This document shows positions 1 to 63,444 of a stretch of 63,444 bases of DNA, piece by piece. The translations under genes were made by a program, and so were the position numbers. The DNA is from a virus. Lineage: Duplodnaviria; Caudoviricetes. The stretch covers positions 1-63,444 of IMG/VR virus record IMGVR_UViG_3300044846_000637. The stretch is one strand, 5' to 3'. The number at the start of each line of letters is the position of its first letter. Positions within the stretch are counted from its first letter, which is position 1. The notes below the pieces were generated by a model. That model made no database searches. It worked only from the letters and a program-made list of their open reading frames with translations, and had not been told where the DNA came from.

Positions 1-47
1 CATCAGCGATGCGGCGTTCAAGCAAGGCGATATGTTTGATCGTTCAG
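1..47. repeat. Terminal direct repeat / assembly overlap (copy 1)
   Basis: Identical to 63398-63444 except T31 vs G63428, indicating a circular or terminally redundant genome. Confidence 0.95.
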
Positions 48-532
48 AGTACCCTGACACGCAAGATGTTCGCTCCAAGTTCCGTATCAAGCTCCATGTG
101 AGCCAAGTACCGGCAGGTGACTTCCGGACCGGCGGCATCGCAAACGCTATCGCTGAAGACTTGAAGAATCATTACGAGCGCCAGACCAAGGACATCATCG
201 ACGCTGTGATGAACGATGCGACCAACCGACTCATCGAGATTGCCGAGCGCCTACAGAATGCCTGTACCGAGGCCAACGCAGACGATGACGGCAAGGTTCG
301 CCGCAAGAAGATTTACGACAGCACATTCACACAAGCCAAGGAGATATGCGAGACCATTCGTAACTTCAATCTGACAAACAACACTCTGCTCGACGCGGCT
401 GTGGACCAACTTGCAAATACATTGCGCGATGTAACCGTGGAGGAGTTACGTGAGAGTTCATACACACGCAGTGAGGTACGCGAGAACCTCGACGAGATGC
501 TGAGCAAGTTCAAACCAATCAAGACTTACTAA
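1..532 (+). CDS. 3' part of DUF3150-like protein (continues from 63021 across the join, ~302 aa total)
   Basis: The frame from ATG 63021 reads through the overlap into this ORF. Helical protein directly upstream of the AAA ATPase and VWA genes, the usual context for DUF3150. Confidence 0.7.
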   Translation, partial: ISDAAFKQGDMFDRSEYPDTQDVRSKFRIKLHVSQVPAGDFRTGGIANAIAEDLKNHYERQTKDIIDAVMNDATNRLIEIAERLQNACTEANADDDGKVRRKKIYDSTFTQAKEICETIRNFNLTNNTLLDAAVDQLANTLRDVTVEELRESSYTRSEVRENLDEMLSKFKPIKTY

Positions 533-564
533 TTCACCCACCCCTGAAACACTAAGGAAACACC

Positions 565-1635
565 ATGTCAAAAGTTAACTTCACACTGTCTGTCTCTATC
601 GAAGAGGCCAAGACCGCTATCAAAACCGTTGGCGAGTTTATCACTCCGATCATTGTCTCCGAGCCGGGCGTAGGCAAGTCAAGCATCATCGAGATGCTCA
701 AGTCCGAGATGGACAACAACGAGTACGACTTCATCTACGTTGACTGCCCTGTCAAAGACATGATGGACGTTGCGGCGTCTATCCCCAACCATGAGAGCAA
801 GTCTCTTGAGTACTATGTCAGCGACTTGTTCAAGCTGGGCAACGGCAAGAAGAAGGTCATCATGCTTGACGAGTTCATGAAGTCCCCCAAGCTGTTGCAG
901 ATCATCTTCACTCGACTGATCCTCGAACGCACTGTGGGTGACGAGCCACTGCCCAAGGGTTCCATCCTGTTCGCAACATCTAACAATGCAAGCGATGGTG
1001 TGGGCGACTCGATGCTGGCACACGTTGGTAACCGTGTGACCATGCTGAAGATGTCCAAGCCAAACGCTGAGCAGTGGAACGTATGGGCGACAGCGAACAA
1101 GATCGCAAGACCTATCCGCGCTTGGGTGTCCATGAATCCCCGCGCACTGTACTCATACACAGATGGTGGTCAGGATGACAACCCGTACATCTTCAAACCA
1201 AGCGGGGTCACAGCGCAGTTCGTCTCGCCACGTTCGTTGGCTAAAGCATCACCTATCGTTTCATCCAAGGCTGAATTGGGAGAGCATCTCATGATGGCAC
1301 TGCTGGCTGGCACTATCGGTGAGGCGGCGGCCAAGTCCATGGCGGCGTTCATTGCACTTGAGAGCAAGCTGATCGGGTTCAAGGATGTAATCAAAGCTCC
1401 GAAGACTATCACTGTGCCAGAGGATGTATCTGCGCAAGTCATGATGATGTTCGAGGCCGTTGACTGTGTTGAAACGCAAGATGATCTAAGCAAGTACATG
1501 GAGTTCGTGAACCGTATCCCGTCGTCCGAAGTCCAATCCATCTTCTTCACGATGATCATGCGCGGCAAGCCTCGCGTTGCGCGATACAACCAAGAGATCA
1601 TGAAGTGGTCTGCTGAGAACCATGTCTTGATGTAA
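565..1635 (+). CDS. MoxR-like AAA+ ATPase
   Basis: Walker A variant SEPGVGKS, Walker B VIMLDEF, sensor ATSN, SPRS motif, RBS AAGGA. Confidence 0.85.
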   Translation: MSKVNFTLSVSIEEAKTAIKTVGEFITPIIVSEPGVGKSSIIEMLKSEMDNNEYDFIYVDCPVKDMMDVAASIPNHESKSLEYYVSDLFKLGNGKKKVIMLDEFMKSPKLLQIIFTRLILERTVGDEPLPKGSILFATSNNASDGVGDSMLAHVGNRVTMLKMSKPNAEQWNVWATANKIARPIRAWVSMNPRALYSYTDGGQDDNPYIFKPSGVTAQFVSPRSLAKASPIVSSKAELGEHLMMALLAGTIGEAAAKSMAAFIALESKLIGFKDVIKAPKTITVPEDVSAQVMMMFEAVDCVETQDDLSKYMEFVNRIPSSEVQSIFFTMIMRGKPRVARYNQEIMKWSAENHVLM

Positions 1636-1663
1636 ACAACCAACTAACCAACGGAGAAACCAA

Positions 1664-1900
1664 ATGAAAGAAAAGCAACTGCCAAAGATCGGTGTCCCTA
1701 TCGCGTACAAGAGCTGCTACATCGTGCGCGTGGGCAATGGGTTTGATTGTGTTGATCGCGCCACAGGTCGGTGGATTCACCTGCCTGATTCACGCCGCGC
1801 GAAATGGAATGCATCGGTGTGGTCACGACTGTCTGATGAGTTCAGCGGCTCATCTATCAAGGCTTTCTCTGCCGAACTGATTCAGGAGGGGATGAAATGA
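1664..1900 (+). CDS. Hypothetical protein
   Basis: GGAG RBS; ATGA overlap with the next gene. Confidence 0.7.
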   Translation: MKEKQLPKIGVPIAYKSCYIVRVGNGFDCVDRATGRWIHLPDSRRAKWNASVWSRLSDEFSGSSIKAFSAELIQEGMK

Positions 1901-2172
1901 AAAAGGTAAGCGACTCGGCCAAGGCCGCCGCTGTGATGCACTTTGTGTCTGACAGTGGGGATACCGGACTAACGCCAGATATGGCAGTGGAGTTGTTCAA
2001 TGAGTTGGGTCAGTCTTTTGGCCCTGTAGATGAAGTGCTGGACAAGTACAACATGACGCGCTGGGCGAGGTTCGATGGTTGGGACGATGGTACATGGTGG
2101 GAACAGCTTGAGCTGCTGGCGCATGTCATCGACGCAATGTTTGACTATTTTGAGTTTCCACCGGAGGGATGA
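1897..2172 (+). CDS. Hypothetical acidic protein
   Basis: GGAGG RBS, coupled to the upstream gene. Confidence 0.7.
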   Translation: MKKVSDSAKAAAVMHFVSDSGDTGLTPDMAVELFNELGQSFGPVDEVLDKYNMTRWARFDGWDDGTWWEQLELLAHVIDAMFDYFEFPPEG

Positions 2173-2173
2173 A

Positions 2174-2368
2174 ATGATTGAGTACACCTACCTAGAAATC
2201 TTTCTGTTCTGCGCGTTCTTTGTGGCGCTGGGTTATGCGTTCAAGTACCGTGAAGAATCTACTACGGGAAAACAAGTGATCAGAGCGATGCTCCGAGACC
2301 AAACCATATACGACAGGATGAAAGCTGACCATGACACATTCATTGAGGAGTTAAGAAATGCTGACTGA
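2174..2368 (+). CDS. Small membrane protein
   Basis: Start MIEYTY after GGAGG; hydrophobic segment IFLFCAFFVALGYAF. Confidence 0.65.
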   Translation: MIEYTYLEIFLFCAFFVALGYAFKYREESTTGKQVIRAMLRDQTIYDRMKADHDTFIEELRNAD

Positions 2369-3584
2369 AGAACAACGAATCAAGAAGGGCCACATTGCCC
2401 TGATGAAACATCCCGAGACTGCGCTGTGGTCTGGGGTCATGATGATGGGCGCTACGTCTGTGATCGACGACCCGAGCGTGACAGCGTACACCGATGGTGT
2501 CAACAAGAAGTATGGCCGTAAGTTTCTCAGCACAGTGTGCAAAGACCAAGCCGAGGTCAATGGTCTCATCTTGCACGAGAACTTGCACATTGGTCTGCGC
2601 CACATGATCCACAGCATCGATCTGTTCAAGGCCGATAAGCAGATTGCGAACATGGCGGCTGACTATGTGGTCAACGACATTATCATGAACATCAAGGACA
2701 AGACCCTTGTTAAGTTACCAGAGGGCGGCTGTTACGACCCGAAGTATCACAACATGAACATGCGTGAGGTCTATCGCCTGTTGAAGAAAGACAAGGACGA
2801 GCGCAAAGGTAAAGGTTCAGGGGAGGGTGAAACGCAAGGTGATGACGATGGGTCGGGCGGTGGCGGGGGTGGTTACAAGTTCGACGACCACGACATCGAT
2901 GGAGAAGGTTCTGCACAAGGCGCAACGCAAGAGGAAGCGAAAGCCTTGGATGCGCGTATCGACAGAGCTATCCGTGAAGGCGCGTTACTCGCGGGGCGTC
3001 TTGGTATCGATCTGCCCCGGTCCATCACAGAGTTGCTTGAGCCAAAGATTGACTGGCGTGAGGTACTGCGTGAGTTCGTGTCAGCGGCTACCAAAGGCAA
3101 GGACGAGTACACATGGCGCAGGTTCAACCGCAGGGTGATTGCCAATGATATGTATCTGCCGACTGTGGAGAACGAGACCATCGGAGAGATTATCGTTGCC
3201 ATCGACACATCAGGTTCTATCGGGGAGAAGGAGCTTAACGAGTTCGCTTCAGAACTGGTATCAATCTGTGAGTCTGTGTCGCCCGAAGCTGTGCGCGTTC
3301 TGTGGTGGGACACCATGGTTCACGGTGAACAAGTCTTTACAGACAACTACGCCAATATCGGCGCGATGCTCAAGCCCAAGGGTGGCGGCGGTACTAGGGT
3401 TTCATGTGTCAGTGAATACCTAAACAAGAACAAGGTCAACGCTGAGTGCGTGTTGGTCTTCACCGATGGCTATCTTGAGAGCGATGTCAAGTGGTCAATC
3501 ACTGCCCCGACTCTGTGGATGGTTACAGAGAACAAAAGCTGGACCCCGCCAGTAGGTAAAAAAGTTTTTATGGAGAAAATGTAA
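2358..3584 (+). CDS. DUF2201-type metallopeptidase + VWA domain protein
   Basis: HExxH (ILHENLH), Gly/acidic linker, MIDAS DTSGS, GGGGT and FTDG motifs. Confidence 0.88.
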   Translation: MLTEEQRIKKGHIALMKHPETALWSGVMMMGATSVIDDPSVTAYTDGVNKKYGRKFLSTVCKDQAEVNGLILHENLHIGLRHMIHSIDLFKADKQIANMAADYVVNDIIMNIKDKTLVKLPEGGCYDPKYHNMNMREVYRLLKKDKDERKGKGSGEGETQGDDDGSGGGGGGYKFDDHDIDGEGSAQGATQEEAKALDARIDRAIREGALLAGRLGIDLPRSITELLEPKIDWREVLREFVSAATKGKDEYTWRRFNRRVIANDMYLPTVENETIGEIIVAIDTSGSIGEKELNEFASELVSICESVSPEAVRVLWWDTMVHGEQVFTDNYANIGAMLKPKGGGGTRVSCVSEYLNKNKVNAECVLVFTDGYLESDVKWSITAPTLWMVTENKSWTPPVGKKVFMEKM

Positions 3585-4552
3585 TGGCCTTCTACGACAT
3601 TCAATATATCAACTACGCAAACTTGGAGAAGATCAGTCGCTCCAAACCATTCAGAGGCAGTGATAACGCTTACCCGTTGGGCGACAGGCGTTACTCAGCG
3701 CGGCACTTCCGCAAGGAGGGCGATGGTTCTTTCTCAATTTGGTATCTCAACAGAGGGGTGTCTGATGAATTGTCCGGAGGAACGATAGCTGATGAGCGCA
3801 AACAGTATATAGATCGATGCGCCTCACAGAAGCTCGGCATCGTGCGGTCAGACAACTCCTTTGAGTTTCTTAACTCAAGTGGGCAGGGCGAGAACATGAT
3901 GCTGTGCGAGGGGTTGAGAGGTGGCCTGACTCACTGCGCCAACAAAGGCGGTCTGGTGTTCCACCGTGGTCAACACATCCATCCTGTGTTCAGTGGTCTG
4001 CGCATCAACTGCGACACGGGTGAGTCCATAACGGATTACAAATTGTTTCAGGCAGTGGTGAATCGTAAAAAAGCAAATCAGTACATGAAGCAGTTCAGTG
4101 AGTTCAAGACTGGAGCGCCTGTGATGCTGAGCAGTATGGATGACGCAGGCATTCTTCAGGTGTACGACGACATGTATGAGATTCACAGAGATTCATTCAA
4201 GGACCTGAATGGGAAGTATGTCATGCAACTGATAGATGAGGGTAAGTACGTAGATGCCCTGTGCTTGTTCTCCATGGTCGCGAACCACCTGTGGGAGATT
4301 AGGCACGGCACTGAACAAAGGTACAAAAGCCGCGAAGAAACTGGAGGGCATGTTCTTAACCATCTAACCAGACTGCCTACCCGCTTCAAGGAGCGCACCA
4401 TGCGCGTACTGGAGACAAAGTTCCGAGACCTCGCAGTATCAACTCAAGAAGACCTGTTCGAGTCTAAGGAACTGCAAGCAGGTAAGGAGTTACCCGAGAG
4501 CAAGTGGGACCTGAGAGTTATGGTCAATGGCATGACCATGAAGCGTCTGTAA
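3584..4552 (+). CDS. Hypothetical protein
   Basis: 322-aa ORF with TAATG overlap to the upstream gene. Confidence 0.8.
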   Translation: MAFYDIQYINYANLEKISRSKPFRGSDNAYPLGDRRYSARHFRKEGDGSFSIWYLNRGVSDELSGGTIADERKQYIDRCASQKLGIVRSDNSFEFLNSSGQGENMMLCEGLRGGLTHCANKGGLVFHRGQHIHPVFSGLRINCDTGESITDYKLFQAVVNRKKANQYMKQFSEFKTGAPVMLSSMDDAGILQVYDDMYEIHRDSFKDLNGKYVMQLIDEGKYVDALCLFSMVANHLWEIRHGTEQRYKSREETGGHVLNHLTRLPTRFKERTMRVLETKFRDLAVSTQEDLFESKELQAGKELPESKWDLRVMVNGMTMKRL

Positions 4553-4575
4553 TTTTTAACCAAACGGAGAAAACG

Positions 4576-5505
4576 ATGAGCATCATTTCAACCTTTGCAC
4601 GTGACAACGTGGCTGAGATACTTAGCGAGGACAACATTCATCGAGTGGAACTCAAGAAGCTGGTTCATGAGTTCTGTCACGCATACAACTTGCGTGTGAT
4701 CAATGTGGCAAACATCAACTCCCGTAGAGAGGTGGCGCGTCTGGTCACAGACGGCGGTATAAATTGTGGTTCGGTCTCGGTCGAGTACGAGGGGGATAAC
4801 AAATATACTTACCGCGCATCTTTTAATACTATCAATAAGGATAAGGCCAGCGCCAAGTCAGAACGTAATGTGAGAGACTCTAACAAGATCAGTAATCTCA
4901 TTCGCGCAATCAAGAAGAACAAGGAAGAACCAACGGAAGAAGCCCTTGTTAAATCAATGCGGCGCGATATAACTTCTCCGTTCAATTCAGTAGAGAGTGA
5001 TTTAAGGTATGGTGGCCCAACCATAGCACTACCGCAGGACATGCAAAAAGCAGTAATGAATTTTGTTTTGGGTATTGACACTGTTGGAATGAATGCGTAC
5101 ATTGACGACCTCAAAGCCATACACAGTAAATATCAGTCGGAGATTAAGTCACATGAAGAAAAAACTTCAGACAGTAAACGCTTCAAGCGAGGCGCAACGG
5201 TGATCGGGCACGTAGCACAACACATTTCGGACCCGCACTATCTTGTCGCGGATGTATCGATGGGCGACGATGGTATGTTTACGTTTCACACCCCCCTGAA
5301 ACGCTACGACACTCTCAAGGAACTATCGATTGCCCCGGTGGTCATGATGGTAAATACCTTCATGCAAAGCAGACCTGACTACAACCGGGACAACGAGTTC
5401 GGCTTATCGGTTCGGGACAAATACTATCCTGAGCTGGATATATCTACGGGGTACACATCGCACAACAATCCTTTCTGGATAGCCATCCCCAAAGAGGCTC
5501 CATGA
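4576..5505 (+). CDS. Hypothetical protein
   Basis: Start MSIIST after GGAG RBS; long ORF. Confidence 0.8.
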   Translation: MSIISTFARDNVAEILSEDNIHRVELKKLVHEFCHAYNLRVINVANINSRREVARLVTDGGINCGSVSVEYEGDNKYTYRASFNTINKDKASAKSERNVRDSNKISNLIRAIKKNKEEPTEEALVKSMRRDITSPFNSVESDLRYGGPTIALPQDMQKAVMNFVLGIDTVGMNAYIDDLKAIHSKYQSEIKSHEEKTSDSKRFKRGATVIGHVAQHISDPHYLVADVSMGDDGMFTFHTPLKRYDTLKELSIAPVVMMVNTFMQSRPDYNRDNEFGLSVRDKYYPELDISTGYTSHNNPFWIAIPKEAP

Positions 5506-5834
5506 AGAATGACCCGTATGTTCCGGTCATGCACACAAGCTGGTCGGACCACTGGCGCGTACCGTTGTGGGTTGATGGTGACAAGTACAGGCTATGCCTC
5601 AAGCAGAACTATTACAGGCACTACACCGATGACACACTGCCAAACGATCTGAAGTCTGCGTTCTCGATGATCAATGCGTTCCCGCCGAATGACGTTGCCA
5701 TCTGGGAGATAGACCCGATCACGGCATACATCAACAAGCAAGACGACAAGCTCAACACGATTGGGTGGAGAGTTAACAAGCATCTATACATGGTCATCCT
5801 CAGCGGTGAACAGATGGAGGACTTACATGGCTGA
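5502..5834 (+). CDS. Hypothetical protein
   Basis: ATGA-coupled, GAGG RBS. Confidence 0.7.
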   Translation: MKNDPYVPVMHTSWSDHWRVPLWVDGDKYRLCLKQNYYRHYTDDTLPNDLKSAFSMINAFPPNDVAIWEIDPITAYINKQDDKLNTIGWRVNKHLYMVILSGEQMEDLHG

Positions 5835-6123
5835 TACACCAGAAGGAAAAGTTAAGCGCAAGGTCAAGGAGGAACTGGCTTCAATCGGCGCTTACTACGT
5901 CATGCCCGTAACAGGGGGGTTTGGTAATTCAGGCATCCCTGACATCCTATGTTGTTTCAACGGGTGGTTCATCGGCATCGAGTGCAAAGCTAACGGCGGT
6001 AAGGTCACGCGCCTACAGCAGACACACTTGGATGAGATCGAGATGCGCGGCGGTCTTTCGTTTGTTGTAGACGAACACAACGTGAAGATTCTCAAACAAC
6101 TTATCTTGGAGAAAACAAAATGA
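5827..6123 (+). CDS. VRR-NUC domain nuclease (Holliday-junction resolvase-like)
   Basis: TPEGKVK...GIPDILCC...FIGIECKA...TRLQ PD-(D/E)xK pattern; start after GGAGG. Confidence 0.88.
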   Translation: MADTPEGKVKRKVKEELASIGAYYVMPVTGGFGNSGIPDILCCFNGWFIGIECKANGGKVTRLQQTHLDEIEMRGGLSFVVDEHNVKILKQLILEKTK

Positions 6124-6251
6124 GTGAGTACGACGAACTGCCTGACGAGTACTACGCCGATAAGTTTGAGCGTCAGCGACACAGACGCGAGATGAACAGC
6201 GAGTTGGGTAACCCACAATTTGAACTAGATGAGGAGACAGAAAATGACTAA
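6120..6251 (+). CDS. Small acidic hypothetical protein (43 aa, not in ORF track)
   Basis: MSEYDELPDEYY...; ATGA overlap with VRR-NUC, GGAG RBS. Confidence 0.6.
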   Translation: MSEYDELPDEYYADKFERQRHRREMNSELGNPQFELDEETEND

Positions 6252-6420
6252 GCCATGGATTCCCGTAGGCCACCCCGAGTACAAATGGTCCAGTGGTGCT
6301 GACGTACAAGCACTGTGGAAGAAGTACGGATGGACACCGCCGAGCGAGAAGATGACACCGCCCCCTGTGGTGAAGCAAGAAGAACCCACATGGGTAAACG
6401 TAGTGCGGCGGGTTAAATGA
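6244..6420 (+). CDS. Hypothetical protein
   Basis: Start MTKPWIP after GAGGAG; WKKYGWTPPSE segment. Confidence 0.65.
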   Translation: MTKPWIPVGHPEYKWSSGADVQALWKKYGWTPPSEKMTPPPVVKQEEPTWVNVVRRVK

Positions 6421-6602
6421 AAGCGGTACTTGAGTTCAATTATCCTGAAGACGAGCACAAGCTGGAGCATGCGCTGAAAGGCGCGGCCTACCACGAGGCG
6501 TTGGTTTCTATCGACACTATCCTGACTGCTCCGTTTACGAAAGCAGAAGCACACAGCAGGGTCAGGAAGATCATTGCACAAGTATTAGGGGAAGCACCAT
6601 GA
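6417..6602 (+). CDS. Hypothetical protein
   Basis: MKAVLEFNYPED..., ATGA-coupled. Confidence 0.7.
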   Translation: MKAVLEFNYPEDEHKLEHALKGAAYHEALVSIDTILTAPFTKAEAHSRVRKIIAQVLGEAP

Positions 6603-6700
6603 ACCAAATGAATGACTGCAAACACCGCTGGGAACCCGTCACTGGGCCGGGAATGTACAAGTGCGCCCGATGCGGGATGTTCAGGAGGATTATTAAATGA
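6599..6700 (+). CDS. 33-aa putative Zn-binding peptide (not in ORF track)
   Basis: CKHRW...YKCARCG; ATGA overlaps at both ends. Confidence 0.55.
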   Translation: MNQMNDCKHRWEPVTGPGMYKCARCGMFRRIIK

Positions 6701-6807
6701 AGTACAAACTGATCCTGATTGGCGGGGTGATTGCTTCCGCTATGGTGTCCATCACCATCCTGTGGGGTGTGTGGACGGGTATTGCTTATTTGATGGAGGC
6801 TGTATGA
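6697..6807 (+). CDS. 36-aa single-pass membrane peptide (not in ORF track)
   Basis: MKYKLILIGGVIASAMVSITILWGVWTGIAYLMEAV; GGAGG RBS; ATGA overlaps. Confidence 0.6.
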   Translation: MKYKLILIGGVIASAMVSITILWGVWTGIAYLMEAV

Positions 6808-7154
6808 GAGACACGATAGAAATGGCCCGTGAAGCTGGCTGGACAAGCTACGACTCGCAAGACGAACGCTTTAAAGCCTTTGCCGAGCTTGTCCGTGCTG
6901 ATGAGCGCATGAGTTTTTATGGGCAAGACAAGCCAGCCGAATGCGCCGATGGTTGCCCACCAAACCAGATTTGTGATTACTGCCAAGTGGTTGCACCTGC
7001 TAAGGCAATGATCCTTGCCGAGCGTGAGGCGTGTGCAAAGAAAGCAGAAACGCTTGGCGTACACCCTGCTTTAAATGTTTTTGCTGGCGGCCCTGATTGG
7101 TACAAACATGGGAAAGAAATTGCCGCCGCCATCCGAGCAAGGGGGAACACATGA
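6804..7154 (+). CDS. Hypothetical phage protein
   Basis: Start MRDTIEMAREAG after GGAGG; AEREACA...IAAAIRARG pattern common in small phage genes; inserted Cys cluster. Confidence 0.7.
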   Translation: MRDTIEMAREAGWTSYDSQDERFKAFAELVRADERMSFYGQDKPAECADGCPPNQICDYCQVVAPAKAMILAEREACAKKAETLGVHPALNVFAGGPDWYKHGKEIAAAIRARGNT

Positions 7155-7738
7155 AAGACGAAGCATTGGACTTGGCGCACGGCTATTTAGACCGATTAAT
7201 CAGAGGTTTAAACATGGATGACACATCTGAAGCAGTGCAAGTGCGTGACACCATCAAGCAAGCCCTTGCAGCACCTGTGCAAAGCGCAGAGCGCGGGGAA
7301 CCTGTGGCGTGGCTTTACAAAGGCGATGCTGAGTTTGACGGAAAAGAATGGCGCGACAATATTCGTGTTACTACATCAAAGCAAGTTGCTGATTGGCAGG
7401 GGAAAGACATTCAACCCCTATACACCACCCCACCAGCAACACAGCCAGCACCTGTGCAGGAGCCTGTGGCAACAAAGCTGGAAACGCAACAGTTCAATTG
7501 TTTTCATGTCTCAGCAGAAGACTTTCAAAGACTGAAAGCGCTGCCAGTCGGAGCCAAGCTCTACACCACCCCACCCAACGTGGCTACGCCACTCGCAGCA
7601 CAGCGGCAATGGGTTGGGCTGCCGGATGAGGAAATTAGGGAGGTCAACGCAAAGGTGTCCCAAATTCCACCTATTGATTACACGACAACAACTTATGCCC
7701 GAGCCATTGAAGCCAAACTCAAGGAGAAGAACACATGA
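7151..7738 (+). CDS. Hypothetical protein with EPVA / PLYTTPP repeats
   Basis: Two EPVA...LYTTPP modules and a WVGL...ARAIEAKLKEKN end, a mosaic style typical of proteobacterial phages. Confidence 0.75.
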   Translation: MKDEALDLAHGYLDRLIRGLNMDDTSEAVQVRDTIKQALAAPVQSAERGEPVAWLYKGDAEFDGKEWRDNIRVTTSKQVADWQGKDIQPLYTTPPATQPAPVQEPVATKLETQQFNCFHVSAEDFQRLKALPVGAKLYTTPPNVATPLAAQRQWVGLPDEEIREVNAKVSQIPPIDYTTTTYARAIEAKLKEKNT

Positions 7739-7887
7739 CCAAAGAAGAAGCCCTCGCAGCAATCAAGCTGCTGTCCGCAATGGAGTCGTGGAGCTTTAGC
7801 CTGAAACAGACCATACCCGACTACCTGCACGAAGACCTTGGCAGGTCAATGGAAGTGCTGGAGCGCATCGTATTGGATAAGCCATGA
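7735..7887 (+). CDS. 50-aa hypothetical protein (not in ORF track)
   Basis: MTKEEALAAIKLL...; AGGAG RBS; ATGA overlaps at both ends. Confidence 0.65.
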   Translation: MTKEEALAAIKLLSAMESWSFSLKQTIPDYLHEDLGRSMEVLERIVLDKP

Positions 7888-8075
7888 GTCCGTTTGATTG
7901 GAAAAAAGACCCGCGCCCGAGCATCTTTATGAAGGATGCTGCGTTTAAGCCAAGACCCGCGCAGACCTACGCGCATCTGACGCCAGCGGAAAACTTGGTG
8001 GCCTACAAAGCCTTCAGTATCCACAGCCGAGCGCATCCCGGTGTTAAACCCTCACTGAACAAGCACGAGCTATGA
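7884..8075 (+). CDS. Hypothetical protein
   Basis: ATGA-coupled ORF. Confidence 0.6.
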   Translation: MSPFDWKKDPRPSIFMKDAAFKPRPAQTYAHLTPAENLVAYKAFSIHSRAHPGVKPSLNKHEL

Positions 8076-8368
8076 GAACCAACACCACGGCGGCACTGCG
8101 CACACTGCTCAGAGACAACCCTGACGGGCTGGATGTGGGCACAATCGCCAACAACCTTGAGCGTGAGCCAAGCGGTATTCGCAAGCTCTTAGCCAAGATG
8201 CCTGACACTTACATCGATAGGTGGATGCGGCATGGCCGTAACCCACCTCTAGCTATCTGGTGTGTCGTAGTACCCCCAGACAATTGCCCCCGACCCGATA
8301 TCAAACGACTAATTAAATTACCCAAAGTTTTTTGCAGCCAGCCACTAAAGGAGAACCCACATGGCTAA
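8072..8368 (+). CDS. Putative winged-HTH DNA-binding protein
   Basis: LLRDNPDGLDVGTIANNLEREPSGIRKLL resembles an HTH. Confidence 0.55.
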   Translation: MRTNTTAALRTLLRDNPDGLDVGTIANNLEREPSGIRKLLAKMPDTYIDRWMRHGRNPPLAIWCVVVPPDNCPRPDIKRLIKLPKVFCSQPLKENPHG

Positions 8369-8837
8369 AATTTCCCAGTCCGCAAAAGTACGCGAGTACA
8401 TCAAACAAAACCCAACCAAGAAGGTAGCTGAGGTGGCTAAGGACCTCGGGTTGAAGTACCAATTTGTGTACGTGACCAAACGCAATATGGATGTTAAGTA
8501 CATTCCTAAGCAGTACCTGACCAAGAAGTCGGTAGCCAAGATGCAAGCGGAATTTAAACCCGCGCCACACATGCTGGTTGATCTCACTCAACACAAGGAT
8601 GGGTCCATCACAGAGAAGATTACTATGGTGGAACCTACCCCCGACCTAGTGAATCACCCCGCGCATTACAAGTACGGTGGCATCGAGACCATAGACTTCA
8701 TTGAAGCCAAGGAGCTTGGGTACAACCTTGGCAACGTGGTCAAGTACATCACTCGCTCAGACCACAAGGGTAACCGCAAGGAAGACTTGCTCAAGGCGCA
8801 GTGGTATCTCACCCGCGAAATCAATTCAATCAAGTAA
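8361..8837 (+). CDS. DUF3310 (SaV-like) protein with N-terminal HTH-like segment
   Basis: VNHPAHY..GGIETID...GNVVKYITR..HKG..EDLLKAQWYL. Confidence 0.85.
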   Translation: MAKISQSAKVREYIKQNPTKKVAEVAKDLGLKYQFVYVTKRNMDVKYIPKQYLTKKSVAKMQAEFKPAPHMLVDLTQHKDGSITEKITMVEPTPDLVNHPAHYKYGGIETIDFIEAKELGYNLGNVVKYITRSDHKGNRKEDLLKAQWYLTREINSIK

Positions 8838-8843
8838 AACGAC

Positions 8844-10724
8844 ATGAGCCTACTTACCATCGATTTTGAAACTTACTACACAAGTAAGGGCCTTGGCTTT
8901 CGGACTCAGACCACCGAAGAATACGTGCGTGACAAGCGTTTCGAGGTGATCGGGGCGTCAGTCCAAGTGGACTCAGGAGAACCAGTTTGGTTTTCAGGGG
9001 ACCGTGAATCGATGCGTAAGTGGCTTCTGCAATTCGACTGGCGCAACTCCATGATGCTGGCGCACAACACGCTGTTCGATGGCTGTATCTTGTATTGGCA
9101 TTTCGGTATCACACCGAAAATCTATCTCGATACGCTGGGCATGGCTAGGGCACTGCATGGGGTTGACGCTGGTGGTTCACTGGCGGCGCTCGCTGAGCGC
9201 TACAAGATAGGTACTAAGGGGAACGAGGTTGTTGCCGCTATCGACAAACGCCGTAAGGACTTCATCCCCGAAGACCTAGCGCAGTACGGAGAGTACTGCA
9301 AGAACGATGTGACGCTGACCTACAAGCTGTTCAACATCATGGCTGAAGGCTTTCCTATGGACGAGTACCGCCTGATCGATATGACGATACGCATGTTCAC
9401 TCACCCCATGCTGTACGTGGACGAGGAGAAGCTGAACAACCGCCTTGAAGACATGCGCAAAGAAAAGTCTGAGCTATTGTCATCGCTCATGAGCCAGCTC
9501 AAATGCGAGACTGAAGAAGAGGTCCGCAAGAACTTGTCCAGCAATAAGAAGTTCGCTGAGATTCTCGAGAACTACGGCATCAAGGTTCCGATGAAGATGA
9601 GCGAGAAACAAAAGAAGGAAGTCCCTGCACTCGCCAAAAAGGACGAGGGGTTCATCGCCCTGTGCGAGAGCGAGGACGAGGTCATCCAGCACCTGTGCGC
9701 CGTGCGCCTTGGCACGAAGTCAACCCTTGAAGCCGGGCGCATTCAGAGGTTCATAGACATTGGCAAGCGCAACAAGGGACTCATTCCTGTCCCCCTGAAA
9801 TACTACGGGGCGCACACGGGTCGCTGGTCTGGCATGGACAAGATCAACTTCCAGAATCTGCCAAGCCGTGACCCCAAGAAGAAGGCGCTCAAGAAGGCCA
9901 TCGTGCCGCCAGAAGGTTACAAGGTAATCAACGCTGACTCATCGCAGATCGAAGCGCGTATGGTTGCGTGGCTGGCTGGCCAAGACGATGTGGTGCAACA
10001 GTTTGCACGGGGCGAGGATGTGTACTCGCTGTTTGCATCTGCGGTCTATGGACGCACGATCACAAAGAAAGATTCTGAACAACGGTTCGTTGGTAAGACC
10101 TGTATCCTCGGACTGGGTTACGGCACTGGTGCGCTGAAGTTACAGCACACGCTGTCCACATCTCAACCCATCAGCGTAAAGATTGATGAGGAAGAAGCCA
10201 AGCGTATCGTTGGTGTGTACCGCGACAAGAACGACATGATCATCGAGCTGTGGGGCGAAGCAGATGCAATGCTCAACGACATGCTCAACGGTTCGTTTAA
10301 GAACGGTCCCAAACAGTTCGGCAGACACAAGTGTGTCTTCTACGACAAGGACGGCATCATTCTCCCAAACAACATGCGTATTCGGTACAAGAACTTACGC
10401 AAGGAGTGGGACGAAGAGAAGCAGAAGTCCAGCATTGTGTATGACTCTCGTAGAGGAACCATATCTATCTGGGGCGGGGCTGTCGTTGAGAACGTGGTTC
10501 AAGCCCTTGCACGTATCGTCGTGGGCGTTCAGATGCTCGAGATCAACAACCATCATCGAGTAGTGCTGACGGTACATGACGCCGCTGTGTGCGTAGTGCC
10601 TGACTATGAGGTGGACAGCGCAGTGGAGGCCATAACCAAGATCATGCACATCGCCCCTGAGTGGGCGACAGGACTGCCCGTTGCATGTGAGGCTAATGCT
10701 GGCGACACTTACGGTGATTGCTGA
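8844..10724 (+). CDS. polA: Family A DNA polymerase with 3'-5' exonuclease
   Basis: ExoI DFETY, ExoII HNTLFD, ExoIII YCKND; HTGRWS; motif A DSSQIEAR, motif B KTCILGLGYG, motif C VHD. Confidence 0.95.
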   Translation: MSLLTIDFETYYTSKGLGFRTQTTEEYVRDKRFEVIGASVQVDSGEPVWFSGDRESMRKWLLQFDWRNSMMLAHNTLFDGCILYWHFGITPKIYLDTLGMARALHGVDAGGSLAALAERYKIGTKGNEVVAAIDKRRKDFIPEDLAQYGEYCKNDVTLTYKLFNIMAEGFPMDEYRLIDMTIRMFTHPMLYVDEEKLNNRLEDMRKEKSELLSSLMSQLKCETEEEVRKNLSSNKKFAEILENYGIKVPMKMSEKQKKEVPALAKKDEGFIALCESEDEVIQHLCAVRLGTKSTLEAGRIQRFIDIGKRNKGLIPVPLKYYGAHTGRWSGMDKINFQNLPSRDPKKKALKKAIVPPEGYKVINADSSQIEARMVAWLAGQDDVVQQFARGEDVYSLFASAVYGRTITKKDSEQRFVGKTCILGLGYGTGALKLQHTLSTSQPISVKIDEEEAKRIVGVYRDKNDMIIELWGEADAMLNDMLNGSFKNGPKQFGRHKCVFYDKDGIILPNNMRIRYKNLRKEWDEEKQKSSIVYDSRRGTISIWGGAVVENVVQALARIVVGVQMLEINNHHRVVLTVHDAAVCVVPDYEVDSAVEAITKIMHIAPEWATGLPVACEANAGDTYGDC

Positions 10725-10765
10725 TACCATTTCAGCTCTAAACAACTCACCAGTAAGGATTCAGT

Positions 10766-11431
10766 ATGTCACCCCAAGAAATCAAGTGGTCTTATTCAGG
10801 TCTGAAAGACTACAGCAACTGCCCAAAGCAATACCAACAAGTAAAGGTATTGAAGAAGTTCTCCAAGCGACCCACTCAGCAGATGCTGTACGGCACTGAG
10901 GTCCACACAGCTCTTGAGAACTACGTTAAAGACGGCACACCCCTCGCCAAGAACTACGAGCGGTACAAAAAACAACTCGACCCGTTGCGTGACATGCAGG
11001 GTGTTAAGTACCCCGAGCATCGTATGGCGATCACGCACAGTAAGGAACCATGCACCTTTGGGGCTAAGGACTATTGGGCGCGAGGCATTGCTGACTTATT
11101 GGTAGTGGACGGCGATCAGGCTTTTATTGTTGATTACAAGACAGGTAGCAACAAGTACCCAGACCCCAAGCAGCTTCAGTTGATGGCGCTCATGGCGTTC
11201 GCGCATTTCCCAGAAGTTAAGCACATCAAAGCTGGTCTGTTGTTTGTCGCGCACGAGCACTTTGTTACCTCGGAGTACACCCGTGAAAAGATCGACGAGT
11301 ACTGGCAAGATTTCTATTGGGAACTTGAAAGAATGCGGCTTTCCTACGAAAATGATAGCTGGCAAGCGAACCCCACCCCACTGTGCGGGTGGTGTCCAGT
11401 ACACACATGCGAACACCATAAGGAGCGATGA
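10766..11431 (+). CDS. Cas4-like PD-(D/E)xK exonuclease
   Basis: WSYS..CP, GTEVH, GIADL, VDYKTG, QLQLM, C-terminal CxxCxxxxC cluster. Confidence 0.88.
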   Translation: MSPQEIKWSYSGLKDYSNCPKQYQQVKVLKKFSKRPTQQMLYGTEVHTALENYVKDGTPLAKNYERYKKQLDPLRDMQGVKYPEHRMAITHSKEPCTFGAKDYWARGIADLLVVDGDQAFIVDYKTGSNKYPDPKQLQLMALMAFAHFPEVKHIKAGLLFVAHEHFVTSEYTREKIDEYWQDFYWELERMRLSYENDSWQANPTPLCGWCPVHTCEHHKER

Positions 11432-11745
11432 TGCCCTACGTAACTAAACCAAGGCCGTACAAGAAAGAGTACGAGCAACAGAAAGAGCGCGGCGAACACG
11501 GCAACCGTATGGAGCGCCAACGCGCCCGTCGAGGTATCGACAAGACAGGTGCTGACAGCAACGGTAACGGCAAGGCCGACAAGCGCGAAGGCAAGGACGT
11601 TGCGCACGTTAAGGCGATGGACAAGGGCGGCAAGAACAAGGACGGTGTGCGCATCGAATCTGCTTCCCGTAATCGTTCATTCAGCCGTGACTCTAAGGGA
11701 AACCTCGTATCAGAAACCAGCAAAAAAGAGAGAAAAAGAACTTGA
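11428..11745 (+). CDS. Small basic protein with degenerate HNH-like motif
   Basis: DVAHVKAMDKGG.N...NRS pattern. Confidence 0.6.
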   Translation: MMPYVTKPRPYKKEYEQQKERGEHGNRMERQRARRGIDKTGADSNGNGKADKREGKDVAHVKAMDKGGKNKDGVRIESASRNRSFSRDSKGNLVSETSKKERKRT

Positions 11746-11769
11746 CAAATGCTTGAGCACCCATAAAAT
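11742..11769 (+). promoter_or_regulatory. Sigma70-like promoter for the helicase operon
   Basis: TTGACA-N16-TAAAAT. Confidence 0.7.
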
Positions 11770-11770
11770 A

Positions 11771-11924
11771 ATCTGACAGTCAGGTGTGAGTGTGTCAGAT
11801 GGCCACGCAGTTGCTTTCAAGCCTTTAACCGCATCAGTCACTCGGCTACTTCTCCTTCCGTTTGTTGCGTCAGGAGTGACGGACACCTCGGAAAGACGAG
11901 GACCCCATTCAGTAAAGAGGTAGT
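11771..11924 (+). ncRNA. Candidate structured 5' leader of the SNF2 helicase gene
   Basis: Stems 11771-78/11793-800, 11837-43/11874-80 and 11886-90/11897-901. Loop CTACTTCT (11846-53) can pair with SD AGAGGTAG (11916-23). Confidence 0.45.
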
Positions 11925-13490
11925 ATGGAAATAGTTGATAACACAGCGTTGCGCTTTCTCTGTTCGCATGAGATAGCAGACCAGATCGATAAGTACATTG
12001 CTAAAAGCGAGTACCTCGGGCAACGCGAACAGCACCACGAGATGCTTGTTTTCTGGGGCATGAACGAAGTGCAAAAACTTGCACAACTCCTCCCAAACGG
12101 GAACTCTGTGCCTTCACCAATCGAGCGCGATTACGGGTGGCCCGGTATGTTCAAGCCGTTTGATCATCAGAAAGATACTGCGCGTTTTCTCACGCTGCAC
12201 CAACGCGCCTTCTGCTTTAACGAGGCTGGTACAGGTAAGACTTCAGCAGCTATTTGGGCAGCGGATTACCTAATGAATCAGGGTATGGTGAAACGTGTGT
12301 TGGTCATCTGCCCTCTGTCCATCATGCAGAGCGCATGGCAAGCAGACCTGTTCAAAACAGCGATGCACAGAACGTGTGCCGTGGCCCATGGCGCAAGACG
12401 CCGCAGAGTAATCGAGGGCGCGTACGACTTTGTGATCATCAACTATGACGGTGTGAACGCAGAGCGCGAAGCAATCAACGCAAGTAAGTTTGACCTCATC
12501 ATCGTGGACGAAGCCAACGCATACAAGAACCCTACGACTGTACGCTGGAAGACCCTGTCCAAGATCATCAAGAGCGACACGTATCTGTGGATGATGACAG
12601 GCACACCCGCATCGCAGTCACCAGAGGATGCCTTTGGCCTCGCGCGGCTGGTCAACCCCAGTGCAGTACCCAAGTTTAAGACGGCGTGGAAAGACGCTGT
12701 CATGCGTCAGGTAAGCGCTTTCAAGTGGGCACCGAAACCCAACGCGCAAGAGCTTGTGTTCAAAGCGCTTCAGCCAGCTATACGTTACGAGAAAGCGCAG
12801 TGCCTTGATCTGCCTGATGTGATGTATCAGACACGCGAAGTGCCTCTGTCTCCACAGGTCACCTCTTACTACAAAGAGTTGGTCAAGCAGATGCAGGTGA
12901 AAGCAGCGGGGGAGACTATCAGCACAGTCAATGCGGCGGCGGCCCTTACGAAGCTGTTGCAGTTGTCTGGCGGCGCGGTGTACACCGATACGGGTAACGT
13001 GGTTGAGTTCGACATCTCACCACGACTGAACGTACTGCAAGAAGTCATAGACGAAGCCTCCCACAAGGTCATCGTTTTTGTACCGTACAAGCACACCATT
13101 CAGATAGTCCAAGAACACCTGACTAAGAAGGGTGTAACTACTGAGATTATTTCTGGTGACGTAACAGCCAACGCTCGCGCGCAAATCTTCAAAAGCTTTC
13201 AGACAACCGACACGCCCCGTGTGTTGTTGGTGCAACCCCAATCGGCCTCACACGGCGTGACACTTACAGCAGCAGACACAATTGTTTTCTGGTCACCCGT
13301 GATGTCAGTAGAGACGTATTTGCAGTGCGTTGCACGTATTGATCGCGTGGGGCAGAAAAACAAAATGACAGTGATACACCTTCAGGGGTCCGAGGTGGAG
13401 CGGCGCATGTACAAGATGCTTCAGGGCAAAGTTGATATGCACGAAAAATTGGTGGACCTTTACAAAGCGGAAATAGGAGAAAGCATATGA
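11925..13490 (+). CDS. SNF2-family (SF2) helicase
   Basis: NEAGTGKT, IIVDEANAYK, MTGTP, HGVTLT, QCVARIDRVGQ. Confidence 0.93.
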   Translation: MEIVDNTALRFLCSHEIADQIDKYIAKSEYLGQREQHHEMLVFWGMNEVQKLAQLLPNGNSVPSPIERDYGWPGMFKPFDHQKDTARFLTLHQRAFCFNEAGTGKTSAAIWAADYLMNQGMVKRVLVICPLSIMQSAWQADLFKTAMHRTCAVAHGARRRRVIEGAYDFVIINYDGVNAEREAINASKFDLIIVDEANAYKNPTTVRWKTLSKIIKSDTYLWMMTGTPASQSPEDAFGLARLVNPSAVPKFKTAWKDAVMRQVSAFKWAPKPNAQELVFKALQPAIRYEKAQCLDLPDVMYQTREVPLSPQVTSYYKELVKQMQVKAAGETISTVNAAAALTKLLQLSGGAVYTDTGNVVEFDISPRLNVLQEVIDEASHKVIVFVPYKHTIQIVQEHLTKKGVTTEIISGDVTANARAQIFKSFQTTDTPRVLLVQPQSASHGVTLTAADTIVFWSPVMSVETYLQCVARIDRVGQKNKMTVIHLQGSEVERRMYKMLQGKVDMHEKLVDLYKAEIGESI

Positions 13491-13906
13491 TCATCAACAA
13501 CACGGAAGAACTGGTATCAGATTACCTAGAGATTCGCAGACTACGCGAGTCACTCAAGGCCAATTATGATTCTCAAGACGAAGAGCTTAAAAACGCGATG
13601 GACTCAATTAAAGAAGCGCTTTTAGCCATCTGTAACGAGAACAACCAGAGTGGATTCAAGACAACAAGCGGCACTGTCACGCGACAGGTCAAGGAAAGAT
13701 ATTTTTGCACTGACTGGGACAACTTCAGAAAGTTCGTTGAGAGCGAAGGCTCCATTGATCTTCTTGAGCGCCGTATCCATCAGCGCAACTTCAAAGAATT
13801 TATGAACGAGAGATCAGGCGATGGCTTGCCTCCCGGCGTAAATGCCCTGCGTGAATTTGACATAGTCGTGCGCAAGGCTTCTTCAACCAGTGAAACTTCA
13901 GTTTAA
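13487..13906 (+). CDS. Hypothetical replication-module protein (coiled coil)
   Basis: Coiled-coil N-terminus, DWDNF...LLERRI...PPGV; lies between helicase and SSB-like gene. Confidence 0.75.
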   Translation: MIINNTEELVSDYLEIRRLRESLKANYDSQDEELKNAMDSIKEALLAICNENNQSGFKTTSGTVTRQVKERYFCTDWDNFRKFVESEGSIDLLERRIHQRNFKEFMNERSGDGLPPGVNALREFDIVVRKASSTSETSV

Positions 13907-13919
13907 GGACAGACTCATC

Positions 13920-14786
13920 ATGAGCAACGAACTCGCAACCATTTTTCAGAACTCCGGCGTAGCACTCCCACAAGGTCTTGACGAAGACACCCTTGCAGTT
14001 GCTGGCAATGCGACCCAAGGAACTAAGCGTATCTCCATCGAGGGCCGTGTGTTCCGCAAGATCGTAGGCGGCAAAGAGCAAAGCGTTAACACCGACACAT
14101 CGATGAACGTCATCATTGTGAAGATGGCACACGAAGCCTCCCGCACGTTCTACGGACAGACCTACAAGAAGGGCGTTAAGCTGGCCCCTGCTTGCTGGTC
14201 TAATGACTCCAAGACCCCCGATCCCGAGGTCGCACAGCCCTGCGCTTCTACATGCGCTGATTGCCCGAACTCTGTTAAAGGTTCTGGCCAAGGCGGTCAG
14301 GGAACTGCTTGCCGTTTGTCTTGGCGTTTGGCAGTGGTACTGCCGAATGACCCAGAGGGCGATGTGTATCAGTTGGTTCTTCCCGCAACAAGTGCGTTTG
14401 GTAAAGAAGAGTCCGGTCGCTGGCCTTTCCGTCCGTACGTTCAGATGCTTGCCAACAACAACGTGTCTGCTGGGCGTGTGATTACCAAGATGCAGTTTGA
14501 CATCAACTACCCTGTACCGCGCTTGCTGTTCTCCCCCACAGCCGCAGTACCTGATGAGTTGTATGAAGTAATCAAACGTCAGGGCAAAACTAAGCCAGCC
14601 GAGAGCGCAGTCAAGCTGACTGTGTATAAAGCAGACAAGGCCGAAGAGGAAGCTGAAGCTCCCGCACAACCTGCGGACGCAGACGGAGTGGTCGAAGCGC
14701 CAATCAAGCGCGAGAGCACCCGCAAGGCGGCTCCTGAGTCTGCCGACGATGTGAGCGACATCGTGAAAAAGTGGGCCAAGAAGTAA
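13920..14786 (+). CDS. Putative ssDNA-binding / annealing protein
   Basis: Cys cluster (CWS...CADCP...CR), acidic flexible tail ending in Trp-containing helix, position before the primase. Function inferred. Confidence 0.55.
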   Translation: MSNELATIFQNSGVALPQGLDEDTLAVAGNATQGTKRISIEGRVFRKIVGGKEQSVNTDTSMNVIIVKMAHEASRTFYGQTYKKGVKLAPACWSNDSKTPDPEVAQPCASTCADCPNSVKGSGQGGQGTACRLSWRLAVVLPNDPEGDVYQLVLPATSAFGKEESGRWPFRPYVQMLANNNVSAGRVITKMQFDINYPVPRLLFSPTAAVPDELYEVIKRQGKTKPAESAVKLTVYKADKAEEEAEAPAQPADADGVVEAPIKRESTRKAAPESADDVSDIVKKWAKK

Positions 14787-15116
14787 ATGCCACGGAAGTT
14801 CAGCCCTCAACTGCTGGATAGCATAGAGAATGCCGAGGACAGCCTTGGTATTTCTCTTGCCCGTACCTGCCTCAAGGCAGGGCTTCCCGCATCTTACGCC
14901 GCCCCTATGCTGAAAGTTTCACGCATGACGTTGCACACTTGGTTTCGTGGCGGTGTTATCCGGAAATCTAGGACAGGGCAACTTGAACAGTTCATCAGTT
15001 TTTTAAAGGACGAAATTCATTCGGGGGTGCTACCTAAGCCGACCCTGAAGCAAACGCTGGAGTACGCTGAAGACTTTGCTGGTCGGGCTATTCAAGCGAA
15101 TAAAAGCGCGGCCTAA
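14787..15116 (+). CDS. HTH DNA-binding protein (Cro/XRE-like)
   Basis: ASYAAPMLKVSRMTLHTWFRG. Confidence 0.7.
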   Translation: MPRKFSPQLLDSIENAEDSLGISLARTCLKAGLPASYAAPMLKVSRMTLHTWFRGGVIRKSRTGQLEQFISFLKDEIHSGVLPKPTLKQTLEYAEDFAGRAIQANKSAA

Positions 15117-15133
15117 ACAGCCGTTGTCGTAAC

Positions 15134-15156
15134 AGCGGGGCTGGTCCCCGCTTAAT
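15134..15156 (+). terminator. Hairpin (weak terminator or attenuator) before the primase
   Basis: AGCGGGG-CTGGT-CCCCGCT followed by TAATT. Confidence 0.4.
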
Positions 15157-15169
15157 TGTCTCTGCGATT

Positions 15170-18046
15170 ATGAACCAACAATTTTTCGAGAAAGTATTAC
15201 CTACGCAGGGCAACATTTGTGTGGTGGGTATCAAAGAAGGGGCTGTACGTCCTAAGTTCTTTGGTTACATCGACGAGGCCATCGAGCAGATGGAAGCGTT
15301 TGATAGAGATGACTACAACACATTTTTTGCGCTTGGGACATTTGAAGGCTATCAACGTAAGGCGAACGCCTGTCTCTACCTGAAGTCATTCTTCATTGAC
15401 CTCGACTGTGGTGAAGGCAAGCCCTATGCCACATGGGAAGACGGTCTAACAGCGCTTCACACCTTCCTGACACGAACTTCTTTGCCTCAGCCGATCATGG
15501 TGAACTCAGGCCGTGGCATCCATGCCTACTGGCCGTTCACTGAAGACGTTGAAGTTGATGCGTGGAAACCGTACGCCGAGAAGTTTAAGCAGTTCTGCCT
15601 AGACAACGAGCTGTATATAGACGAGGTTGTAACAGCAGATGCCGCACGGATTCTGCGGTGCCCCGATACACGTAACCTGAAAGGTGCGCCGCTACCTGTC
15701 GAAGTAATTCAGGACGCTGAACCCAATCCGTTCGGCTTGTACGAAGAACTTCTTGGCACAGTTGAAAAGCCGTTCGACCTTACTCAAGTCGAAAAGGGGC
15801 TAGACGACGAGACCAAAGCGCTGTTCGACAAGATGAACGGCAATTATGAATATGTATTTGACAAGCTGGCTGTCGCCAGCCTAGAAGGGATTGGTTGTGA
15901 ACAGATTAGACAAATCATCGTCAACGCCGCTAGTTGTCCAGAGCCGCTGTGGTACGCTGGAATATCTGTCGCCGCTCGGTGTATTGATGGCGCTTCAGCC
16001 ATACATAAATTATCCGAAGACCACCCCGGTTACACCGAAGAAGCAACAGAACGAAAAGCCGCACAGTCCCTTAAAGAAGCCACATGGTCCCACAGTTGCG
16101 ATGCCTTTGAGCGAGAGAACTCAGCAGGATGCAGTGGATGCCCACACCGAGGACGATTCGGAAAAGCAGGGCCTATTATGCTTGCCCGGAGTCTCAAGCT
16201 TGCTGAACTCGATGCAACAATCCCCGCTGAATCAGAACCTGAATTCGAGACCGAGACCCAAGGCGAAGCGGAACCAGTACGGGCCAACGAGGATACCAAA
16301 GATGTTTTAGTCTTTCCCGACTTCATCGCGCCCTACTTCCGACCGATCAACGGTGGTGTGTACTTTCAACCCCCACCAAGGATCACCAAGGACGGGAAGA
16401 AGATTCCCAATGATCCTGAGATGCTTGTGCCGAACGATCTGTACCCCACACAGCGCTTGTACAGCCCCCATGATGGCGAGTGCTTGATCATGCGCCTTGT
16501 GCTCCCGCATGACGCAACCAGAGAATTTCTTTTGCCTTTGAAAGACGTAACAACTCCAGACAAGCTCAAAGCAATTCTTGCATCAAACAGCGTTACGTTT
16601 GAACCAGCTCACGCCCCAAGACTGGCCAGCTACTTAATGAAGTGGGCCAGCTATCTAATCCAAACAAAGAGAGCAGACATCATGCGTATACAGCAGGGGT
16701 GGACAGAAGACCACAAGTCATTTGTACTCGGGACAAGTGAGATTTTTGCGAATGAGATAAGGCACTGCCCACCATCCCCGATGGCCAAGAACATTGTGCG
16801 CTACATCAAACAGGTAGGTACGTTTGAGCAGTGGCTCAAATCAGCGCGTTTGTTCAATGACCCCGGCTATGAGTTCCATGCGTTCGCTATGCTCTGCGGG
16901 TTTGCCACGCCATTGATGGAGTTCACCAACGTCAACGGTATCGTGCTATCGCTTTACGGCGAGTCTGGCACAGGCAAGACAGGCGCGTTGTACGGCGCTA
17001 TGAGTATCTGGGGAAACCCTGAAAGCCTGACAGTCAACGACGCAACTCCCAACGCGCTGACTCAGCGCATGATCACCTCAAAGAATATTACGTTCGGTCT
17101 TGATGAGCAGACCAACCTTGACGGCAAGGTAGCGTCTGATGTGGTCTACAAAACATCTGCGGGTCGCCCCAAGATTCGGTTGATGTCTTCAGCCAACCAA
17201 GAGCGGGAGTCTGAGTTCATCACGCGCCTGATCACCATCATCACATCAAACAACAGCCTTATCGACATCATCTCTACGTACAAGTCAAACACCACGGCAG
17301 AGGAAATGCGTATCCTTGAGCCGACCATAACCAAGCCAAATGTGCCGGGGTATGAGCTGACGCTTGAGCGCGGTATCGAGATGTTTGAGCAGCTCAAGAA
17401 CAACTACGGCCATGCAGGTACGCCCTACATCCAAGAGGTGCTTAGGATCGGGCCAGAGGAACTATTGCGCCGCATCAAGATCGCGCACATGCACGTATCT
17501 GACAAGTACACCAACAGCGGTGAGTATCGCTTCCTGTCCAACCTGATCGTTGGCGTCATGCTTGCTGAGCGCATTTTGCGCGACATGGACATGCTTCACT
17601 TCAACATGGACCGAATCATGGAAGTGGTAGGCAAGGAATTTAACCGCATCATCGCTGGTAAGAAACGGGCCGATGCTGATGACAGGGGTGACGTGTTGGG
17701 TGACTTTATCAACAAGAACATTCAGAATATGTTGGTGGTCCACGACCATAAGGTTAAGGTCACACCGCGCGGCCCCCTGTACATCAGGGCTGAGGTGGAC
17801 AGCAGTCACATCTACATCTCTACGTCTGCGCTCAAGCAGTATCTGCATGAGATCAAGTTGGGTATCAAGGACTTCGAGAAGCGCCTATCTGACTCAGGTG
17901 TACTGCTCGGCAAGATTCGCAAGCAGATGGCCTCGGGGTGGAACGATGCAGTGGGTAGCACCAATGTACAGGCGTACATGATTCAATCAGACATCTCTCA
18001 CTTGTTCCCTAAAGAGATCATTGCAGATGAGCAAAAAGCCAATTGA
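15170..18046 (+). CDS. Primase-helicase (AEP/RepB-like primase + DUF927 + P-loop)
   Basis: FFIDLD and SGRGIHAYW primase motifs, CSGCPH, QQGW..FVLG DUF927-like region, Walker A GESGTGKT. Confidence 0.88.
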   Translation: MNQQFFEKVLPTQGNICVVGIKEGAVRPKFFGYIDEAIEQMEAFDRDDYNTFFALGTFEGYQRKANACLYLKSFFIDLDCGEGKPYATWEDGLTALHTFLTRTSLPQPIMVNSGRGIHAYWPFTEDVEVDAWKPYAEKFKQFCLDNELYIDEVVTADAARILRCPDTRNLKGAPLPVEVIQDAEPNPFGLYEELLGTVEKPFDLTQVEKGLDDETKALFDKMNGNYEYVFDKLAVASLEGIGCEQIRQIIVNAASCPEPLWYAGISVAARCIDGASAIHKLSEDHPGYTEEATERKAAQSLKEATWSHSCDAFERENSAGCSGCPHRGRFGKAGPIMLARSLKLAELDATIPAESEPEFETETQGEAEPVRANEDTKDVLVFPDFIAPYFRPINGGVYFQPPPRITKDGKKIPNDPEMLVPNDLYPTQRLYSPHDGECLIMRLVLPHDATREFLLPLKDVTTPDKLKAILASNSVTFEPAHAPRLASYLMKWASYLIQTKRADIMRIQQGWTEDHKSFVLGTSEIFANEIRHCPPSPMAKNIVRYIKQVGTFEQWLKSARLFNDPGYEFHAFAMLCGFATPLMEFTNVNGIVLSLYGESGTGKTGALYGAMSIWGNPESLTVNDATPNALTQRMITSKNITFGLDEQTNLDGKVASDVVYKTSAGRPKIRLMSSANQERESEFITRLITIITSNNSLIDIISTYKSNTTAEEMRILEPTITKPNVPGYELTLERGIEMFEQLKNNYGHAGTPYIQEVLRIGPEELLRRIKIAHMHVSDKYTNSGEYRFLSNLIVGVMLAERILRDMDMLHFNMDRIMEVVGKEFNRIIAGKKRADADDRGDVLGDFINKNIQNMLVVHDHKVKVTPRGPLYIRAEVDSSHIYISTSALKQYLHEIKLGIKDFEKRLSDSGVLLGKIRKQMASGWNDAVGSTNVQAYMIQSDISHLFPKEIIADEQKAN

Positions 18047-18248
18047 ACCCGCGCCAGTAGACGAGCCTGAGTGGGTGTTCCCCTACGAATTTATGAACGT
18101 AGGGGACAGTTTCTTTATACCCACAATGCGCCCGTCCCATATGGTCTACATCATCGACGTAACCTCAAAGAAAGTTAAAGTCAAGATGAAGGCGTACCCT
18201 AGCCACAAAGACAATGTTCTTGGGGTTAGGGCGTGGCGTATCAGTTAG
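18027..18248 (+). CDS. Small conserved DNA-binding-like protein
   Basis: FPYEFMNVGDSFFIP...GVRAWRI pattern. Confidence 0.7.
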   Translation: MSKKPIEPAPVDEPEWVFPYEFMNVGDSFFIPTMRPSHMVYIIDVTSKKVKVKMKAYPSHKDNVLGVRAWRIS

Positions 18249-21200
18249 GGCTTAACTTCGTACGCCTCAAACATGTTCAAGAGGTTGCGTTTTACAAGGT
18301 TCTGCGCCTGAACAGTGTTTTTCACAAGCTCACTACGCTCTTTAGGTGTCAGCCCTTGCATGCGGCGGTAGACGTTTGCTTGTTCCCGCAGGTCGCGTAG
18401 TGTCCCGTTGACTTGTTTGTCGTACGAATTAACCAACGCTATATGCAGGGGGTTGTCTTCTACGTAATCAACGTACCGGTCGGGGCTTTTGGCCTTAAGC
18501 GAGTTAAGTCTTTTCTTTATGTCCAAAATTTTATTCTCAACATTTGAGAACTCACGAGCGTCTATGTTGGACGGAGCGCCAAAGAAGCTATCAAACATAA
18601 CAGTGTCGGTCTTTGGATTGAACTCTTTGTCCCCCGCAGCTACCATACCAATGTTCATTGCGCCAGCGCCCAGACGGGATACGCCATCCAGATAGTTGTT
18701 AGCAAAGAAATAAAGCGTATTTGGGCTTATGTCGATACCACCAGTCGTGGCTTCATACAACGCGCGTGCCGCAGACTTATACATTTCAGGGATGTTGTCA
18801 CCCCCTGTGTACGCATCACCAAATCGTGACTGACGGTTGTTGTAAATCTCACGGCCCAGACCATCCAAGTTCATAGTCCACTCAAGGAAGGGGCGCAAAA
18901 CGCTCGGCAATGCTGAGTCCATCAACCACGCGGCTGGCTGATCCATAGGATTGATACGCGAGACAGGCAAAGGCAGGAACGAGTCCATGCCAATAAGTGC
19001 CGTGTTAGTCAGCGCATCTTTTATAGATGTATTACCCATGCCGACAGAAGCCATTTGCGCCCCCGCCGCTGCAAACGCACCAAGACCAAAGCCCCAAGGC
19101 ATCTGGAATATGACATCCTTACCCAGTATTTCAAAATGGAATCGTGCGTAGCGCGACCAACGCGATGCGTCATCAGTAGCCACTTTGTTGCGCCCTTGAT
19201 CGTCATCGTCAGCCAACATGTAGGCCATACCATAGATCGCTGCCCCCATACCCAACAACCCCAGAGTCATAGCTTTAGCAGCATCGTGCTGTTTCTTGTA
19301 CTCGGCTTTGAATTTCTTTACAGCTTCTTTGTCATTACGCACACTCAAAGGCAGATCGGCCATTGCTGATTCTTCGCCACGGAACATAGGTTCCAACGCC
19401 TCAACCGCGCGAACAGCGCCAGTAGCAGCGGGCCGGAAGAACATGAACATTGCACCAGCAGCGCGGCCCCACTCGCCCACTTGTTCAAAGTTAGCCAGAT
19501 TCTTTGCGTAGCCAGCGGCTTTCTTAGACGCCTCACTCGCGCTCATACCTTGCGCCGTGAACTGCGACTTAGTGATCTCATACGCAGCAGTACGGCTAGC
19601 CAATTCAAACATGTCGTTCCAGATGTCTAGAACCTTATTGACAGCAGCCCCGGCCTTTTGCAGCTTGTTGCTAGAAAGATCGCGCTGAAGTTCTTGCTGT
19701 TGCGACTTGGAAGAGATTCCCTGCAAGTACGACACCTTACCGCCGATTTGGATGTACTCGTACATCGCGGCGATATATGGGTCCTTCTTGGCCAGACGTG
19801 CGATCTCGTCAAACTTACCAGTCTCATACAGACGGGCAACCTTTAGAGCCTTGAACATGCCACCGTTTACCACTTTGGCAGCAACAGCACCAATGTATTG
19901 CGCAGCAACTTTGGGCCCCATTTCAGCGCCCAACATAAAGGCGTTGGTCAGCGCATCGCGCACAAAGTTCATTGGAGCAAATGCCACGTTGTAGCGCGTG
20001 TGCATCTGACCCATCTTGCTAGTCAACCAGTTCAGCCCGTCAATCAACGGTTGAGAATCTTGATAAGTGCGCTTGATAGCTTCGCGCTGGTCTCTGTCGC
20101 TCAACTGAATGACATCAATCGTGCCGTCCGGGTTGTAATGGAACACAAAGTTTGGGCCGGTTATCGGTACTTCGTTGTTGTCGATCTTGACCGTCATGTT
20201 TGGAATACGCTGGCGGTCTGCAAACGGGATGTTTTTAGCCACCACGGAGCCATACAACAGCTTGTCTTCAACCGCATTCATGATGGACAGAGTTACGTCC
20301 TTGCGTCCAGCACGCATGGCGGCTCGCGTGGCATCCACCATAGACTGAATCAAAGAGTTATCGGCCTCAGTCTCACGACCTTCAAACGGATTCTGGGATT
20401 CCTGATAGTCCTTACCGGTGCGGGGGCCGCTGAAATCCAACAGCTCGTCATTTTTTCCAATGTAGTGTTGTCTACCTTTAAGGGGGATGTAGTTTTCCCA
20501 GCCATAAAAGTCCACAACGCTTTGCACAGGCTTAGACCAGTAGTTGGATTCTTTATCCAACTCACGCGTGGCTTTATGTAGCCCTTGCATCGCCTTCATT
20601 GCAGCGTCTACTACGCCTTTGACTTCTGGGGTGTAAAGGTCTTTTTTAAGTTGCTCAATCACTGCGGGGGAGTGTTCACCTACTACGTTGTAATCTTTGG
20701 AGTCGCGGTCAACAGATGTATAGCCGCTTGGTTCAGCGCCGTTGATACCCGAAAAACCCGTGGGGTCAGCGTACTTGGCCACAACATCGTTCAGCGTAGT
20801 ACGTAATTCTTTGATCTGACTTACGTTCAGCTTACCAGAGAAGACGGCGTCCATTGCGCGAATACGGAACTCAGAAGGAGCAATGTTAAGAGTAGTGCCC
20901 CCCGGCAGTGTGATGGCTTGCTTGTCTTTGTTCAGCGGTACATTGAGCATGTACTTCACATCACGGCGCTCACCCTCGTGCATCGCCATTCCAATGACGT
21001 GCAAGTCACGCGCGGCTTCCTCAATCGTTTTGCCTGTTTTCTTTGCGTAGTCATTGATTGCTTCGCGCAGTTTGGCAGCGGACGGCTCAACACGAGTAAG
21101 GAATAAATCTCGCGCAATACCAGAAGACCGCACGATTGAGTTGTAGACCGCGTTTATTTTTGGGCCGTCAAAAATAACCTTACCGGCACGCACGGCAGCG

Positions 21201-24200
21201 TCTTCAAGACGTTTGATAGCGTCACGGCTGTTCTGAAACTTCTTCTTAAGAAGGTTGTACGCTTTGCGAGTCGTGTATTGTTCCCGAATCTTAGAGACCG
21301 TGGACAGCGTAGGTAGCGCGTTACTCTTAAGAACGTCTTCAGTAGTCGAAGATAAATCTTCCGCTTTTTTCCGTTGCTGTTTTGCAGGTAGTGGGGCGCG
21401 TTCAATCCGTTCTGTGGACGGAGTGGCGATTGACTCAAACGCTTGAAAGATTTCAAGCAACGCACTGCGCGCTTCGTAGTTGGTTTTCTGTCCCTGAAAC
21501 ATCTTATTGGTCAGGCCAAGGACGCCAAGCACGCTGTTCATAAATTCAGACCATGCTGATTTTATTTCAGGCAGGATCGTCGGCAAGGTAACTATCTTGT
21601 TCCCTTGTTTAGCGTCTAATTTGACGTTATCCAAAGCTTCTTGGAAAAATTTATCTGTCAACGCATAAGACACAAACTCAAGCAAGTTTTCAAACGCATC
21701 GGGGTAGCTGTCCCCCAACGTGTCACTTGCGCGGTCCATCAAATCCTCAAGCATCTCAGCAGCTTCGATCTGTGCCTCAGTCAACCCTTTGAGGTTGCCC
21801 TTCTCATACTGGTCGAGCACTTTGACGGTAGCGGCGTGCACAAACTCGTGCAGCAGAATCGCATCGGTTAGACCTTCTGCCGTTACATAGATAGTGTCGG
21901 TCTTAGGGTCGTACTCAGCAAGACGACCTTTAGGCAGATTTTCTACGTACTCAATTTTGGTCTTCAGCTTAAGGTTAAAAATTACTTGCGCAATTGCACG
22001 CTGCAACTTGTTCTTAGCTTGCGTACGCAGGTAGTTCAGCACGTTCTCAGTGTTACCAGCTTTGACTTGTTTAGCCGCCTCGCTAGGTATAAATGCGTCA
22101 CGCTTGATGCGTTCAACGGGAGAGGTAGGGCCATCTCCTTCTTCCGCCTTACGTTGATTTTGTTTACGCTGCTCTTGCGCCGCTGCAATTTCGTTTTGAG
22201 CTTTCTCGTAGGACTTGAGCTCAGTCTCTTGCAGCGCGGATTTTTCGTCTGTTCTTTGCGCACCCCTACGTTCACTGATTGAACGCGCTAGATTGCCAAA
22301 CGCCGCGTCAATGTTCTCTACAGTAGGGTCGATGGTCTTGCCGTTCTTCTTACGGTACTTCAGGTCTTGTTTAAACTTAGCTTTTTCATCGGCAGTAAGT
22401 TCAGAGTATGGTGGCAGTGACAAGCCTGTCTTTTTGTTGTACGCAGTGCGCTGTGTCTCGTAGAGACCTTCTTCACGGTTGCCTTTTACTTCGCCAGTTG
22501 ATGTACGCTCTTTTCTAGCGGTGTAGCGATTCAACGCTTCCAGCGCTTTTTGACGCCCCAACGGAGTAATTTGACCAAGCTCGTTGGTGGTCAGATTATC
22601 AAGGTACACACGCTTCTGATCAGCAGTCAGCCGGTCCCACTCACGCAACTGCTCACGCTTTGCATTCAGTGCGTCAAGCGTTGCCTTCAACTGCGCCGCG
22701 CGTTCGGCTTCTGGCACTACATCTGTATCTTGCTCGCGCTTGAGCACGCTGTCTGAGTCAACGCCGTTGCGCTCCAGCATCTCTTCAAGTGCGCCAAGCT
22801 TCTCGCCTTCCCAGCCGAACTGTGGCGACAAGTTACCCTTCTCGGCTTCTTCAATGAAGTTTTGCGCGTCGTCATCGTAGACAACGGTTTTGCGTTCTTC
22901 ATTAAACTTCTCACCAATCCGTTTTTCAGTTTCAGCAAGTTGAGCATCTATTTCGTCTTGCTGGATGTCACGCAGATCAATCCCCAACGCTTCAGCTTGT
23001 ACCTTGCGTTTGTTAAGAAGTTCTTGGCGCGGCTCAGTTATTGTTGTTCCGGTTGCTGCTTGCGGTTTTTTCGGTTTTGTTTCGACGGTTTCAGCGGTTT
23101 TAGTGCCACTTGTGGTCTCCGTTGGTTGGATTATTGCAGGGGTTGTTGATCCTTCTCCCGTAGCAGACACTGTAGCATCCGTTCCAGTAGAAACCACTCC
23201 ATCTCGTTTAAGTGTTTCAGTTCCTGCGGTGGTGGAAAGTTCGTCGGCTGTAGGTGCAGATATTGCAGCGCCGACTCCATCTGCGTCTGTGTCAGGTCCT
23301 GTAACATCTTCTTCTCCGGTAGGAGGTGCTTGGGTGAGCGCATCGATCTGTGCTTTTACTTTCTTTTGCTTTTGCCTTTTATTGTTCAGCAAGCCCCGCT
23401 CTTTGTTAGTCAAGCTAACACCACGAGCCTCCATCTCTTTGATTTCAGCTTCGCGTTTGTCGTAGTCAGCCTGCAACGCTTCCGCGTCTGGGCTAGTTTG
23501 TGGTGCGGGCTTGTCAGCAAAAAGATCGGCAAGAGAAGTAATGGCAGTTTCTTGTTCTTGGGTAGGGGTAGTCGTCTGATCTTGTTGCTGAGTAGTGTCA
23601 GTCGTCTGATCAACGCTAGTTTGGATATCTCTTGTAGGAGCGCGACCAGCCAGCAAACCAGCGCCACCACCCATACCAGCAGCGCCCAACGTGGCCATGG
23701 CAGCAGTTTGGCCCGTACCTGCCAGTAATTCGCGGTCGAGGCCAGCTTGCTGAGCAGCAACGTTTTGCGCAACGCGCCCGCCAACCTCTTCAATGTTCTC
23801 GCCGGGAATTTCTTTGAGACCAGTTACAACGCCTGTACCGATGCGGCCACCAGTAATCTTCTTACCAGCCAGAATTTCTTCCAATGCTTTACCACCGGGT
23901 AGGAATCTGTTGGCCAAGACAGACAGACCATATCCCGCTACACCCGCAGCCCGCGCCTTGTTAATAGTCTCTGCCGCTGCGCGTTCAGGAGACATCCCCG
24001 AGTCTGTAAGTTCTTTGAAAATTTCGTCGTATGCACCAGCACCTACATCAGCACCCTGCATTACAGCGCCAGTCTGAATAGCAGCGGTAGTACCAGCCTT
24101 GACAGCCTTCTGGGTAGCCAAACGCTTAGCAGCTTCTTCCGCTGCACCGCGCGCAGCGGCTGCGCTCATCACGCCCCGCTTGGCGATATAGCCAGCACCG

Positions 24201-24673
24201 CCGCCAGCCAAAATCATTGGTATGAGTTGAGGTACTTGTTCTGCGAGGAAGCTAGTGAGCAAAGCTGGGTCTGTAATTGTTTCTCCGAGGGCGGCCTTGA
24301 ACGCAGCAAACTGACCTTCTTTTTCGGCTTCTTCCACCTTTGTGGTACGAGCAGCTTCACGGGCCTTCAGACCCTTAGACTTCATTTCTTCACCGTATTT
24401 GGTGATGTCTTCCCCGAGACCCAATGAGCCAGTCTTAGAGAAATCGCCCGTGGCTAGACCGTAGAGCTGCCCCGGCAGTTGAACAAGGCTACCAACACCA
24501 GAAACGATGCCAGCACCAACGTCTTTAAAGGCTTCGCCAGTTGTACGTTCTGTAGACGGGGCCTGCGCTACGCTTTGCCTATGCGTGTAGTTTGCCCACT
24601 GCCAAGCTGTGTTGGGGTCCGGAGCGTCTACTTCGTATGTTTTACCACCAACATCTACTTCGTATGTGGGCAT
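18245..24673 (-). CDS. Large polyvalent internal virion protein (zincin MPTase-like + C-terminal LPD38-like)
   Basis: 2142 aa; LAEYDP..DTIYV...LLHEFVHAAT...EFVSYA zincin motif; Gly/Ala-rich N-terminus; C-terminal region resembles LPD38; last gene of the structural arm. Confidence 0.75.
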   Translation of the reverse strand: MPTYEVDVGGKTYEVDAPDPNTAWQWANYTHRQSVAQAPSTERTTGEAFKDVGAGIVSGVGSLVQLPGQLYGLATGDFSKTGSLGLGEDITKYGEEMKSKGLKAREAARTTKVEEAEKEGQFAAFKAALGETITDPALLTSFLAEQVPQLIPMILAGGGAGYIAKRGVMSAAAARGAAEEAAKRLATQKAVKAGTTAAIQTGAVMQGADVGAGAYDEIFKELTDSGMSPERAAAETINKARAAGVAGYGLSVLANRFLPGGKALEEILAGKKITGGRIGTGVVTGLKEIPGENIEEVGGRVAQNVAAQQAGLDRELLAGTGQTAAMATLGAAGMGGGAGLLAGRAPTRDIQTSVDQTTDTTQQQDQTTTPTQEQETAITSLADLFADKPAPQTSPDAEALQADYDKREAEIKEMEARGVSLTNKERGLLNNKRQKQKKVKAQIDALTQAPPTGEEDVTGPDTDADGVGAAISAPTADELSTTAGTETLKRDGVVSTGTDATVSATGEGSTTPAIIQPTETTSGTKTAETVETKPKKPQAATGTTITEPRQELLNKRKVQAEALGIDLRDIQQDEIDAQLAETEKRIGEKFNEERKTVVYDDDAQNFIEEAEKGNLSPQFGWEGEKLGALEEMLERNGVDSDSVLKREQDTDVVPEAERAAQLKATLDALNAKREQLREWDRLTADQKRVYLDNLTTNELGQITPLGRQKALEALNRYTARKERTSTGEVKGNREEGLYETQRTAYNKKTGLSLPPYSELTADEKAKFKQDLKYRKKNGKTIDPTVENIDAAFGNLARSISERRGAQRTDEKSALQETELKSYEKAQNEIAAAQEQRKQNQRKAEEGDGPTSPVERIKRDAFIPSEAAKQVKAGNTENVLNYLRTQAKNKLQRAIAQVIFNLKLKTKIEYVENLPKGRLAEYDPKTDTIYVTAEGLTDAILLHEFVHAATVKVLDQYEKGNLKGLTEAQIEAAEMLEDLMDRASDTLGDSYPDAFENLLEFVSYALTDKFFQEALDNVKLDAKQGNKIVTLPTILPEIKSAWSEFMNSVLGVLGLTNKMFQGQKTNYEARSALLEIFQAFESIATPSTERIERAPLPAKQQRKKAEDLSSTTEDVLKSNALPTLSTVSKIREQYTTRKAYNLLKKKFQNSRDAIKRLEDAAVRAGKVIFDGPKINAVYNSIVRSSGIARDLFLTRVEPSAAKLREAINDYAKKTGKTIEEAARDLHVIGMAMHEGERRDVKYMLNVPLNKDKQAITLPGGTTLNIAPSEFRIRAMDAVFSGKLNVSQIKELRTTLNDVVAKYADPTGFSGINGAEPSGYTSVDRDSKDYNVVGEHSPAVIEQLKKDLYTPEVKGVVDAAMKAMQGLHKATRELDKESNYWSKPVQSVVDFYGWENYIPLKGRQHYIGKNDELLDFSGPRTGKDYQESQNPFEGRETEADNSLIQSMVDATRAAMRAGRKDVTLSIMNAVEDKLLYGSVVAKNIPFADRQRIPNMTVKIDNNEVPITGPNFVFHYNPDGTIDVIQLSDRDQREAIKRTYQDSQPLIDGLNWLTSKMGQMHTRYNVAFAPMNFVRDALTNAFMLGAEMGPKVAAQYIGAVAAKVVNGGMFKALKVARLYETGKFDEIARLAKKDPYIAAMYEYIQIGGKVSYLQGISSKSQQQELQRDLSSNKLQKAGAAVNKVLDIWNDMFELASRTAAYEITKSQFTAQGMSASEASKKAAGYAKNLANFEQVGEWGRAAGAMFMFFRPAATGAVRAVEALEPMFRGEESAMADLPLSVRNDKEAVKKFKAEYKKQHDAAKAMTLGLLGMGAAIYGMAYMLADDDDQGRNKVATDDASRWSRYARFHFEILGKDVIFQMPWGFGLGAFAAAGAQMASVGMGNTSIKDALTNTALIGMDSFLPLPVSRINPMDQPAAWLMDSALPSVLRPFLEWTMNLDGLGREIYNNRQSRFGDAYTGGDNIPEMYKSAARALYEATTGGIDISPNTLYFFANNYLDGVSRLGAGAMNIGMVAAGDKEFNPKTDTVMFDSFFGAPSNIDAREFSNVENKILDIKKRLNSLKAKSPDRYVDYVEDNPLHIALVNSYDKQVNGTLRDLREQANVYRRMQGLTPKERSELVKNTVQAQNLVKRNLLNMFEAYEVKP

Positions 24674-24681
24674 TCTTCACC

Positions 24682-26202
24682 TCATTGTTTGAGCCGCACA
24701 GCGTTAGGAGGCGGAGCACCGACAGATTCTACTGGCGCAGCGCTATTTATACCAATCCTTGCGGGATCGATGCTGTTATTCCTTGCTTTGGCCGCAAGTT
24801 TGTCTTCAAGCTCTTTGATTTTTGTAAGAGTCTTGGGTTTTGGATCGGATTGTGTACGGAGCACAGAGAGCATATCCAAGTCAGCTTTGACCCCCGGCAA
24901 GTTTTCAAACTTCTTAAGGAGTTCCATGTCAAGACCGGGCTTTCTACCTTCAGCGTTTTCTTGCACAAGCCTTTGTAGCAGGGCGGCATCTTTAACCTTG
25001 TCCCCCGTTTTTTGGAGGATGAACTGCTGTTCAATTGCGTTAAATGGGCGGTCTGCAATACGGGCTCTGTTAATTCTTTCTTGTGACTCGCGGTTTAGTC
25101 TTTCTGTTTCAATTCTTTGATTACGATCAGCTATAGACTGAGTAGTACTATCTTTAGACACAAGCTGTTGAGAAGCGGAGCGAACCTGATCACCTAACAA
25201 AGAATTCATGGATATGCCATGTTTATTGGCTGTATCTCTAGCTTCCTTCATGTAGGCTTCGTACTTACCCATGTTACCTTCAGCGTAGGCGCGTTTTGCT
25301 TCGTCAACCTTGTTGAGCGCATCAGCCTTAGCTTGCTGGAATTCAAGTTCTTTCATCCGCAAAGCTTGTTCTTGCTGCAACTGTTTAGTATCAGCGCCGG
25401 AGGACAGCTCAGAATAACCGCCGAGGATGGATGCCAGCGCGCTTCTACCCTGCTGGCCGCGAGAGTTCATTGCCGCTTGGCCAAGCAACTGCAAGATACC
25501 GGGCTTAGACTTTGCCAGCTCTTCTTTTTGAAGCGCCAGTTCAGCGCGTCGAGCAGCTTGCAGTTCCTCCAGCCGAGCCATTGCGCTCTGCCCAATTGGC
25601 TCTTTTAAAGCCCCAAGCATCTCTGGATTCTCTTTAATCAGACGCTGTTGACGTTTGAAATAATCTTCTTGCGTAGGGAGTGGTGTTTTTCTTTTGAGTT
25701 CTGCTTCTCGCATCAGTCGTGCGTAAACTTCTCTCTCGTCAGTTGGGAACTCGCCTTCCTTCTCAACCGCTTTATTAACCGAGCCAGCCTCTTGGAACGC
25801 AATGATGCCGCCCGAACGGTAACCGGGACGCAGAGAAGCCAGACCACCAGCGGCCATAGCCTGTGTTTGAGGTTGCGGCTGAGGAACGCCTTGAGGCACT
25901 GGAGCCGCCCCTTGCATGCCTTGCTGAGCCATTCGCTGCATGGCTTGCTGCTGCTGACCTTGCTTGAGAGCCATCACGCCAGCCTGCTGCTCAATCTGAT
26001 CTTTGACGGTGCCGCCGGGTGGTTGGCCAGCCTGCTCCATCTGCGCTCGTTCCATCTCACCCTTGCGGCGGTTCAGCTCACCAAGGGCAAGGTACGGAGG
26101 GACTTGCGGGTTCTGGCCGTTGGCGTACGCCGTCAACATTTGCATTACACGAGGATCGTTGGGCAGGCTCTTGAGCTTGTCTTGAATTTGAATCAGGTTC
26201 AT
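24682..26202 (-). CDS. Putative internal virion / ejection protein
   Basis: Q/A-rich helical protein with MAAGGL and YRSGGIIAF motifs; position in the ejection cluster. Confidence 0.65.
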   Translation of the reverse strand: MNLIQIQDKLKSLPNDPRVMQMLTAYANGQNPQVPPYLALGELNRRKGEMERAQMEQAGQPPGGTVKDQIEQQAGVMALKQGQQQQAMQRMAQQGMQGAAPVPQGVPQPQPQTQAMAAGGLASLRPGYRSGGIIAFQEAGSVNKAVEKEGEFPTDEREVYARLMREAELKRKTPLPTQEDYFKRQQRLIKENPEMLGALKEPIGQSAMARLEELQAARRAELALQKEELAKSKPGILQLLGQAAMNSRGQQGRSALASILGGYSELSSGADTKQLQQEQALRMKELEFQQAKADALNKVDEAKRAYAEGNMGKYEAYMKEARDTANKHGISMNSLLGDQVRSASQQLVSKDSTTQSIADRNQRIETERLNRESQERINRARIADRPFNAIEQQFILQKTGDKVKDAALLQRLVQENAEGRKPGLDMELLKKFENLPGVKADLDMLSVLRTQSDPKPKTLTKIKELEDKLAAKARNNSIDPARIGINSAAPVESVGAPPPNAVRLKQ

Positions 26203-26207
26203 AACAA

Positions 26208-27077
26208 TTAGCCTTCAATGTTTAAACCGAGCGCCTTCAGCGCAGATTTCAGATCGCCAATGCCGGTGTCTTTCAGGAACTTATCCACCCCGCCGGTAGA
26301 GGCAAACAGCTGAGCGATGCCGGACAGCTGAGATGGCGTGTTGGTCACCGAGCCGGTGGGCAGGCCAGAGATCATGTCGCGTTGGAACTGCAACTGCTTG
26401 TAAGGGTAGTCGCGCTGCTGATTGAACTCAGCCAAATCCGCAGCAACGCCTTCGGAGGTGATGCCGCGCTGGATACCGCCGATGTCGGTCATCATCTTGG
26501 CCAAATCACGCCCCTGACCCTGCTCTGTGTTGAACTGGCCCATAGCTTTGTCGTACGCACTTGCGTAGCCTTGGCCAACAGTCTTGTTCATCTCTTGCAT
26601 CAGGTTGCGGTTGTTTTCCGCATTCATGATGGCTTGACGCCCACCACCAAAAGCACCTTGCTGCGTTAGCTTAGAGTTGCCCATCATGTTTGTGATGTCG
26701 TTCTGGCGGCGCAGCTCGGCCATCTGCGGATCAAGCACAGCCTGCAAGTACGGGTTCATGTACTGCTGTGCAATGCCGCCGCCACCAGAGGGTTGACCGT
26801 CCGCGCCAATGGTCGGCGCACCGGCACTTGAAAAGCTCTGACCTAGATTGCCGGGGAACGTCAGGTTGCCGATGCCCTGAAACACTTGGTTCTGGATGTC
26901 AGAAGAACCAGCGGTCAGTGGCCCCTTGTAGGCTTCATAATCTTTTCCGGCAAGTGCCTCGGCCTTGCCAAGGTAGCCCGTGATGTACGGAGAGGCCCAG
27001 TCAGCCAAACCCGCCGTGGAAGTTCCGCCACCCGCCGGGAGGGAGGAACCCAAAGTGCCTGTTGGAGTAGTTGCCAT
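26208..27077 (-). CDS. Putative DNA-transfer (pilot/ejection) protein
   Basis: YMNPY...QGAFGGGRQA motif typical of podovirus injection proteins. Confidence 0.65.
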   Translation of the reverse strand: MATTPTGTLGSSLPAGGGTSTAGLADWASPYITGYLGKAEALAGKDYEAYKGPLTAGSSDIQNQVFQGIGNLTFPGNLGQSFSSAGAPTIGADGQPSGGGGIAQQYMNPYLQAVLDPQMAELRRQNDITNMMGNSKLTQQGAFGGGRQAIMNAENNRNLMQEMNKTVGQGYASAYDKAMGQFNTEQGQGRDLAKMMTDIGGIQRGITSEGVAADLAEFNQQRDYPYKQLQFQRDMISGLPTGSVTNTPSQLSGIAQLFASTGGVDKFLKDTGIGDLKSALKALGLNIEG

Positions 27078-27086
27078 TTTGTTTCC

Positions 27087-28217
27087 TTATGCCATTAAGT
27101 GGCGGTAGGCTTTAGAGTCTTTACCAACCCCAGCTTTTCTGTCGTCACGCAGGATGTCTTCACGCATTTTATCGAGTCTTTCGGCTCCTGCGTCAGTCGA
27201 TCCGTTACCTAAAGCTGCAACGCTGCGGGCGTCAAAGATGTACTCGCCACGCGCAACCTTTGCTGGCTGCCCACCATTAGACATTCCATTGGTAATAACC
27301 GCAGGGATACTGTCGGATACGCCATCGCCGGGACCTTGCAGTAAGCGAGAGATGCCACCACCAGCGGCCATCTTTGGGGTGTACCGGGTTGGCTCAAAGT
27401 AATTGATACCGCCTTGGCCGGAACGGTAGCCCGGAGCGCGTTGCTGCTGGGTGTAGGGCGTTTGTTTCTGCGTGGCTGTAAGTCCGGGGATCACTGTACT
27501 CTGACCGCCGCCACCACCGCCGCCGCTTTTGTTCATAGCCAGAAGAGCAAGCAACAGGGGGAGCAGAGAGCCAAGACCTTTTTCATCCGTCTTTGCGGGG
27601 GTGGTAGGCTTTGCAGGGGTAGTAGGTTTTGCGGGGGTGGCGGGTTTAACGTCGATACCAGCGTCTTTTTTAACCTGTTCACCTGTTTTTGCAGTGTGGC
27701 TTGGTGCCTTATCGGGCGTATAAGTTTTTCCATCTGGCGTGGTCCATGTACCCGTCTTTTTATCGTACGTATACCCGTTCATTGACCCCGTGTTTGTGCC
27801 CGACGTTTTATCTAGAGGCCCAGAAAGCGGGCCATTTGGGTCGCGAATGAACTCGTTGGTTTCTTCGTCGTAATACCCGCGATTACCACTGTCTACCGCA
27901 GCTATGTCCTCAAACGAGCCAAGGTCAGCAAGACTACCAAAGTCAGTATCCATGCCCCCACGGTCCATATTGCCGAAGTCTAGATTCTCAAGGCCAGCAA
28001 GGTCCAAGTTTTCAAGACCCCCGAGGTCCATACCACCAAAGTCCATATTGCCAAAATCTAGATTTTCGAGGCCACTGAGGTCTAGGTTTTCAAGACCACC
28101 AAGGTCCATGCCCCCAAGGTCCATGTTGCCAAAATCCATGTTCTCGATGCCACCAAAGTCCATGCCTCCGGGGTCCATATTGGCGAAGCTGTCAAGGTCG
28201 TAATCAGAATAGTCCAT
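27087..28217 (-). CDS. Putative internal virion protein with low-complexity repeats
   Basis: N-terminal MD(F/L)GG / LENLD repeats, PAKPTT repeats, hydrophobic segment, C-terminal GPGDGVSDSIPA...GEYI..A..V domain. Confidence 0.7.
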   Translation of the reverse strand: MDYSDYDLDSFANMDPGGMDFGGIENMDFGNMDLGGMDLGGLENLDLSGLENLDFGNMDFGGMDLGGLENLDLAGLENLDFGNMDRGGMDTDFGSLADLGSFEDIAAVDSGNRGYYDEETNEFIRDPNGPLSGPLDKTSGTNTGSMNGYTYDKKTGTWTTPDGKTYTPDKAPSHTAKTGEQVKKDAGIDVKPATPAKPTTPAKPTTPAKTDEKGLGSLLPLLLALLAMNKSGGGGGGGQSTVIPGLTATQKQTPYTQQQRAPGYRSGQGGINYFEPTRYTPKMAAGGGISRLLQGPGDGVSDSIPAVITNGMSNGGQPAKVARGEYIFDARSVAALGNGSTDAGAERLDKMREDILRDDRKAGVGKDSKAYRHLMA

Positions 28218-28235
28218 GGCGTTTCCTTTTGTTCG

Positions 28236-30767
28236 TTACCGGGCGGCACCAGCTAATGTGGTTGCCAACTTGATTGGGTTTACTTTTTGGCCCTGCGCCA
28301 GTGGCAGTGCGATACCTGTGGCGAAGTTTAACTGTTGGGGCGTCAAATTCAAACCCTTTGTTACCTCCCCAAGACCGTAGTTGGTCAGGCCGCTGAGCAC
28401 GCCTTGGCCGAGCAGGTCTCCAAAGTCTCCGCCTTGCAGCAAGCCTTTGACCATTCCGGTCCCCGCGCCGGTTAATGCCCTGCCAGCGCCGGAAGCTGCA
28501 TCCAACCCTATATTTGGCATCAAGGAACCAATCCCCGAACTAATAACGGGGGAGATAGCGCCGCCAAGGAAGCCCTTCTCAAACTGCCCACCGCCGAGTG
28601 TAGTAAGACCCCCGCTTATGATGCCCTGAGTCAAGGCTTGGTTCAGCAATGTTGGGGCAATGGCCGCTGTGGCACCAGAAGCTGCAACCGCCGCACCGGG
28701 CAGCATTCCGCTCAGAGCAGCCCCTACACCGGGCAGAATAAATGGAAGCACCATGGCGATCATTGGCAAGGCATCTTGCAAGGCAGCACCAAGTCCAGCC
28801 TTTTGTTTAGAGGCTATCAGCACAGGGGTTCCGTCTTTGGCAAACTGCACGGTCAGGAAGTTTTTCTTTTTATTCATCCCACCGCTGCTAGATTGATAGG
28901 CAAGCTCATGCGTGGTGTCGGTCAGCTCCTCGCCTGTTTTCTTGTTGACAACAACGGTGCCAAGCTTCTCTTGATACTTTCCGTCTTTAAGCGTCGCTGC
29001 CTCTTGTTCAGAAAGGGGTTTAAACGCACTGTAGGAATTCTCCCCGTCACCTTCCGTCACGTACTTGCCGTAAGTGGTCTTTACTTGATCATCTGGAACC
29101 CGCACCCAGCCACGATTGGTTCCCTCTTCACCATCATAATAATTATAACCATTAGCACCTAAATCTTTAAGCTCAGTTCCATCAACCGTCATGTATTTAG
29201 CAACCGCAGTAGTAGTTCCAAACTTATCTTTCTCGCCCAAGTCCGCAAGACTTTTAACACCCTTGTCCGTAAGAATTTTGGTCATGACTTGTGGGTCGGC
29301 AAAAACGCCTTTGTAGTACTGACCACCAAGAACATTGCGCTGCTGCTCAATCTGACTGAGGATTCTTTCTTGTGGCGGTCTGTTCAGCTCATCCAGCGCT
29401 GGCTGCAACTTGTCCCCAAGCTTTTCTTTCAAAAACGGGTTCTGCAAAGAGGCTGTGAGAAACGCTTTGGTCTGCTCATCACTGCGGTTGGGGTCTGCCA
29501 ACAGCTTTTTGTAGTCAGCCTCGTAGTTTCTGGCGGGGTCTAGGTCTGCTTTCAGTTTTTTTGCATCGTAGTCTGCGGCCTTGGCCAAGTCCTCATCAGT
29601 GAAGCCGTACTGCTTCTGAAGAGCCAGAGACCGTTCAATCCTATCGGCGTCGGTCTTAACATTCTCGGCTCCAAGAACGCTGTCAACAATCTTGTTTGTT
29701 GTGTCGTCGTAGCTCTTGTCGATGGCGTCAAACACCTTCTGGTTTGTGCCCGTCAGTTCTGCTAACTTTTTGGCGTCGTAGCCGTAGTCGCGGCCAAACT
29801 TTACCGACTGGCGAGCCTCGTCAAAAGAGAGCTTGCCGTCTGCAAGGATGTTGGCTATTCCAGTTTTGGCATAGTCGGCAAAACCAGTTTTGTACGTGTT
29901 GAACACGTCATCGCCCAAAGTCCTCTTCATGGCCGCTTCGCTTAGGCCGGAGTCGTTGGCGTATTTAAACCCAGAGAGAATTCCAGACGTGTTTAAATCT
30001 GCCCTGCCTTCACCGGAGCCGTGCTTTGCATAATGCGCCTCGGCAAACTGTTGCGGAGATATGCCCATTGAATTTTTGGCGTATTCAGCCGCAACATCTG
30101 GGTTTTGATTGAAGTAGGCGGGCGCATCACTGCCAATGCCAAACGCTTTGTTAGTTTGAGCGACAGCCGCAGGTGAGGTATCTGTCAGAAAGTCCGTAAC
30201 GTAGGTGCTGTACTGGTCTTGCGGGTTTTTTGTTACGTAGTCGGCAACAGCGGTCTGAAAGTTTCTGTTGAATGCTTCTGGTGTTGAGTCACCCCTTTGG
30301 AGTGATTGAACCCAACCGTCATACCCAGCTTGATCTACGTTTGAAGCCTCTGTGCCTATGCCTGTGCGGCCAATACCTGCGTAAGCATCTTTGACCATTT
30401 GCTCAAAATTAGGCGCAGACCCAGTAATCACTCCTGTGGACATCGCTTGATTTACCATCTCCGGCGATATGCCATAGCTTCGAGCAGCGGTGACGGCATC
30501 ATTGTAGGGAATGGTTCCGCCAGCCTGAGCTGCCGCTTCTCGCGCAAGTTGGTTGACTTGATCTTGCGTATACGTGGGTGCAGCTCTTTGCTCCTTAGAG
30601 CCAAAATCTCGGTAGTGCGTAGCAGCAAACTGCTCGGGCGTAAAGTTGACGGTGTTAGCTAGATTGGGGTCACTAGCACGGTTGGCGTAAGCAGTCGCAA
30701 CATCTGGGTTCGCTTGGAAGTAAGCTGGCTGCGATGGGGTGAGTTGCGTTGTTGGTGCTGTAGCCAT
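28236..30767 (-). CDS. Putative virion protein with NPDV repeats and Gly-rich hydrophobic C-terminus
   Basis: Two YFxxNPDVA...HY..G..E.R repeats; C-terminal Gly/Leu membrane-like helices. Confidence 0.7.
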   Translation of the reverse strand: MATAPTTQLTPSQPAYFQANPDVATAYANRASDPNLANTVNFTPEQFAATHYRDFGSKEQRAAPTYTQDQVNQLAREAAAQAGGTIPYNDAVTAARSYGISPEMVNQAMSTGVITGSAPNFEQMVKDAYAGIGRTGIGTEASNVDQAGYDGWVQSLQRGDSTPEAFNRNFQTAVADYVTKNPQDQYSTYVTDFLTDTSPAAVAQTNKAFGIGSDAPAYFNQNPDVAAEYAKNSMGISPQQFAEAHYAKHGSGEGRADLNTSGILSGFKYANDSGLSEAAMKRTLGDDVFNTYKTGFADYAKTGIANILADGKLSFDEARQSVKFGRDYGYDAKKLAELTGTNQKVFDAIDKSYDDTTNKIVDSVLGAENVKTDADRIERSLALQKQYGFTDEDLAKAADYDAKKLKADLDPARNYEADYKKLLADPNRSDEQTKAFLTASLQNPFLKEKLGDKLQPALDELNRPPQERILSQIEQQRNVLGGQYYKGVFADPQVMTKILTDKGVKSLADLGEKDKFGTTTAVAKYMTVDGTELKDLGANGYNYYDGEEGTNRGWVRVPDDQVKTTYGKYVTEGDGENSYSAFKPLSEQEAATLKDGKYQEKLGTVVVNKKTGEELTDTTHELAYQSSSGGMNKKKNFLTVQFAKDGTPVLIASKQKAGLGAALQDALPMIAMVLPFILPGVGAALSGMLPGAAVAASGATAAIAPTLLNQALTQGIISGGLTTLGGGQFEKGFLGGAISPVISSGIGSLMPNIGLDAASGAGRALTGAGTGMVKGLLQGGDFGDLLGQGVLSGLTNYGLGEVTKGLNLTPQQLNFATGIALPLAQGQKVNPIKLATTLAGAAR

Positions 30768-30776
30768 AATTTTTCC

Positions 30777-31127
30777 TTACCCAACTTTCCAGTTTGTACC
30801 GTCAGAATATACGGGTACGGCAACAGCCCCGCCAGTAACAACGGTTGCCCCAAATGTTGGAAGTAATGCGTCCGTTACAAACGATCTTGCCCCAACTCCC
30901 GCAGTCGCTGCGCTGGGCAGTGTAGATACGGTGTAGTTGGTCAGAGCGGGCAGAATATCCGATACCTGCAACTGATTAAAAGTTGCGTCGATACGGTTGA
31001 AGTACAAGCGCAGCACGTTGTTAAGCTGATCCTGATACTGGCGGTCGTAATCCTGCGTGGCCAGCGGCAAGTTGGGTGCAATTGGCTGCCCCAGAACAAA
31101 CTCAGAAATCACTACTTTCATACTCAT
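30777..31127 (-). CDS. Virion protein (tail-associated)
   Basis: APNLPLA..Y...NNVLRLYFNR N-terminus and VPVYSDGTNWKVG fibre-like C-terminus. Confidence 0.6.
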   Translation of the reverse strand: MSMKVVISEFVLGQPIAPNLPLATQDYDRQYQDQLNNVLRLYFNRIDATFNQLQVSDILPALTNYTVSTLPSAATAGVGARSFVTDALLPTFGATVVTGGAVAVPVYSDGTNWKVG

Positions 31128-33319
31128 CTCCTCCCATCAGATTTGATGTCGATTCGAGGAGCGCCAAGCTGCCACGCTGTGCCAAGGCGGTCGGACTCAA
31201 CCTTAAAAATGATCTGGCGTCCGCGAACCCGGATGTATACCTGCCCCGTGAACTCCTCAATTGGAGCTGTGGCAATGCGTTGGATTGCCGCACTGCTGGT
31301 TCCATTGGTGGACAACGGGCTGTTGAACCCTGAGCCGGAATTTTGCATTGGAAGCAGCGTCATGGTGCATTGAGGAGTAACACTTCCAGTGGAATTGCGG
31401 AAGGTCAAGTCAGGGATAACACGCCAGATAAAGCCAAAGTTGTGGCCATCGTCAATATCAAACTCAGACGAGCTAATAGATGCCGCAATAGCAGTAGGAG
31501 TGCTGGTCTCATTGTTGTCGTTGCCTTGCTCATGGTTGACCAAGTTGTAGCTGTATGTGGCAGCCAACGGGTAGTCGCGCAGGCCAGAGTCCAGCCATGC
31601 CGTGCGGCCCATCGTCCCGTAGTACCAGATGTCCTCGGCGTAGTTGTAAACGACATACCTGTTCACCACCGTGCTTCCAGCAGAGCAGTAGAACCACCAG
31701 ACCTCATTGAAGCCCTCGTTGGTCCCTGCAAACACCTGTTGGTATTGCGATGCGTTGATGTCGCTGAAAATGTACTGGCGCAGATCGCAACGCAGGGTCT
31801 GGACTCGACCGTCATACTTGTAGAACTTGTCCACACCCATCCAGTAAACAATCCCGGAAGCCGTTGCTGCGCCGTTGGGGCTTGCAATAGATAGGTTATC
31901 CCCCAGTAACTCGCTTCGCCAAACAACGGGAGCGCCAACGTATTGCAAAGAATAAATGGCGGAGTCCGACCACACCACAATTTCTTGACGGGTTTGCAAA
32001 CAAGTTACCAGCTCAGAGCCGTGAGAGAACTGAATGCTGCCAGCTTGATTGGTGGCGGCAGGAAGCCAGTTGACCGCGCTCTCCTGATCTGACCAGCGAA
32101 TTAGCATAGGGCTTTGAATTACGGAGCCGTAGTCGTTACAGCCGAACGCAAAAACAAAGCGGTTGATGTCCGACACGAAGGTGAACTTCTGCACCGTAGG
32201 TACGCTGGATGCGCCGTTTAAATATTGCAGGGGCACTCCGCGAGTAGTCACCTCGGTCGTGGCGTCCCAGTAGTAGATGCCGCCATCACGCGGAGCAAAA
32301 ATCAAATCTTCGCCAAAGTTGGATTGACTCCAAAGACGCAAGTTGCCTAAGACAGTAACTCCAGTACCCCAAGCTCCAGACCCCCATGCACCCGCTCCCC
32401 AGCCTACAGATGGAACTTGAATTTCTGGCCCTACGTTAATCTGGTACTGCGCGGTAACTGTGCCGCCACCCGGAGAGCCTGATACGTCCGTGGCATTAGC
32501 TGTCGCTGCAACGGTGATGGTGTAGGTGTCGGGGTTAGGGCTAATATCCGTTACCGTAACTTGGTACTGTCTGTTAAGAACGCCAGCGGTGATGTTGCCA
32601 CCCAAGCCCGTAGCGCCACTAAACGTCACAAAGTCGCCGGTAACGCAGCCGTGATCAACATGGGTCACCTCTATGACGGAGGAGCCAAGAGTTGCTTCAA
32701 AAGGATTGGTAAGTACAAAATTAAACTTTGTGTACGTTGCCGACACAGTGCCCCCGCCGCCAGTTACGGTAGAGGTTGCTGAGGTAAAGACAGTGATTGT
32801 GTAGTCATCAACCCCGACAACCGTTACCTTGTGATTGGTATTGAGCGCCTCTGCTGGGATGCCGCCAACCGCAACAGCGCCAGAAAATGTAGCAACATCC
32901 CCGGTAGTTAGCCCGTGGGCGGTGTCGTTTACATTAATGACCGCCGAGCCAGACGTGGTATCAAATGGGTTGGTCAGCGTTACAGGCAACTCGGTGTAGG
33001 AGCGCAGTGGCGTGATGTCGTTATATAAACCGCCACGCTCAATGTAAAACTTCAGGCTCGTACCAACGCCGACGAGGTTTTCGCGGCCAAGAGTGACCCA
33101 ATTCCACAAAGACCTGCAAACACCAAGAAACGTGTTGGAGGAAATGCGCTGCCAGCCGCCAATCTTCTCTGGCGTTCCAGAGCGAAACCGCACCTTCTCG
33201 GACTCGTACCATCCGCCAACAGCCTGCGTAGATGAGCCTACCGGGCCAAGGGCTTCCGATGCGTAGCGGGTTTGCTCTCGGCTTACGCCGGGTCTGAACA
33301 GGAGTTTTTTAAGCGGCAT
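31124..33319 (-). CDS. Tail nozzle / DNA stabilisation protein (P22 gp10-like) with inserted beta-domains
   Basis: VRFRSG.PEKIGGW, IRWSDQE, YWMG..FYKYDG, EVWWFY; two NPF.T..GS..I.V....HG..TGD..TFSGA inserts. Confidence 0.7.
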   Translation of the reverse strand: MPLKKLLFRPGVSREQTRYASEALGPVGSSTQAVGGWYESEKVRFRSGTPEKIGGWQRISSNTFLGVCRSLWNWVTLGRENLVGVGTSLKFYIERGGLYNDITPLRSYTELPVTLTNPFDTTSGSAVINVNDTAHGLTTGDVATFSGAVAVGGIPAEALNTNHKVTVVGVDDYTITVFTSATSTVTGGGGTVSATYTKFNFVLTNPFEATLGSSVIEVTHVDHGCVTGDFVTFSGATGLGGNITAGVLNRQYQVTVTDISPNPDTYTITVAATANATDVSGSPGGGTVTAQYQINVGPEIQVPSVGWGAGAWGSGAWGTGVTVLGNLRLWSQSNFGEDLIFAPRDGGIYYWDATTEVTTRGVPLQYLNGASSVPTVQKFTFVSDINRFVFAFGCNDYGSVIQSPMLIRWSDQESAVNWLPAATNQAGSIQFSHGSELVTCLQTRQEIVVWSDSAIYSLQYVGAPVVWRSELLGDNLSIASPNGAATASGIVYWMGVDKFYKYDGRVQTLRCDLRQYIFSDINASQYQQVFAGTNEGFNEVWWFYCSAGSTVVNRYVVYNYAEDIWYYGTMGRTAWLDSGLRDYPLAATYSYNLVNHEQGNDNNETSTPTAIAASISSSEFDIDDGHNFGFIWRVIPDLTFRNSTGSVTPQCTMTLLPMQNSGSGFNSPLSTNGTSSAAIQRIATAPIEEFTGQVYIRVRGRQIIFKVESDRLGTAWQLGAPRIDIKSDGRR

Positions 33320-33328
33320 GGGCAACCT

Positions 33329-33766
33329 TTACTTGCTGGCAACGCCTTTGGTTTTCTCAAAAGACCTCATCCCAGCGATGCCCAATATGCCTGATAGTAT
33401 CACCCAAAGCTGGTCGGCGTCCAGTACGGGAGGAGGCTCCAACCCCGCAGGAATCCACCCTGTAGCCTGTGCCCACTTCCAACCCCACTGGAACAGTGGA
33501 TAGGCCAAGAACTGGTAACCCATAGCCGCAACGCCGATCCAGCCGATGGCGGGACGCCAGCCAGAAACAAACACGCTGGAGCTTGCAGCCTCGATCTTGT
33601 TGACCTCAATCTGGGCAAGGTCGGTGGCTTGGTCGATGCGCTTTTCCTCAAGGTCCAGCTTGCGCTGCTCGACTTCCATTTCCAGACGTTCTTTGTCGGT
33701 GGTGATCAGGTCGTCGGCAACCTTGCCCACAGCTTCAATGATTGATCCAACGCCAAGTAAGTTCAT
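33329..33766 (-). CDS. Holin (GTA 3TM-holin-like)
   Basis: FVSGWRPAIGW...LSGILGIAGMRSFEK; start MNLLGV overlaps the endolysin stop. Confidence 0.85.
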   Translation of the reverse strand: MNLLGVGSIIEAVGKVADDLITTDKERLEMEVEQRKLDLEEKRIDQATDLAQIEVNKIEAASSSVFVSGWRPAIGWIGVAAMGYQFLAYPLFQWGWKWAQATGWIPAGLEPPPVLDADQLWVILSGILGIAGMRSFEKTKGVASK

Positions 33767-34278
33767 TTCAGCCCTTTCAGTGTGCGGTTCAGCCAACCCT
33801 TGAGGAACTTGACCTGCACGGGGTTCTTGTTGCAAATCTCAACGTACCGGGCGATCTTTGCCAAGGCGTACTGCTCCTTGAACCGTTGGCCGTCAGGTAT
33901 CTGGTTTAAACGCTCCACGGTCTTGGCTCCAATACCACCATCAGGGGTAGCACCAACCACAAGCTGCGCCAGCTTGACGGCCATGCTCATGCCAGCGTTT
34001 ACACCAAAGTTGAAGATGGTGTTGGCCACGTCTTGGTTGTTGATCTCGTTGCCGCGCATCTTGTCCCAGAACTCGGCACGGTAGAAATCACGCACCATAG
34101 GGGTAGCGGCTCCAAGTTCATTCTTGTCCACCAGCACCCATCCGGGCCACTGCGGGTTCTTGTTCCGGGCAATGCCAGCGTAGGTCATGCCGCCCGTATC
34201 ACCGGGGACATCGTGGAGGACGTAGCCGCCCTCGTCAACCATCATCAGCTCAAAGGCGGGTTCAAACTGTGCCATCAC
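33763..34278 (-). CDS. Endolysin, glycoside hydrolase family 108 + peptidoglycan-binding domain
   Basis: EGGY..D.GG.TYAGI, DGGIGAKT, FLKGWLNR. Confidence 0.92.
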   Translation of the reverse strand: MMAQFEPAFELMMVDEGGYVLHDVPGDTGGMTYAGIARNKNPQWPGWVLVDKNELGAATPMVRDFYRAEFWDKMRGNEINNQDVANTIFNFGVNAGMSMAVKLAQLVVGATPDGGIGAKTVERLNQIPDGQRFKEQYALAKIARYVEICNKNPVQVKFLKGWLNRTLKGLK

Positions 34279-34703
34279 GCGCCTTTCGATGTGGTGATCG
34301 AGTCCTCGCCCTTGGAGACCGTGACCTTTTCGCCTTCCACAGTAACCCGCATTGGAGGCTCCTTGCGGTCCAAACGATCCAGCTTGTCGATCAGGTTCTT
34401 GATGACCTCGAACTCAGGCTTCTCTTGCTTGGGGTTGGCCCCGGCAATGCCGTTGAGCATAGAAATCAAAGCAGTCAGCGCAGAGCCTAGCAAGCCCATC
34501 ACCGCAGCGATCTTGGACTCATCTAAGAACAAGGAGGCACCCACACCAATGATGATGATCAGCGTGATGTAAAACAGTCCGCCCTCACCAATCGCTTTGC
34601 CAGCAATCTCCTTGGCCGGGGATGCCGCGTTCAGTTTGTCCAGCTCAACTTGCGCTTGGGCCTTGATGACCGCCAGCTCGTGTTTCAAATTTTGCTCATC
34701 CAT
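34275..34703 (-). CDS. Two-TM membrane protein (lysis cassette)
   Basis: Two hydrophobic helices; GTGA overlap with the endolysin. Confidence 0.7.
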   Translation of the reverse strand: MDEQNLKHELAVIKAQAQVELDKLNAASPAKEIAGKAIGEGGLFYITLIIIIGVGASLFLDESKIAAVMGLLGSALTALISMLNGIAGANPKQEKPEFEVIKNLIDKLDRLDRKEPPMRVTVEGEKVTVSKGEDSITTSKGA

Positions 34704-34791
34704 ATATCACCCCAATAAAAATGTAGACGCACCAAAGCACAAGCCCGACCAGACTGGCCGCTGCAATAAAGGCAACGAACCAGTCTTTCAT
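34696..34791 (-). CDS. 31-aa membrane peptide
   Basis: MKDWFVAFIAAASLVGLVLWCVYIFIGVIYG after GGAG RBS. Confidence 0.55.
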   Translation of the reverse strand: MKDWFVAFIAAASLVGLVLWCVYIFIGVIYG

Positions 34792-34793
34792 GA

Positions 34794-36404
34794 TTAAGGC
34801 TCCGCGTAGTATGTTGCGCGGAAAGACAGCACGCCACTTTGAAATTGCGAGCGCGTAATAGGGGCGTATGTTCCAGAAAAAATCCTGATAATGCTGCCGG
34901 TCACGTGCCCAAAAATCAAGTTGCTTACCGTAACAGCGTCGGCCCAAAAAAAGATCACATCGCCGTCGCCATAAATGTCGCCCTCACCGGCAAAAGGCAG
35001 GCCAGCAACAGTCACCTGATCTGACGGGCTAAATGTCGGCAGGTTGTCAATAAACATGTACCCCCTAAGCGTGACCATGTCCCCAATTTTGGTGTAGATG
35101 CCCGACTGCCCGACATACGTAATCCCCGTTGCGGAGCCGTCAACCCTAATTGAGGGGGTCCATGTGCCCTGAGAATACGCGCCGCCGCCGCCAACTGTGG
35201 CCCACGATGTGTCGCTGCCGTTGGTCGTCAGGAACTTGCCGGAGTTGCTTGTCTGTGATGGCACCAAAGCGTTGAACGCTGTGTTGGCTGTGGTTTGCCC
35301 CGTGCCGCCGTTGGCGATTGGCAGTGTGCCAGTAACGCCCGTAGTCAGAGGAAGCCCCGTAGCGTTGGTCAAAACACCGGATGCCGGTGTGCCAAGCGCA
35401 GGTGTAACCAATGCGGGGGATGTGGCAAACACCAGCGCACCAGAGCCAGTCTCCCCGGTAACGGCTGCGGCAAGGTTGGCAGATGATGGGGTTGCCAAGA
35501 AGGTAGCCACGCCAGAACCAAGACCGGATACGCCAGTGCTGATTGGCAGTCCTGTTGCGTTCGTCAGTGTCGCGCTTGTCGGCGTCCCCAAAATAGGGGT
35601 AACCAAAGTTGGGCTTGTCGCAAAGACTGCCGAGCCGCTGCCTGTCTCGTCTGTTAGGGCAGCAGCTAAATTGGCAGAAGTGAACGACCCCAAAGAAGTG
35701 GCGTTGCCGGTCGAAGTAACTGCGCCTGTTAGGTTGGCGTTGGTTGTCACAGTGCCTGCGGTCAATCCAGACGCGGTGCCCGTGATGTTTGTACCCACCA
35801 GTGCGGAAGGCGTGCCCAGAGCTGGGGTCACCAGCGTTGGTGAATTTGACAACACGACATTGCCCGTTCCCGTGGAGGTCGTAACACCTGTGCCGCCGTT
35901 GGCAACCGCCAAAGTACCAGCAACCGTGACCGCGCCAGAAGTGGCGGTGGCAGGAGTCAGACCCGTTGAACCAAAACTGATGGTAGCGACGCCGTCAACC
36001 ACGCTGGTGGCAACCTTGGTGAAGTCGCTTCCGTTCCAAGCCGCTACGCAACGCTCGCCTGCCACGATGGTGATGCCGGTGGTTGGGCCTGTGCCCCGCA
36101 GAACGATGGAGCCCGTGCCGGAGTTGACGACCACATACGTTTTGCTACGTGCTGGCGCTGTGATGTTGCGTGTGGTAGCTCCGTTGCTAGCCGTCCACAA
36201 GATGATGGCTTGCCGCGACTCATTGGCAGCAAAGTCCGTATCCGTCAGAGTTACGTCTGCGTCCGTGCTGAGCGTGGTGGTTCCTGCAACTGCGGAGTCG
36301 ATCAGCGTAGTGATCTGGTCGTTGGTGTTTGTGCCCCATGTGCCGTCCCACTCCCCCTGATCGGGAAGAGCGAGGCCGAGGTTGGTTGTGCTGTTGATTG
36401 CCAT
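34794..36404 (-). CDS. Tail fibre protein
   Basis: GTWGT.TN N-terminus, SPTLVTPxLGTP and GTLxxANGGTG repeats, C-terminal GTWTP...YTKIGDMV receptor-binding-like domain. Confidence 0.8.
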
Positions 36405-36407
36405 GAT

Positions 36408-36857
36408 TTACTCCGGTTGTGTGGGCCAGTTAATGTCCCAAGGGAAATCTGATTGTGCAGTAATGTCGCGCAGTTCTTGACGATAAGCTGCCCACGCGGT
36501 TTGGTCAACAGGGGCGTCAGCAACCTGCGTCCAATCGCTGTCCTTGAGCTTCTCGCCACGGGCTTGGCGCACAGCCGCAGCCTGCTCGGAGTCCTTGATG
36601 GAAATACCCTCGGCGTCCATGTCGGCTACGCTGTACTTGGTGTACCACTTGCCTTCAATCTGCTCCACGCCATCAGCAAAAGCTACTTGGTAGCGTGTAG
36701 GTTGCGCTTGTGGGCCCTCAAAGACCACATCAGCGCCCAAAGCCTCTAGGACTTCGATTGTTGTTTGACCCCATGTAGGGCCACCATTGGCTTGCTGGTA
36801 ACGACGAAACTCGCTCTCATACATCACTGCGCCTGTTTCGCGAACTCTGATTTGCAT
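36408..36857 (-). CDS. Tail fibre assembly chaperone
   Basis: R..R..KL..SDWTQ.AD....WAAYRQELRDI......WP..P signature. Confidence 0.85.
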   Translation of the reverse strand: MQIRVRETGAVMYESEFRRYQQANGGPTWGQTTIEVLEALGADVVFEGPQAQPTRYQVAFADGVEQIEGKWYTKYSVADMDAEGISIKDSEQAAAVRQARGEKLKDSDWTQVADAPVDQTAWAAYRQELRDITAQSDFPWDINWPTQPE

Positions 36858-36866
36858 GGTTGTTCC

Positions 36867-38867
36867 TTATGCGATTGCCAAAAAGATGTATGAACCACCC
36901 GAGGCATTGATGGCTGCGTCAGCACTAACAAGCTCAAATCCTCCGGTTGCTGTGTAGACGTTATTGGCATTGACTTCGCCCGTTGTTAAAGTTGTCGTCA
37001 AAGATGGGTCTGTACCGCTTACCATGCCACGGGCTGTATCCCAAACCAACCAAGTTGCAACAGCATCAGTGCGCTTAATAAGGACAAAACGTGCGCCACC
37101 AGTAAAGCCGCAAGCAATGGTCTGAGTTGCGCCATTTCCTGTGTAGCTGCCAACTTTGGAAACGCCGGGACAGCTTGCAAAAAGGTAGGTAACAATAATT
37201 GCGCCTTCAGAATAGAAGTTCGTGCTTTTTACGGTTGTTGAAGTTGCGTTTGCATAATCAACCCCAAGACCACTACCACCAGCCGCCCCAGACCACGCAT
37301 CGCTTTTGTTAAAAAGGCCATAGCCATCGGTGGCGGCGCAAACATACCAAAAACCGAGCGTTGATCGAGATTTGAAAATTACAAGTTCAGGAGCTACGCC
37401 TAAATTGTGCGTAATAGCCGAACTTGAAGGAGAACACACCTCATCAAAAAAACCGGGGGCACGCTTAAATGCGTAAGCAATTTGGCTCAAAGATCCGTAG
37501 TTAATAAGGCGAGTAAAATCATTACCCGCACCAAAGCCGTTCATGGCAGAAAAAGAATTTCCGTATCCGACGGTGGGCGTCATAAATGTGTCGGCGTCAG
37601 TATTTTCACCCCCGGTAGTAGCGGTGCTTAATGAAGCATTTCCCCGCAGCCTATCAGCCACATAAAAACTACCGCTGTTTGCTGTTCCCCTAGTGCGGGC
37701 AATTGTCATATCCGTCACAAGCCCTGTGTTAACCAAGCGGTTGTCTACGTTTGTTGCTGTGTATGCAATTGGAGCAAAAACACTTGTCCCGGTTTCTGGG
37801 ACTTTCATGGGTCCACGGCGTATGGCGATGTAAATGTATTCGGCGTTTAATGTGTTGGAGAACGTAGATGTATTTGTAAGCTGGAATCCAGTCGAAGTCG
37901 GATTAAAATTGGTAGATAAATATTCTGCATTGGCATCATCCAGCTCAACAAAAGAATCATCCCGCATATTTAGGCCGCGAATGTTATCGGCCAATATCCA
38001 ACCGCCATTGACAACACCGCTGGCAGCTTTAATCAGAACCAACTGGGGTTCGTAGCCAAGGTTTATTTCTGGCCCTGTAGCGCTTCCGTTGCCAGTGTAG
38101 CCACCGCATGAAATTACATTGTCCGTTCCAGTAAGGCCAAACCCACCGCTGTCATGCGCGAACAAGTAAGCCACATAAGTACCGCCAGCCTCACACACAT
38201 CGGCAGCGCCCCCGTATCCACCAAGAACGTCAAATGTTGTTGCTGTGGGGGCGGTTGTGTTCCACACAAAATCATCTGACACCTCCATGTCTTCGGAGTT
38301 CAGCTTGATGTAGTAGTTTGGAAATTCTGGGCCATACGGAGTGCTCAAACTCCTGTGGTAAACAACCCAATCTGCGGATGCGTTTGTCCTCTTGATCATG
38401 ATGCAACCCGGCACACTGCCAAGTTGATGCGAGACCGTTAATGCGTCACCATTGCCAGAGTATGTGACTACATCAAAAAACTTTGACTGCTTGCGGAATG
38501 TCCATGAAACATAGGTTGCAGCATTGGTATTCAGCTTTGCCAATGCACCCAAAGCAAAACCGGTAGATGAAAACGAGGTCAGCCCTGTTGCTTGGGTTGT
38601 TTGTGCTGTGCTTAAGTTTGAAGCAATATCAAACGTAGCTCCACGGGCGGTGTCATACCAAGCGTGATCTGTCGCCCCTGATCGTCTCTTTATCCATGTA
38701 AGACCGCCCTTACCCGCCAGATCAATCCCGTTGGTGATGGTCTGTGTAGCGCCGTTGCCTGTGTACAGCCAAGTGCTGAACACGTCCTCAATGTAGTTCG
38801 GGACAGCAGCCGAGCCGCCGCCAAAAGCATCGTAACTAGCTGCACCACTGGTTGCTTGTAATGGCAT
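36867..38867 (-). CDS. Repeat-containing tail fibre / receptor-binding protein
   Basis: Repeated Y(T/S)GNG...(W/L)IK(R) modules; ends with YIFLAIA. Confidence 0.75.
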   Translation of the reverse strand: MPLQATSGAASYDAFGGGSAAVPNYIEDVFSTWLYTGNGATQTITNGIDLAGKGGLTWIKRRSGATDHAWYDTARGATFDIASNLSTAQTTQATGLTSFSSTGFALGALAKLNTNAATYVSWTFRKQSKFFDVVTYSGNGDALTVSHQLGSVPGCIMIKRTNASADWVVYHRSLSTPYGPEFPNYYIKLNSEDMEVSDDFVWNTTAPTATTFDVLGGYGGAADVCEAGGTYVAYLFAHDSGGFGLTGTDNVISCGGYTGNGSATGPEINLGYEPQLVLIKAASGVVNGGWILADNIRGLNMRDDSFVELDDANAEYLSTNFNPTSTGFQLTNTSTFSNTLNAEYIYIAIRRGPMKVPETGTSVFAPIAYTATNVDNRLVNTGLVTDMTIARTRGTANSGSFYVADRLRGNASLSTATTGGENTDADTFMTPTVGYGNSFSAMNGFGAGNDFTRLINYGSLSQIAYAFKRAPGFFDEVCSPSSSAITHNLGVAPELVIFKSRSTLGFWYVCAATDGYGLFNKSDAWSGAAGGSGLGVDYANATSTTVKSTNFYSEGAIIVTYLFASCPGVSKVGSYTGNGATQTIACGFTGGARFVLIKRTDAVATWLVWDTARGMVSGTDPSLTTTLTTGEVNANNVYTATGGFELVSADAAINASGGSYIFLAIA

Positions 38868-38870
38868 GGT

Positions 38871-41105
38871 TTAAGCCTTGAATTGTGTGTTGCTTGCCAA
38901 GACGGTGAAGGCTGCACTGCCTGTCTTGATGATGAGGTAGCGGTAGCTGTCGATGCCGCTTGCATTACCAGCAGTAGGAGCGCCGCCAAGCCAGCGAGTT
39001 GTCACCCCAGAGGTTGTGCCGTCCACTTGAACCGCGCTGTTGTAGTAAGCCGTAGCGCCTTGAGTGACCAAGAAAGCCACAGTCATAGACTGCCCTGTGC
39101 TCATCAATGTGTTCAGGCTTGTGCCGCTAGAAGCGCGGAAGTTGACCGTCCAGTTTGCCGATGCGTTGGAGGTGTAGTACAGCACCGACTGCGTGGTGAT
39201 GTCGTAGTTGATTGTGCCTGTAGCCGCCGTAGCCGAGACAGTAGCAACTTCTGCCGCGTCGTTTAGAACAATGGCTTGGGTTGAAGATGTGCCACTGAAT
39301 GTCTTTGTGCCTGTAAAGGTCTGAGCCGTGTTGATGCTGGCAACATCGGTTAAGGTGTTGCTACCAAAAGCAATCGTCTTGTTGGTCAGGGTCTGCGTGT
39401 CAGATGTACCCACAACATCGCCGGTCGGGGTGGTTTTGGATGTCCCCCAAGCTGTTCCAGTAGAAACAGCAATGCCTGCACCGGGATAAGCCTGCGCCGC
39501 AGGGGTCGATGATTGCCACGTTGTACCGTTTGATGTCAGTACGTTCCCGTTTGTGCCGGGGGCCACCACCTGAACAGCAGAAGTGCCATTGCCAAGCAAT
39601 ACGTTGTTGGCCGTCAGGGATGTTGCGCCTGTGCCTCCGTTTGCAATTGCAACAGTGCCTGTGACGTTGGTAGCCGAGGCAATCGAGGTTGTGTAGGCAA
39701 ACGCGGAGCCGTTCCAGCCGAGCACTTCGCCGGAAGCTGTTGGCGCCGAAACAAACGACGTTGCACCGGAGCCAGTGTTGTACACGATCTGGTTTGCCGC
39801 TCCGTTTGCCACATTGGTGGCCGAGGTTGCATTGCCCGAGAGGGCGGCTGTGATGGTGCCCGCAGAGAAGTTGCCGGAGGCATCCCGCGCCACAACCTTG
39901 GAAGCCGTGTTGGCATCTGTTGCATCCACAGCAAACGTACGCGCAGCGGAGCCATCAAACGTACCGCCGCTGGTCAGGAAGGTGCCCGCAGTCAGTGCGT
40001 TGGCTACAGAACCGGCAGAACCCGTAATGTTGCCCGTGACCGCCGAACCGTTGATGGCGATGGCCGTGGGGGTAACGCCCGTGACTTGGCCTTGCGCGTT
40101 TGTTGTGATTACCGGAACGGAGGACGCTGAACCGTATGTGCCCGCAGTACCGATGTTGGCAATGTTGAACGTGTAGGTTGGCGACTCGTTCAGGCCCGTA
40201 CCCGCCGTATAGGTGATCGGTGCAGAGAACTGCTGGAAGACAATGGCTGTCGTGCCAATGGTTATGGGTGGAGGGGTCTGCTGCACCCAAGCGGTATTGA
40301 CGTTGGCTGTACCGCTGGTCACCAAGAAGAAGTCGCCCTCGTCGATCTCGTTAACTCCGGTGCCGACGGAATCAAAGTCTGTGGCGCGGGTCAAGATGTA
40401 AGGTGTTCCAGCAGAACCGACCTGCGTAACAGTGTACACACCGTTATTCGCACCAGCCGCTTCGTTCTTGACCAGTACCCGCTCTGAAGCGGTAGTAAGG
40501 ATTGAGTCCACAGACAGAGCGCCGTTGGCAGTTGCTGTCAGCGTAGCCCCAACCCCGGATGTGCCGTTGTTGTACGTGTTCGCAGGCAGTGCTGCTGTGG
40601 TCGCCAAGTTGACCGCTTCATGGAAGTGGATGCCAGATGCAATCGCGTCAGCGTACTGCTTGTTGACGATGTCCGTGTTGTTGACCGGCGCGTTGGCAAC
40701 TGTCCCCGCCGTAATGTTGGCCGTTGAGATGTTGGCTGTGCTGGTCCCCAGAGTGCCGATGTCCAACGTTGTGACGGCGGAGCCTGCCGCGTCCAGATAC
40801 ACCGCCCGAGACGATGGGTAGGTAACAAACACATCCTTGGTGCCCGCGCCAAAGTTTACCAACGAGCCAGCGTTACTGGACGACACCACGGTAGTCCGGG
40901 ACAGGGTTGTGCCGGAGGCTGTGTAAGTGCCGACACCGACCTCCCAAGCGCCAGATGTTGCGTCCACGATGGCGTAGAAGGTCTGGTTGCCATCACCCAC
41001 GGCGGAGAAAGGCTGAAACCCCGCAGCCGCACCGGCGAGTGTTACCGTGCCCGTCCCTGCTGTGGTGGTGGTTTCCTTAACCCGGTCTTTGAGAACTAAA
41101 GCCAT
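38871..41105 (-). CDS. Tail fibre-like structural protein
   Basis: MALVLKDRVKETTT N-terminus, VNKQYAD, RVLVKNE...NGVY, QTLTNKT; Thr/Gly/Ala-rich. Confidence 0.8.
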   Translation of the reverse strand: MALVLKDRVKETTTTAGTGTVTLAGAAAGFQPFSAVGDGNQTFYAIVDATSGAWEVGVGTYTASGTTLSRTTVVSSSNAGSLVNFGAGTKDVFVTYPSSRAVYLDAAGSAVTTLDIGTLGTSTANISTANITAGTVANAPVNNTDIVNKQYADAIASGIHFHEAVNLATTAALPANTYNNGTSGVGATLTATANGALSVDSILTTASERVLVKNEAAGANNGVYTVTQVGSAGTPYILTRATDFDSVGTGVNEIDEGDFFLVTSGTANVNTAWVQQTPPPITIGTTAIVFQQFSAPITYTAGTGLNESPTYTFNIANIGTAGTYGSASSVPVITTNAQGQVTGVTPTAIAINGSAVTGNITGSAGSVANALTAGTFLTSGGTFDGSAARTFAVDATDANTASKVVARDASGNFSAGTITAALSGNATSATNVANGAANQIVYNTGSGATSFVSAPTASGEVLGWNGSAFAYTTSIASATNVTGTVAIANGGTGATSLTANNVLLGNGTSAVQVVAPGTNGNVLTSNGTTWQSSTPAAQAYPGAGIAVSTGTAWGTSKTTPTGDVVGTSDTQTLTNKTIAFGSNTLTDVASINTAQTFTGTKTFSGTSSTQAIVLNDAAEVATVSATAATGTINYDITTQSVLYYTSNASANWTVNFRASSGTSLNTLMSTGQSMTVAFLVTQGATAYYNSAVQVDGTTSGVTTRWLGGAPTAGNASGIDSYRYLIIKTGSAAFTVLASNTQFKA

Positions 41106-41114
41106 TTTTGATCC

Positions 41115-41828
41115 TTACGACGGCAGGTTGGTCCAGCCGGGATTTTGTGTGTCATTGACATTTTGCCAGTTCGGGCTTTGCGTGTCGTTGATATTTTGCC
41201 AATCTGGGTTTTGTGTGTCATTCACCGCAGCCCAGACCAAAGCCCCGCCGATGCTGATGTAAAGCTGCACCCCTGCCGGGTAGACGTTTGCTGTTCTGAG
41301 GACGCCGAGTGAACTCAGTGCGCTGACCGCTTCTGCAATGGTTGCGTTGACGCTGATCTGCGAGATTACGGAGTCCGAGCCTGCCGCGCCTTCGGCAACA
41401 GCAACAGAAATTGACAACGCACGGGACACCGAATCACTGCCGGTTGCCGTCTCCGCCTGCGAGGCCAAGAACGCACCAACCGCAGCCTGAATTGCTAAGG
41501 CTGTAGCCGTTTCTGCTTGAGAGGCTACAAAAACGCCTGTTGCTGTTTGGGCTGCTGAGCCTGATGCGGTCTCCAGTACCGAAGCCACCAAGGCGGCTAT
41601 GGCTGACTGTGCATCTGACGCTATAGCTGACTCTGCCGCGAAAGCGGTCAACACACCTTGGGCTGAAGCAAAGTCTTGTCCAGTAGACGACTCCGCTTGA
41701 AACCCGCCACGGGTTGTTAATTGCGATTGACTGGCTACAGCGGTTGCGGAGTCAGCAACGGAAACAGAAAACGTGTTCCCGCCTAAAGAGGCGAAGGGTG
41801 CTTGGGCAAAAGTGACATCACCAAACAC
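41115..41828 (-). CDS. Virion structural protein with Ala/Ser repeats
   Basis: GTG start; MFG..FAQAPFAS; three C-terminal 11-aa NDTQ(N/S)PxW repeats. Confidence 0.7.
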   Translation of the reverse strand: MFGDVTFAQAPFASLGGNTFSVSVADSATAVASQSQLTTRGGFQAESSTGQDFASAQGVLTAFAAESAIASDAQSAIAALVASVLETASGSAAQTATGVFVASQAETATALAIQAAVGAFLASQAETATGSDSVSRALSISVAVAEGAAGSDSVISQISVNATIAEAVSALSSLGVLRTANVYPAGVQLYISIGGALVWAAVNDTQNPDWQNINDTQSPNWQNVNDTQNPGWTNLPS

Positions 41829-41839
41829 CGCACGTCCTG

Positions 41840-42418
41840 TTAAGCGGCGTCGAGAGAGAAGGTGTAGGTCACGTTCAAGGTATCGCCGTTGTCCACGGTT
41901 TTATCACCACCTGTGAAGTCTCCAGCAGAGAACAGAATGCCTGAGGTTCCCGAGGCCACGGTACACAAGAGTGCGCCAGCTACCACTGTGCCGTTCACCA
42001 ACATGGCAAACGAAGACGGCGCTGCGGAGTTGGAGATCACCGAAGGGTCAGCGGTTGTGGCCGTGCCAAAAGTCACCGCCTTGCGGTTGCCTGTGTAGTC
42101 GGTGCCGGGGGCCAGCTCTGTCCAGCCAGCGTGCGAGGCAAGTGTGTCACCAGCGGCAAATGTTGTACCAGAACCGGGGCCTTGAACCAAACCAAGGAAC
42201 CAACCCGCCGTGTAACCGGAGGCGGAGAAATACTTGGAGTTCATGTCCTGCAATCCTTGGTTGACCACCAAGTTGTGGAAGGTGTCAGACCACTTCTCTA
42301 CGCCGTCTGCGCCAACGCAAGTCACAGTAAAAACACCACCAGCGCAAGCGCCTTCAGTGCCCGTTGGGCGCATAACTGTTGCCGCTGTCACGACGTCTTT
42401 AGCTGAACTGTGTTCCAT
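41840..42418 (-). CDS. Virion structural protein
   Basis: HNLVVNQG...GDTLNVTY pattern in the tail cluster. Confidence 0.7.
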   Translation of the reverse strand: MEHSSAKDVVTAATVMRPTGTEGACAGGVFTVTCVGADGVEKWSDTFHNLVVNQGLQDMNSKYFSASGYTAGWFLGLVQGPGSGTTFAAGDTLASHAGWTELAPGTDYTGNRKAVTFGTATTADPSVISNSAAPSSFAMLVNGTVVAGALLCTVASGTSGILFSAGDFTGGDKTVDNGDTLNVTYTFSLDAA

Positions 42419-42427
42419 GATTGGTCC

Positions 42428-42874
42428 TTACGAAATACGCACAATGGCGCTGTTGGCATCGGGTGCTGGGAAGATGACTTGGAATGTGTCGTTGTTGACA
42501 GTTTTGTCCGCGCCAAAATCCAGCACCGCAACGGATTTGTTGCCTTGCGTCACGTTGTAGATTAAGCCTGCGCGAGCCGTAAACGTGGCGTTTGCCCAAG
42601 ATGTGTTGGCAAAAGAAATGTACGCCGTAGGTATGGACAGCGCGTTGTTGCCAGACGTGGGAGAGACGGAGATGGTCAAAGTATTGCCTCCAGCCGTGTA
42701 CCCCGTGCCCACCACCTCATCCGCTGTTGAGTAGATGGTTGTGCTTGCGTTTACGTCGGCAGCCGCCGTGTACAGCGCAATCTTGAATGTGTCTGGCGAT
42801 GTTGGGCCAAAGTTGTGAACCGCTTGAAGCAGTTGAACTTTGAAGCTTGTTGTAGCTGTTTGAAGAATACTCAT
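42428..42874 (-). CDS. Virion structural protein
   Basis: TSFK..LL...HNF...FKIALYT...GYTAGG...VLDFG. Confidence 0.75.
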   Translation of the reverse strand: MSILQTATTSFKVQLLQAVHNFGPTSPDTFKIALYTAAADVNASTTIYSTADEVVGTGYTAGGNTLTISVSPTSGNNALSIPTAYISFANTSWANATFTARAGLIYNVTQGNKSVAVLDFGADKTVNNDTFQVIFPAPDANSAIVRIS

Positions 42875-43527
42875 GACACTTGAATCCTCACTTGACCATC
42901 GCGATAAGCATCCATACGTTGCTTGCCATCAGCCAGATTTTTGTACAGAGCAATAGCTTGAGTGTACCGATCTTGGTACAGTTTTAGCATATCAGGCTCA
43001 CCTTTCATGTATGTGAGCGCTTCGCACATGGTTCCGTATAGCAACACAGAGTCAAAGTTATCACCCAGCCATGACGTACCGGCGGTCACGATGGACTCTG
43101 GGTAGTAATAGTAGTGAAGCTCAGCGTTGTATGCGGCGTTTGGGGTGGGGCCCACAATAAACGAAAGCTCATTCACGTCGTTGGACTGCGGCCCAAAGAT
43201 GGCGTAGTGCTTGGGCTTGCCTGTTGTTGCTGGGTTTGGATACGCTTCACGCATGAAGTTCACATCCTTGTTCAGCAAGTACAAGAAGTCGCCAGTGCCG
43301 GAGGCTGGGTAGATGGCAAGGCTGTACGCAGACAAAAAGTCAGCGGGAGCTGCCAAGTACTTATTGCCAGACGTCAAAGAACCCGTCACGTTCTTCCTCA
43401 GATTGGCGGGTTGCGCAGTGTTATAGATGCGCTGCTCCGCCTGCTGAATGAAGGTGTTCATGTCCGCTGTTGCGAAGACGTTCTCGCAATAGTCTTGGAC
43501 GGCAGTGACCAGTTCGTTGTACGTCAT
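42871..43527 (-). CDS. Head-tail adaptor / tail tubular protein A-like
   Basis: MTYNELVTAVQDY, FIQQAEQRIY, G.PKHYA, PTP..Y, LLYG. Confidence 0.7.
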   Translation of the reverse strand: MTYNELVTAVQDYCENVFATADMNTFIQQAEQRIYNTAQPANLRKNVTGSLTSGNKYLAAPADFLSAYSLAIYPASGTGDFLYLLNKDVNFMREAYPNPATTGKPKHYAIFGPQSNDVNELSFIVGPTPNAAYNAELHYYYYPESIVTAGTSWLGDNFDSVLLYGTMCEALTYMKGEPDMLKLYQDRYTQAIALYKNLADGKQRMDAYRDGQVRIQVS

Positions 43528-43534
43528 ATCAACC

Positions 43535-43801
43535 TCAAGCCATTGGGCCTCGTGCCATCAAGCCCTTGGTGGCAGCGCCAGTACCGCGCACCTTAATACC
43601 GCTGGTCTTTGTAGGCATGCCGTCAGGCTTGTTGCTCATTGCACCAACGCTCATGTTGACCGTGTCAACGCGGCTGTGGTTTGGCTCTTTACCGGGGTTG
43701 GTTTGGGCTTTCACAGTCTTGCCGTCCATTGTGTGCGGCTTGGCGTAGACTTTGGCATCGCCAACTTCTTTGCCCATCATTTTCTTGCTGAAGGTTGCCA
43801 T
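43535..43801 (-). CDS. Small basic virion-module protein
   Basis: GIKVRGTGAATKG..ARGPMA; GAGG RBS. Confidence 0.7.
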   Translation of the reverse strand: MATFSKKMMGKEVGDAKVYAKPHTMDGKTVKAQTNPGKEPNHSRVDTVNMSVGAMSNKPDGMPTKTSGIKVRGTGAATKGLMARGPMA

Positions 43802-43802
43802 A

Positions 43803-43997
43803 TTAGCCTCGTTTCTGTGCTGCAATTTTAGCCAGACCGCGACCCATGGACTTCATGTCCGCGTTGGTTTTGCCACCGCCACTTTTGCCGGGTTTGCCGC
43901 CCATCATCTCTTTGGATGTGGGACCGCTGTCACCAAGGTTTTTGCCCTTGGTTTTGCCTTGTTTGGCGATGCCATCTGCTGATCGTGTGAATGCCAT
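43803..43997 (-). CDS. Small basic protein
   Basis: ADGIAKQGKTKG motif; GGAG RBS. Confidence 0.7.
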   Translation of the reverse strand: MAFTRSADGIAKQGKTKGKNLGDSGPTSKEMMGGKPGKSGGGKTNADMKSMGRGLAKIAAQKRG

Positions 43998-43998
43998 T

Positions 43999-44391
43999 TT
44001 AAGCTCCTATCTGAATGGTGACTGTACCAACTTGCACACCCAATGCCAAGTAATTTGGCGTCAGTAAATTGTCAAAACTTCTGGAACCACCAACCGGGTT
44101 CCACCCCCACTGGATGTCTCGCGACCCGCCAGACAGGTTTCCTGCTGAGTTTACGCCAGATGTGACGTACGTTGTATCTCTGCGGGGGTTGCGCAAGGCC
44201 TGTGGATCATCTACAGGAAACGTGCCAAGCATCAACTGCGGCTGATCTGGGTCCCAGCATTCCGGGCACACCAGCAGCTCGTACTTGCGCTGCTTGATGA
44301 TCTCGGTGCGCAACTTCTTGAGTTGATATTGCTGGCCGCAGCGATCACACTCCGCAATCGCTTTCTTGCCGGATGCGAACCGATTACCCAT
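43999..44391 (-). CDS. Zn-finger protein
   Basis: CDRCG...CPECWD, DPQALRNPR. Confidence 0.75.
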   Translation of the reverse strand: MGNRFASGKKAIAECDRCGQQYQLKKLRTEIIKQRKYELLVCPECWDPDQPQLMLGTFPVDDPQALRNPRRDTTYVTSGVNSAGNLSGGSRDIQWGWNPVGGSRSFDNLLTPNYLALGVQVGTVTIQIGA

Positions 44392-45326
44392 CAGTAACCC
44401 CCGCCGCTTCCGATAAACATCTGACGAGGCACGAACCGCACGGCAGCTTTCTCGCGATCCTCTCCAGCGGCAATCTCAAAAGTTTCGTCGTACATCTGCT
44501 TGAGCATCTGAATGCGCGGCATCAGCTCAGGGACTTTGACTGCAATGTGGTACGCCAACCCAGACACCAAGGCCGGGAGAAAGCGGAAGTTCATGTCGGC
44601 AGTCTCGGCACCAGCGCCAGCATCTTGCACTCGGCGCAGTCTCCAATACACAAACTGGTATGGGGTGGAGTTGTCGGGCGTAGGCCAGACGGTTACCGCA
44701 GGTAACTGAGGGACATAAACCGCAGTGCCTGTGATGTGCGAGGCGGCTGTTGTGTTGTTCTGTCCACGGAACACCCCGCCCAGAACATTTCCGGTGATGT
44801 ATGTGTAGTAGATGTCTTCCGAATCAAGGCGGAGGAAGCCCGATCCCGCCAGTCCAACCACCGTGCTGAGCGTGAGCGTAGTGTCTGTGGAGTTGATGGC
44901 TCCATCAAGGGTTGCCGATGTTGGATTCACTTCACCAGACAGCCGCTGAATCCAGACTTGGATTGGTCGAGCTTGCTGAAGTTTGTTCGGGATGGTCGCG
45001 TAAGTAGAAACACTGATCCGGCTGATGGTTAGGTCAGCTTGAGTTGATGCGGTGTTTTGGCCCGTGCGAATAACTTGCTCAAGCAAGTCAATCGTATCTG
45101 TTGGCAAGGCGTATGTAGACAAGCCCGGGGTCAGGTTAATGAACCCCTGCTCCATTGTCCACATGTTGATGCCCTTGCTCTGCCACTCAATGGTCATCAG
45201 GTTCATCGAGCGACGCGCTGTACGCAAGTCATAACCCGAACGCATTTCCCGGCCCGCACGCTCCCATGCTTCCTCGGCAATTTCCGTGAAGTCCATATTG
45301 AAGAGTGTGGAGCCGGTAGTGGTCAT
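44391..45326 (-). CDS. Head-tail connector-like protein with inserted beta-domain
   Basis: EEAWERAG..GYDLRTARRSMNL, IPNKL, WPTPD; insert TLDGAINST...RGQNNTTAASH. Confidence 0.65.
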   Translation of the reverse strand: MTTTGSTLFNMDFTEIAEEAWERAGREMRSGYDLRTARRSMNLMTIEWQSKGINMWTMEQGFINLTPGLSTYALPTDTIDLLEQVIRTGQNTASTQADLTISRISVSTYATIPNKLQQARPIQVWIQRLSGEVNPTSATLDGAINSTDTTLTLSTVVGLAGSGFLRLDSEDIYYTYITGNVLGGVFRGQNNTTAASHITGTAVYVPQLPAVTVWPTPDNSTPYQFVYWRLRRVQDAGAGAETADMNFRFLPALVSGLAYHIAVKVPELMPRIQMLKQMYDETFEIAAGEDREKAAVRFVPRQMFIGSGGGY

Positions 45327-45329
45327 GGT

Positions 45330-45563
45330 TTACTTCTTTGCTGTCTTGGCGGATTCAATGAAATCCTGCGCTGTTGGTGCGCCCTTTTGGCCCGGCTTGC
45401 GCATCTTTTCACCACGCGCACGCTTGGCGTTGATGTTAGCGTACAACCCCACCTTTCCGCCAGCGGCGTACTGGGTGAAGTCGGTGTCATCCCGGCGTGC
45501 TTTTTTCACGCCTTTGGGCATCTTAGAGGGGAGGATGTCTCCCATACCGCGACTAGCTCTCAT
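45330..45563 (-). CDS. Small basic protein
   Basis: YAAGGKVGLYANINAKR...KGAPTA. Confidence 0.7.
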   Translation of the reverse strand: MRASRGMGDILPSKMPKGVKKARRDDTDFTQYAAGGKVGLYANINAKRARGEKMRKPGQKGAPTAQDFIESAKTAKK

Positions 45564-45565
45564 GG

Positions 45566-46162
45566 TTACACCATCTTTCCGCGAGTTTTACCCTTGGAAG
45601 CAATACCATCTGCACGCTTAGAAGCGGAGCCACCAGAAGCCATCTTCTTGACCTTACCGCCGCGCTTCATGCCAATGCCAGAACTATCAGGTTCAATAGT
45701 CTCTTCGCCGCGATCTTTACCGCCCAAAGCAGAGCGGATACGTTCACCAACAGAGCGTGTATCAGTTGTGCTACCAGACCTAGCGCGGTCACGACTCATC
45801 CGTGCGCGTTCGGCCAAAGACATTTTGGTTACGTCAGTGGAAGGCGTAGTAGGGGCTGCGGCGGGGCTTTCTAATCCAAGCTGCGCTTTTGCACTAGACA
45901 CTGCTTCTTTTGACGGCTTTTCCCCCATACCCAACTGCTTTTCAGCAGCGGCTTTGCTCATGGATTTATCTTCACGCCTAGTCAAACCGCGTTCTTTGTT
46001 CAAGAAGTCACGCAAGCTCATGCCAGAGTCTTCCAACTCTTTTTTGCTGACCACGCGTTGCTTTGAATTTGCTGTTACCGCAGGTTTACGCATGTCCGCG
46101 TCTTCCACAAATTTCATGGCGCGAGCGCGTGTGTCGTCATCGATGTTTGGATTGCGTGCCAT
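45566..46162 (-). CDS. Basic low-complexity protein with C-terminal tag motif
   Basis: Ends MASGGSASKRADGIASKGKTRGKMV. Confidence 0.75.
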   Translation of the reverse strand: MARNPNIDDDTRARAMKFVEDADMRKPAVTANSKQRVVSKKELEDSGMSLRDFLNKERGLTRREDKSMSKAAAEKQLGMGEKPSKEAVSSAKAQLGLESPAAAPTTPSTDVTKMSLAERARMSRDRARSGSTTDTRSVGERIRSALGGKDRGEETIEPDSSGIGMKRGGKVKKMASGGSASKRADGIASKGKTRGKMV

Positions 46163-46171
46163 CTCAACTCC

Positions 46172-46393
46172 TTAGCAGGTTTTGCCGCCCATAGCCATTT
46201 TGACCATTGTGCCCTTAGTACGACCTTTAGTCACACAGCCGTCAGCGCGAGTAACGCTACCACCTTTGGCTTTCTTAACCGTAGGCGCTGGCGCTGGGGG
46301 CGTCTTGCTGGCTGCGTTGTATGCTTTTTCAGCAGCCTCGGCAGCTTTTTTATCCGCAATCATCTGACGCGCTTCTTTTTCGGCTTGGCTCAT
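46172..46393 (-). CDS. Small basic protein with tag motif
   Basis: AKGGSVTRADGCVTKGRTKGTMVKMAMGGKTC. Confidence 0.75.
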   Translation of the reverse strand: MSQAEKEARQMIADKKAAEAAEKAYNAASKTPPAPAPTVKKAKGGSVTRADGCVTKGRTKGTMVKMAMGGKTC

Positions 46394-46402
46394 GTCAGCT
46401 CC

Positions 46403-46867
46403 TTAGCAGGTTTTACCACCACGGGCCATCTTGACCATCATGCCTTTGGTTTTGCCTTGGGTGGCAACACCGTCACGGCTTGGAGCGGCAGTACGAACTG
46501 CGCCCATCTTGGTTGTGCCAACCGAGCCGCCCTTCTTCATGCCGTGCGCTTTAGAAGCGGGAGCAGCGGCGTGGGCCTTCAAAGAGGAAGAGATGCCACC
46601 ACCTTTGGCAAAAGGTTTACCCTTTGCTTCGGCCATTTCATGCTTAATCATAGACTTGGGAGCGCCCTTCTTCTTCATGAAGTTCATCTCTTTTGCCGCC
46701 ATCGCTTTAGATTCTTTCATATCGCCACCTTTTGAAAATTTGCGGCCCTTGTCCGCGTTGGAGAACTCTTTGCCCACTGATTGTGGGACACCTGCCTTCT
46801 TCGCAAAGGCTGGGTTATTCGCCACAGCCGCCATGAAGTTGTGTTGCTTTTTACTCGTGCTGGGCAT
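46403..46867 (-). CDS. Basic protein with repeated xxGG motifs
   Basis: MPSTSKKQHNFMAAVA; FSKGG, FAKGG, MKKGG, RDGVATQGKTKG, MARGGKTC. Confidence 0.75.
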   Translation of the reverse strand: MPSTSKKQHNFMAAVANNPAFAKKAGVPQSVGKEFSNADKGRKFSKGGDMKESKAMAAKEMNFMKKKGAPKSMIKHEMAEAKGKPFAKGGGISSSLKAHAAAPASKAHGMKKGGSVGTTKMGAVRTAAPSRDGVATQGKTKGMMVKMARGGKTC

Positions 46868-47096
46868 TGCTGCCTCTCAGGTTGTCAATCTTGCGTTCAA
46901 GTCGGTCAAACCGGTCCATCAACTGCTGCATGTCTGCGCGAAACTCAGAACGGGTAATGTGGTCACGAGCCACTTCCTCGCGGGTCTTGTTCAGCAAAAT
47001 GCTGAGCCGATCCAGCTCATCAAACTTGCCTTTAAGCAAGAAACCCATGACCCCCACGATAGCACTCAGGGCCGCGTTCCAAAGCATCATTTCCAT
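46851..47096 (-). CDS. Small N-terminally anchored coiled-coil protein
   Basis: Hydrophobic N-terminus, FDRLERKID heptads. Confidence 0.7.
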   Translation of the reverse strand: MEMMLWNAALSAIVGVMGFLLKGKFDELDRLSILLNKTREEVARDHITRSEFRADMQQLMDRFDRLERKIDNLRGSNAQHE

Positions 47097-47097
47097 G

Positions 47098-47355
47098 TCA
47101 GCACTTCCACCGCGCCAGTGACGCGGCTTTACGAGTGGGCTTGCCCTTCTCGTCTTTCATTGGACCGGGCATACCTGACATGCGTGCGCAGAAAGAATCC
47201 TTGCGCTTGCCACCCTGCGGTTGCGGGGCTTTTAGGTTGCTTCCGGTTTTTGCATTGTAGGCTTTTCGACCCGCAGCAGTCATTCCAGCACCTTCTTTTG
47301 TGCTGAGATAGTTGCGACCTTTGCCTTTGGTGGTTTTTGCAATTTGGTTTGCCAT
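47098..47355 (-). CDS. DUF6321-like small basic protein
   Basis: GMTAAGRKAYN..TGSNLKAP...RKDSFCARMSG...SLARWKC. Confidence 0.75.
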   Translation of the reverse strand: MANQIAKTTKGKGRNYLSTKEGAGMTAAGRKAYNAKTGSNLKAPQPQGGKRKDSFCARMSGMPGPMKDEKGKPTRKAASLARWKC

Positions 47356-47924
47356 TAAATCACCTCAAACCGGTTGTGTTTTGAAATATTCTCTTTGCCT
47401 CGCAACACCCGCATATTGCTAGGTACGTGCAAACCAGACACCAAATCGCCTTGAAGCGGTATTACGTGGTCAACGTGCCAAGGCTCTTGATTTTCACGGG
47501 TTAGCATTGCAGCAACGGAGTGCAGGCACCTGATTTTTAGCTTGTCAAAATCAGTAAGCCACGCAGGGGTTCGTTGCAACTTTATGGCTCTGCGGTTGGC
47601 GGAATTTGCGGAAGAAACTTCAGGTCGCAACTTTTGGCGATTCAACTGCCGTTTTTTAGCCTGCTCGTGGTTTGCGTAGTAGTACTCAAGTGCTTGGGCG
47701 CGTCTTTTTTCTGCGTTGCGCTGGTACTCCGCTGAATGGTCCCGCTGCATATCCGAAGTTTTACGCTTGTGGTCCCGGCTGCAAAACCTTGCGTTTGACT
47801 TTTTATGGTCAATGTCCACACCACACAATTCGCAAGCTCTGCCTTTGGCTGTCAACCCGGCTCCCTTGGAGGCAGGCAACTTCTCGCCACGACCGATTGC
47901 AAGGGATGGGGTCTTCTTAGCCAT
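47355..47924 (-). mobile_element. HNH homing endonuclease fused to a DUF6321-like N-terminal peptide
   Basis: CELC...FCSRDH Zn finger, RTPAW, HVDHVIPLQG..VSGLHVPSN...EN HNH motif; the first 30 aa parallel the downstream gene. Confidence 0.85.
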
Positions 47925-48666
47925 TGACGACTTTCAGTTTTGGAGTGCAGTGCTGCTCGATCAGCGGCATCAGCACGGCCTCTTTGAAGCTGCGGTGGTA
48001 TTCCTGCGAGCCAACGTGCGGCAGGGTGATCTCTGGGTCAACAAAGACCGTGAACCCATCTCTGCGTGCGCGCTTGCAGAACGTGTAGTCCTCGCCAACA
48101 TACTGCCCATTGGTCAACTCAAAGTCAAACAGGGCGCTTTCGTTGCGGTTGTACACGTCGTTGAAGTACGTCCACTCGGGATGACTTGCAACCATCTTTT
48201 CCAACACATGGCGCTGGATCATCATGAAGCCTGTAGCCACGTTCTCAACCCGCAGCATGCCGTACTGGTCGAACTCAAGCGTGTTGGCTTCGTCGATGTA
48301 AATGTCCAAGAAGAACTTGCGATCCTCTGCACGGCGAGTGTACATCCCGGCTGTGATGTCCTTGCCAGTGCTCAGCGCCAACAGGCGAAGCACGGACTCT
48401 GCGTCCACCACGATGTCGGCATCGATGAACAACATGTCCGTGCAGTCCGACTCCAAGAAGTTGGCGACCAGAATGTTTCTGGCCTTGGTGATCAGAGAGC
48501 AGCCCGACAGATGCGACAGTTGTACTTGAACGCCAAACTGCGAAGCCTTGACCACCAAATCGGCCAAGGCAAACGAAGTCTTGATGTTCAACTTGCCGTC
48601 GTAAGCAGGGATCGCAATCATCAGTTTGCGACCTGCAACATCCATGGGGCGTGTCTCTTCAGCCAT
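47917..48666 (-). CDS. GT-A fold glycosyltransferase-like protein
   Basis: LMIAIPAY, SLITKARN, MLFIDAD (DxD), ATGFMMI, GEDYTFC, LPHVG. Confidence 0.85.
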   Translation of the reverse strand: MAEETRPMDVAGRKLMIAIPAYDGKLNIKTSFALADLVVKASQFGVQVQLSHLSGCSLITKARNILVANFLESDCTDMLFIDADIVVDAESVLRLLALSTGKDITAGMYTRRAEDRKFFLDIYIDEANTLEFDQYGMLRVENVATGFMMIQRHVLEKMVASHPEWTYFNDVYNRNESALFDFELTNGQYVGEDYTFCKRARRDGFTVFVDPEITLPHVGSQEYHRSFKEAVLMPLIEQHCTPKLKVVNG

Positions 48667-49132
48667 AAAAAATTGTGCAGTGAATGTTTGCGCCCAAGAA
48701 CACGCGAATTCCTTCTTGAGCCAAAATGCCCTGACCGGGAATTACCATAGTGTAGGCTGTAGCGTTTGAGGCGTCAGCTTGAAGCAACATCTTGTTGTAC
48801 ACAGTCACGCTACCGCTTGCTGCACCGCTATCTGCCACAGTTACCGTAAAGACGTTGGCGTTTGTCACAGTCACTTGGTAGGGGTTGTCAGTCAAATCCC
48901 AGTCTAAGTACGCCCACTGGCCGGTAGACAAGCCGTGGTTTGCTGCGGTTACTGTTGCAATGGTTGTAGTACGTGCGTACGTACCGGCAATCGAGGTGTT
49001 TTCAACAAAAGCCGAATAACCTGTTGCGCCAGAAAACGGAAAAATAGTCGCGCCCTTTAAGCGAGTACGAGCTGAAATCATCAACCCCGAAACTGACGCG
49101 TGTTGCGATTTAACGTCCGATTGCATCGACAT
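48659..49132 (-). CDS. Virion structural protein with inserted beta-domain
   Basis: MQSDVKS...IPGQGIL...TIFYG frame; insert TVTAANHGLSTG...YQVTV. Confidence 0.7.
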   Translation of the reverse strand: MSMQSDVKSQHASVSGLMISARTRLKGATIFPFSGATGYSAFVENTSIAGTYARTTTIATVTAANHGLSTGQWAYLDWDLTDNPYQVTVTNANVFTVTVADSGAASGSVTVYNKMLLQADASNATAYTMVIPGQGILAQEGIRVFLGANIHCTIFYG

Positions 49133-49150
49133 AATCAATCTCCTTTAAAG

Positions 49151-49168
49151 AAGGGGCCGAAGCCCCTT
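49151..49168 (-). terminator. cUUCGg hairpin (weak terminator or stabiliser)
   Basis: AAGGGGC-TTCG-GCCCCTT on the minus strand followed by CTTT. Confidence 0.45.
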
Positions 49169-49175
49169 GAGTTGA

Positions 49176-49577
49176 TTAAGCTGCAACAGCGCCGTTCAGT
49201 GCAACGATGGCCCAGCCAGCAGCGGTGTAAATCAAAGTGGCGGACTCGCCCACCCCAGTGAATGTGATGGTGGTGAAGCCAATCTTAGTTGTGGGTGTCA
49301 AAACAGCAGAGCCGCCATCCACAACGTGAGTGATGATTTTCAACTCGCCAGCCGAGCCGTTAGCCAAGGTCAGGGCTTGTGCAGCGCCTGTGGTGGTCAG
49401 GGCGGTGAATGCGCTGGTGACGTTGACTGCGCCAGCGCCAGACAGGGACTGAGTAGCCAGCACCACGTCAGAGCCGAACGAAGCGTTGACGGTGACTGCG
49501 CCAGTGGTGGCGCTAACGGAAACAGATTGGAAGCCGTTCTCGGAGCGAACTGGGCCGTTGAAGGTGGTATTAGCCAT
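49176..49577 (-). CDS. Head decoration / head fibre-like protein
   Basis: MANTTFNGPVRSENGF N-terminus; beta-rich; directly after the capsid gene. Confidence 0.65.
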   Translation of the reverse strand: MANTTFNGPVRSENGFQSVSVSATTGAVTVNASFGSDVVLATQSLSGAGAVNVTSAFTALTTTGAAQALTLANGSAGELKIITHVVDGGSAVLTPTTKIGFTTITFTGVGESATLIYTAAGWAIVALNGAVAA

Positions 49578-49583
49578 GATGAT

Positions 49584-49660
49584 TCCTTACATGCAAGTGG
49601 GGCGTATCTGTCTGCATGTCGTCGGCCCGGAGCCGTCAGATACACCGGAAAGTCCGGGTT
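49584..49660 (-). ncRNA. Kissing-loop structured RNA abutting the RBS of the 49577 gene
   Basis: P1 CCCGGA/TCCGGG, P2 GTGTATCTG/CAGATACGC and P3 ACATGCA/TGCATGT in crossed order, followed by AAGGA. Confidence 0.65.
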
Positions 49661-49676
49661 TAAACAAATATACACC

Positions 49677-49706
49677 AAAAGAAAAGGGCCCACAAGGGGC
49701 CCTTTC
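49677..49706 (-). terminator. Rho-independent terminator after the major capsid gene
   Basis: AAAGGGCCC-CTTGT-GGGCCCTTT followed by TCTTTT. Confidence 0.85.
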
Positions 49707-49721
49707 ATAAATCCCGAAGGA

Positions 49722-50630
49722 TTAAGCGCCGGGAGAACCGTACACGCCCAGAGGGTCAGACACGCCGAACGAATAACGCTCGCGGGCCTTGTAACGGACG
49801 TTACCGGTGTCGAAATCACCATCCATGGAATTCGCCAAAGGCGAACGGATGAAGTGCTTCAGACCGTTAGGCACATCAGTCAACAAGAACCAAGCGTTGG
49901 TGTCGGTCAAGAAGTTGTTGATCGTGTAACCACCGGGGATGGAACCGTTGTTCTTGATGGCGTTGATATCGTTGTCAGCAGTGCCAACGCGGAGTTCAGT
50001 TTCCAGCAAGCGAGTTGCAACGAATTGCAGTGCAGGTGGAACCACCAGCTTCTTGGGCTTAGCTGCGATCAGCAGGCCGCGTTCGTCTGTCCAAGCAGCG
50101 ATCTGAATGACGGCGTTTTCCAACGAAGTCTCGTTCAGGTCGGCAGGAGTAGCCGGACGGTTGCTGTTGACGCCACCAGAGATCAAGGGGTGTGCAGTCG
50201 AGAACAAGGTAACGCCGTCGCCGTAAGTTACGCCAGCGGTAAAACCAGTATTCAAGATAGCAGCAGCCTTAACCTGCTTGGTGTAAGCCATACCACGGGC
50301 CAGAGCCTTGGTGTAGCGGCTGGACAACGAGTCATACAAGTTGTCTTCCACAGCTTCTTCAGTGATGGAGAAGCCCAAAGCGATGGTTTCGTGGGTGTAA
50401 CGAGCAGTGAAGGCTTCCTGAGCGTTGTCATAAGCGATGGCGGAGCCTTCGTTCTTGACGGGAGCTGCGGAGAAGCCAGACAACTTAACTTCCTCTTCAA
50501 AGCTACGCTCTGAAGTCTCGGTCTCGTAGATTTCCTTGTGCTGTTCGCCGTACTTAGCGTACTCCAAACCGAACAAAGCGTTCAAGCCGGGGAGCAATTC
50601 TTTCAGCAGTTGTGCGCGTGAAATAGCCAT
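49722..50630 (-). CDS. Major capsid protein (HK97 fold, Mu gpT/Bbp17-like)
   Basis: MAISRAQLLKELLPGLNALFGLEY, K.EG.AI.YD, DGVTLFSTAHP, DFDTGNVRYKARERYSFG; strong codon bias; downstream terminator. Confidence 0.9.
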   Translation of the reverse strand: MAISRAQLLKELLPGLNALFGLEYAKYGEQHKEIYETETSERSFEEEVKLSGFSAAPVKNEGSAIAYDNAQEAFTARYTHETIALGFSITEEAVEDNLYDSLSSRYTKALARGMAYTKQVKAAAILNTGFTAGVTYGDGVTLFSTAHPLISGGVNSNRPATPADLNETSLENAVIQIAAWTDERGLLIAAKPKKLVVPPALQFVATRLLETELRVGTADNDINAIKNNGSIPGGYTINNFLTDTNAWFLLTDVPNGLKHFIRSPLANSMDGDFDTGNVRYKARERYSFGVSDPLGVYGSPGA

Positions 50631-50640
50631 GATTTACTCC

Positions 50641-51237
50641 TTAGACACCAGTGGTGTTGTTGTACTGGTGCGTGTTGATTTTTACCAACAGCTCGGCGTA
50701 TGTGTCAGCTCCAGTAGCTGTCTCAGGCACAACGTCGATCACACGGATTGGAATGGTGGCAGTAGTGCCAGCGCCGGTCAAAGTGACGGCGAAAGCAGAA
50801 TTACCGGTGGTGGTGTTACCAGCGTTCAGGACGAGCGCGAGGTTAGAACCAACAACAGTACGGCCAGCGGTGCCCATGGTAGTGCCAGAGGTCACAACAG
50901 CGACCTTAAACAAAGCCATCGGGTCATCAACAACGTAGGCCAGCGCCAGATTGGTAGACGTAGATGCCAGAGCGGGGATGAACTGACCTTGAACGGTTTG
51001 GCCGCTCGAGTTCACGTACTGACCGCCCAAGCACACGCCAACAATGTTGCCAGAGTCAGTTGTGGTTGATTTAACGAGATAACCATCGCTGTTGATTACA
51101 ACGGTATCGCCATCGAAAATGGCGGTGCCGAAGCCAGCAGCTACGGGAATCTGACGGATTGCACCTGCGTACGGCATGCCATCAATACGATTGATTGGTT
51201 GCAGACCGTAGGGTGCCGAAACGGTGGGGTAAGCCAT
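50641..51237 (-). CDS. Capsid cement / decoration protein
   Basis: APYGLQP, IF.GD.V, VVDDP..LF; directly upstream of the capsid gene. Confidence 0.65.
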   Translation of the reverse strand: MAYPTVSAPYGLQPINRIDGMPYAGAIRQIPVAAGFGTAIFDGDTVVINSDGYLVKSTTTDSGNIVGVCLGGQYVNSSGQTVQGQFIPALASTSTNLALAYVVDDPMALFKVAVVTSGTTMGTAGRTVVGSNLALVLNAGNTTTGNSAFAVTLTGAGTTATIPIRVIDVVPETATGADTYAELLVKINTHQYNNTTGV

Positions 51238-51255
51238 GTTTGGACTCCAAAAAAG

Positions 51256-51717
51256 TTAAGTGCCTTTACCGAAAGTAACCTTCGTGCTCCGCTCTTTGAA
51301 AAGCGGCATAAGAGGGTTATTCTCACGCATAAAAGTGTTGTCCACTGATTCCATCTGCGACTCAGCCTGTTGGTTGTAGTACGCATTACGTTGCTCAGTA
51401 AACTCCACAGGTGTTTTGCAAAGCAGCAGGCCACCGACTTCGATGCTGTCTGGAAAGCGGTTTTGTGTGCTACCAAACAAACGTACTTCGGGGTGATCCG
51501 ATGCCTTTACGGGCTCCCAGCCCTCTGTCATTTTTGAGGCGTAATTCGTGGCGTCGTCTTTTCCTTGGACTGCAATACGAATCCAGCGAAACGCATAACC
51601 GGGTTCAGGCTTCGGATTGGGCAGAAGCTGTGGTGGCATCCATTTTGCTGGACGCTTGGTTAATTCGCGGGTATCAAGATCGCGGTCAACGCGGGTTTTA
51701 ACTTCACTCATTTTCAT
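51256..51717 (-). CDS. Conserved head-module protein
   Basis: WMPPQLLP, GYAFRWIR, EGWEPV, GGLLLCK. Confidence 0.75.
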   Translation of the reverse strand: MKMSEVKTRVDRDLDTRELTKRPAKWMPPQLLPNPKPEPGYAFRWIRIAVQGKDDATNYASKMTEGWEPVKASDHPEVRLFGSTQNRFPDSIEVGGLLLCKTPVEFTEQRNAYYNQQAESQMESVDNTFMRENNPLMPLFKERSTKVTFGKGT

Positions 51718-52670
51718 TTCCTCATTTCTTCAGCAACCTTACGAGCATAGAGTTCCAATGGAACACCAAGCCGCTTGGCGAGATTTACCTGTGTCTGCGT
51801 CAGCACGATTTTTTTGGTCGCTGTGCTGCGGGTAGCAGGTGCTACGTTTGATTTTGCAGGGCGTGAAGTTGGCGCATCCACGGTCTTCTCAGATTCAAAC
51901 GACTCCGGGAAAACTTGACGAATACGGCTGTTAAGCCGCTCGTAGTACTCATCTGATTTTGGATTGATGCCTGAGTTAATCAGCTTTGTATGCAGCCCGA
52001 GGGCGAAGCTGGTCATCTCTTCATCTTTCCCAAACCACTGATTCTTTTGCTGCCAATCTTGGGCCTTGTAATCGGGCTCAGGAGTAGAAACAAATTCGTT
52101 CTTTGGTTCTGATTGCGTTTGTACATCAGTTTTTTCCCGTTGTAAAGCGGGTGCTTTGATATTATTAACGCGTTCAGCACGCATTGTGGCCGTAGTAAGG
52201 CCAGCTTGGGCCTCTGCCATAGCCTCAGAATCGCCAGATTCGTACGCTTCTTTGTACTTAGACTTGGCTTTTTCAAGGTCGTTTGCCGCAAGCTTTTTGT
52301 AGCTATCAAGAACAGCGGCTTGGTTTTGCCCCAAGGAGCCTTTGAGCTGTTTGTTCTCTTCCACAATTGTCTGAGCAATTCGTAGAGCTTCCTCGCGCTC
52401 ACGGAACGCCGCCTCTTTGGCTCGGCGCTCTTCGTGATAGCCCTTGGTAAAGTGCTTGATGCGCTGCTGAACGCTGGCGTCGTACTTCGATAATTCCTCG
52501 TCGGTAAGCTCCTTTGGAGGTTCCACCATGGGCTTGCGGCCCCGGTCCTCTACAGGAGTGTCATCGACAATCTCTATCTCGTCGTTGCCCCCGACCTCTG
52601 CGCTTGCTTTGTCTTCGGCTTCCGTCTTCTCATCAGGAAACTCAAACTCTGTTTTTTCAATTTCAGCCAT
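51714..52670 (-). CDS. Putative scaffolding protein
   Basis: Acidic coiled coil, W..KNQWFG, C-terminal LTQTQVNLAKRLGVPLELYA; lies between portal and capsid. Confidence 0.7.
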   Translation of the reverse strand: MAEIEKTEFEFPDEKTEAEDKASAEVGGNDEIEIVDDTPVEDRGRKPMVEPPKELTDEELSKYDASVQQRIKHFTKGYHEERRAKEAAFREREEALRIAQTIVEENKQLKGSLGQNQAAVLDSYKKLAANDLEKAKSKYKEAYESGDSEAMAEAQAGLTTATMRAERVNNIKAPALQREKTDVQTQSEPKNEFVSTPEPDYKAQDWQQKNQWFGKDEEMTSFALGLHTKLINSGINPKSDEYYERLNSRIRQVFPESFESEKTVDAPTSRPAKSNVAPATRSTATKKIVLTQTQVNLAKRLGVPLELYARKVAEEMRK

Positions 52671-52673
52671 AAC

Positions 52674-52922
52674 TTACTCCTTTGCCGCAGATTTCAGCGC
52701 CGCAATTTCACGCTTTAACACGCCTTGCGTTGCCAATAGATCGTCAATTATTTTCAAATGGTCCTTGTGTCGCGCTTCCATAATGCTGACAAGTTTTTGA
52801 AAATCGGTGGCCCAAAAGCTCATCTTTCCGGTCAAAAGATTGGCGTTGTACCAAACGTGGTCAGCAGTAATGCCTTCCACGGTAATGCTTTCTTTTATTT
52901 CAAATTGTTCTGCCGGGTTCAT
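52674..52922 (-). CDS. Hypothetical protein
   Basis: ATGA-coupled to the GroES gene. Confidence 0.6.
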   Translation of the reverse strand: MNPAEQFEIKESITVEGITADHVWYNANLLTGKMSFWATDFQKLVSIMEARHKDHLKIIDDLLATQGVLKREIAALKSAAKE

Positions 52923-53317
52923 ACTCTCTGAATCCCTCTTGGGTCTTCAACCACAGCCTCGACAGAATCGTCGTTGATGATTCGCCACTCAGTGCCGTGA
53001 ATCTTCATACGTGTCCCACTATTGGGTCGCACGATCACAAAGTCACCAACTTCGCAGCTTGGTCCGCTTGGAAAGCGTTTCTCATCCTTAAATGCATCAG
53101 GTCCAATCTTTGCCACGAACAATACGGGCGACAGCAGCTCTTCAAACTGCATTGTCTGGTTGGCTTTTAACAAGCCGCCCTCGTATTCCTCTTTGGCTTC
53201 TGGAAGCATGCACAGAAGGTGGTAGGTTTTTGGGTTGGGAATCTGTTTGGCCTTGTCTTCAACTGGTTTGTTGAGTAGGCCAGACAGGTCAACCGCCTGA
53301 ACATTAAAGTCATTCAT
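52919..53317 (-). CDS. groES: GroES-like co-chaperonin
   Basis: EGGLL mobile-loop-like segment, VAKIGP, EVGDFVI, G.EWRIINDDSVEAVV. Confidence 0.8.
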   Translation of the reverse strand: MNDFNVQAVDLSGLLNKPVEDKAKQIPNPKTYHLLCMLPEAKEEYEGGLLKANQTMQFEELLSPVLFVAKIGPDAFKDEKRFPSGPSCEVGDFVIVRPNSGTRMKIHGTEWRIINDDSVEAVVEDPRGIQRV

Positions 53318-53507
53318 CGTCATCATCTTTCATTTTGCGCAGAAGGTCGTTTATTTCGCGCTGTGCGGTCAACAGACCTCGGATAACGCCGCACAGGTTT
53401 TGGTATTCGGCGTAGTCTTTAGCCACGCCGTCCGCCAAATTCTCAATGATGAGTTTCTTTTCGCTCTCAATTTTTTTGAAAGCCAGTTCAAGTGTTGAGT
53501 CGCTCAT
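53310..53507 (-). CDS. Small conserved protein after the portal
   Basis: LADG..KDYAEYQNLCGVIRGL. Confidence 0.75.
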   Translation of the reverse strand: MSDSTLELAFKKIESEKKLIIENLADGVAKDYAEYQNLCGVIRGLLTAQREINDLLRKMKDDDDE

Positions 53508-56038
53508 TCAGACCCCTTGTTGGTTGGTTTTTGACCTTGCATCATTCTTTGCGCATGCACTTGACCGCCTTGGGCCATCTTTTGCGTAAACTGCTGTTGC
53601 TGCTGCATCATGGCCTGCTGCTGCTGAGCCTGAGCTTGTTGTAGCTCTGCCTGCTTTGCTGCGATCTCCAAACCGTGCAGCTCTTGGGCTTGCGCAATCT
53701 CCATCTGCAAGCGCTGCGAGGCCATTTCTGGGTCTTCGCCAACTCTGGCTGCTGACTCGCGGGCCTTGAGAGAGAGCTCTTCTGCCTTGATCTGCAAATC
53801 ACCCTTGACCTTGAGTTGCTTGGTGTCTGAGTCCTGCTTCTTGATCTGGAGCTCGGCCTGCTGCATCTGCATGATCGGGTCTTGCATCTGTTGCTGAGCC
53901 TGAGCTTGCTGGGCCTGCTGCGTATTCTTCTGCATGAGCTGAGCGGACGCTTGCGCCACCAACTGCGAGAGCTGGATTTCAACTTCTTCTGGCAGCGGCT
54001 CGTCTGGAGCTGGCAGTGGAACACCCATTTGCTCTTCAATTTTCCTACGGTACAAGAAGGCCAAGTGCTCTGCGATGTGAGCTTGAGCTGCTGCCATCAT
54101 CTGCTGGGCCATAGGGTTCTGGCCCACTTGCTGAGCAATCATCGGGTCTTGCAAGAATGAGGTGTGAGCGGCAATGTGCGCCTCTTGGTCTTGGTAGATG
54201 AACGCCTTGACCGGTGTCCCCTTAAGCAAGGACATGTTCTCGCTGATGGGGTCGCGGGGTTTCTGGTCTTCAGTCACCGGCACGAGCTTGTCGGCGTTAC
54301 GAATACCCAGCACTTCGATCATCTGGCGGTGCAACTGAGGCAAGTCGTAAATCTGCGGAGCGCTTTGAGCCAACTGAATCACAGCTTGATACTGCATGAT
54401 TCGCTGCGCCATGGTCGAGCTGTTTGGGTCGCTGACTGGAATCACCTCCACCAGATCGTAATCAGCCTGCTTGGCCCGCTTGTCGCCGTACTGTGGGTCG
54501 TACTCGTACTCAGCCGGAGCGTAGTCGCGGATGATCGACTTCAAGAGTTTGAACTCTTGTTTCATTGAGTAGTGAACGCGAGCCTGAACCGCGCTCATGG
54601 TTTTGAGCTGACGCTCGAGCAAGGCCAGTGTTGTACCTACGGGGGCGTTGGCCCCCATGTCGCTGATCTTCATATCAGCAATAGAGCCGAGGCGACGGCC
54701 TTCTTCCGTGATGCGTTCGAGCAACGCAGCCAGAACTTGTGACGGCTCCTTGTACGGCAGCGCCATGATGTTGTCACGCACTGAACCGCTTGGCACGTCC
54801 ACGTCACGGAACTCGCCGGGGGCAATTGGAGTGTCATCTCCCTTGATCCGCAAGCCACGAGTCTTCAAACCACCGGGCAAGTTAGACAGCGTTCCAGCGT
54901 CAATCAACTGGCGAATCAGCGACGTTCCAGCACGCGCGTAGCCACCGATCAGGTGGATGTAGCCAAAGCCATAAGCACCAAAGCCGGGCACGTAGTCGTA
55001 TTGAACAAAGTGATCGCGCTTGAGTTTCAGCTCGTCGTCTTCTTTGTAGTTGCGGTAGATCGACAGAACTTTGTTTGTGCCCTTGTCAATCGTGATGATG
55101 TACGGCAGCGCGATGCCGTCTTTGTCCTCGAAGCCCGGCAGGTCGTAGTCAATCTGAATCTCGCAGAACTGGTAGCGGTCATCGTCATTAAGGGAATACC
55201 CTTGCTCTTCGGCCTTTTTCTTCTCCACATCGGTGTGGGTCTGGACCGGCTCACCCAGCTCAATGTCGCGATAAAAACCTGCGACCTGAAGCTTCTTCAC
55301 ATCGTTCTCTGTCTTGCGCATCACATGCGTAACTCGTTCTGCGGTACGAGCGCCAGACGAACCATAGGGGATGATCACATCTTCAGCCGGAATAAACACC
55401 GACGTCTGGCGTCCCAAACTGGGGTCGTAGTAGACCTTCTTGAACGCTGAGCCAATCAGGCCCAAGTTGAACAGCATCCTCTCATGCTCTGGGCGGTACT
55501 CCGGCATTTCTTCTGTAAGCCGGTAGTTCATGTCTGCCTTGACGCGCTCGGCGGCCTCTTCTTTGAGTCGGTCAACTGCGCCAATGATCTGCGTCTTGAC
55601 CGGACCCTGTGCAGGGAACGTCTCGATGATGGTCTCGGACTGGAACCGCACAGCAGCTTCTGTCAGGATCGTAGAGAAAACGCCACAAGCCCCATTCCAC
55701 GGCTCAGTGCGCTCTTCATACTTCATGCCGAGAACTTCAAGGCCCCTTACGTACATCTCAGTCCAGTCTTTACGGCCCGAAATATCAGTTTCAATCATGC
55801 CCATAATGTCTGAGCCAATCTTCTCCAGCTCCCCGTCGTCCATGTGCTCGGCCAAGTTGTCGTCAAACTCAACGTCACCCATGTCGTCTTCTGGCATAAG
55901 GTCAATCTCAAGGCCATCGATGCCGATCTTCACGCCTTCGGGGTCCTCGATCTCAATCTCAATTACGCCCGGCTCCTCTGTTTCATTTAGCCCCGTGGGG
56001 GCTGCGTACAGGGATTTTTCCATCATGCTCGTTGCCAT
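53504..56038 (-). CDS. Portal protein (P22-like, long C-terminal barrel)
   Basis: GSAFKKVYYD, GFGAYGFG, RQLIDAGTLSNLPGG, PVSDPN, Q-rich coiled-coil tail; follows terL. Confidence 0.88.
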   Translation of the reverse strand: MATSMMEKSLYAAPTGLNETEEPGVIEIEIEDPEGVKIGIDGLEIDLMPEDDMGDVEFDDNLAEHMDDGELEKIGSDIMGMIETDISGRKDWTEMYVRGLEVLGMKYEERTEPWNGACGVFSTILTEAAVRFQSETIIETFPAQGPVKTQIIGAVDRLKEEAAERVKADMNYRLTEEMPEYRPEHERMLFNLGLIGSAFKKVYYDPSLGRQTSVFIPAEDVIIPYGSSGARTAERVTHVMRKTENDVKKLQVAGFYRDIELGEPVQTHTDVEKKKAEEQGYSLNDDDRYQFCEIQIDYDLPGFEDKDGIALPYIITIDKGTNKVLSIYRNYKEDDELKLKRDHFVQYDYVPGFGAYGFGYIHLIGGYARAGTSLIRQLIDAGTLSNLPGGLKTRGLRIKGDDTPIAPGEFRDVDVPSGSVRDNIMALPYKEPSQVLAALLERITEEGRRLGSIADMKISDMGANAPVGTTLALLERQLKTMSAVQARVHYSMKQEFKLLKSIIRDYAPAEYEYDPQYGDKRAKQADYDLVEVIPVSDPNSSTMAQRIMQYQAVIQLAQSAPQIYDLPQLHRQMIEVLGIRNADKLVPVTEDQKPRDPISENMSLLKGTPVKAFIYQDQEAHIAAHTSFLQDPMIAQQVGQNPMAQQMMAAAQAHIAEHLAFLYRRKIEEQMGVPLPAPDEPLPEEVEIQLSQLVAQASAQLMQKNTQQAQQAQAQQQMQDPIMQMQQAELQIKKQDSDTKQLKVKGDLQIKAEELSLKARESAARVGEDPEMASQRLQMEIAQAQELHGLEIAAKQAELQQAQAQQQQAMMQQQQQFTQKMAQGGQVHAQRMMQGQKPTNKGSE

Positions 56039-56047
56039 ATTTAATCC

Positions 56048-57556
56048 TTAGTAGAAAGCGGCTCTTCTATGTGATTTGAAGAGCGGAATTGGTTCCGGCT
56101 CATCGCTCGGCAACCTCAAAAACCCGCCTTGCCTAAAACGCAAAAGCGCTTGTGTCGTAGAGTCAACGAGGTCGTCGTTAGTGCCGCTGGGGAAGTCATT
56201 GCATTCCTCAATAACTTCTCTAGCCCACCTGCGATCCGGTGCCCACACTATGCCAGATGCCAAAAGGTCAGACACTGCGTTCACACGCGATATTTTGTCC
56301 TGTCCTTTGCCCGGAGTAAACTCCCCTACCGGGACGCCCATCCGCCGAAGCTCCTGATACAGCGCAGAACCGTTGGATTTCTTTTCTACGATGAACGCAT
56401 CTGGCTCCCACTCCTTGTACTCTTCCAGTACAAGCTTCTTCAGGTCAGGAAACTCTAGCCGTCTCTTGATTGCGTTCAACAATATGATGTTGAAGTTGCT
56501 TGTTTCTTCGTTAAAGAACACGCCCCAAGTCGTCAGGGCGTTGTAGTCAGCACGGTTGTTGGATTCTTGTGCGGCGTCCAACGACATGATCGTAAACTCG
56601 CAGTCCGGCGGGTCATCTTTATCCCACACCTGCCACCACTCCCTTTTAAGCAGCGCACCCTCTTCCGATACGGGATTCTGCATGTACTGGGCCTGCCAGT
56701 ACCGTGGGTCCATACCTGCTTTTTTAGACAGTAGTTCTTCCAACGACCAAAAGTCCGACCAAAGCGGTTTATCGTTCAAAATGGCGGGGAATTCCACTAC
56801 TTCCCACGGCTCAACGCCCTCTTCCTTCTGCATCTGGTTGATTACCATGCCCGTCAGGTCTAATTTGGACCAACGAGTCATAACCATAATAATCGCGCCA
56901 CCCGGCATAAGACGCTGCAAAGGACCAGACTGGAACCACTCCCAAGCAGGAAGAAATACATCGGGCCTTCCGGTTTTGGCATCCTGCTCAGAGTGAGGAT
57001 CGTCAATAATAAATAGGTCAGCACCCCGGCCTGCAAGAGCGCCTCCGACACCAATTGCAAAGTATTCGCCATCGAAGTTTGTACCCCATCTTGATGCAGA
57101 TTTAGAGTCAGACTGAAGCTCAATCTGGGGAAAAATGTCTCTGTAGGACTCACTACCGACCAGATTTCGCACTCTACGACCGAAGTTCACTGCCAAATCA
57201 GCAGTGTGGGAGGCCATGATGACCTTTTTATGAGGGTATTTACCTAGAAACCACGCAGGAGCGAGGTAACTGATCATCTCCGACTTGCCATGTCGGGGTG
57301 CAATGTTCACTACGACCCGTTTTTTCTTGCCAGCAGCGATCTCTTCAAAGATTTTGGCAAGCCTGCGGTGGTGCGGACCCACTTTATAGCCCGGATATAC
57401 GTGGTCAATGAACGTCAGGAAGTTGTCTTTGCCCAATTCTTGGGCTTTTTGGGCATACCAAGTCTTGATAAGCTCCAAAGTACGGCGTTTTTGATTCTCC
57501 CCCATCTGGGGAAGCGCCTGTTCAAGCTCCTGAATGTGTTCAATCGTCAATTTCAT
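56048..57556 (-). CDS. terL: Terminase large subunit
   Basis: APRHGKS, IIDDPH, MTRW, AQYMQNP, RNase H-like SLD..., IVEKKSNG, NDDLVDS. Confidence 0.95.
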   Translation of the reverse strand: MKLTIEHIQELEQALPQMGENQKRRTLELIKTWYAQKAQELGKDNFLTFIDHVYPGYKVGPHHRRLAKIFEEIAAGKKKRVVVNIAPRHGKSEMISYLAPAWFLGKYPHKKVIMASHTADLAVNFGRRVRNLVGSESYRDIFPQIELQSDSKSASRWGTNFDGEYFAIGVGGALAGRGADLFIIDDPHSEQDAKTGRPDVFLPAWEWFQSGPLQRLMPGGAIIMVMTRWSKLDLTGMVINQMQKEEGVEPWEVVEFPAILNDKPLWSDFWSLEELLSKKAGMDPRYWQAQYMQNPVSEEGALLKREWWQVWDKDDPPDCEFTIMSLDAAQESNNRADYNALTTWGVFFNEETSNFNIILLNAIKRRLEFPDLKKLVLEEYKEWEPDAFIVEKKSNGSALYQELRRMGVPVGEFTPGKGQDKISRVNAVSDLLASGIVWAPDRRWAREVIEECNDFPSGTNDDLVDSTTQALLRFRQGGFLRLPSDEPEPIPLFKSHRRAAFY

Positions 57557-58130
57557 CGGGTAGCTTCTCGATTTCTTTGACTTGCACATCCATCACGGGC
57601 TGATGGGACAGATTTGTGATGCGTTTTAACTTGCTTAGCGTATCTGCCAGCTCGTTTTCCACCTCTTCAATGGACTGCATCTTTACAGTCACTTCGGTGC
57701 GCTTCTTAAAAGCATCAACGCCGTCAACATCACCTAGAGCCTTGATCGCCTGCATCCTAACTTTGCCGTCAGGGTGCTCTGATTCTTGCAGTAGCTTATT
57801 TACAACATACAGCTTCAGGTCAGCAAGGTCACGCACAACCATACCGCTGTACATAGCCACCATACCACCAAGATAGGCAAGAGTCTCATTTGGGTATTGA
57901 GTTAGATCGGGTGGGGTTTTGTTTGCCACGACCTGCTCCATGAGTTCATGCGCTTGGGCACGATTCTCTTCGGTGGGGTCTAAGGGTTTACCCGTAAGGT
58001 CTGAGATCAACTTGACGGTACGAGCCCGCATTTCGATCTCTTCTTTGGGGGAAAGTTCAGGCATAGCCTCGGCCAGATTGGCAGGCAGCGGAACATCCCA
58101 GTCAATGTCAGGCATCAGTGGTTCAGTCAT
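57540..58130 (-). CDS. Putative terminase small subunit
   Basis: First gene of the late arm, overlaps terL, RMQAIKALG..GVDAF helix motif. Confidence 0.6.
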   Translation of the reverse strand: MTEPLMPDIDWDVPLPANLAEAMPELSPKEEIEMRARTVKLISDLTGKPLDPTEENRAQAHELMEQVVANKTPPDLTQYPNETLAYLGGMVAMYSGMVVRDLADLKLYVVNKLLQESEHPDGKVRMQAIKALGDVDGVDAFKKRTEVTVKMQSIEEVENELADTLSKLKRITNLSHQPVMDVQVKEIEKLPDEIDD

Positions 58131-58235
58131 GGAGGGAATAGCACTCCTGTTTGTTTAGTGTTGGCGACCGGGTTCTCCCAATCCTACGCTGCACCACAAA
58201 TATGATTGTCGCAATCACGCTTGACCAACGGGTGG

Positions 58236-58263
58236 AATATAACACACGGTGTGGATTTGTAAA
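58236..58263 (-). promoter_or_regulatory. Candidate late-arm promoter
   Basis: Minus strand TTTACA-N16-TATATT with extended -10 TG. Confidence 0.55.
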
Positions 58264-58433
58264 GGAGGTAAGGAATCCTACCGGGGGGTGTTCCTATATT
58301 AGGGGGGTGGGGGTCGGTTGTCTGGGAAATTTGAAAAAACGTGGGCTATTTGTGCAAGTCTTAGTGTATAGGGAGCGGGGGAGTCCCAACGCGGATTTGG
58401 GGGGTCGGGGTGCGGTGGGGTCTGACCCCGCCA

Positions 58434-58467
58434 AAACTTTACAAATGCTTAGGGGTTGTGGCATAAC
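58434..58467 (+). promoter_or_regulatory. Cassette promoter 1 (AAACTTTACA class)
   Basis: TTTACA-N18-CATAAC; aligns with the elements at 59142 and 59967. Confidence 0.55.
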
Positions 58468-58511
58468 AGAACCATGCAGAGCAATAGTGCAATGCATAAC
58501 TGGAGAAACAA

Positions 58512-58700
58512 ATGAAAGCAATCAAGACAGCTTGGCTGTGGCTTACACAGTACATGGTTTGCGTCAAGTGGGACGGCATCGAGACAATCCACTGGGCCAA
58601 GACCGAAACGGAAGCGCGAGAGTGGATGGCCTGCTACGGCGTAGCAGACACATGTGTCTACGGCAAGCGCGGCAAGTTGCTGGGCGGTCGCTCAGCTTAA
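58512..58700 (+). CDS. Small early protein
   Basis: GGAG RBS; followed by a cUUCGg hairpin at 58706-58721. Confidence 0.7.
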   Translation: MKAIKTAWLWLTQYMVCVKWDGIETIHWAKTETEAREWMACYGVADTCVYGKRGKLLGGRSA

Positions 58701-58739
58701 CCAACGGGGGCTTCGGCCCCCACTTCAATGGAGAATGAA

Positions 58740-59030
58740 ATGCAACAGTTAGAGTTGTTTCCCCTCAACCTGCTTGAACAAGCAGCCCGTCAATCAAGAG
58801 CCGCGTCTCTGCAAGAGATGTTGTGCAAAGTGAACGACGCCCATGCTGAGTATGTCAGCCGATTCGACGGTATGTATGCTGACCATGTAATCTTCACAGA
58901 CGGCGACACACCAACCTTCACGATCATCCCTGAGTTCTGGCCTGACTTGGCTAGTGACTACATGAATGACGCGCATCCTACGGTTTATTACCAAGTCTGT
59001 GAAGGCATCGACGATAGCTTTGCTAACTAA
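58740..59030 (+). CDS. Acidic early protein
   Basis: GGAG RBS 6 nt upstream; ends at a terminator. Confidence 0.7.
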   Translation: MQQLELFPLNLLEQAARQSRAASLQEMLCKVNDAHAEYVSRFDGMYADHVIFTDGDTPTFTIIPEFWPDLASDYMNDAHPTVYYQVCEGIDDSFAN

Positions 59031-59058
59031 GAAAGGGGCCAATCGGCCCCTTTCTTTT
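59029..59058 (+). terminator. Rho-independent terminator (possibly bidirectional)
   Basis: AAGAAAGGGGCC-AATC-GGCCCCTTTCTT. Confidence 0.85.
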
Positions 59059-59064
59059 ACGCCT

Positions 59065-59096
59065 TTGATACCAGTTATTTGTCGCCGCGTGCGTGG
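59065..59096 (+). repeat. Cassette-junction motif, copy 1
   Basis: TTGATACCAGTTATTTGTCGCCGCGTGCGTGG. Confidence 0.9.
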
Positions 59097-59141
59097 AAGC
59101 GCGAGTGGCTGGCGCGTAACTTAGCTTTGCAGTCCCCGCTG

Positions 59142-59175
59142 AAACTTTACATTATGGTCTAGGGTCAGCTATAAC
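59142..59175 (+). promoter_or_regulatory. Cassette promoter 2
   Basis: AAACTTTACA, TTTACA-N18-TATAAC. Confidence 0.6.
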
Positions 59176-59236
59176 TTAATCACTGGGCGGCAATTCTGTT
59201 GTTCAGTTTTTTGTAACTTAACTTGGAGTCTTTCAA

Positions 59237-59842
59237 ATGAAAGCAACAAAGTCTCAGGGTCCATCGACCCTTTCGGTGTCTAGTCTCAAAGACGCTGGCT
59301 ATCAGTCAGCTATCAGCGGTGAACGTATGGACACTGTTGCACGCTTCGTGTTCGCTGAATGCCCCGGCTTCACTTCTGATGTGCCAAAAGAAGTGCTGGC
59401 TAGTCTGTCTGAAGGTTGGGCACTTCGCTGGCAAGAAATCAACCCTGCAAAGAAGTACACGACAGATTATGTGCCTTCTGACACTGGCAACATCGAAGTC
59501 AGTCTGGCTTTCTGTCTGTCCTATAGTCAGCAAGCCTTCGGTCAAATGAAGAATGAAGACCCGGTGAAACACTCGCTGATCAAAGGTGTTCGAGATGCCT
59601 TCAGCAAGTATCGTTCAAACCGTTTGTCTGATCTGAAGACAGCCGTTCGTAGGATTGAACGTGAGGGCGAATCGAAAACAAAGAATCCTACAAAGGGTTT
59701 CTCTGACTTCATCACCGACACTTTCACTAACATGAAAGCCAGATGTAAGACAGCCAGCGCACGCGGGGATGCTGAAGCCAGCGAAGTAAATCTGGCTGTT
59801 GCAATCGACGCCTTCAAGCGTGCTTATCACCGCGCTGATTAA
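59237..59842 (+). CDS. Unknown early protein, paralog A
   Basis: GGAG RBS; colinear with 60046-60624 (KDAGYQ, ALRWQE, SYSQQAFGQ, RCKTA.ARGD). Confidence 0.85.
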   Translation: MKATKSQGPSTLSVSSLKDAGYQSAISGERMDTVARFVFAECPGFTSDVPKEVLASLSEGWALRWQEINPAKKYTTDYVPSDTGNIEVSLAFCLSYSQQAFGQMKNEDPVKHSLIKGVRDAFSKYRSNRLSDLKTAVRRIEREGESKTKNPTKGFSDFITDTFTNMKARCKTASARGDAEASEVNLAVAIDAFKRAYHRAD

Positions 59843-59857
59843 TCAGCCGTACCAACT

Positions 59858-59884
59858 GAAGGGGCCTTGTGCCCCTTCTTTTTT
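59858..59884 (+). terminator. Rho-independent terminator
   Basis: GAAGGGGC-CTTGT-GCCCCTTC followed by T6. Confidence 0.85.
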
Positions 59885-59889
59885 GGCCT

Positions 59890-59931
59890 TTGATACCAGT
59901 TATATGTCTCCGCGCGTGTATGCGTGCGTGG
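59890..59931 (+). repeat. Cassette-junction motif, copy 2
   Basis: TTGATACCAGTTATATGTCTCCGCGCGTGTATGCGTGCGTGG. Confidence 0.9.
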
Positions 59932-59959
59932 TCAAGCGCATCGATCACCGATTCAGCAT

Positions 59960-60000
59960 CCCGTGAAAACTTTACTTATGGGCTTGGGTGTGGCAAAAGA
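59960..60000 (+). promoter_or_regulatory. Cassette promoter 3 (degenerate -10)
   Basis: CCCGTGAAAACTTTACTTATG...GTGGCAAAAG aligns with promoters 1 and 2. Confidence 0.45.
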
Positions 60001-60045
60001 ACATTACCGGATGACGTTTTGATTGTCCGGATTTTGGAGTTTCTT

Positions 60046-60624
60046 ATGAAAAAGCACAGCACAGTTGCATCCTTCAAGGATGCGGGTTACCAAGCCGCCA
60101 AGCATGGCGAAGGTATGGCGCAAGTCGCACGTTTTGTTCTTGATGAGTGCCCATCATTCCTTGATGGTGTACCCGATGAGGTCAAGGCTCAACTGCGTGA
60201 GGGTCAAGCATTACGTTGGCAAGAACTTAATCCCGCCATTCGGTACACAGCCGATTGGATTCCATCTAAGGACGGCGGGACTGAGGTTTCGTTGGCGTAT
60301 TGCATGAGCTACTCTCAACAAGCATTTGGGCAGCTCAAGAATGAGCACCCAATACAGCACAGCATCATCAAGGGTGTGAGGGATAAGTTCAACAAGTATT
60401 CATCCAACGTCATGGGTGATCTCACCAGAGCGGTTCGCAGGCTCATGTCTGAGGGCCAAGACAAAACCAAGTCCGCTACCAAGAACTACACAGAGTTCCT
60501 CAGTGATATGTTTGATTCATGCAAATCACGATGCAAAACAGCCCATGCCCGTGGTGACACATCCGCACCTAATGAGGTTGCACTGCGCCAAGCAATTGAT
60601 GCATTCTATGCACAGTTGAAGTAA
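60046..60624 (+). CDS. Unknown early protein, paralog B
   Basis: Start MKKHST after GGAG; paralog of 59237-59842. Confidence 0.85.
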   Translation: MKKHSTVASFKDAGYQAAKHGEGMAQVARFVLDECPSFLDGVPDEVKAQLREGQALRWQELNPAIRYTADWIPSKDGGTEVSLAYCMSYSQQAFGQLKNEHPIQHSIIKGVRDKFNKYSSNVMGDLTRAVRRLMSEGQDKTKSATKNYTEFLSDMFDSCKSRCKTAHARGDTSAPNEVALRQAIDAFYAQLK

Positions 60625-60630
60625 CCACAC

Positions 60631-60665
60631 AGCCCCACCAGTCGCAAGATTGGTGGGGCTTTTTT
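60631..60665 (+). terminator. Rho-independent terminator
   Basis: AGCCCCACCAGTC-GCAA-GATTGGTGGGGCT followed by a T run. Confidence 0.9.
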
Positions 60666-60673
60666 GTGGCCCG

Positions 60674-60711
60674 TTGATACCAGTTATATGTCTCCGCGCG
60701 TGTGTGCGTGG
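60674..60711 (+). repeat. Cassette-junction motif, copy 3
   Basis: TTGATACCAGTTATATGTCTCCGCGCGTGTGTGCGTGG. Confidence 0.9.
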
Positions 60712-60749
60712 GCTAGGCGATGACTTAGCGTTTCACGGGTAGGTGAAAT

Positions 60750-61340
60750 TATTCCAAGATTCCAACCCTGTTTGGAACTGGAACGAGCTAATTGGAATTT
60801 TGGAATCAGGGCAAAACTTACAGAAAACTGGAATTTTTGCGTTTTAATGTAAAGTGGGCCTATATGTAAAGTAAAATTGGAATCGACTTTCTTCAATGAA
60901 ATCAAGTACTTACGAGGCAAAATTCCAAAATTCCAAAATTCCAATGGAATTTTAGTGGGGAGGAAACTTACAAAGTGATTTTGCAAAACCGGGATCGTTG
61001 AAGAGGCTCAGCAAGTGCGATGTCCAACAACGTCTGATTGAGTTGGGCAAAGTTTGGCTAAGTTCGCGCATATCCCCCCAAAGGCAGGCCCCTATTCAAA
61101 ACGCTTGGAATCTTGGAATTTTGGAATAACTCAAAAATATATATCTATATATACTACTACTACTACTACTACTTAGTCTTTTCTTACCGTAAAAAGTATT
61201 CATTTCCACTTTCACCCCTACACACCAAAAAATTCCAACAAAACACCCGTTTTGGAACCAATTCCACCTTTTTTACCTAACTTTACATTACCCCCTTTCG
61301 CCACACCCCCAAAACCACGCCGCAACCAAGTTATCCACAC
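60750..61340. other. Candidate replication origin (TGGAA/TTCCA repeats, AT-rich tract, DnaA box)
   Basis: About 19 TGGAA/TTCCA copies in both orientations, TA-rich tract 61133-61153, (TAC)7 at 61152-61172, TTATCCACA at 61331-61339; no credible ORF. Confidence 0.55.
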
Positions 61341-61377
61341 CCCAAGCTTCTGCCTCAACTACTTTTGCCCAAGAGTA

Positions 61378-61406
61378 TTGTATAATATGTAAAGTTATGG
61401 TATAAT
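61378..61406 (+). promoter_or_regulatory. Strong sigma70-like promoter (copy A)
   Basis: TTGTAT-N17-TATAAT with extended TG; spacer contains ATGTAAAGT. Confidence 0.8.
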
Positions 61407-61411
61407 TGAAT

Positions 61412-61470
61412 TCTGGTTGGGGGAGAAGCCAGACAACACCGTTACTTACCGTTTCACCTCCCCGTGAAAC
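61412..61470 (+). ncRNA. Two-hairpin 5' leader (copy A)
   Basis: TCTGGTT-GGGGGAGA-AGCCAGA and GTTTCAC-CTCCCC-GTGAAAC; the loops are complementary. Confidence 0.45.
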
Positions 61471-61484
61471 ATCTGGAGAAAATC

Positions 61485-61829
61485 ATGAAAGCAAAGTTCG
61501 TTATCGATTCATCTGCGGTTATCCGCAATCCTGCATTGCGTCCATACTTGCCCAGAACAACTCGCAAAGCATTGCGCGTTACGCCCCCGAAGGCACAGGT
61601 CAATCACGACTGCATCAACACACCATGCGTTGACCAGATCGTCACCGATTGGCTTGCCGTTCACGACCCCCTGAATGACAAGGCGTATCTCGCCACTAAC
61701 ACCATCGACCCATGCTTTGACTTTGACGAGTTCGGCGACATCGATAACGAGCTTGACGGACTGACAGTTCACGAGCCGATGAATGTTGTCGAGCTGTGGG
61801 AGTTCTGCACAGGCTACAACGTGTTGTAA
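61485..61829 (+). CDS. Hypothetical early protein (basic N-terminus, acidic C-terminus)
   Basis: GGAG RBS before MKAKF. Confidence 0.7.
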   Translation: MKAKFVIDSSAVIRNPALRPYLPRTTRKALRVTPPKAQVNHDCINTPCVDQIVTDWLAVHDPLNDKAYLATNTIDPCFDFDEFGDIDNELDGLTVHEPMNVVELWEFCTGYNVL

Positions 61830-61886
61830 TCAAACAACACGACACATACACCCCAATACGTTAGCAGCTAACAGGAGAGCTTAACA

Positions 61887-62045
61887 ATGGCAAAGAAAAT
61901 TACATTCAAAGAGGTGCCTGTCGGCACATCGTTCATCAGCAACGGGAACATCTGCACCAAGCTGTCATTGCGCACAGCGGTGCTTGTCCAGTACATGAGG
62001 ACGTTCTATTTCAGCAAGGACGAGTTGGTTGAGGTCGTGTCCTGA
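61887..62045 (+). CDS. 52-aa hypothetical protein (not in ORF track)
   Basis: MAKKITFKEVPVGTSFISNG..., AGGAG RBS. Confidence 0.7.
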   Translation: MAKKITFKEVPVGTSFISNGNICTKLSLRTAVLVQYMRTFYFSKDELVEVVS

Positions 62046-62069
62046 CCCAACTATTTCACCCCAAAGCTA

Positions 62070-62098
62070 TTGTACAATATGTAAAGTTGTGCTATAAT
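62070..62098 (+). promoter_or_regulatory. Strong sigma70-like promoter (copy B)
   Basis: TTGTAC-N17-TATAAT with extended TG; near-identical to 61378-61406. Confidence 0.8.
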
Positions 62099-62100
62099 AG

Positions 62101-62162
62101 AGTCTGTGGTCGGGGAGCGAGTACGTAAGCCGATCACTCAGCGTTTCACCACCCCGTGAAAC
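62101..62162 (+). ncRNA. Two-hairpin 5' leader (copy B)
   Basis: GTGGTCGG/CCGATCAC stem and GTTTCAC-CACCCC-GTGAAAC. Confidence 0.4.
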
Positions 62163-62197
62163 TTAGTTCATTCAGTTCATTCAGTAAGGAGTCCATC

Positions 62198-62536
62198 ATG
62201 GGCGCAGTCAAGACCGTATATACAGCATTGCTCGAGGCCGAGGCCAACGGGCACATCCACCCAACCATCGCACAAGCAATACGCGCGATGCAACCCCCAC
62301 CCGCACCGACTGACGTTTCACCCACCCCTGAAACGATGCCGACCTATGTCTATGCGCTGTACACAGATGGCGTGTTGCTTGATCTGTACATGTATCGCGA
62401 GACGGCGGACTACGAGTGCTACCTCTGCCGTATGGGTGAGGAGCAGTTCCGTGTCTACGACGAGGACGGAGACTTCCGCCGATACGAAGTGCGCGAGCTT
62501 ACTGTTCACACGCACAAGCCACACAACGCACGCTGA
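62198..62536 (+). CDS. Hypothetical early protein
   Basis: AAGGAG RBS before MGAVK. Confidence 0.7.
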   Translation: MGAVKTVYTALLEAEANGHIHPTIAQAIRAMQPPPAPTDVSPTPETMPTYVYALYTDGVLLDLYMYRETADYECYLCRMGEEQFRVYDEDGDFRRYEVRELTVHTHKPHNAR

Positions 62537-62546
62537 TGGAGACACC

Positions 62547-62759
62547 ATGTCACGTATGAAACCAATCTGCGACAAGTGCGGAGATAACTATTCAGCCAAA
62601 CGTGCAAAGGTAGGTTACCGCCTATGCATGCCATGCGGCGAGGACAACGCGCAACTGCGCCGCTTCACCATTGCACCGATGCACAAGTCCAACTACATGC
62701 TGATCACAGACTACGACGACCTCAAGGGTATCAACAACAAGGGAGGGTTGCACCAATGA
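62547..62759 (+). CDS. Small C4 Zn-finger protein (DksA/TraR-like finger)
   Basis: CDKCG...R...GYRLCMPCG; PMHKSNY. Confidence 0.65.
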   Translation: MSRMKPICDKCGDNYSAKRAKVGYRLCMPCGEDNAQLRRFTIAPMHKSNYMLITDYDDLKGINNKGGLHQ

Positions 62760-63004
62760 TGCAAGACCGATGCAACGAAGATTACGAAGCGGGATTGAAA
62801 GCTGGCAAGCAGATAGTCATCCTCGCCAAAGAAGTGTATGGCAGACAGATGTTCTATCCCGTATGTGATACGTCACGCCTGTTCGCCGCTATTGCTGACC
62901 GAGCCACCCTGTCTGAGGTAAACGTCAGACGGATACGACAACTTGGGTACGAGGTGACAGTCACCCACCCCAAGCCAATCAACATCGATTTCACCAACCC
63001 CTGA
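62756..63004 (+). CDS. Hypothetical protein
   Basis: ATGA-coupled; KEVYGRQMFYPVC...LGYEV. Confidence 0.65.
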   Translation: MMQDRCNEDYEAGLKAGKQIVILAKEVYGRQMFYPVCDTSRLFAAIADRATLSEVNVRRIRQLGYEVTVTHPKPINIDFTNP

Positions 63005-63020
63005 ACTACTGGAGAGAGCC

Positions 63021-63444
63021 ATGAACTTTGAACTCAACCAACCCAACCACTTGATCTCGCTTGCAACGTCAGCGCTGATTGTCTCTGTGGATGTGAATGT
63101 GTGGACTGCGACCAAGCAAGACCGCACCATATCCAACGAGGTGACCGCATCCAAGAACGCATCCGCTGATGCGGGTAAGTTCACTAAGAACTTGCTCAGC
63201 TCATCGCCCGACCACAAGGCGCTGCTCAACTATCGGCAGACGGTCTATAACTGGCTTCAGCGTTCGACGTACGACTGGGCTGGTTCCATGCGGCTGTTGC
63301 CAATCATCAACCTTGAACGGTTCAAGAAAGAGTACGAGCAACACGAGAAAGAGTTTGATGACTTGTTGGAGAAGTTCATCATTGCATACCCACAGATCAT
63401 CAGCGATGCGGCGTTCAAGCAAGGCGAGATGTTTGATCGTTCAG
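63021..63444 (+). CDS. 5' part of DUF3150-like protein (continues at 1-532)
   Basis: ATG 63021 after GGAG; open to the window end and in frame with 32..532 across the 47-bp overlap. Confidence 0.75.
   Translation, partial: MNFELNQPNHLISLATSALIVSVDVNVWTATKQDRTISNEVTASKNASADAGKFTKNLLSSSPDHKALLNYRQTVYNWLQRSTYDWAGSMRLLPIINLERFKKEYEQHEKEFDDLLEKFIIAYPQIISDAAFKQGEMFDRS
63398..63444. repeat. Terminal direct repeat / assembly overlap (copy 2)
   Basis: Matches 1-47 with one mismatch. Confidence 0.95.

Follow-up and report, generated by a model that had tools for sequence, protein, structure and literature searches.

A pseudoknotted RNA with covarying helices between the capsid gene and a putative virion-surface gene of aquatic phages

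We describe here a structured RNA of about 75 nt that occupies the spacer from the capsid terminator to the following virion gene in a group of aquatic phages. The RNA folds into a compact knot built from the helices P1 (5–6 bp), Pk (3 bp), P2 (about 10 bp) and P3 (6 bp), which is an intricate fold for such a length: all four helices covary and all are mutually knotted. In our preferred interpretation, which rests on comparative sequence analysis and to which we give a probability of about one half, the element would be the complete 5' leader of a small gene for a virion-surface (decoration- or cement-type) protein and would act in cis on its translation.

The window, by which we mean the whole 63,444-nt stretch of DNA that was analysed (IMG/VR record IMGVR_UViG_3300044846_000637), is a 63 kb record that looks like a complete virus. 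Its relatives are the Pelagibacter phages HTVC023P and HTVC027P, the Roseobacter phages CRP-901 and CRP-902, Phage DSL-LC04 and the Planktothrix phage Pag-Yong1. On the minus strand, the capsid stop codon is followed by a terminator-like hairpin, a TATATT box, the motif (which starts 63 nt past the stop codon), a Shine-Dalgarno (SD) sequence and the AUG of a 133-aa open reading frame (Table 1). The capsid protein matched PF25209 (Phage_capsid_4, 9.3e-16) and PF10124 (Mu-like_gpT, 4.8e-9) in Pfam, and phrog_371, a major head protein family, in PHROG. Inside the structural module, two genes past the leader, we also observed a glycosyltransferase-like gene (47917–48666, minus strand; phrog_1574 at 4.8e-37, with weak Pfam glycosyltransferase matches). 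In 24 RNA-library runs, 8–14% of the sampled words were present, and in the four of these runs that were examined, contigs 85–99% alike covered the capsid gene in all four and positions 49507–49659 in three, a coverage by contigs in which DNA carry-over is possible and which has no bearing on transcript ends or cleavage.

Table 1 Coordinates of the knotted RNA and its flanking features in the window.
Feature	Position	Strand	Evidence
Major capsid gene, 302 aa, Mu-gpT-like	49722..50630	minus	Pfam and PHROG profile matches
Intrinsic-terminator-like hairpin and U-run, 3' of the capsid gene	49682..49706	minus	terminator scan: 10 pairs, 6 G-C
-10-like hexamer TATATT, candidate promoter box	49667..49672	minus	consensus T A t a a/t t in the two alignments
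P1 5' strand CCCGGA (P1a)	49653..49658	minus	sequence reading and alignments
P2 5' strand GGUGUAUCUG (P2a), within the P1 loop	49637..49646	minus	10/10 pairs covary
Junction A, first G-A-C corner	49636..49636	minus	AC right after P2a in 98/116 sequences
Pk 5' strand CGG	49633..49635	minus	top covarying column pair; 98.5% and 98.9% paired
P1 3' strand UCCGGG (P1b), also the Pk hairpin loop	49626..49631	minus	alignments
Pk 3' strand CCG, directly 3' of P1b	49623..49625	minus	alignments
A-C-G, second G-A-C corner; C = putative Px partner	49620..49622	minus	C invariant in A2 (66/66); one U-A double change among 87
P3 5' strand ACAUGC (P3a)	49614..49619	minus	6/6 pairs covary
A-G-A, third corner; G = putative Px partner	49611..49613	minus	GA right before P2b in 97/116
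P2 3' strand CAGAUACGCC (P2b), within the P3 loop	49601..49610	minus	alignments, loop-loop test
P3 3' strand GCAUGU (P3b)	49589..49594	minus	alignments
Shine-Dalgarno AAGGA, abuts P3b	49584..49588	minus	SD-like motif -4 to +5 nt from the P3b end in 115/116
Downstream gene, 133 aa: conserved N-terminal segment and beta-rich C-terminal module	49176..49577	minus	homologues, AlphaFold model

In the window, P1 pairs CCCGGA with UCCGGG, P2 pairs GUGUAUCUG with CAGAUACGC (one G-U included), and P3 pairs ACAUGC(A) with (U)GCAUGU, all on the minus strand. A previous sequence-only reading had proposed these three crossing stems with lengths of 6, 9 and 7 bp. All three are present and P1 does have 6 bp, but P2 can be extended by one G-C pair to 10 bp (49646–49637 with 49610–49601) and P3 is conserved over only 6 bp; an extension of P3 by two pairs, which was 59% paired and showed no covariation across relatives, was dropped. 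The stems and the SD abutting P3b also stood as that reading had laid them out, whereas two 6-nt linkers, CUUUCC between P1a and P2a and CCACUU between P2b and P3b, had been left out of its layout, and the AUG, which it placed immediately behind the SD, lies 6 nt further on (49577–49575). In addition, its fold was incomplete, missing at least one further helix, Pk. When two hairpins with complementary loops were scored against chance, the window's 106 nt reached 59, while 1000 dinucleotide-preserving shuffles gave a mean of 37.3 (sd 4.0, maximum 52) and none reached 59, in agreement with the earlier judgement that such an arrangement is unlikely by chance. The nested minimum-free-energy fold of the window region had no excess stability (z = 0.10); it is unremarkable because the structure is pseudoknotted.

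For the comparison among relatives, we collected two sets of loci. Set 1 held 80 IMG/VR loci found with the window capsid protein (85–93% identity; the top 80 among 600 or more matching stretches), about half of which showed the same layout by eye directly past the capsid terminator. A covariance model containing P1 and P3 only (R1) gave 70 matches in the 81 sources around the window capsid, one in each and always on the gene strand. Of the 70, the match in locus L057 was later recognized as Mu-gpT-DE, and two others are truncated at contig ends; the sequence past the capsid is shorter than 600 nt in five of the 11 unmatched sources. With the filters off, the motif occurs as a single copy in the window, and HTVC023P and DSL-LC04 carry one copy each. 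Set 2 comprised 80 further loci found with the HTVC023P capsid (72–93% identity), many of them with 27–35% G+C. R1 had matches in 49 of 83 sources, and the model rebuilt from these matches (R2) gave 59 in 93 sources, namely 55 of the 80 loci together with HTVC023P, HTVC027P, DSL-LC04 and 023Pt_psg01. The E-value was 3.6e-10 in HTVC027P and a borderline 0.099 in phage 023Pt_psg01, where P1, P2, Pk and P3 can all be recognized by eye. Cultured phages that carry the motif include HTVC023P, HTVC027P and DSL-LC04.

The loci also indicated to which gene the motif belongs. In 20 loci of set 1, one or more extra genes put at least 450 nt between the capsid gene and the motif, with the upstream box and the downstream gene kept. 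Since the motif stays with the box and the downstream gene despite these insertions, it belongs to the downstream gene and not to the capsid gene. The inserted open reading frames lie between the capsid terminator and the leader (for example L011:3907–4928, L017, L022 and L003), and this spacer seems to be an insertion hot spot; some of them may start like GIY-YIG homing endonucleases. Six other loci, from HTVC023P-type relatives (L118, L124, L126, L129, L137 and L144), have a different post-capsid gene, beginning MKSDVKPV... or MGYKSDIQ..., behind a short unstructured spacer with no junction leader.

Every helix covaries, also in an alignment that was not fitted to that helix. In alignment A1, made with MAFFT from 47 leaders of set 1, 85.6% of the cells were paired, compared with 68.0% in shuffles (the sequences are related, so that shuffle counts are not probabilities) and 25–44% with slid partners, and 20 of the 21 pairs had changed on both sides. 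In alignment A2, made by R1, the helix P2, which is absent from that model, was 85.8% paired with double changes in 10 of 10 pairs, and the structure as a whole was 90.8% paired against 68.8% in shuffles and 20–44% with slid partners. A mutual-information scan of all column pairs of A2 placed at the top a pair that had not been listed, in the middle of Pk, joining the N of A-C-N-G after P2a with the N of C-N-G-A-C after P1b (TA 31, AT 23, GC 5, CG 5, others 2; n = 66). With its invariant neighbours this pair makes up the 3 bp of Pk, which are 98.5% paired in A2. A third model (R3), containing only P2, Pk and the candidate pair Px described below, aligned 87 of 100 sources, of which 58 came from set 2 and the named phages together and 42 from set 1, out of about 125 motif-bearing sources. 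Over these 87 sequences, the two helices not in R3 were paired in 94.2% of cells for P1 (5/5 pairs covarying) and in 72.7% for P3, which is partly misaligned (6/6), and the two helices in R3 in 92.3% for P2 (10/10) and 98.9% for Pk (2/3). The middle pair of Pk was UA in 51, AU in 18, GC in 11 and CG in 7 of them, and unpaired in none.

A loop–loop helix of at least 7 bp was found between cognate loops in 49 of 49 sequences of set 2 and 59 of 66 of set 1, against 17–22% for non-cognate loops. P1 and P3, as two local hairpins, and P2, as a covarying loop–loop helix, accordingly make up a kissing-loop structure. G-U pairs are frequent (two P2 positions of the R3 alignment, for instance, have GU 15 and UG 15), and they fix the RNA strand because they would be A-C mismatches on the opposite strand. 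The sequence-only reading had looked to homologues for covariation, and P1, P2 and P3 all show it; its claim of a structured RNA past the capsid terminator, ahead of the next structural gene, is likewise confirmed, with the covarying helices on the gene strand.

Pk flanks P1b, so that P1b is the loop of the Pk hairpin; the 3' strand of Pk follows P1b without a linker, and a single nucleotide separates its 5' strand from P1b. By geometry, P1 and Pk could stack as one helix of about 8 bp; in the AT-rich subgroup, P1 has by eye six pairs and Pk two, so that the stack stays at 8 bp. Most exceptions to the adjacency of AC and GA to P2 (Table 1) come down to mismatches near the helix end or to helix detection. 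Three G-A-C corners can be read, one from the end of P2a through A to the start of Pk, one from the end of Pk through A to C, and one from G through A to the start of P2b. Pairing of the invariant C and G in the latter two, here called Px, would give a three-way junction of P2, Pk and the putative Px with three single-A linkers, and P3a would be the loop of Px, as P1b is that of Pk. The candidate pair is CG in 86 and UA in 1 of 87 sequences; besides this U-A double change, found in L101, another was seen by eye in 023Pt_psg01, and no one-sided change was seen. A second Px pair was Watson-Crick in 35 of 66 sequences of A2 and in 23 of 87 of the wider set, the other 64 being non-canonical, mostly G-A. 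A search for a conserved alternative (switching) structure found none. P1a can form a local hairpin of 4 bp or more in 46% of the sequences compared with 17% of the controls, which is an enrichment and not a general feature.

Both ends of the RNA are well placed for a leader. In the -10-like box, 65 of 67 rows of one alignment and 45–46 of 49 rows of the other have the T and A. The box lies mostly 7–9 nt before P1a, and a putative promoter there would start transcription at the first motif bases. A strict sigma-70 two-hexamer scan of the window called no promoter, and the idea of the exact box as a repeated phage promoter was rejected, as 6 matches with at most 2 mismatches were found in the window against 10.9 expected. 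At the other end, the SD starts within 2 nt on either side of the P3b end in 99 of 115 sequences, begins 0–1 nt past P3b in 64 of 115, and overlaps P3b in 27; the distance from SD to AUG is 5–11 nt. This position, from just past the -10-like box to the SD, fits the cis-regulatory leader that the sequence-only reading had proposed; its other suggestion, a packaging RNA, received no support.

The products of the downstream gene are hypervariable and 62–248 aa long, and keep a short N-terminal segment of related kinds (MAxTTFxGPV, MGFATHLGPWLLGT and MAVSTTQSIWRSGGG). The window protein had 4406 homologues at E <= 0.001, the best 120 of which were named only 'hypothetical protein' and had no Pfam family; the protein itself matched no Pfam family, and a sequence search of the PDB returned nothing. 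Residues ~20–133 recur, sometimes repeated, at the C-termini of many longer proteins, of up to ~1500 aa. The AlphaFold model is all-beta (pLDDT 87) and resembles, with modest scores, tailspike N-terminal domains, T4 gp9/gp10-type baseplate domains and a Pseudomonas phage capsid spike. DSL-LC04 has at the same position a gene annotated 'cement protein', and Pag-Yong1 has one annotated 'minor capsid protein'. With these annotations and a surface- or attachment-like fold, the decoration protein assumed earlier is plausible: the product is plausibly a capsid surface protein, and it may be a modular one that combines a conserved anchor with a swappable display domain.

For the search of known RNA families, we used Rfam 15. 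No family matched the window at the gathering score, positions 49300–49900 gave nothing at E <= 10 against all 4227 families except terminator look-alikes, and nine diverse members had no match at E <= 5 at the motif. The likeness to Polynucleobacter-1 that had been suggested in the sequence-only reading was not borne out, since that family (RF01718 in PMC2864571; gathering score 37 bits) had no match at E <= 10 across the whole window. The motif was also considered as a member of Mu-gpT-DE (RF03012 in PMC7657543; gathering score 49 bits) and rejected, as there was no match at E <= 10 in the window. At the same threshold there was none in the L048, L009, L013 and L040 records, HTVC023P or HTVC027P; DSL-LC04 has only a 16-bit match elsewhere in the genome.

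RF03012 was found above its cut-off in five of 39 scanned sources without our motif (L057, L136, L147, L159 and L166), and in Roseobacter phage CRP-902, which served as the positive control, it scored 72.3 bits in the post-capsid spacer (L084:3274–3326), ending at the next AUG. The genes behind these instances start MA(T/N)xTFSGP or MGTTTFSGP and are of the same downstream family. The RF03012 consensus has three GAC triplets at helix ends and a 3' end of GGAG...AUG. Rfam types the family as 'Gene; sRNA', and all six instances seen here end in the SD and AUG of the next gene; Mu-gpT-DE has the look of a 5' leader, not of a free small RNA. Loci L140, L142 and L145 look like weaker Mu-gpT-DE. In Pag-Yong1, the post-capsid spacer (L081:4904–5007) has neither our motif nor RF03012; this GC-rich spacer contains three GAC triplets and two hairpins whose loops may be complementary, and it may be a further variant. 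A sub-threshold RF03012 match before another gene of Pag-Yong1 (24.9 bits), without GAC corners, was set aside.

Four loci carry a mini leader of about 45 nt (L164:3001–3046, L156:2982–3027, L163:2983–3028 and L127:2997–3040), which had no Rfam match at the gathering score. At minimum free energy it folds into a clean three-way junction free of pseudoknots, with a single A as each of the three linkers; helix 1 contains the AUG and helix 3 the SD. L127 differs from the other three loci by compensatory changes. Because RF03012 and the mini leader precede the same gene family and keep the GAC corners, we read our motif as the largest of three architectures on one junction core, which would make it a larger, undescribed relative of the orphan Mu-gpT-DE, outside RF03012 as modelled.

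In the main texts that our literature search covered, no description of the motif was found, and the description of Mu-gpT-DE by Weinberg et al. 2017 stands outside the main text of that paper. Fremin and Kyrpides 2023 (PMC10690425) obtained 8495 candidate structured RNAs from IMG/VR. Since the data source is the same and the motif is abundant, it may be listed there as an unnamed DNAVirus_N model. The passages of its main text covered here mention gp32, and neither this context nor a kissing-loop fold.

As for how such a leader would work, transcription would start at P1a, from the -10-like box, and P2, Pk and the arm closed by the C-G pair Px would meet in the three-way junction. Folding would limit the access of the 30S subunit to the ribosome-binding site, and an effector bound at the junction would set the amount of protein made. 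This effector would most likely be a phage structural protein, in autogenous control, and less likely a small molecule; the structural nature of the regulated gene and the stoichiometric role of its product speak for a structural protein rather than a metabolite. Among the versions of this reading, operation by a protein ranks first, at a fairly low probability of its own; operation by a metabolite or an ion is doubtful, and a fixed attenuator without any effector is quite unlikely. A role in cis is suggested by the single copy per genome and by the tight placement of the SD at the end of P3b, and junction helices bury the SD and/or the AUG of Mu-gpT-DE and of the mini leader. One core with three peripheries, and a ribosome-binding site always in or beside a core-dependent helix, points to control of translation initiation. 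Against this stand that the SD is not uniformly inside a helix, that inhibition need not follow from a helix immediately 5' of an SD, that no conserved switching structure was found, that the strict scan called no promoter, that Px shows just two double changes, and that the six relatives with a different post-capsid gene do without such a leader.

The main rival is a stabiliser of the 5' end, in which the knot buries the end of a late mRNA, blocks 5'-end-dependent decay and raises expression without sensing anything. This is an unlikely but serious alternative. P1a lies 7–9 nt past the -10-like hexamer in most members, which would leave the first transcribed bases paired, the same start geometry is seen in Mu-gpT-DE and the mini variant, and the SDs look strong, 5–11 nt from the AUG. 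However, a simple hairpin would suffice for stabilization, which explains neither the tight coupling to the SD nor the near-invariant unpaired junction bases, conserved while the capsid genes share only 65% DNA identity over a quarter of the query. These bases, clustered at one junction of a complex pseudoknotted fold, could instead form the pocket of a riboswitch of a new class for a metabolite or an ion, with the three-adenosine junction as the binding site, and the SD beside the last helix and the three architectures with one core would suit it as well. We regard such a riboswitch as rather improbable, since the downstream gene is structural and has no metabolic logic, its context gives no clue to a ligand, the hosts are diverse, and no alternative conformer was found. 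A wider conjecture, also unlikely though worth stating, is that the kissing-loop leader, Mu-gpT-DE and the mini leader are one new RNA class whose G-A-C three-way junction binds either a small molecule or the conserved N-terminal arm of the decoration protein.

A compact multi-pseudoknot RNA with a conserved core, borne by phages between two highly expressed genes, invites comparison with a self-cleaving ribozyme or processing signal that would separate the capsid and downstream transcripts. We consider this very unlikely, as no Rfam ribozyme was found at E <= 10 in the region, at the gathering score in the window or at E <= 5 in the nine members; moreover, a junction with 1-nt linkers leaves little room for a catalytic core, and the terminator and the -10-like box already split the units. 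A trans-acting small RNA, for which the type label of RF03012 in Rfam speaks, is highly improbable given that no terminator lies 3' of the motif, which runs directly into SD and AUG, and that the RF03012 consensus itself ends in GGAG...AUG. Least probable is an element acting as DNA, such as an operator, an origin or a packaging site, for which nothing specific speaks and against which stand the compensatory changes with strand-specific G-U pairs, the orientation fixed with the gene and the location between the -10 box and the SD. The preferred reading is a cis-acting leader of the putative virion-surface gene.

With matches in 70 of 81 records sampled around the window capsid and in 55 of 80 sampled around that of HTVC023P, the motif is widespread in a very abundant aquatic phage group. 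The orphan Mu-gpT-DE gains a context as a 5' leader that ends in SD and AUG, with a larger and a smaller sibling, and the shared junction core provides a concrete hypothesis. If the conjecture of one effector-binding class were true, very abundant phages of oceans and lakes could tune the decoration of their capsids. HTVC023P and HTVC027P grow on a cultured host, which makes experiments feasible, and a transcriptome of HTVC027P infection exists (PMC12753301).

Among known systems, Polynucleobacter-1 comes from fresh water and estuaries and is listed as a possible cis-regulator in a table of PMC2864571, as would hold here; its model has 141 positions. Mu-gpT-DE is much closer. It shares with our motif the site after a Mu-gpT-like capsid gene and before the same gene family (MAxTTFSGP...), the -10-like box upstream and the SD and AUG at the 3' end; the motif in the window likewise lies 3' of a Mu-like gpT major head gene. 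It occurs in relatives without our motif. Both have three GAC triplets, which by our reading would be the corners of equivalent three-way junctions with single-A linkers. They differ in size, the Mu-gpT-DE model having 53 positions and our motif about 75 nt. In our motif, a long-range helix of 10 bp, P2, forms one arm of the junction, and the 5' and 3' tails clamp the two hairpin loops through P1 and P3, whereas in Mu-gpT-DE the outer helix has 4 bp and overlaps the SD. The mini leader, seen in four loci, precedes that gene family too and shows the three G-A-C corners as well. Beyond these relatives, autogenous translational operators are known from phage genes such as T4 gene 32, whose leader contains a pseudoknot, and that of the P22 scaffolding protein. 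The fold of our motif is unrelated to theirs; like them, it would be a structured 5' leader that sets the amount of a stoichiometric phage protein.

Follow-up and report, generated by a model that had tools for sequence, protein, structure and literature searches.

A near-invariant 30 bp intergenic motif brackets an early gene family in uncultured lake phages: a candidate protein-binding and exchange site

Promoter early stem-loops (PeSLs) have been described in T4-like phages (Arbiol et al., 2010, PMC2839356; Comeau et al., 2014, PMC4122927). In these composites a terminator and a σ70-like early promoter are repeated in one orientation between early ORFan genes, and they mark the edges of segments that have been inserted, deleted or replaced between related phages. 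Both traits are shared by the locus analysed here, which lies in a window of 63,444 nucleotides comprising the whole of the IMG/VR virus record IMGVR_UViG_3300044846_000637. As PeSLs are presented in the account of 2010, their conservation is that of the promoter and the stem-loop (PMC2839356), whereas here a motif located between the two, designated M, is the best conserved element. M is also sharp-edged and near-invariant across phages, and is found in two to four copies at one locus with one gene family. Mini-circles are described as arising by recombination between PeSL copies; M is known here from contigs only. Intergenic repeats are likewise described in halovirus HF2, where repeats of 29 and 58 bp are tied to gene starts, are AT-rich and bear promoters (PMC8707807); M, unlike these, is separate from the promoter.

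Further likenesses are those of layout. Repeats that bracket single genes head-to-tail are shared with integron attC arrays, and a conserved, sense-oriented motif of 20–30 bp after terminators is shared with phage-polymerase promoters (T7-type and N4 early). The early promoters of N4 are present in three copies. Ter sites are asymmetric, lie outside genes in several copies of one orientation and sit beside some plasmid origins. M resembles the Ter/Tus and RTP sites by plasmid origins (asymmetric, approximately 23–30 bp, several copies in one orientation, outside genes and near an origin-like region) in layout only; it has no sequence likeness to them, and no Tus- or RTP-like protein was recognized here.

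Copies of M (consensus tTGAwACCAGTTATnTGTCnnCGCGCGnG, 30 bp, non-coding) were located by IUPAC pattern matching. Three exact matches were obtained, all on the + strand: M1 at 59065–59094 (TTGATACCAGTTATTTGTCGCCGCGTGCGT), M2 at 59890–59919 and M3 at 60674–60703. There are no others in the 63,444 bp record, the number expected by chance is 0 and none of 100 shuffles contained a match. A sequence-only reading of this DNA had placed a junction motif of about 30 bp at these three positions and had ranked it as better conserved than the paralogous genes around it, and both statements were borne out: M2 and M3 are identical at 30/30 positions and M1 deviates at 3/30 (27–30/30 among copies), compared with 61% protein identity between the paralogues c3a and c3b, the DNA of which is aligned by blastn in short patches alone (76–83%). 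Homology between the junctions does, however, continue beyond the 30 bp at lower identity. M is offset by 6–8 nt from the preceding T-run at each of the three junctions. Its 5′ half is AT-richer and is followed by a GC-rich tract, and its logo is asymmetric. No consistent ORF crosses M in any frame, and variation is no greater at third positions than at the others.

The first early promoter-like site (58434–58467, + strand, as are all features of the array) has a −35 box TTTACA at 58438–58443, an 18 nt spacer and a −10 box CATAAC at 58462–58467; no M lies upstream of it. It precedes unit 1 (58512–59030), which comprises a 62-residue ORF (58512–58700) and an ORF of about 96 residues (58740–59030). 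The latter is almost unique to this genome, with 58775–58975 alignable in about 5 of 198 loci, and tblastn across the relatives found it in none. Unit 1 is closed by a terminator-like stem-loop with a T-run (59032–59058), which was read from the sequence, the scanner having made no call. After M1, within 59119–59175, repeat analysis gave an AT-rich box with an imperfect inverted repeat (59119–59147) that abuts predicted promoter 2 (−35 TTTACA at 59146–59151, −10 TATAAC at 59170–59175). At the start of the c3a transcript the scanner reported a terminator-like leader stem-loop followed by a T-run (59182–59207). The c3a gene (59237–59842) encodes a 201-residue, all-helical early ORFan protein without a known fold or family and ends in a predicted terminator (59858–59885; stem-loop 59858–59878 with a T-run; scanner). 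After M2, the corresponding stretch (59934–59999; repeat analysis) holds a box and the inverted repeat TTCAG..GTGAA (59952–59968), which abut predicted promoter 3 (−35 TTTACT at 59971–59976, weak −10 CAAAAG at 59994–59999). Its gene, c3b (60046–60624), encodes a 192-residue paralogue of c3a and is followed by a predicted terminator (60631–60667; stem-loop 60631–60660 with a T-run; scanner). After M3, repeat analysis gave a box with the inverted repeat GTTTCAC-GGGTAG-GTGAAA (60715–60748), with no promoter after it, and then arrays of TTGGAAT/ATTCCAA iterons that face either way, followed by AT-rich DNA and a (TAC)6 run (60749–61180, no strand assigned).

Across relatives the order of the module is stem-loop or terminator, M, an alternating CG/TG tract, an AT-rich box with a genome-specific inverted repeat, which may be operator-like, and a σ70-like promoter, predicted to drive c3, c9 or c88; after the last copy of M an iteron and AT-rich region takes the place of the promoter. 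M stands at the 5′ limit of this composite module for early control, which is common to uncultured lake phages of one large clade. The three promoter–gene–terminator units of the sequence-only reading survive as promoter boxes at 58434, 59142 and 59967 and as three stem-loops with T-runs, but a simple σ70 scanner called 0/3 of the promoters, since the last base of each −10 box is C or G (TATAAC, CATAAC, CAAAAG). We infer the three promoters from conservation of the boxes (−35/−10 logo) in relatives. The promoter class that had been named, AAACTTTAC, is present exactly at 58434, 59142 and 59967, but as a 9-mer with up to one mismatch it is not above chance (15 found genome-wide against 13.2 expected). 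A stem-loop lies within 50 nt upstream of 279/291 distinct instances of M, compared with 87/291 random positions. The proposed check of whether M always sits between a terminator and a promoter fails on the promoter side, the third M being followed by TTGGAAT/ATTCCAA iterons and no promoter. The stem-loop sequence is not itself conserved.

A −35-like hexamer begins 51 nt past the end of M1, and likewise 51 nt past M2. Among relatives the inverted repeat lies 59 to 87 nt from M, or farther still. A phased upstream activator was rejected as a candidate role for M, the spacing being broad and showing no helical period. Because the spacing varies, the last M has no promoter and the first early promoter has no M, M is independent of the promoter.

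At least 118 IMG/VR contigs carry the 19 nt core of M exactly; the earlier reading had proposed that the motif be sought in related phage and metagenome contigs. Most loci have 2–4 copies, and the copies of a locus share one strand; the exceptions are opposite-strand matches with four mismatches in two loci. In 110 instances with less than 80% identity over 280 nt, conservation extends to positions 22–29 (G23 1.00, C22 0.94, G25 0.94), which lay outside the search pattern, and ends sharply at position 1. In a logo of 123 non-redundant instances, from loci found via the c3 protein, A4, C8, A9, G10, T11, T12 and T18 are invariant. Median protein identities among the neighbours are 34% for c3, 39% for c13 and 53% for c8; relative to this phage's own proteins the medians are 83% for TerL (the best conserved protein tested), 59% for the presumed TerS and 39% for c3. 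No other early DNA can be aligned as widely as the three M modules (168, 162 and 145 of 198 loci, compared with 90–110 for the c3 region). Since M is near-invariant where the flanking genes are unrelated or only 34–39% identical, it is, judging from these alignments, clearly a selected element under strong purifying selection and not a by-product of tandem duplication, which the earlier reading had rightly considered insufficient.

Searches of 50,697 phage records gave no match for the 3 kb region (blastn) or for c3, c13 and the c8 N-terminus (tblastn), and a 34 nt motif gave 17 nt chance matches in Bacteroides phages only. As these protein queries went unmatched, co-occurrence cannot single out a binder. 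The 23 nt pattern of M was found in one of 32.2 million contigs from 185,579 bacterial genomes, a 1.9 kb contig binned in a Bacteroidetes MAG that carries two copies 897 bp apart. A full-text literature search for the letters of M on both strands returned only an unrelated human-genetics match. By TerL, the nearest named relatives are DSL-LC04 (54% identical) and the Pelagibacter phages HTVC023P and HTVC027P (48–49%). DSL-LC04 is described as a metagenome-assembled genome, and its terminase neighbourhood is organized differently. The terms promoter, intergenic and RNA polymerase are absent from the paper on HTVC023P-type phages.

M brackets c3. At c3 loci found without using M, a copy lies upstream in 77/77 and downstream in 70/72; at the 37 c3 loci absent from the first set the figures are 35/35 and 35/35. 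The 139 M-to-M intervals contain c3 in 105 cases, c9 in 12 and c88 in three, and a locus carries one to three copies of c3. Directly upstream of the first M, by contrast with this nearly fixed content, 37 different gene families were counted. The expectation that the genes flanked by M vary in content or order was therefore not upheld between copies. Direct repeats around single genes, and the joints at M described below, would suit a site-specific recombination site in an integron-like cassette system, but such a system is extremely unlikely here. In a six-frame search of the complete record the tyrosine-type family PF00589 had 0 matches (control positive in 14/14 genomes) and PF00239 (serine recombinase/resolvase) also gave 0, its control being positive; no integrase was found. 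The units own predicted promoters as well as terminators, their content and order are nearly constant, and M has neither inverted repeats nor the imperfect-palindrome fold of attC.

Reordered cassettes, also anticipated, did not appear: no M-to-M joint was seen in contigs of four runs, a search in which contigs drop rare forms and uncovered parts are uninformative. Two contig joints were listed, with sides of less than 30 nt; one connects c3a to c3b and is probably a relative with a single c3. Breaks in the assemblies fall at M, and M is all that contigs of other phages have in common with this one.

Of the proposal of recombination or cassette exchange, the part that stands concerns joints at the 5′ edge of M, where junctions of unrelated upstream genes with the conserved module cluster. 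Pairs of loci compared at M gave 37 discordant cases (36 with similar downstream and unrelated upstream DNA, one the reverse) and 60 concordant cases, against 0–17 discordant pairs at eight control offsets. In aligned mosaic examples homology resumes 0–23 nt before M. An exchange point at M is plausible from these comparisons, M being identical among copies and co-infecting relatives, although the enrichment could reflect only a conserved core that starts at M and not crossovers there. M might then be a homology patch only, a PeSL-like linker without a binder that is homogenized by recombination and that mediates ORFan shuffling and changes in c3 copy number. The mosaic joints, the one to three copies of c3, the assembly breaks with M alone shared among phages, the PeSL precedent (PMC2839356; PMC4122927) and rare variants of M common to the copies within one genome (loci L028, L040, L097 and L073) agree with this. 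We nevertheless consider it unlikely: homogenization alone should not fix 19–29 specific bases across lineages with unalignable flanks, nor would it yield a sharp 5′ edge with position-specific tolerance. PeSL conservation is, in the published descriptions, explained by promoter and terminator consensus, and M is neither. Copy order matters as well: variants peculiar to the last copies recur from genome to genome, suggesting that each copy is itself under selection.

The size of M, its sense orientation after terminators and its change from an AT-richer 5′ half to a GC-rich tract would also fit a promoter for an unrecognized RNA polymerase or σ-like factor, comparable to the three N4 virion-polymerase early promoters or the T7 replication promoters. 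Transcripts begun at M would pass the σ70 promoter and enter c3, and those begun at the last copy would enter the origin; there, no other promoter precedes a 760 nt non-coding stretch. RNA-library contigs cover 59898–60071 (M to gene start) and 60679–60857 (M3 to the iterons). These contigs also extend over DNA that lies upstream of the first promoter, and they share their breaks at M with the DNA contigs; they may be DNA carry-over and assembly breaks, and transcription and start sites are not readable from them. Six-frame searches for a T7-like polymerase (PF00940) and σ region 2 gave 0 matches, the PF00940 control also having matched nowhere, and the proteins scanned gave no polymerase-like family. 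A 2142-residue virion-type protein has HExxH and LPD38 but no PDB relative, and its sole D.D.D motif is in a low-complexity stretch. M carries no N4-type promoter hairpin, and σ70-type promoters lie downstream of it. We consider a promoter role very improbable.

An RNA element is more doubtful still: M would be transcribed by read-through and, lying between one hairpin and a second, GU-rich one, would signal, for instance, processing or antitermination. Of the strong stem-loops upstream, 52/256 adjoin M directly with no T-tract, the CG/TG tract can form G–U pairs on the + strand only and the c3 leaders have a terminator-like hairpin. A full terminator, however, precedes most copies. RNAalifold over 40 diverse instances gave 0 consensus pairs, fold energies are no better than those of shuffles (mean z −0.2) and Rfam has no family at M; a sub-threshold SorX match (26.5 versus 46.6 bits) falls over the c3a terminator instead. 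From the lack of consensus pairs and of an Rfam family, M would act on DNA and not as a folded strand, and an RNA role is highly improbable.

In comparisons by eye, which are leads only, none of IHF, the DnaA box, FNR/CRP, LexA, Fur, σ54, dif and parS fits M, and nor does the CTTGATA nick site of φX174 and pC194.

The region 60749–61180 is a putative replication origin or regulatory array. The TTGGAAT repeats at 60749–61129 fit the layout of origin iterons in being short and closely spaced; M itself does not, with copies 660–1120 bp apart. The last M adjoins the iteron and AT-rich region here and in many relatives, and genes for a DUF927 primase-helicase, a family A DNA polymerase and an SNF2 helicase are present in this genome. 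These observations, together with the Ter-like asymmetry, copy number, uniform orientation and extragenic position of M, would accord with a replication element, either an auxiliary initiator or primase-helicase site (cf. crr of phage P4) or a polar fork barrier; in the latter version M would stop forks from the iteron/AT-rich region from meeting the early units head-on. This reading is doubtful: besides the missing Tus- or RTP-like protein, the iterons differ between genomes whereas M does not, and the origin is assigned from sequence. A host Ter-binding protein is unlikely as the reader, since apart from the one MAG contig M is missing from bacterial genomes.

The presumed TerS gene (57540–58130, − strand) lies across a divergent control region, and the M array begins about 0.9 kb from its start. 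This proximity, the asymmetric and directional form of M and the strong conservation of TerL might suggest a pac-like recognition site for the terminase small subunit. We regard a packaging signal as very unlikely. The three copies lie 0.8 kb apart, each at a gene boundary, and to our knowledge this is not a pac layout. The presumed TerS has no family match and is not highly conserved, and the distance from it to M changes with the variable ORFans.

Candidate binders were sought among the early proteins. No Pfam or PHROG family was assigned to c3, c7, c8, c9, c13, c16, c17 or c24, and c10 has only a weak DksA-like zinc-finger match. The models of c3 (pLDDT 90.8, confident) and c8 (pLDDT 76.2, fair) gave no Foldseek match at E ≤ 0.001 and no DNA-binding fold, and VIA-align found nothing at Z ≥ 8 for c3. 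An Atlas search with c3 returned viral hypothetical clusters only; the nearest named entry, a Streptomyces-phage repressor (0.76), is below lead level.

The reading that we tentatively favour is that M is a DNA site for a conserved protein that bounds the early units and the origin, and that it is also a PeSL-like crossover point; the sequence-only reading had listed a protein-binding site among its options, beside an injection or replication signal. A conserved sequence-specific protein, encoded by the phage or delivered with the virion, would bind M on duplex DNA. Once bound, the protein would separate strongly transcribed early units from one another as a boundary or insulator, and it would also mark the edge of the putative origin. 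Homologous recombination at M would swap the variable upstream ORFans and duplicate c3, as PeSLs do in T4-like phages. Against a protein site, it is unusual for a phage regulator that an asymmetric 30 bp site should stay invariant while nearby proteins drift, and the place of M after a terminator, in DNA expected to be untranscribed, has no obvious regulatory logic. We know of no established insulator or boundary proteins of this kind in phages. A more specific version, in which c3 or another conserved early protein reads M and builds polar barriers that wall the early units off from the origin, is a minor possibility at best. If true, it would make the locus a site–gene–site module, a phage insulator or fork-barrier system without a described phage counterpart.

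The early region of an uncultured phage is usually read as a series of ORFans that defy alignment. In this case a single 30 bp non-coding site is conserved more widely than any surrounding gene in more than 100 lake-phage contigs. M marks the early locus of the clade in metagenomes and anchors the comparison of its hypervariable early genes. It also points to a possible new DNA–protein recognition step where early transcription meets the likely origin. If M is also a crossover point, the idea of regulatory cassettes as shuffling points, developed for PeSLs, would extend from T4-like myoviruses to an unrelated freshwater group.

The 30-nt non-coding motif M was located at 59065, 59890 and 60674 (M1, M2 and M3), always on the plus strand and against a chance expectation of 0; no further copy was found in the 63,444-bp record. 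M2 and M3 are identical and M1 differs at three positions. The genes between the copies, c3a (59237-59842) and c3b (60046-60624), are paralogs of the ORFan early gene family c3 and share 61% protein identity, with DNA that can be aligned in patches only. A stem-loop with a T-run ends 6-8 nt before each copy of M, and a -35-like TTTAC(A/T) starts exactly 51 nt past M1 and past M2. The promoters proposed here in the sequence-only reading escaped a strict sigma70 scan owing to the C or G at the end of their -10 boxes; they were accepted through a TTTAC-N17/18-(T/C)ATAA logo in relatives. M3 has no promoter; downstream of it lie TTGGAAT/ATTCCAA repeats, in either orientation, and then an AT-rich stretch. 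Three 12-mers that are one base off the M core lie antisense within genes, at 3251-3262, 13507-13518 and 63247-63258 (minus), where chance alone would give 0.32 matches across the window. The 12-mer within c8, another early gene family, encodes the conserved peptide YNWLQ, and similar antisense matches occur in the related loci L090 and L103.

The sequence-only reading had suggested a search for M in related contigs, and M was found there in the same setting. At least 118 IMG/VR contigs carry an exact copy of the 19-nt core TTGATACCAGTTATNTGTC, and every M instance among the matches listed is arranged as stem-loop, M, GC-rich tract, AT-rich box, inverted repeat and promoter boxes or iterons. 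With up to four mismatches allowed, 259 matches were counted in 118 loci (1.04 Mb), with 0, 1, 2, 3 and 4 mismatches in 141, 52, 24, 19 and 23, respectively; one, two, three and four copies are carried by 28, 44, 41 and 5 loci. Opposite-strand matches were limited to two loci, all with four mismatches, and lie inside c8 in L103, the locus checked. Positions 22-29 (CGCG.G), which were not fixed in the search, are also conserved, and conservation ends sharply at position 1. Anchoring bias was removed by gathering loci by c3 protein alignment instead of by M. In this search M was present within 400 nt upstream of c3 in 77 of 77 testable loci and within 200 nt downstream in 70 of 72; for the 37 loci that were not in the earlier set, the counts were 35/35 and 35/35. 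The logo from 123 non-redundant instances in the c3-found loci is tTGAwACCAGTTATnTGTCnnCGCGCGnG. The sequence of M was not found in the searchable literature, nor was M found in a phage-genome collection (50,697 records) or in 185,579 bacterial genomes, except for one 1.9-kb MAG contig (L122) from a Bacteroidetes bin. As this contig carries two M copies 897 bp apart, it is most likely a misbinned piece of phage DNA and no evidence of a host.

A stem-loop lies upstream of 279 of 291 distinct M instances (87 of 291 random positions), with stems of at least seven pairs at 256 of the 291 instances versus 39 at random positions. The gap between stem-loop and M has a bimodal distribution: 52 of the 256 stem-loops directly adjoin M, and most others are separated from it by 10-24 nt, most often 17-18 nt. 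Directly 3' of M is an alternating pyrimidine-purine (CG/TG) tract, the longest run of which has a median of 10, whereas GC-matched control windows average 5.9. A run reaches 12 or more in 31% of M instances and 0% of controls. This tract is followed by an AT-rich, TATTTAG-like box and by an inverted repeat whose arms, 5-8 bp long, flank a spacer of 4-8 bp. Arm sequences vary from genome to genome (TTTCAC/GTGAAA, GTTCAAC/GTTGAAC, CCCACG/CGTGGG, ATCGGA/TCCGAT and others) and are identical across modules in the multi-module loci compared (e.g. L013, L027, L040, L048, L065, L073 and L103). Because they vary between genomes yet match within one, box and repeat together look like an operator for a genome-specific regulator. 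In the window the combination (ACTTAGCG-TTTCAC-N6-GTGAAAC) occurs seven times: in the M modules at 59119-59147, 59944-59968 and 60720-60748, upstream of a -35 box or iterons; at 61444-61472 and 62972-63006, directly before a ribosome-binding site; at 62136-62164, directly before a gene start; and at 62299-62333. As it recurs without M, it is an element in its own right. Spacing between M and the inverted repeat varies widely (59-87 nt and beyond) and showed no helical period. That M works as an RNA element is very improbable, since M with its 45 downstream bases showed neither a consensus fold nor excess folding energy.

Other structured elements were noted in the early region. In the c3 leader (59182-59207; also in relatives), the transcript would open with a stable, terminator-like stem-loop and T-run that may serve as an attenuator or a 5' stabiliser. 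At 59809-59884, over the 3' end of c3a and its terminator, the SorX sRNA family of Rfam matched below threshold (26.5 bits versus a gathering score of 46.6); this match is probably the c3a terminator hairpin. A 76-nt direct repeat with 74% identity (61350-61425 and 62042-62117) contains TTGTATAAT and TGGTATAAT / TGCTATAAT boxes and probably represents another class of promoter, with an extended -10, ahead of the early gene c13 and of the next gene.

Gene order around M is stable: variable small ORFans, M, (c9), M, c3, M, (c3), M, iterons, c13 ... c10 ... c8, where c9 and c10 are further early families and c10 is weakly DksA-like (zinc finger). The variable part comprises the genes preceding the first M, where 37 different families were found. 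For recombination, the 150 nt before and the 150 nt after M were compared in all pairs of M instances. Sixty pairs are alike on both sides; of the discordant pairs, 36 are alike downstream and unrelated upstream and one is the reverse. At eight control offsets, 0-17 pairs were discordant; the ratio there was 0-0.31, compared with 0.62 at M. In the four pairs aligned in detail, the point where homology restarts lies within the stem-loop, 0-23 nt ahead of M. The assemblies of four runs are interrupted at the copies of M, and M is the sole part of the window matched by contigs of other phages. The 5' edge of M is therefore the meeting point of unrelated genes and a conserved module. The mosaic joints fit a crossover at M, and also fit M as simply the first base of a conserved core; that M is purely a homology patch is unlikely. 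The lead option of the sequence-only reading, an integron-like cassette site, is the least probable explanation. The 139 intervals between consecutive M copies hold c3 in 105 cases, c9 in 12, the early family c88 in three and small-gene sets in three, the remainder having no called ORF, in part from closely spaced double copies; no contig joining one M to another was found in the assemblies of the four runs; and six-frame searches of the record for integrase and resolvase domains, with positive controls, gave no match.

M as a promoter for an unseen polymerase is hardly more credible. A T7-like polymerase profile had 0 matches in six frames, its control also being silent; sigma region 2, searched for in the six frames with a positive control, had no match either. 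The 2142-aa minus-strand protein (18245-24673) showed no PDB relative, no polymerase motif and no sign of an RNA polymerase; with an HEFVH metalloprotease-like motif (HExxH), an LPD38 domain and Gly/Ala-rich and hydrophobic stretches, it resembles a polyvalent protein ejected from the virion. The c3 model is confident (pLDDT 90.8), all-helical and of pI ~9. No fold match was found for c3 or c8, and none of the early proteins tested (c3, c7, c8, c9, c13, c16, c17 and c24) could be assigned to a family.

The window is an entire IMG/VR virus record of 63,444 bp, with a CheckV completeness of 100%. The first and last 47 nt are the same but for one mismatch (63398-63444 versus 1-47), which makes the genome a closed circle of ~63.4 kb, though it is classed as 'linear'; c8, a conserved 302-aa early gene, spans the junction (start 63021, end 532). 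A family A DNA polymerase, an SNF2 helicase, a PD-(D/E)XK nuclease and a DUF927 primase-helicase are encoded on the plus strand; tail and head proteins, portal, TerL and the 2142-aa protein are encoded on the minus strand. The early genes start at ~58.4 kb, divergent from the terminase genes; a pac-like function of M is improbable. After the last M, 60749-61180 has an origin-like layout and is a putative origin, comprising TTGGAAT/ATTCCAA repeats in both orientations (e.g. 60791-60806, 60918-60945 and 61098-61129) and then an AT-rich stretch and a (TAC)6 run. Relatives have a matching layout 3' of their last M with different repeat words (TGTTCCA, TGTTCTAC and TGTTCAA). A role for M as an origin-auxiliary site or polar fork barrier is about as unlikely as the homology patch.

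The nearest named phages by TerL are DSL-LC04 (54% identity), given in a literature listing as a metagenome-assembled genome, and the Pelagibacter phages HTVC023P and HTVC027P (48-49%); window DNA is present in lake-water metagenomes. Within the clade, the packaging genes have diverged rather little and the early genes widely. Median identities between window and loci are 83% for TerL (minimum 73%), 72% for the c8 N-terminus, 59% for the TerS-position protein and 39% for c3; among loci they are 53% for c8, 39% for c13 and 34% for c3. In a blastn coverage profile against the window, the M modules could be aligned, at their peaks, in 168, 162 and 145 of 198 loci, the terminase genes in ~160, the c3 genes in ~90-110 and the gene directly upstream of M1 in ~5.

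M is an element of duplex DNA that is strand-specific and under selection. Distinct from the terminator, the promoter and the operator-like repeat, it has no fixed spacing to the promoter and always stands at the start of the control region ahead of c3 or c9 and at the start of the putative origin. We tentatively favour M as a boundary element that a predicted protein would bind and that may secondarily double as a crossover point like the promoter-early stem-loops (PeSLs) of T4-like phages. The latter, described as terminator and sigma70 promoter cassettes bordering ORFan replacements (PMC2839356; PMC4122927), are the nearest described counterpart of the M module; here, in contrast, the conserved core is an additional motif, nearly invariant between phages, and is restricted to one locus around one gene family, c3. 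Across the 198 loci profiled, the reach of the M module is level with that of the terminase genes and above that of the c3 genes.
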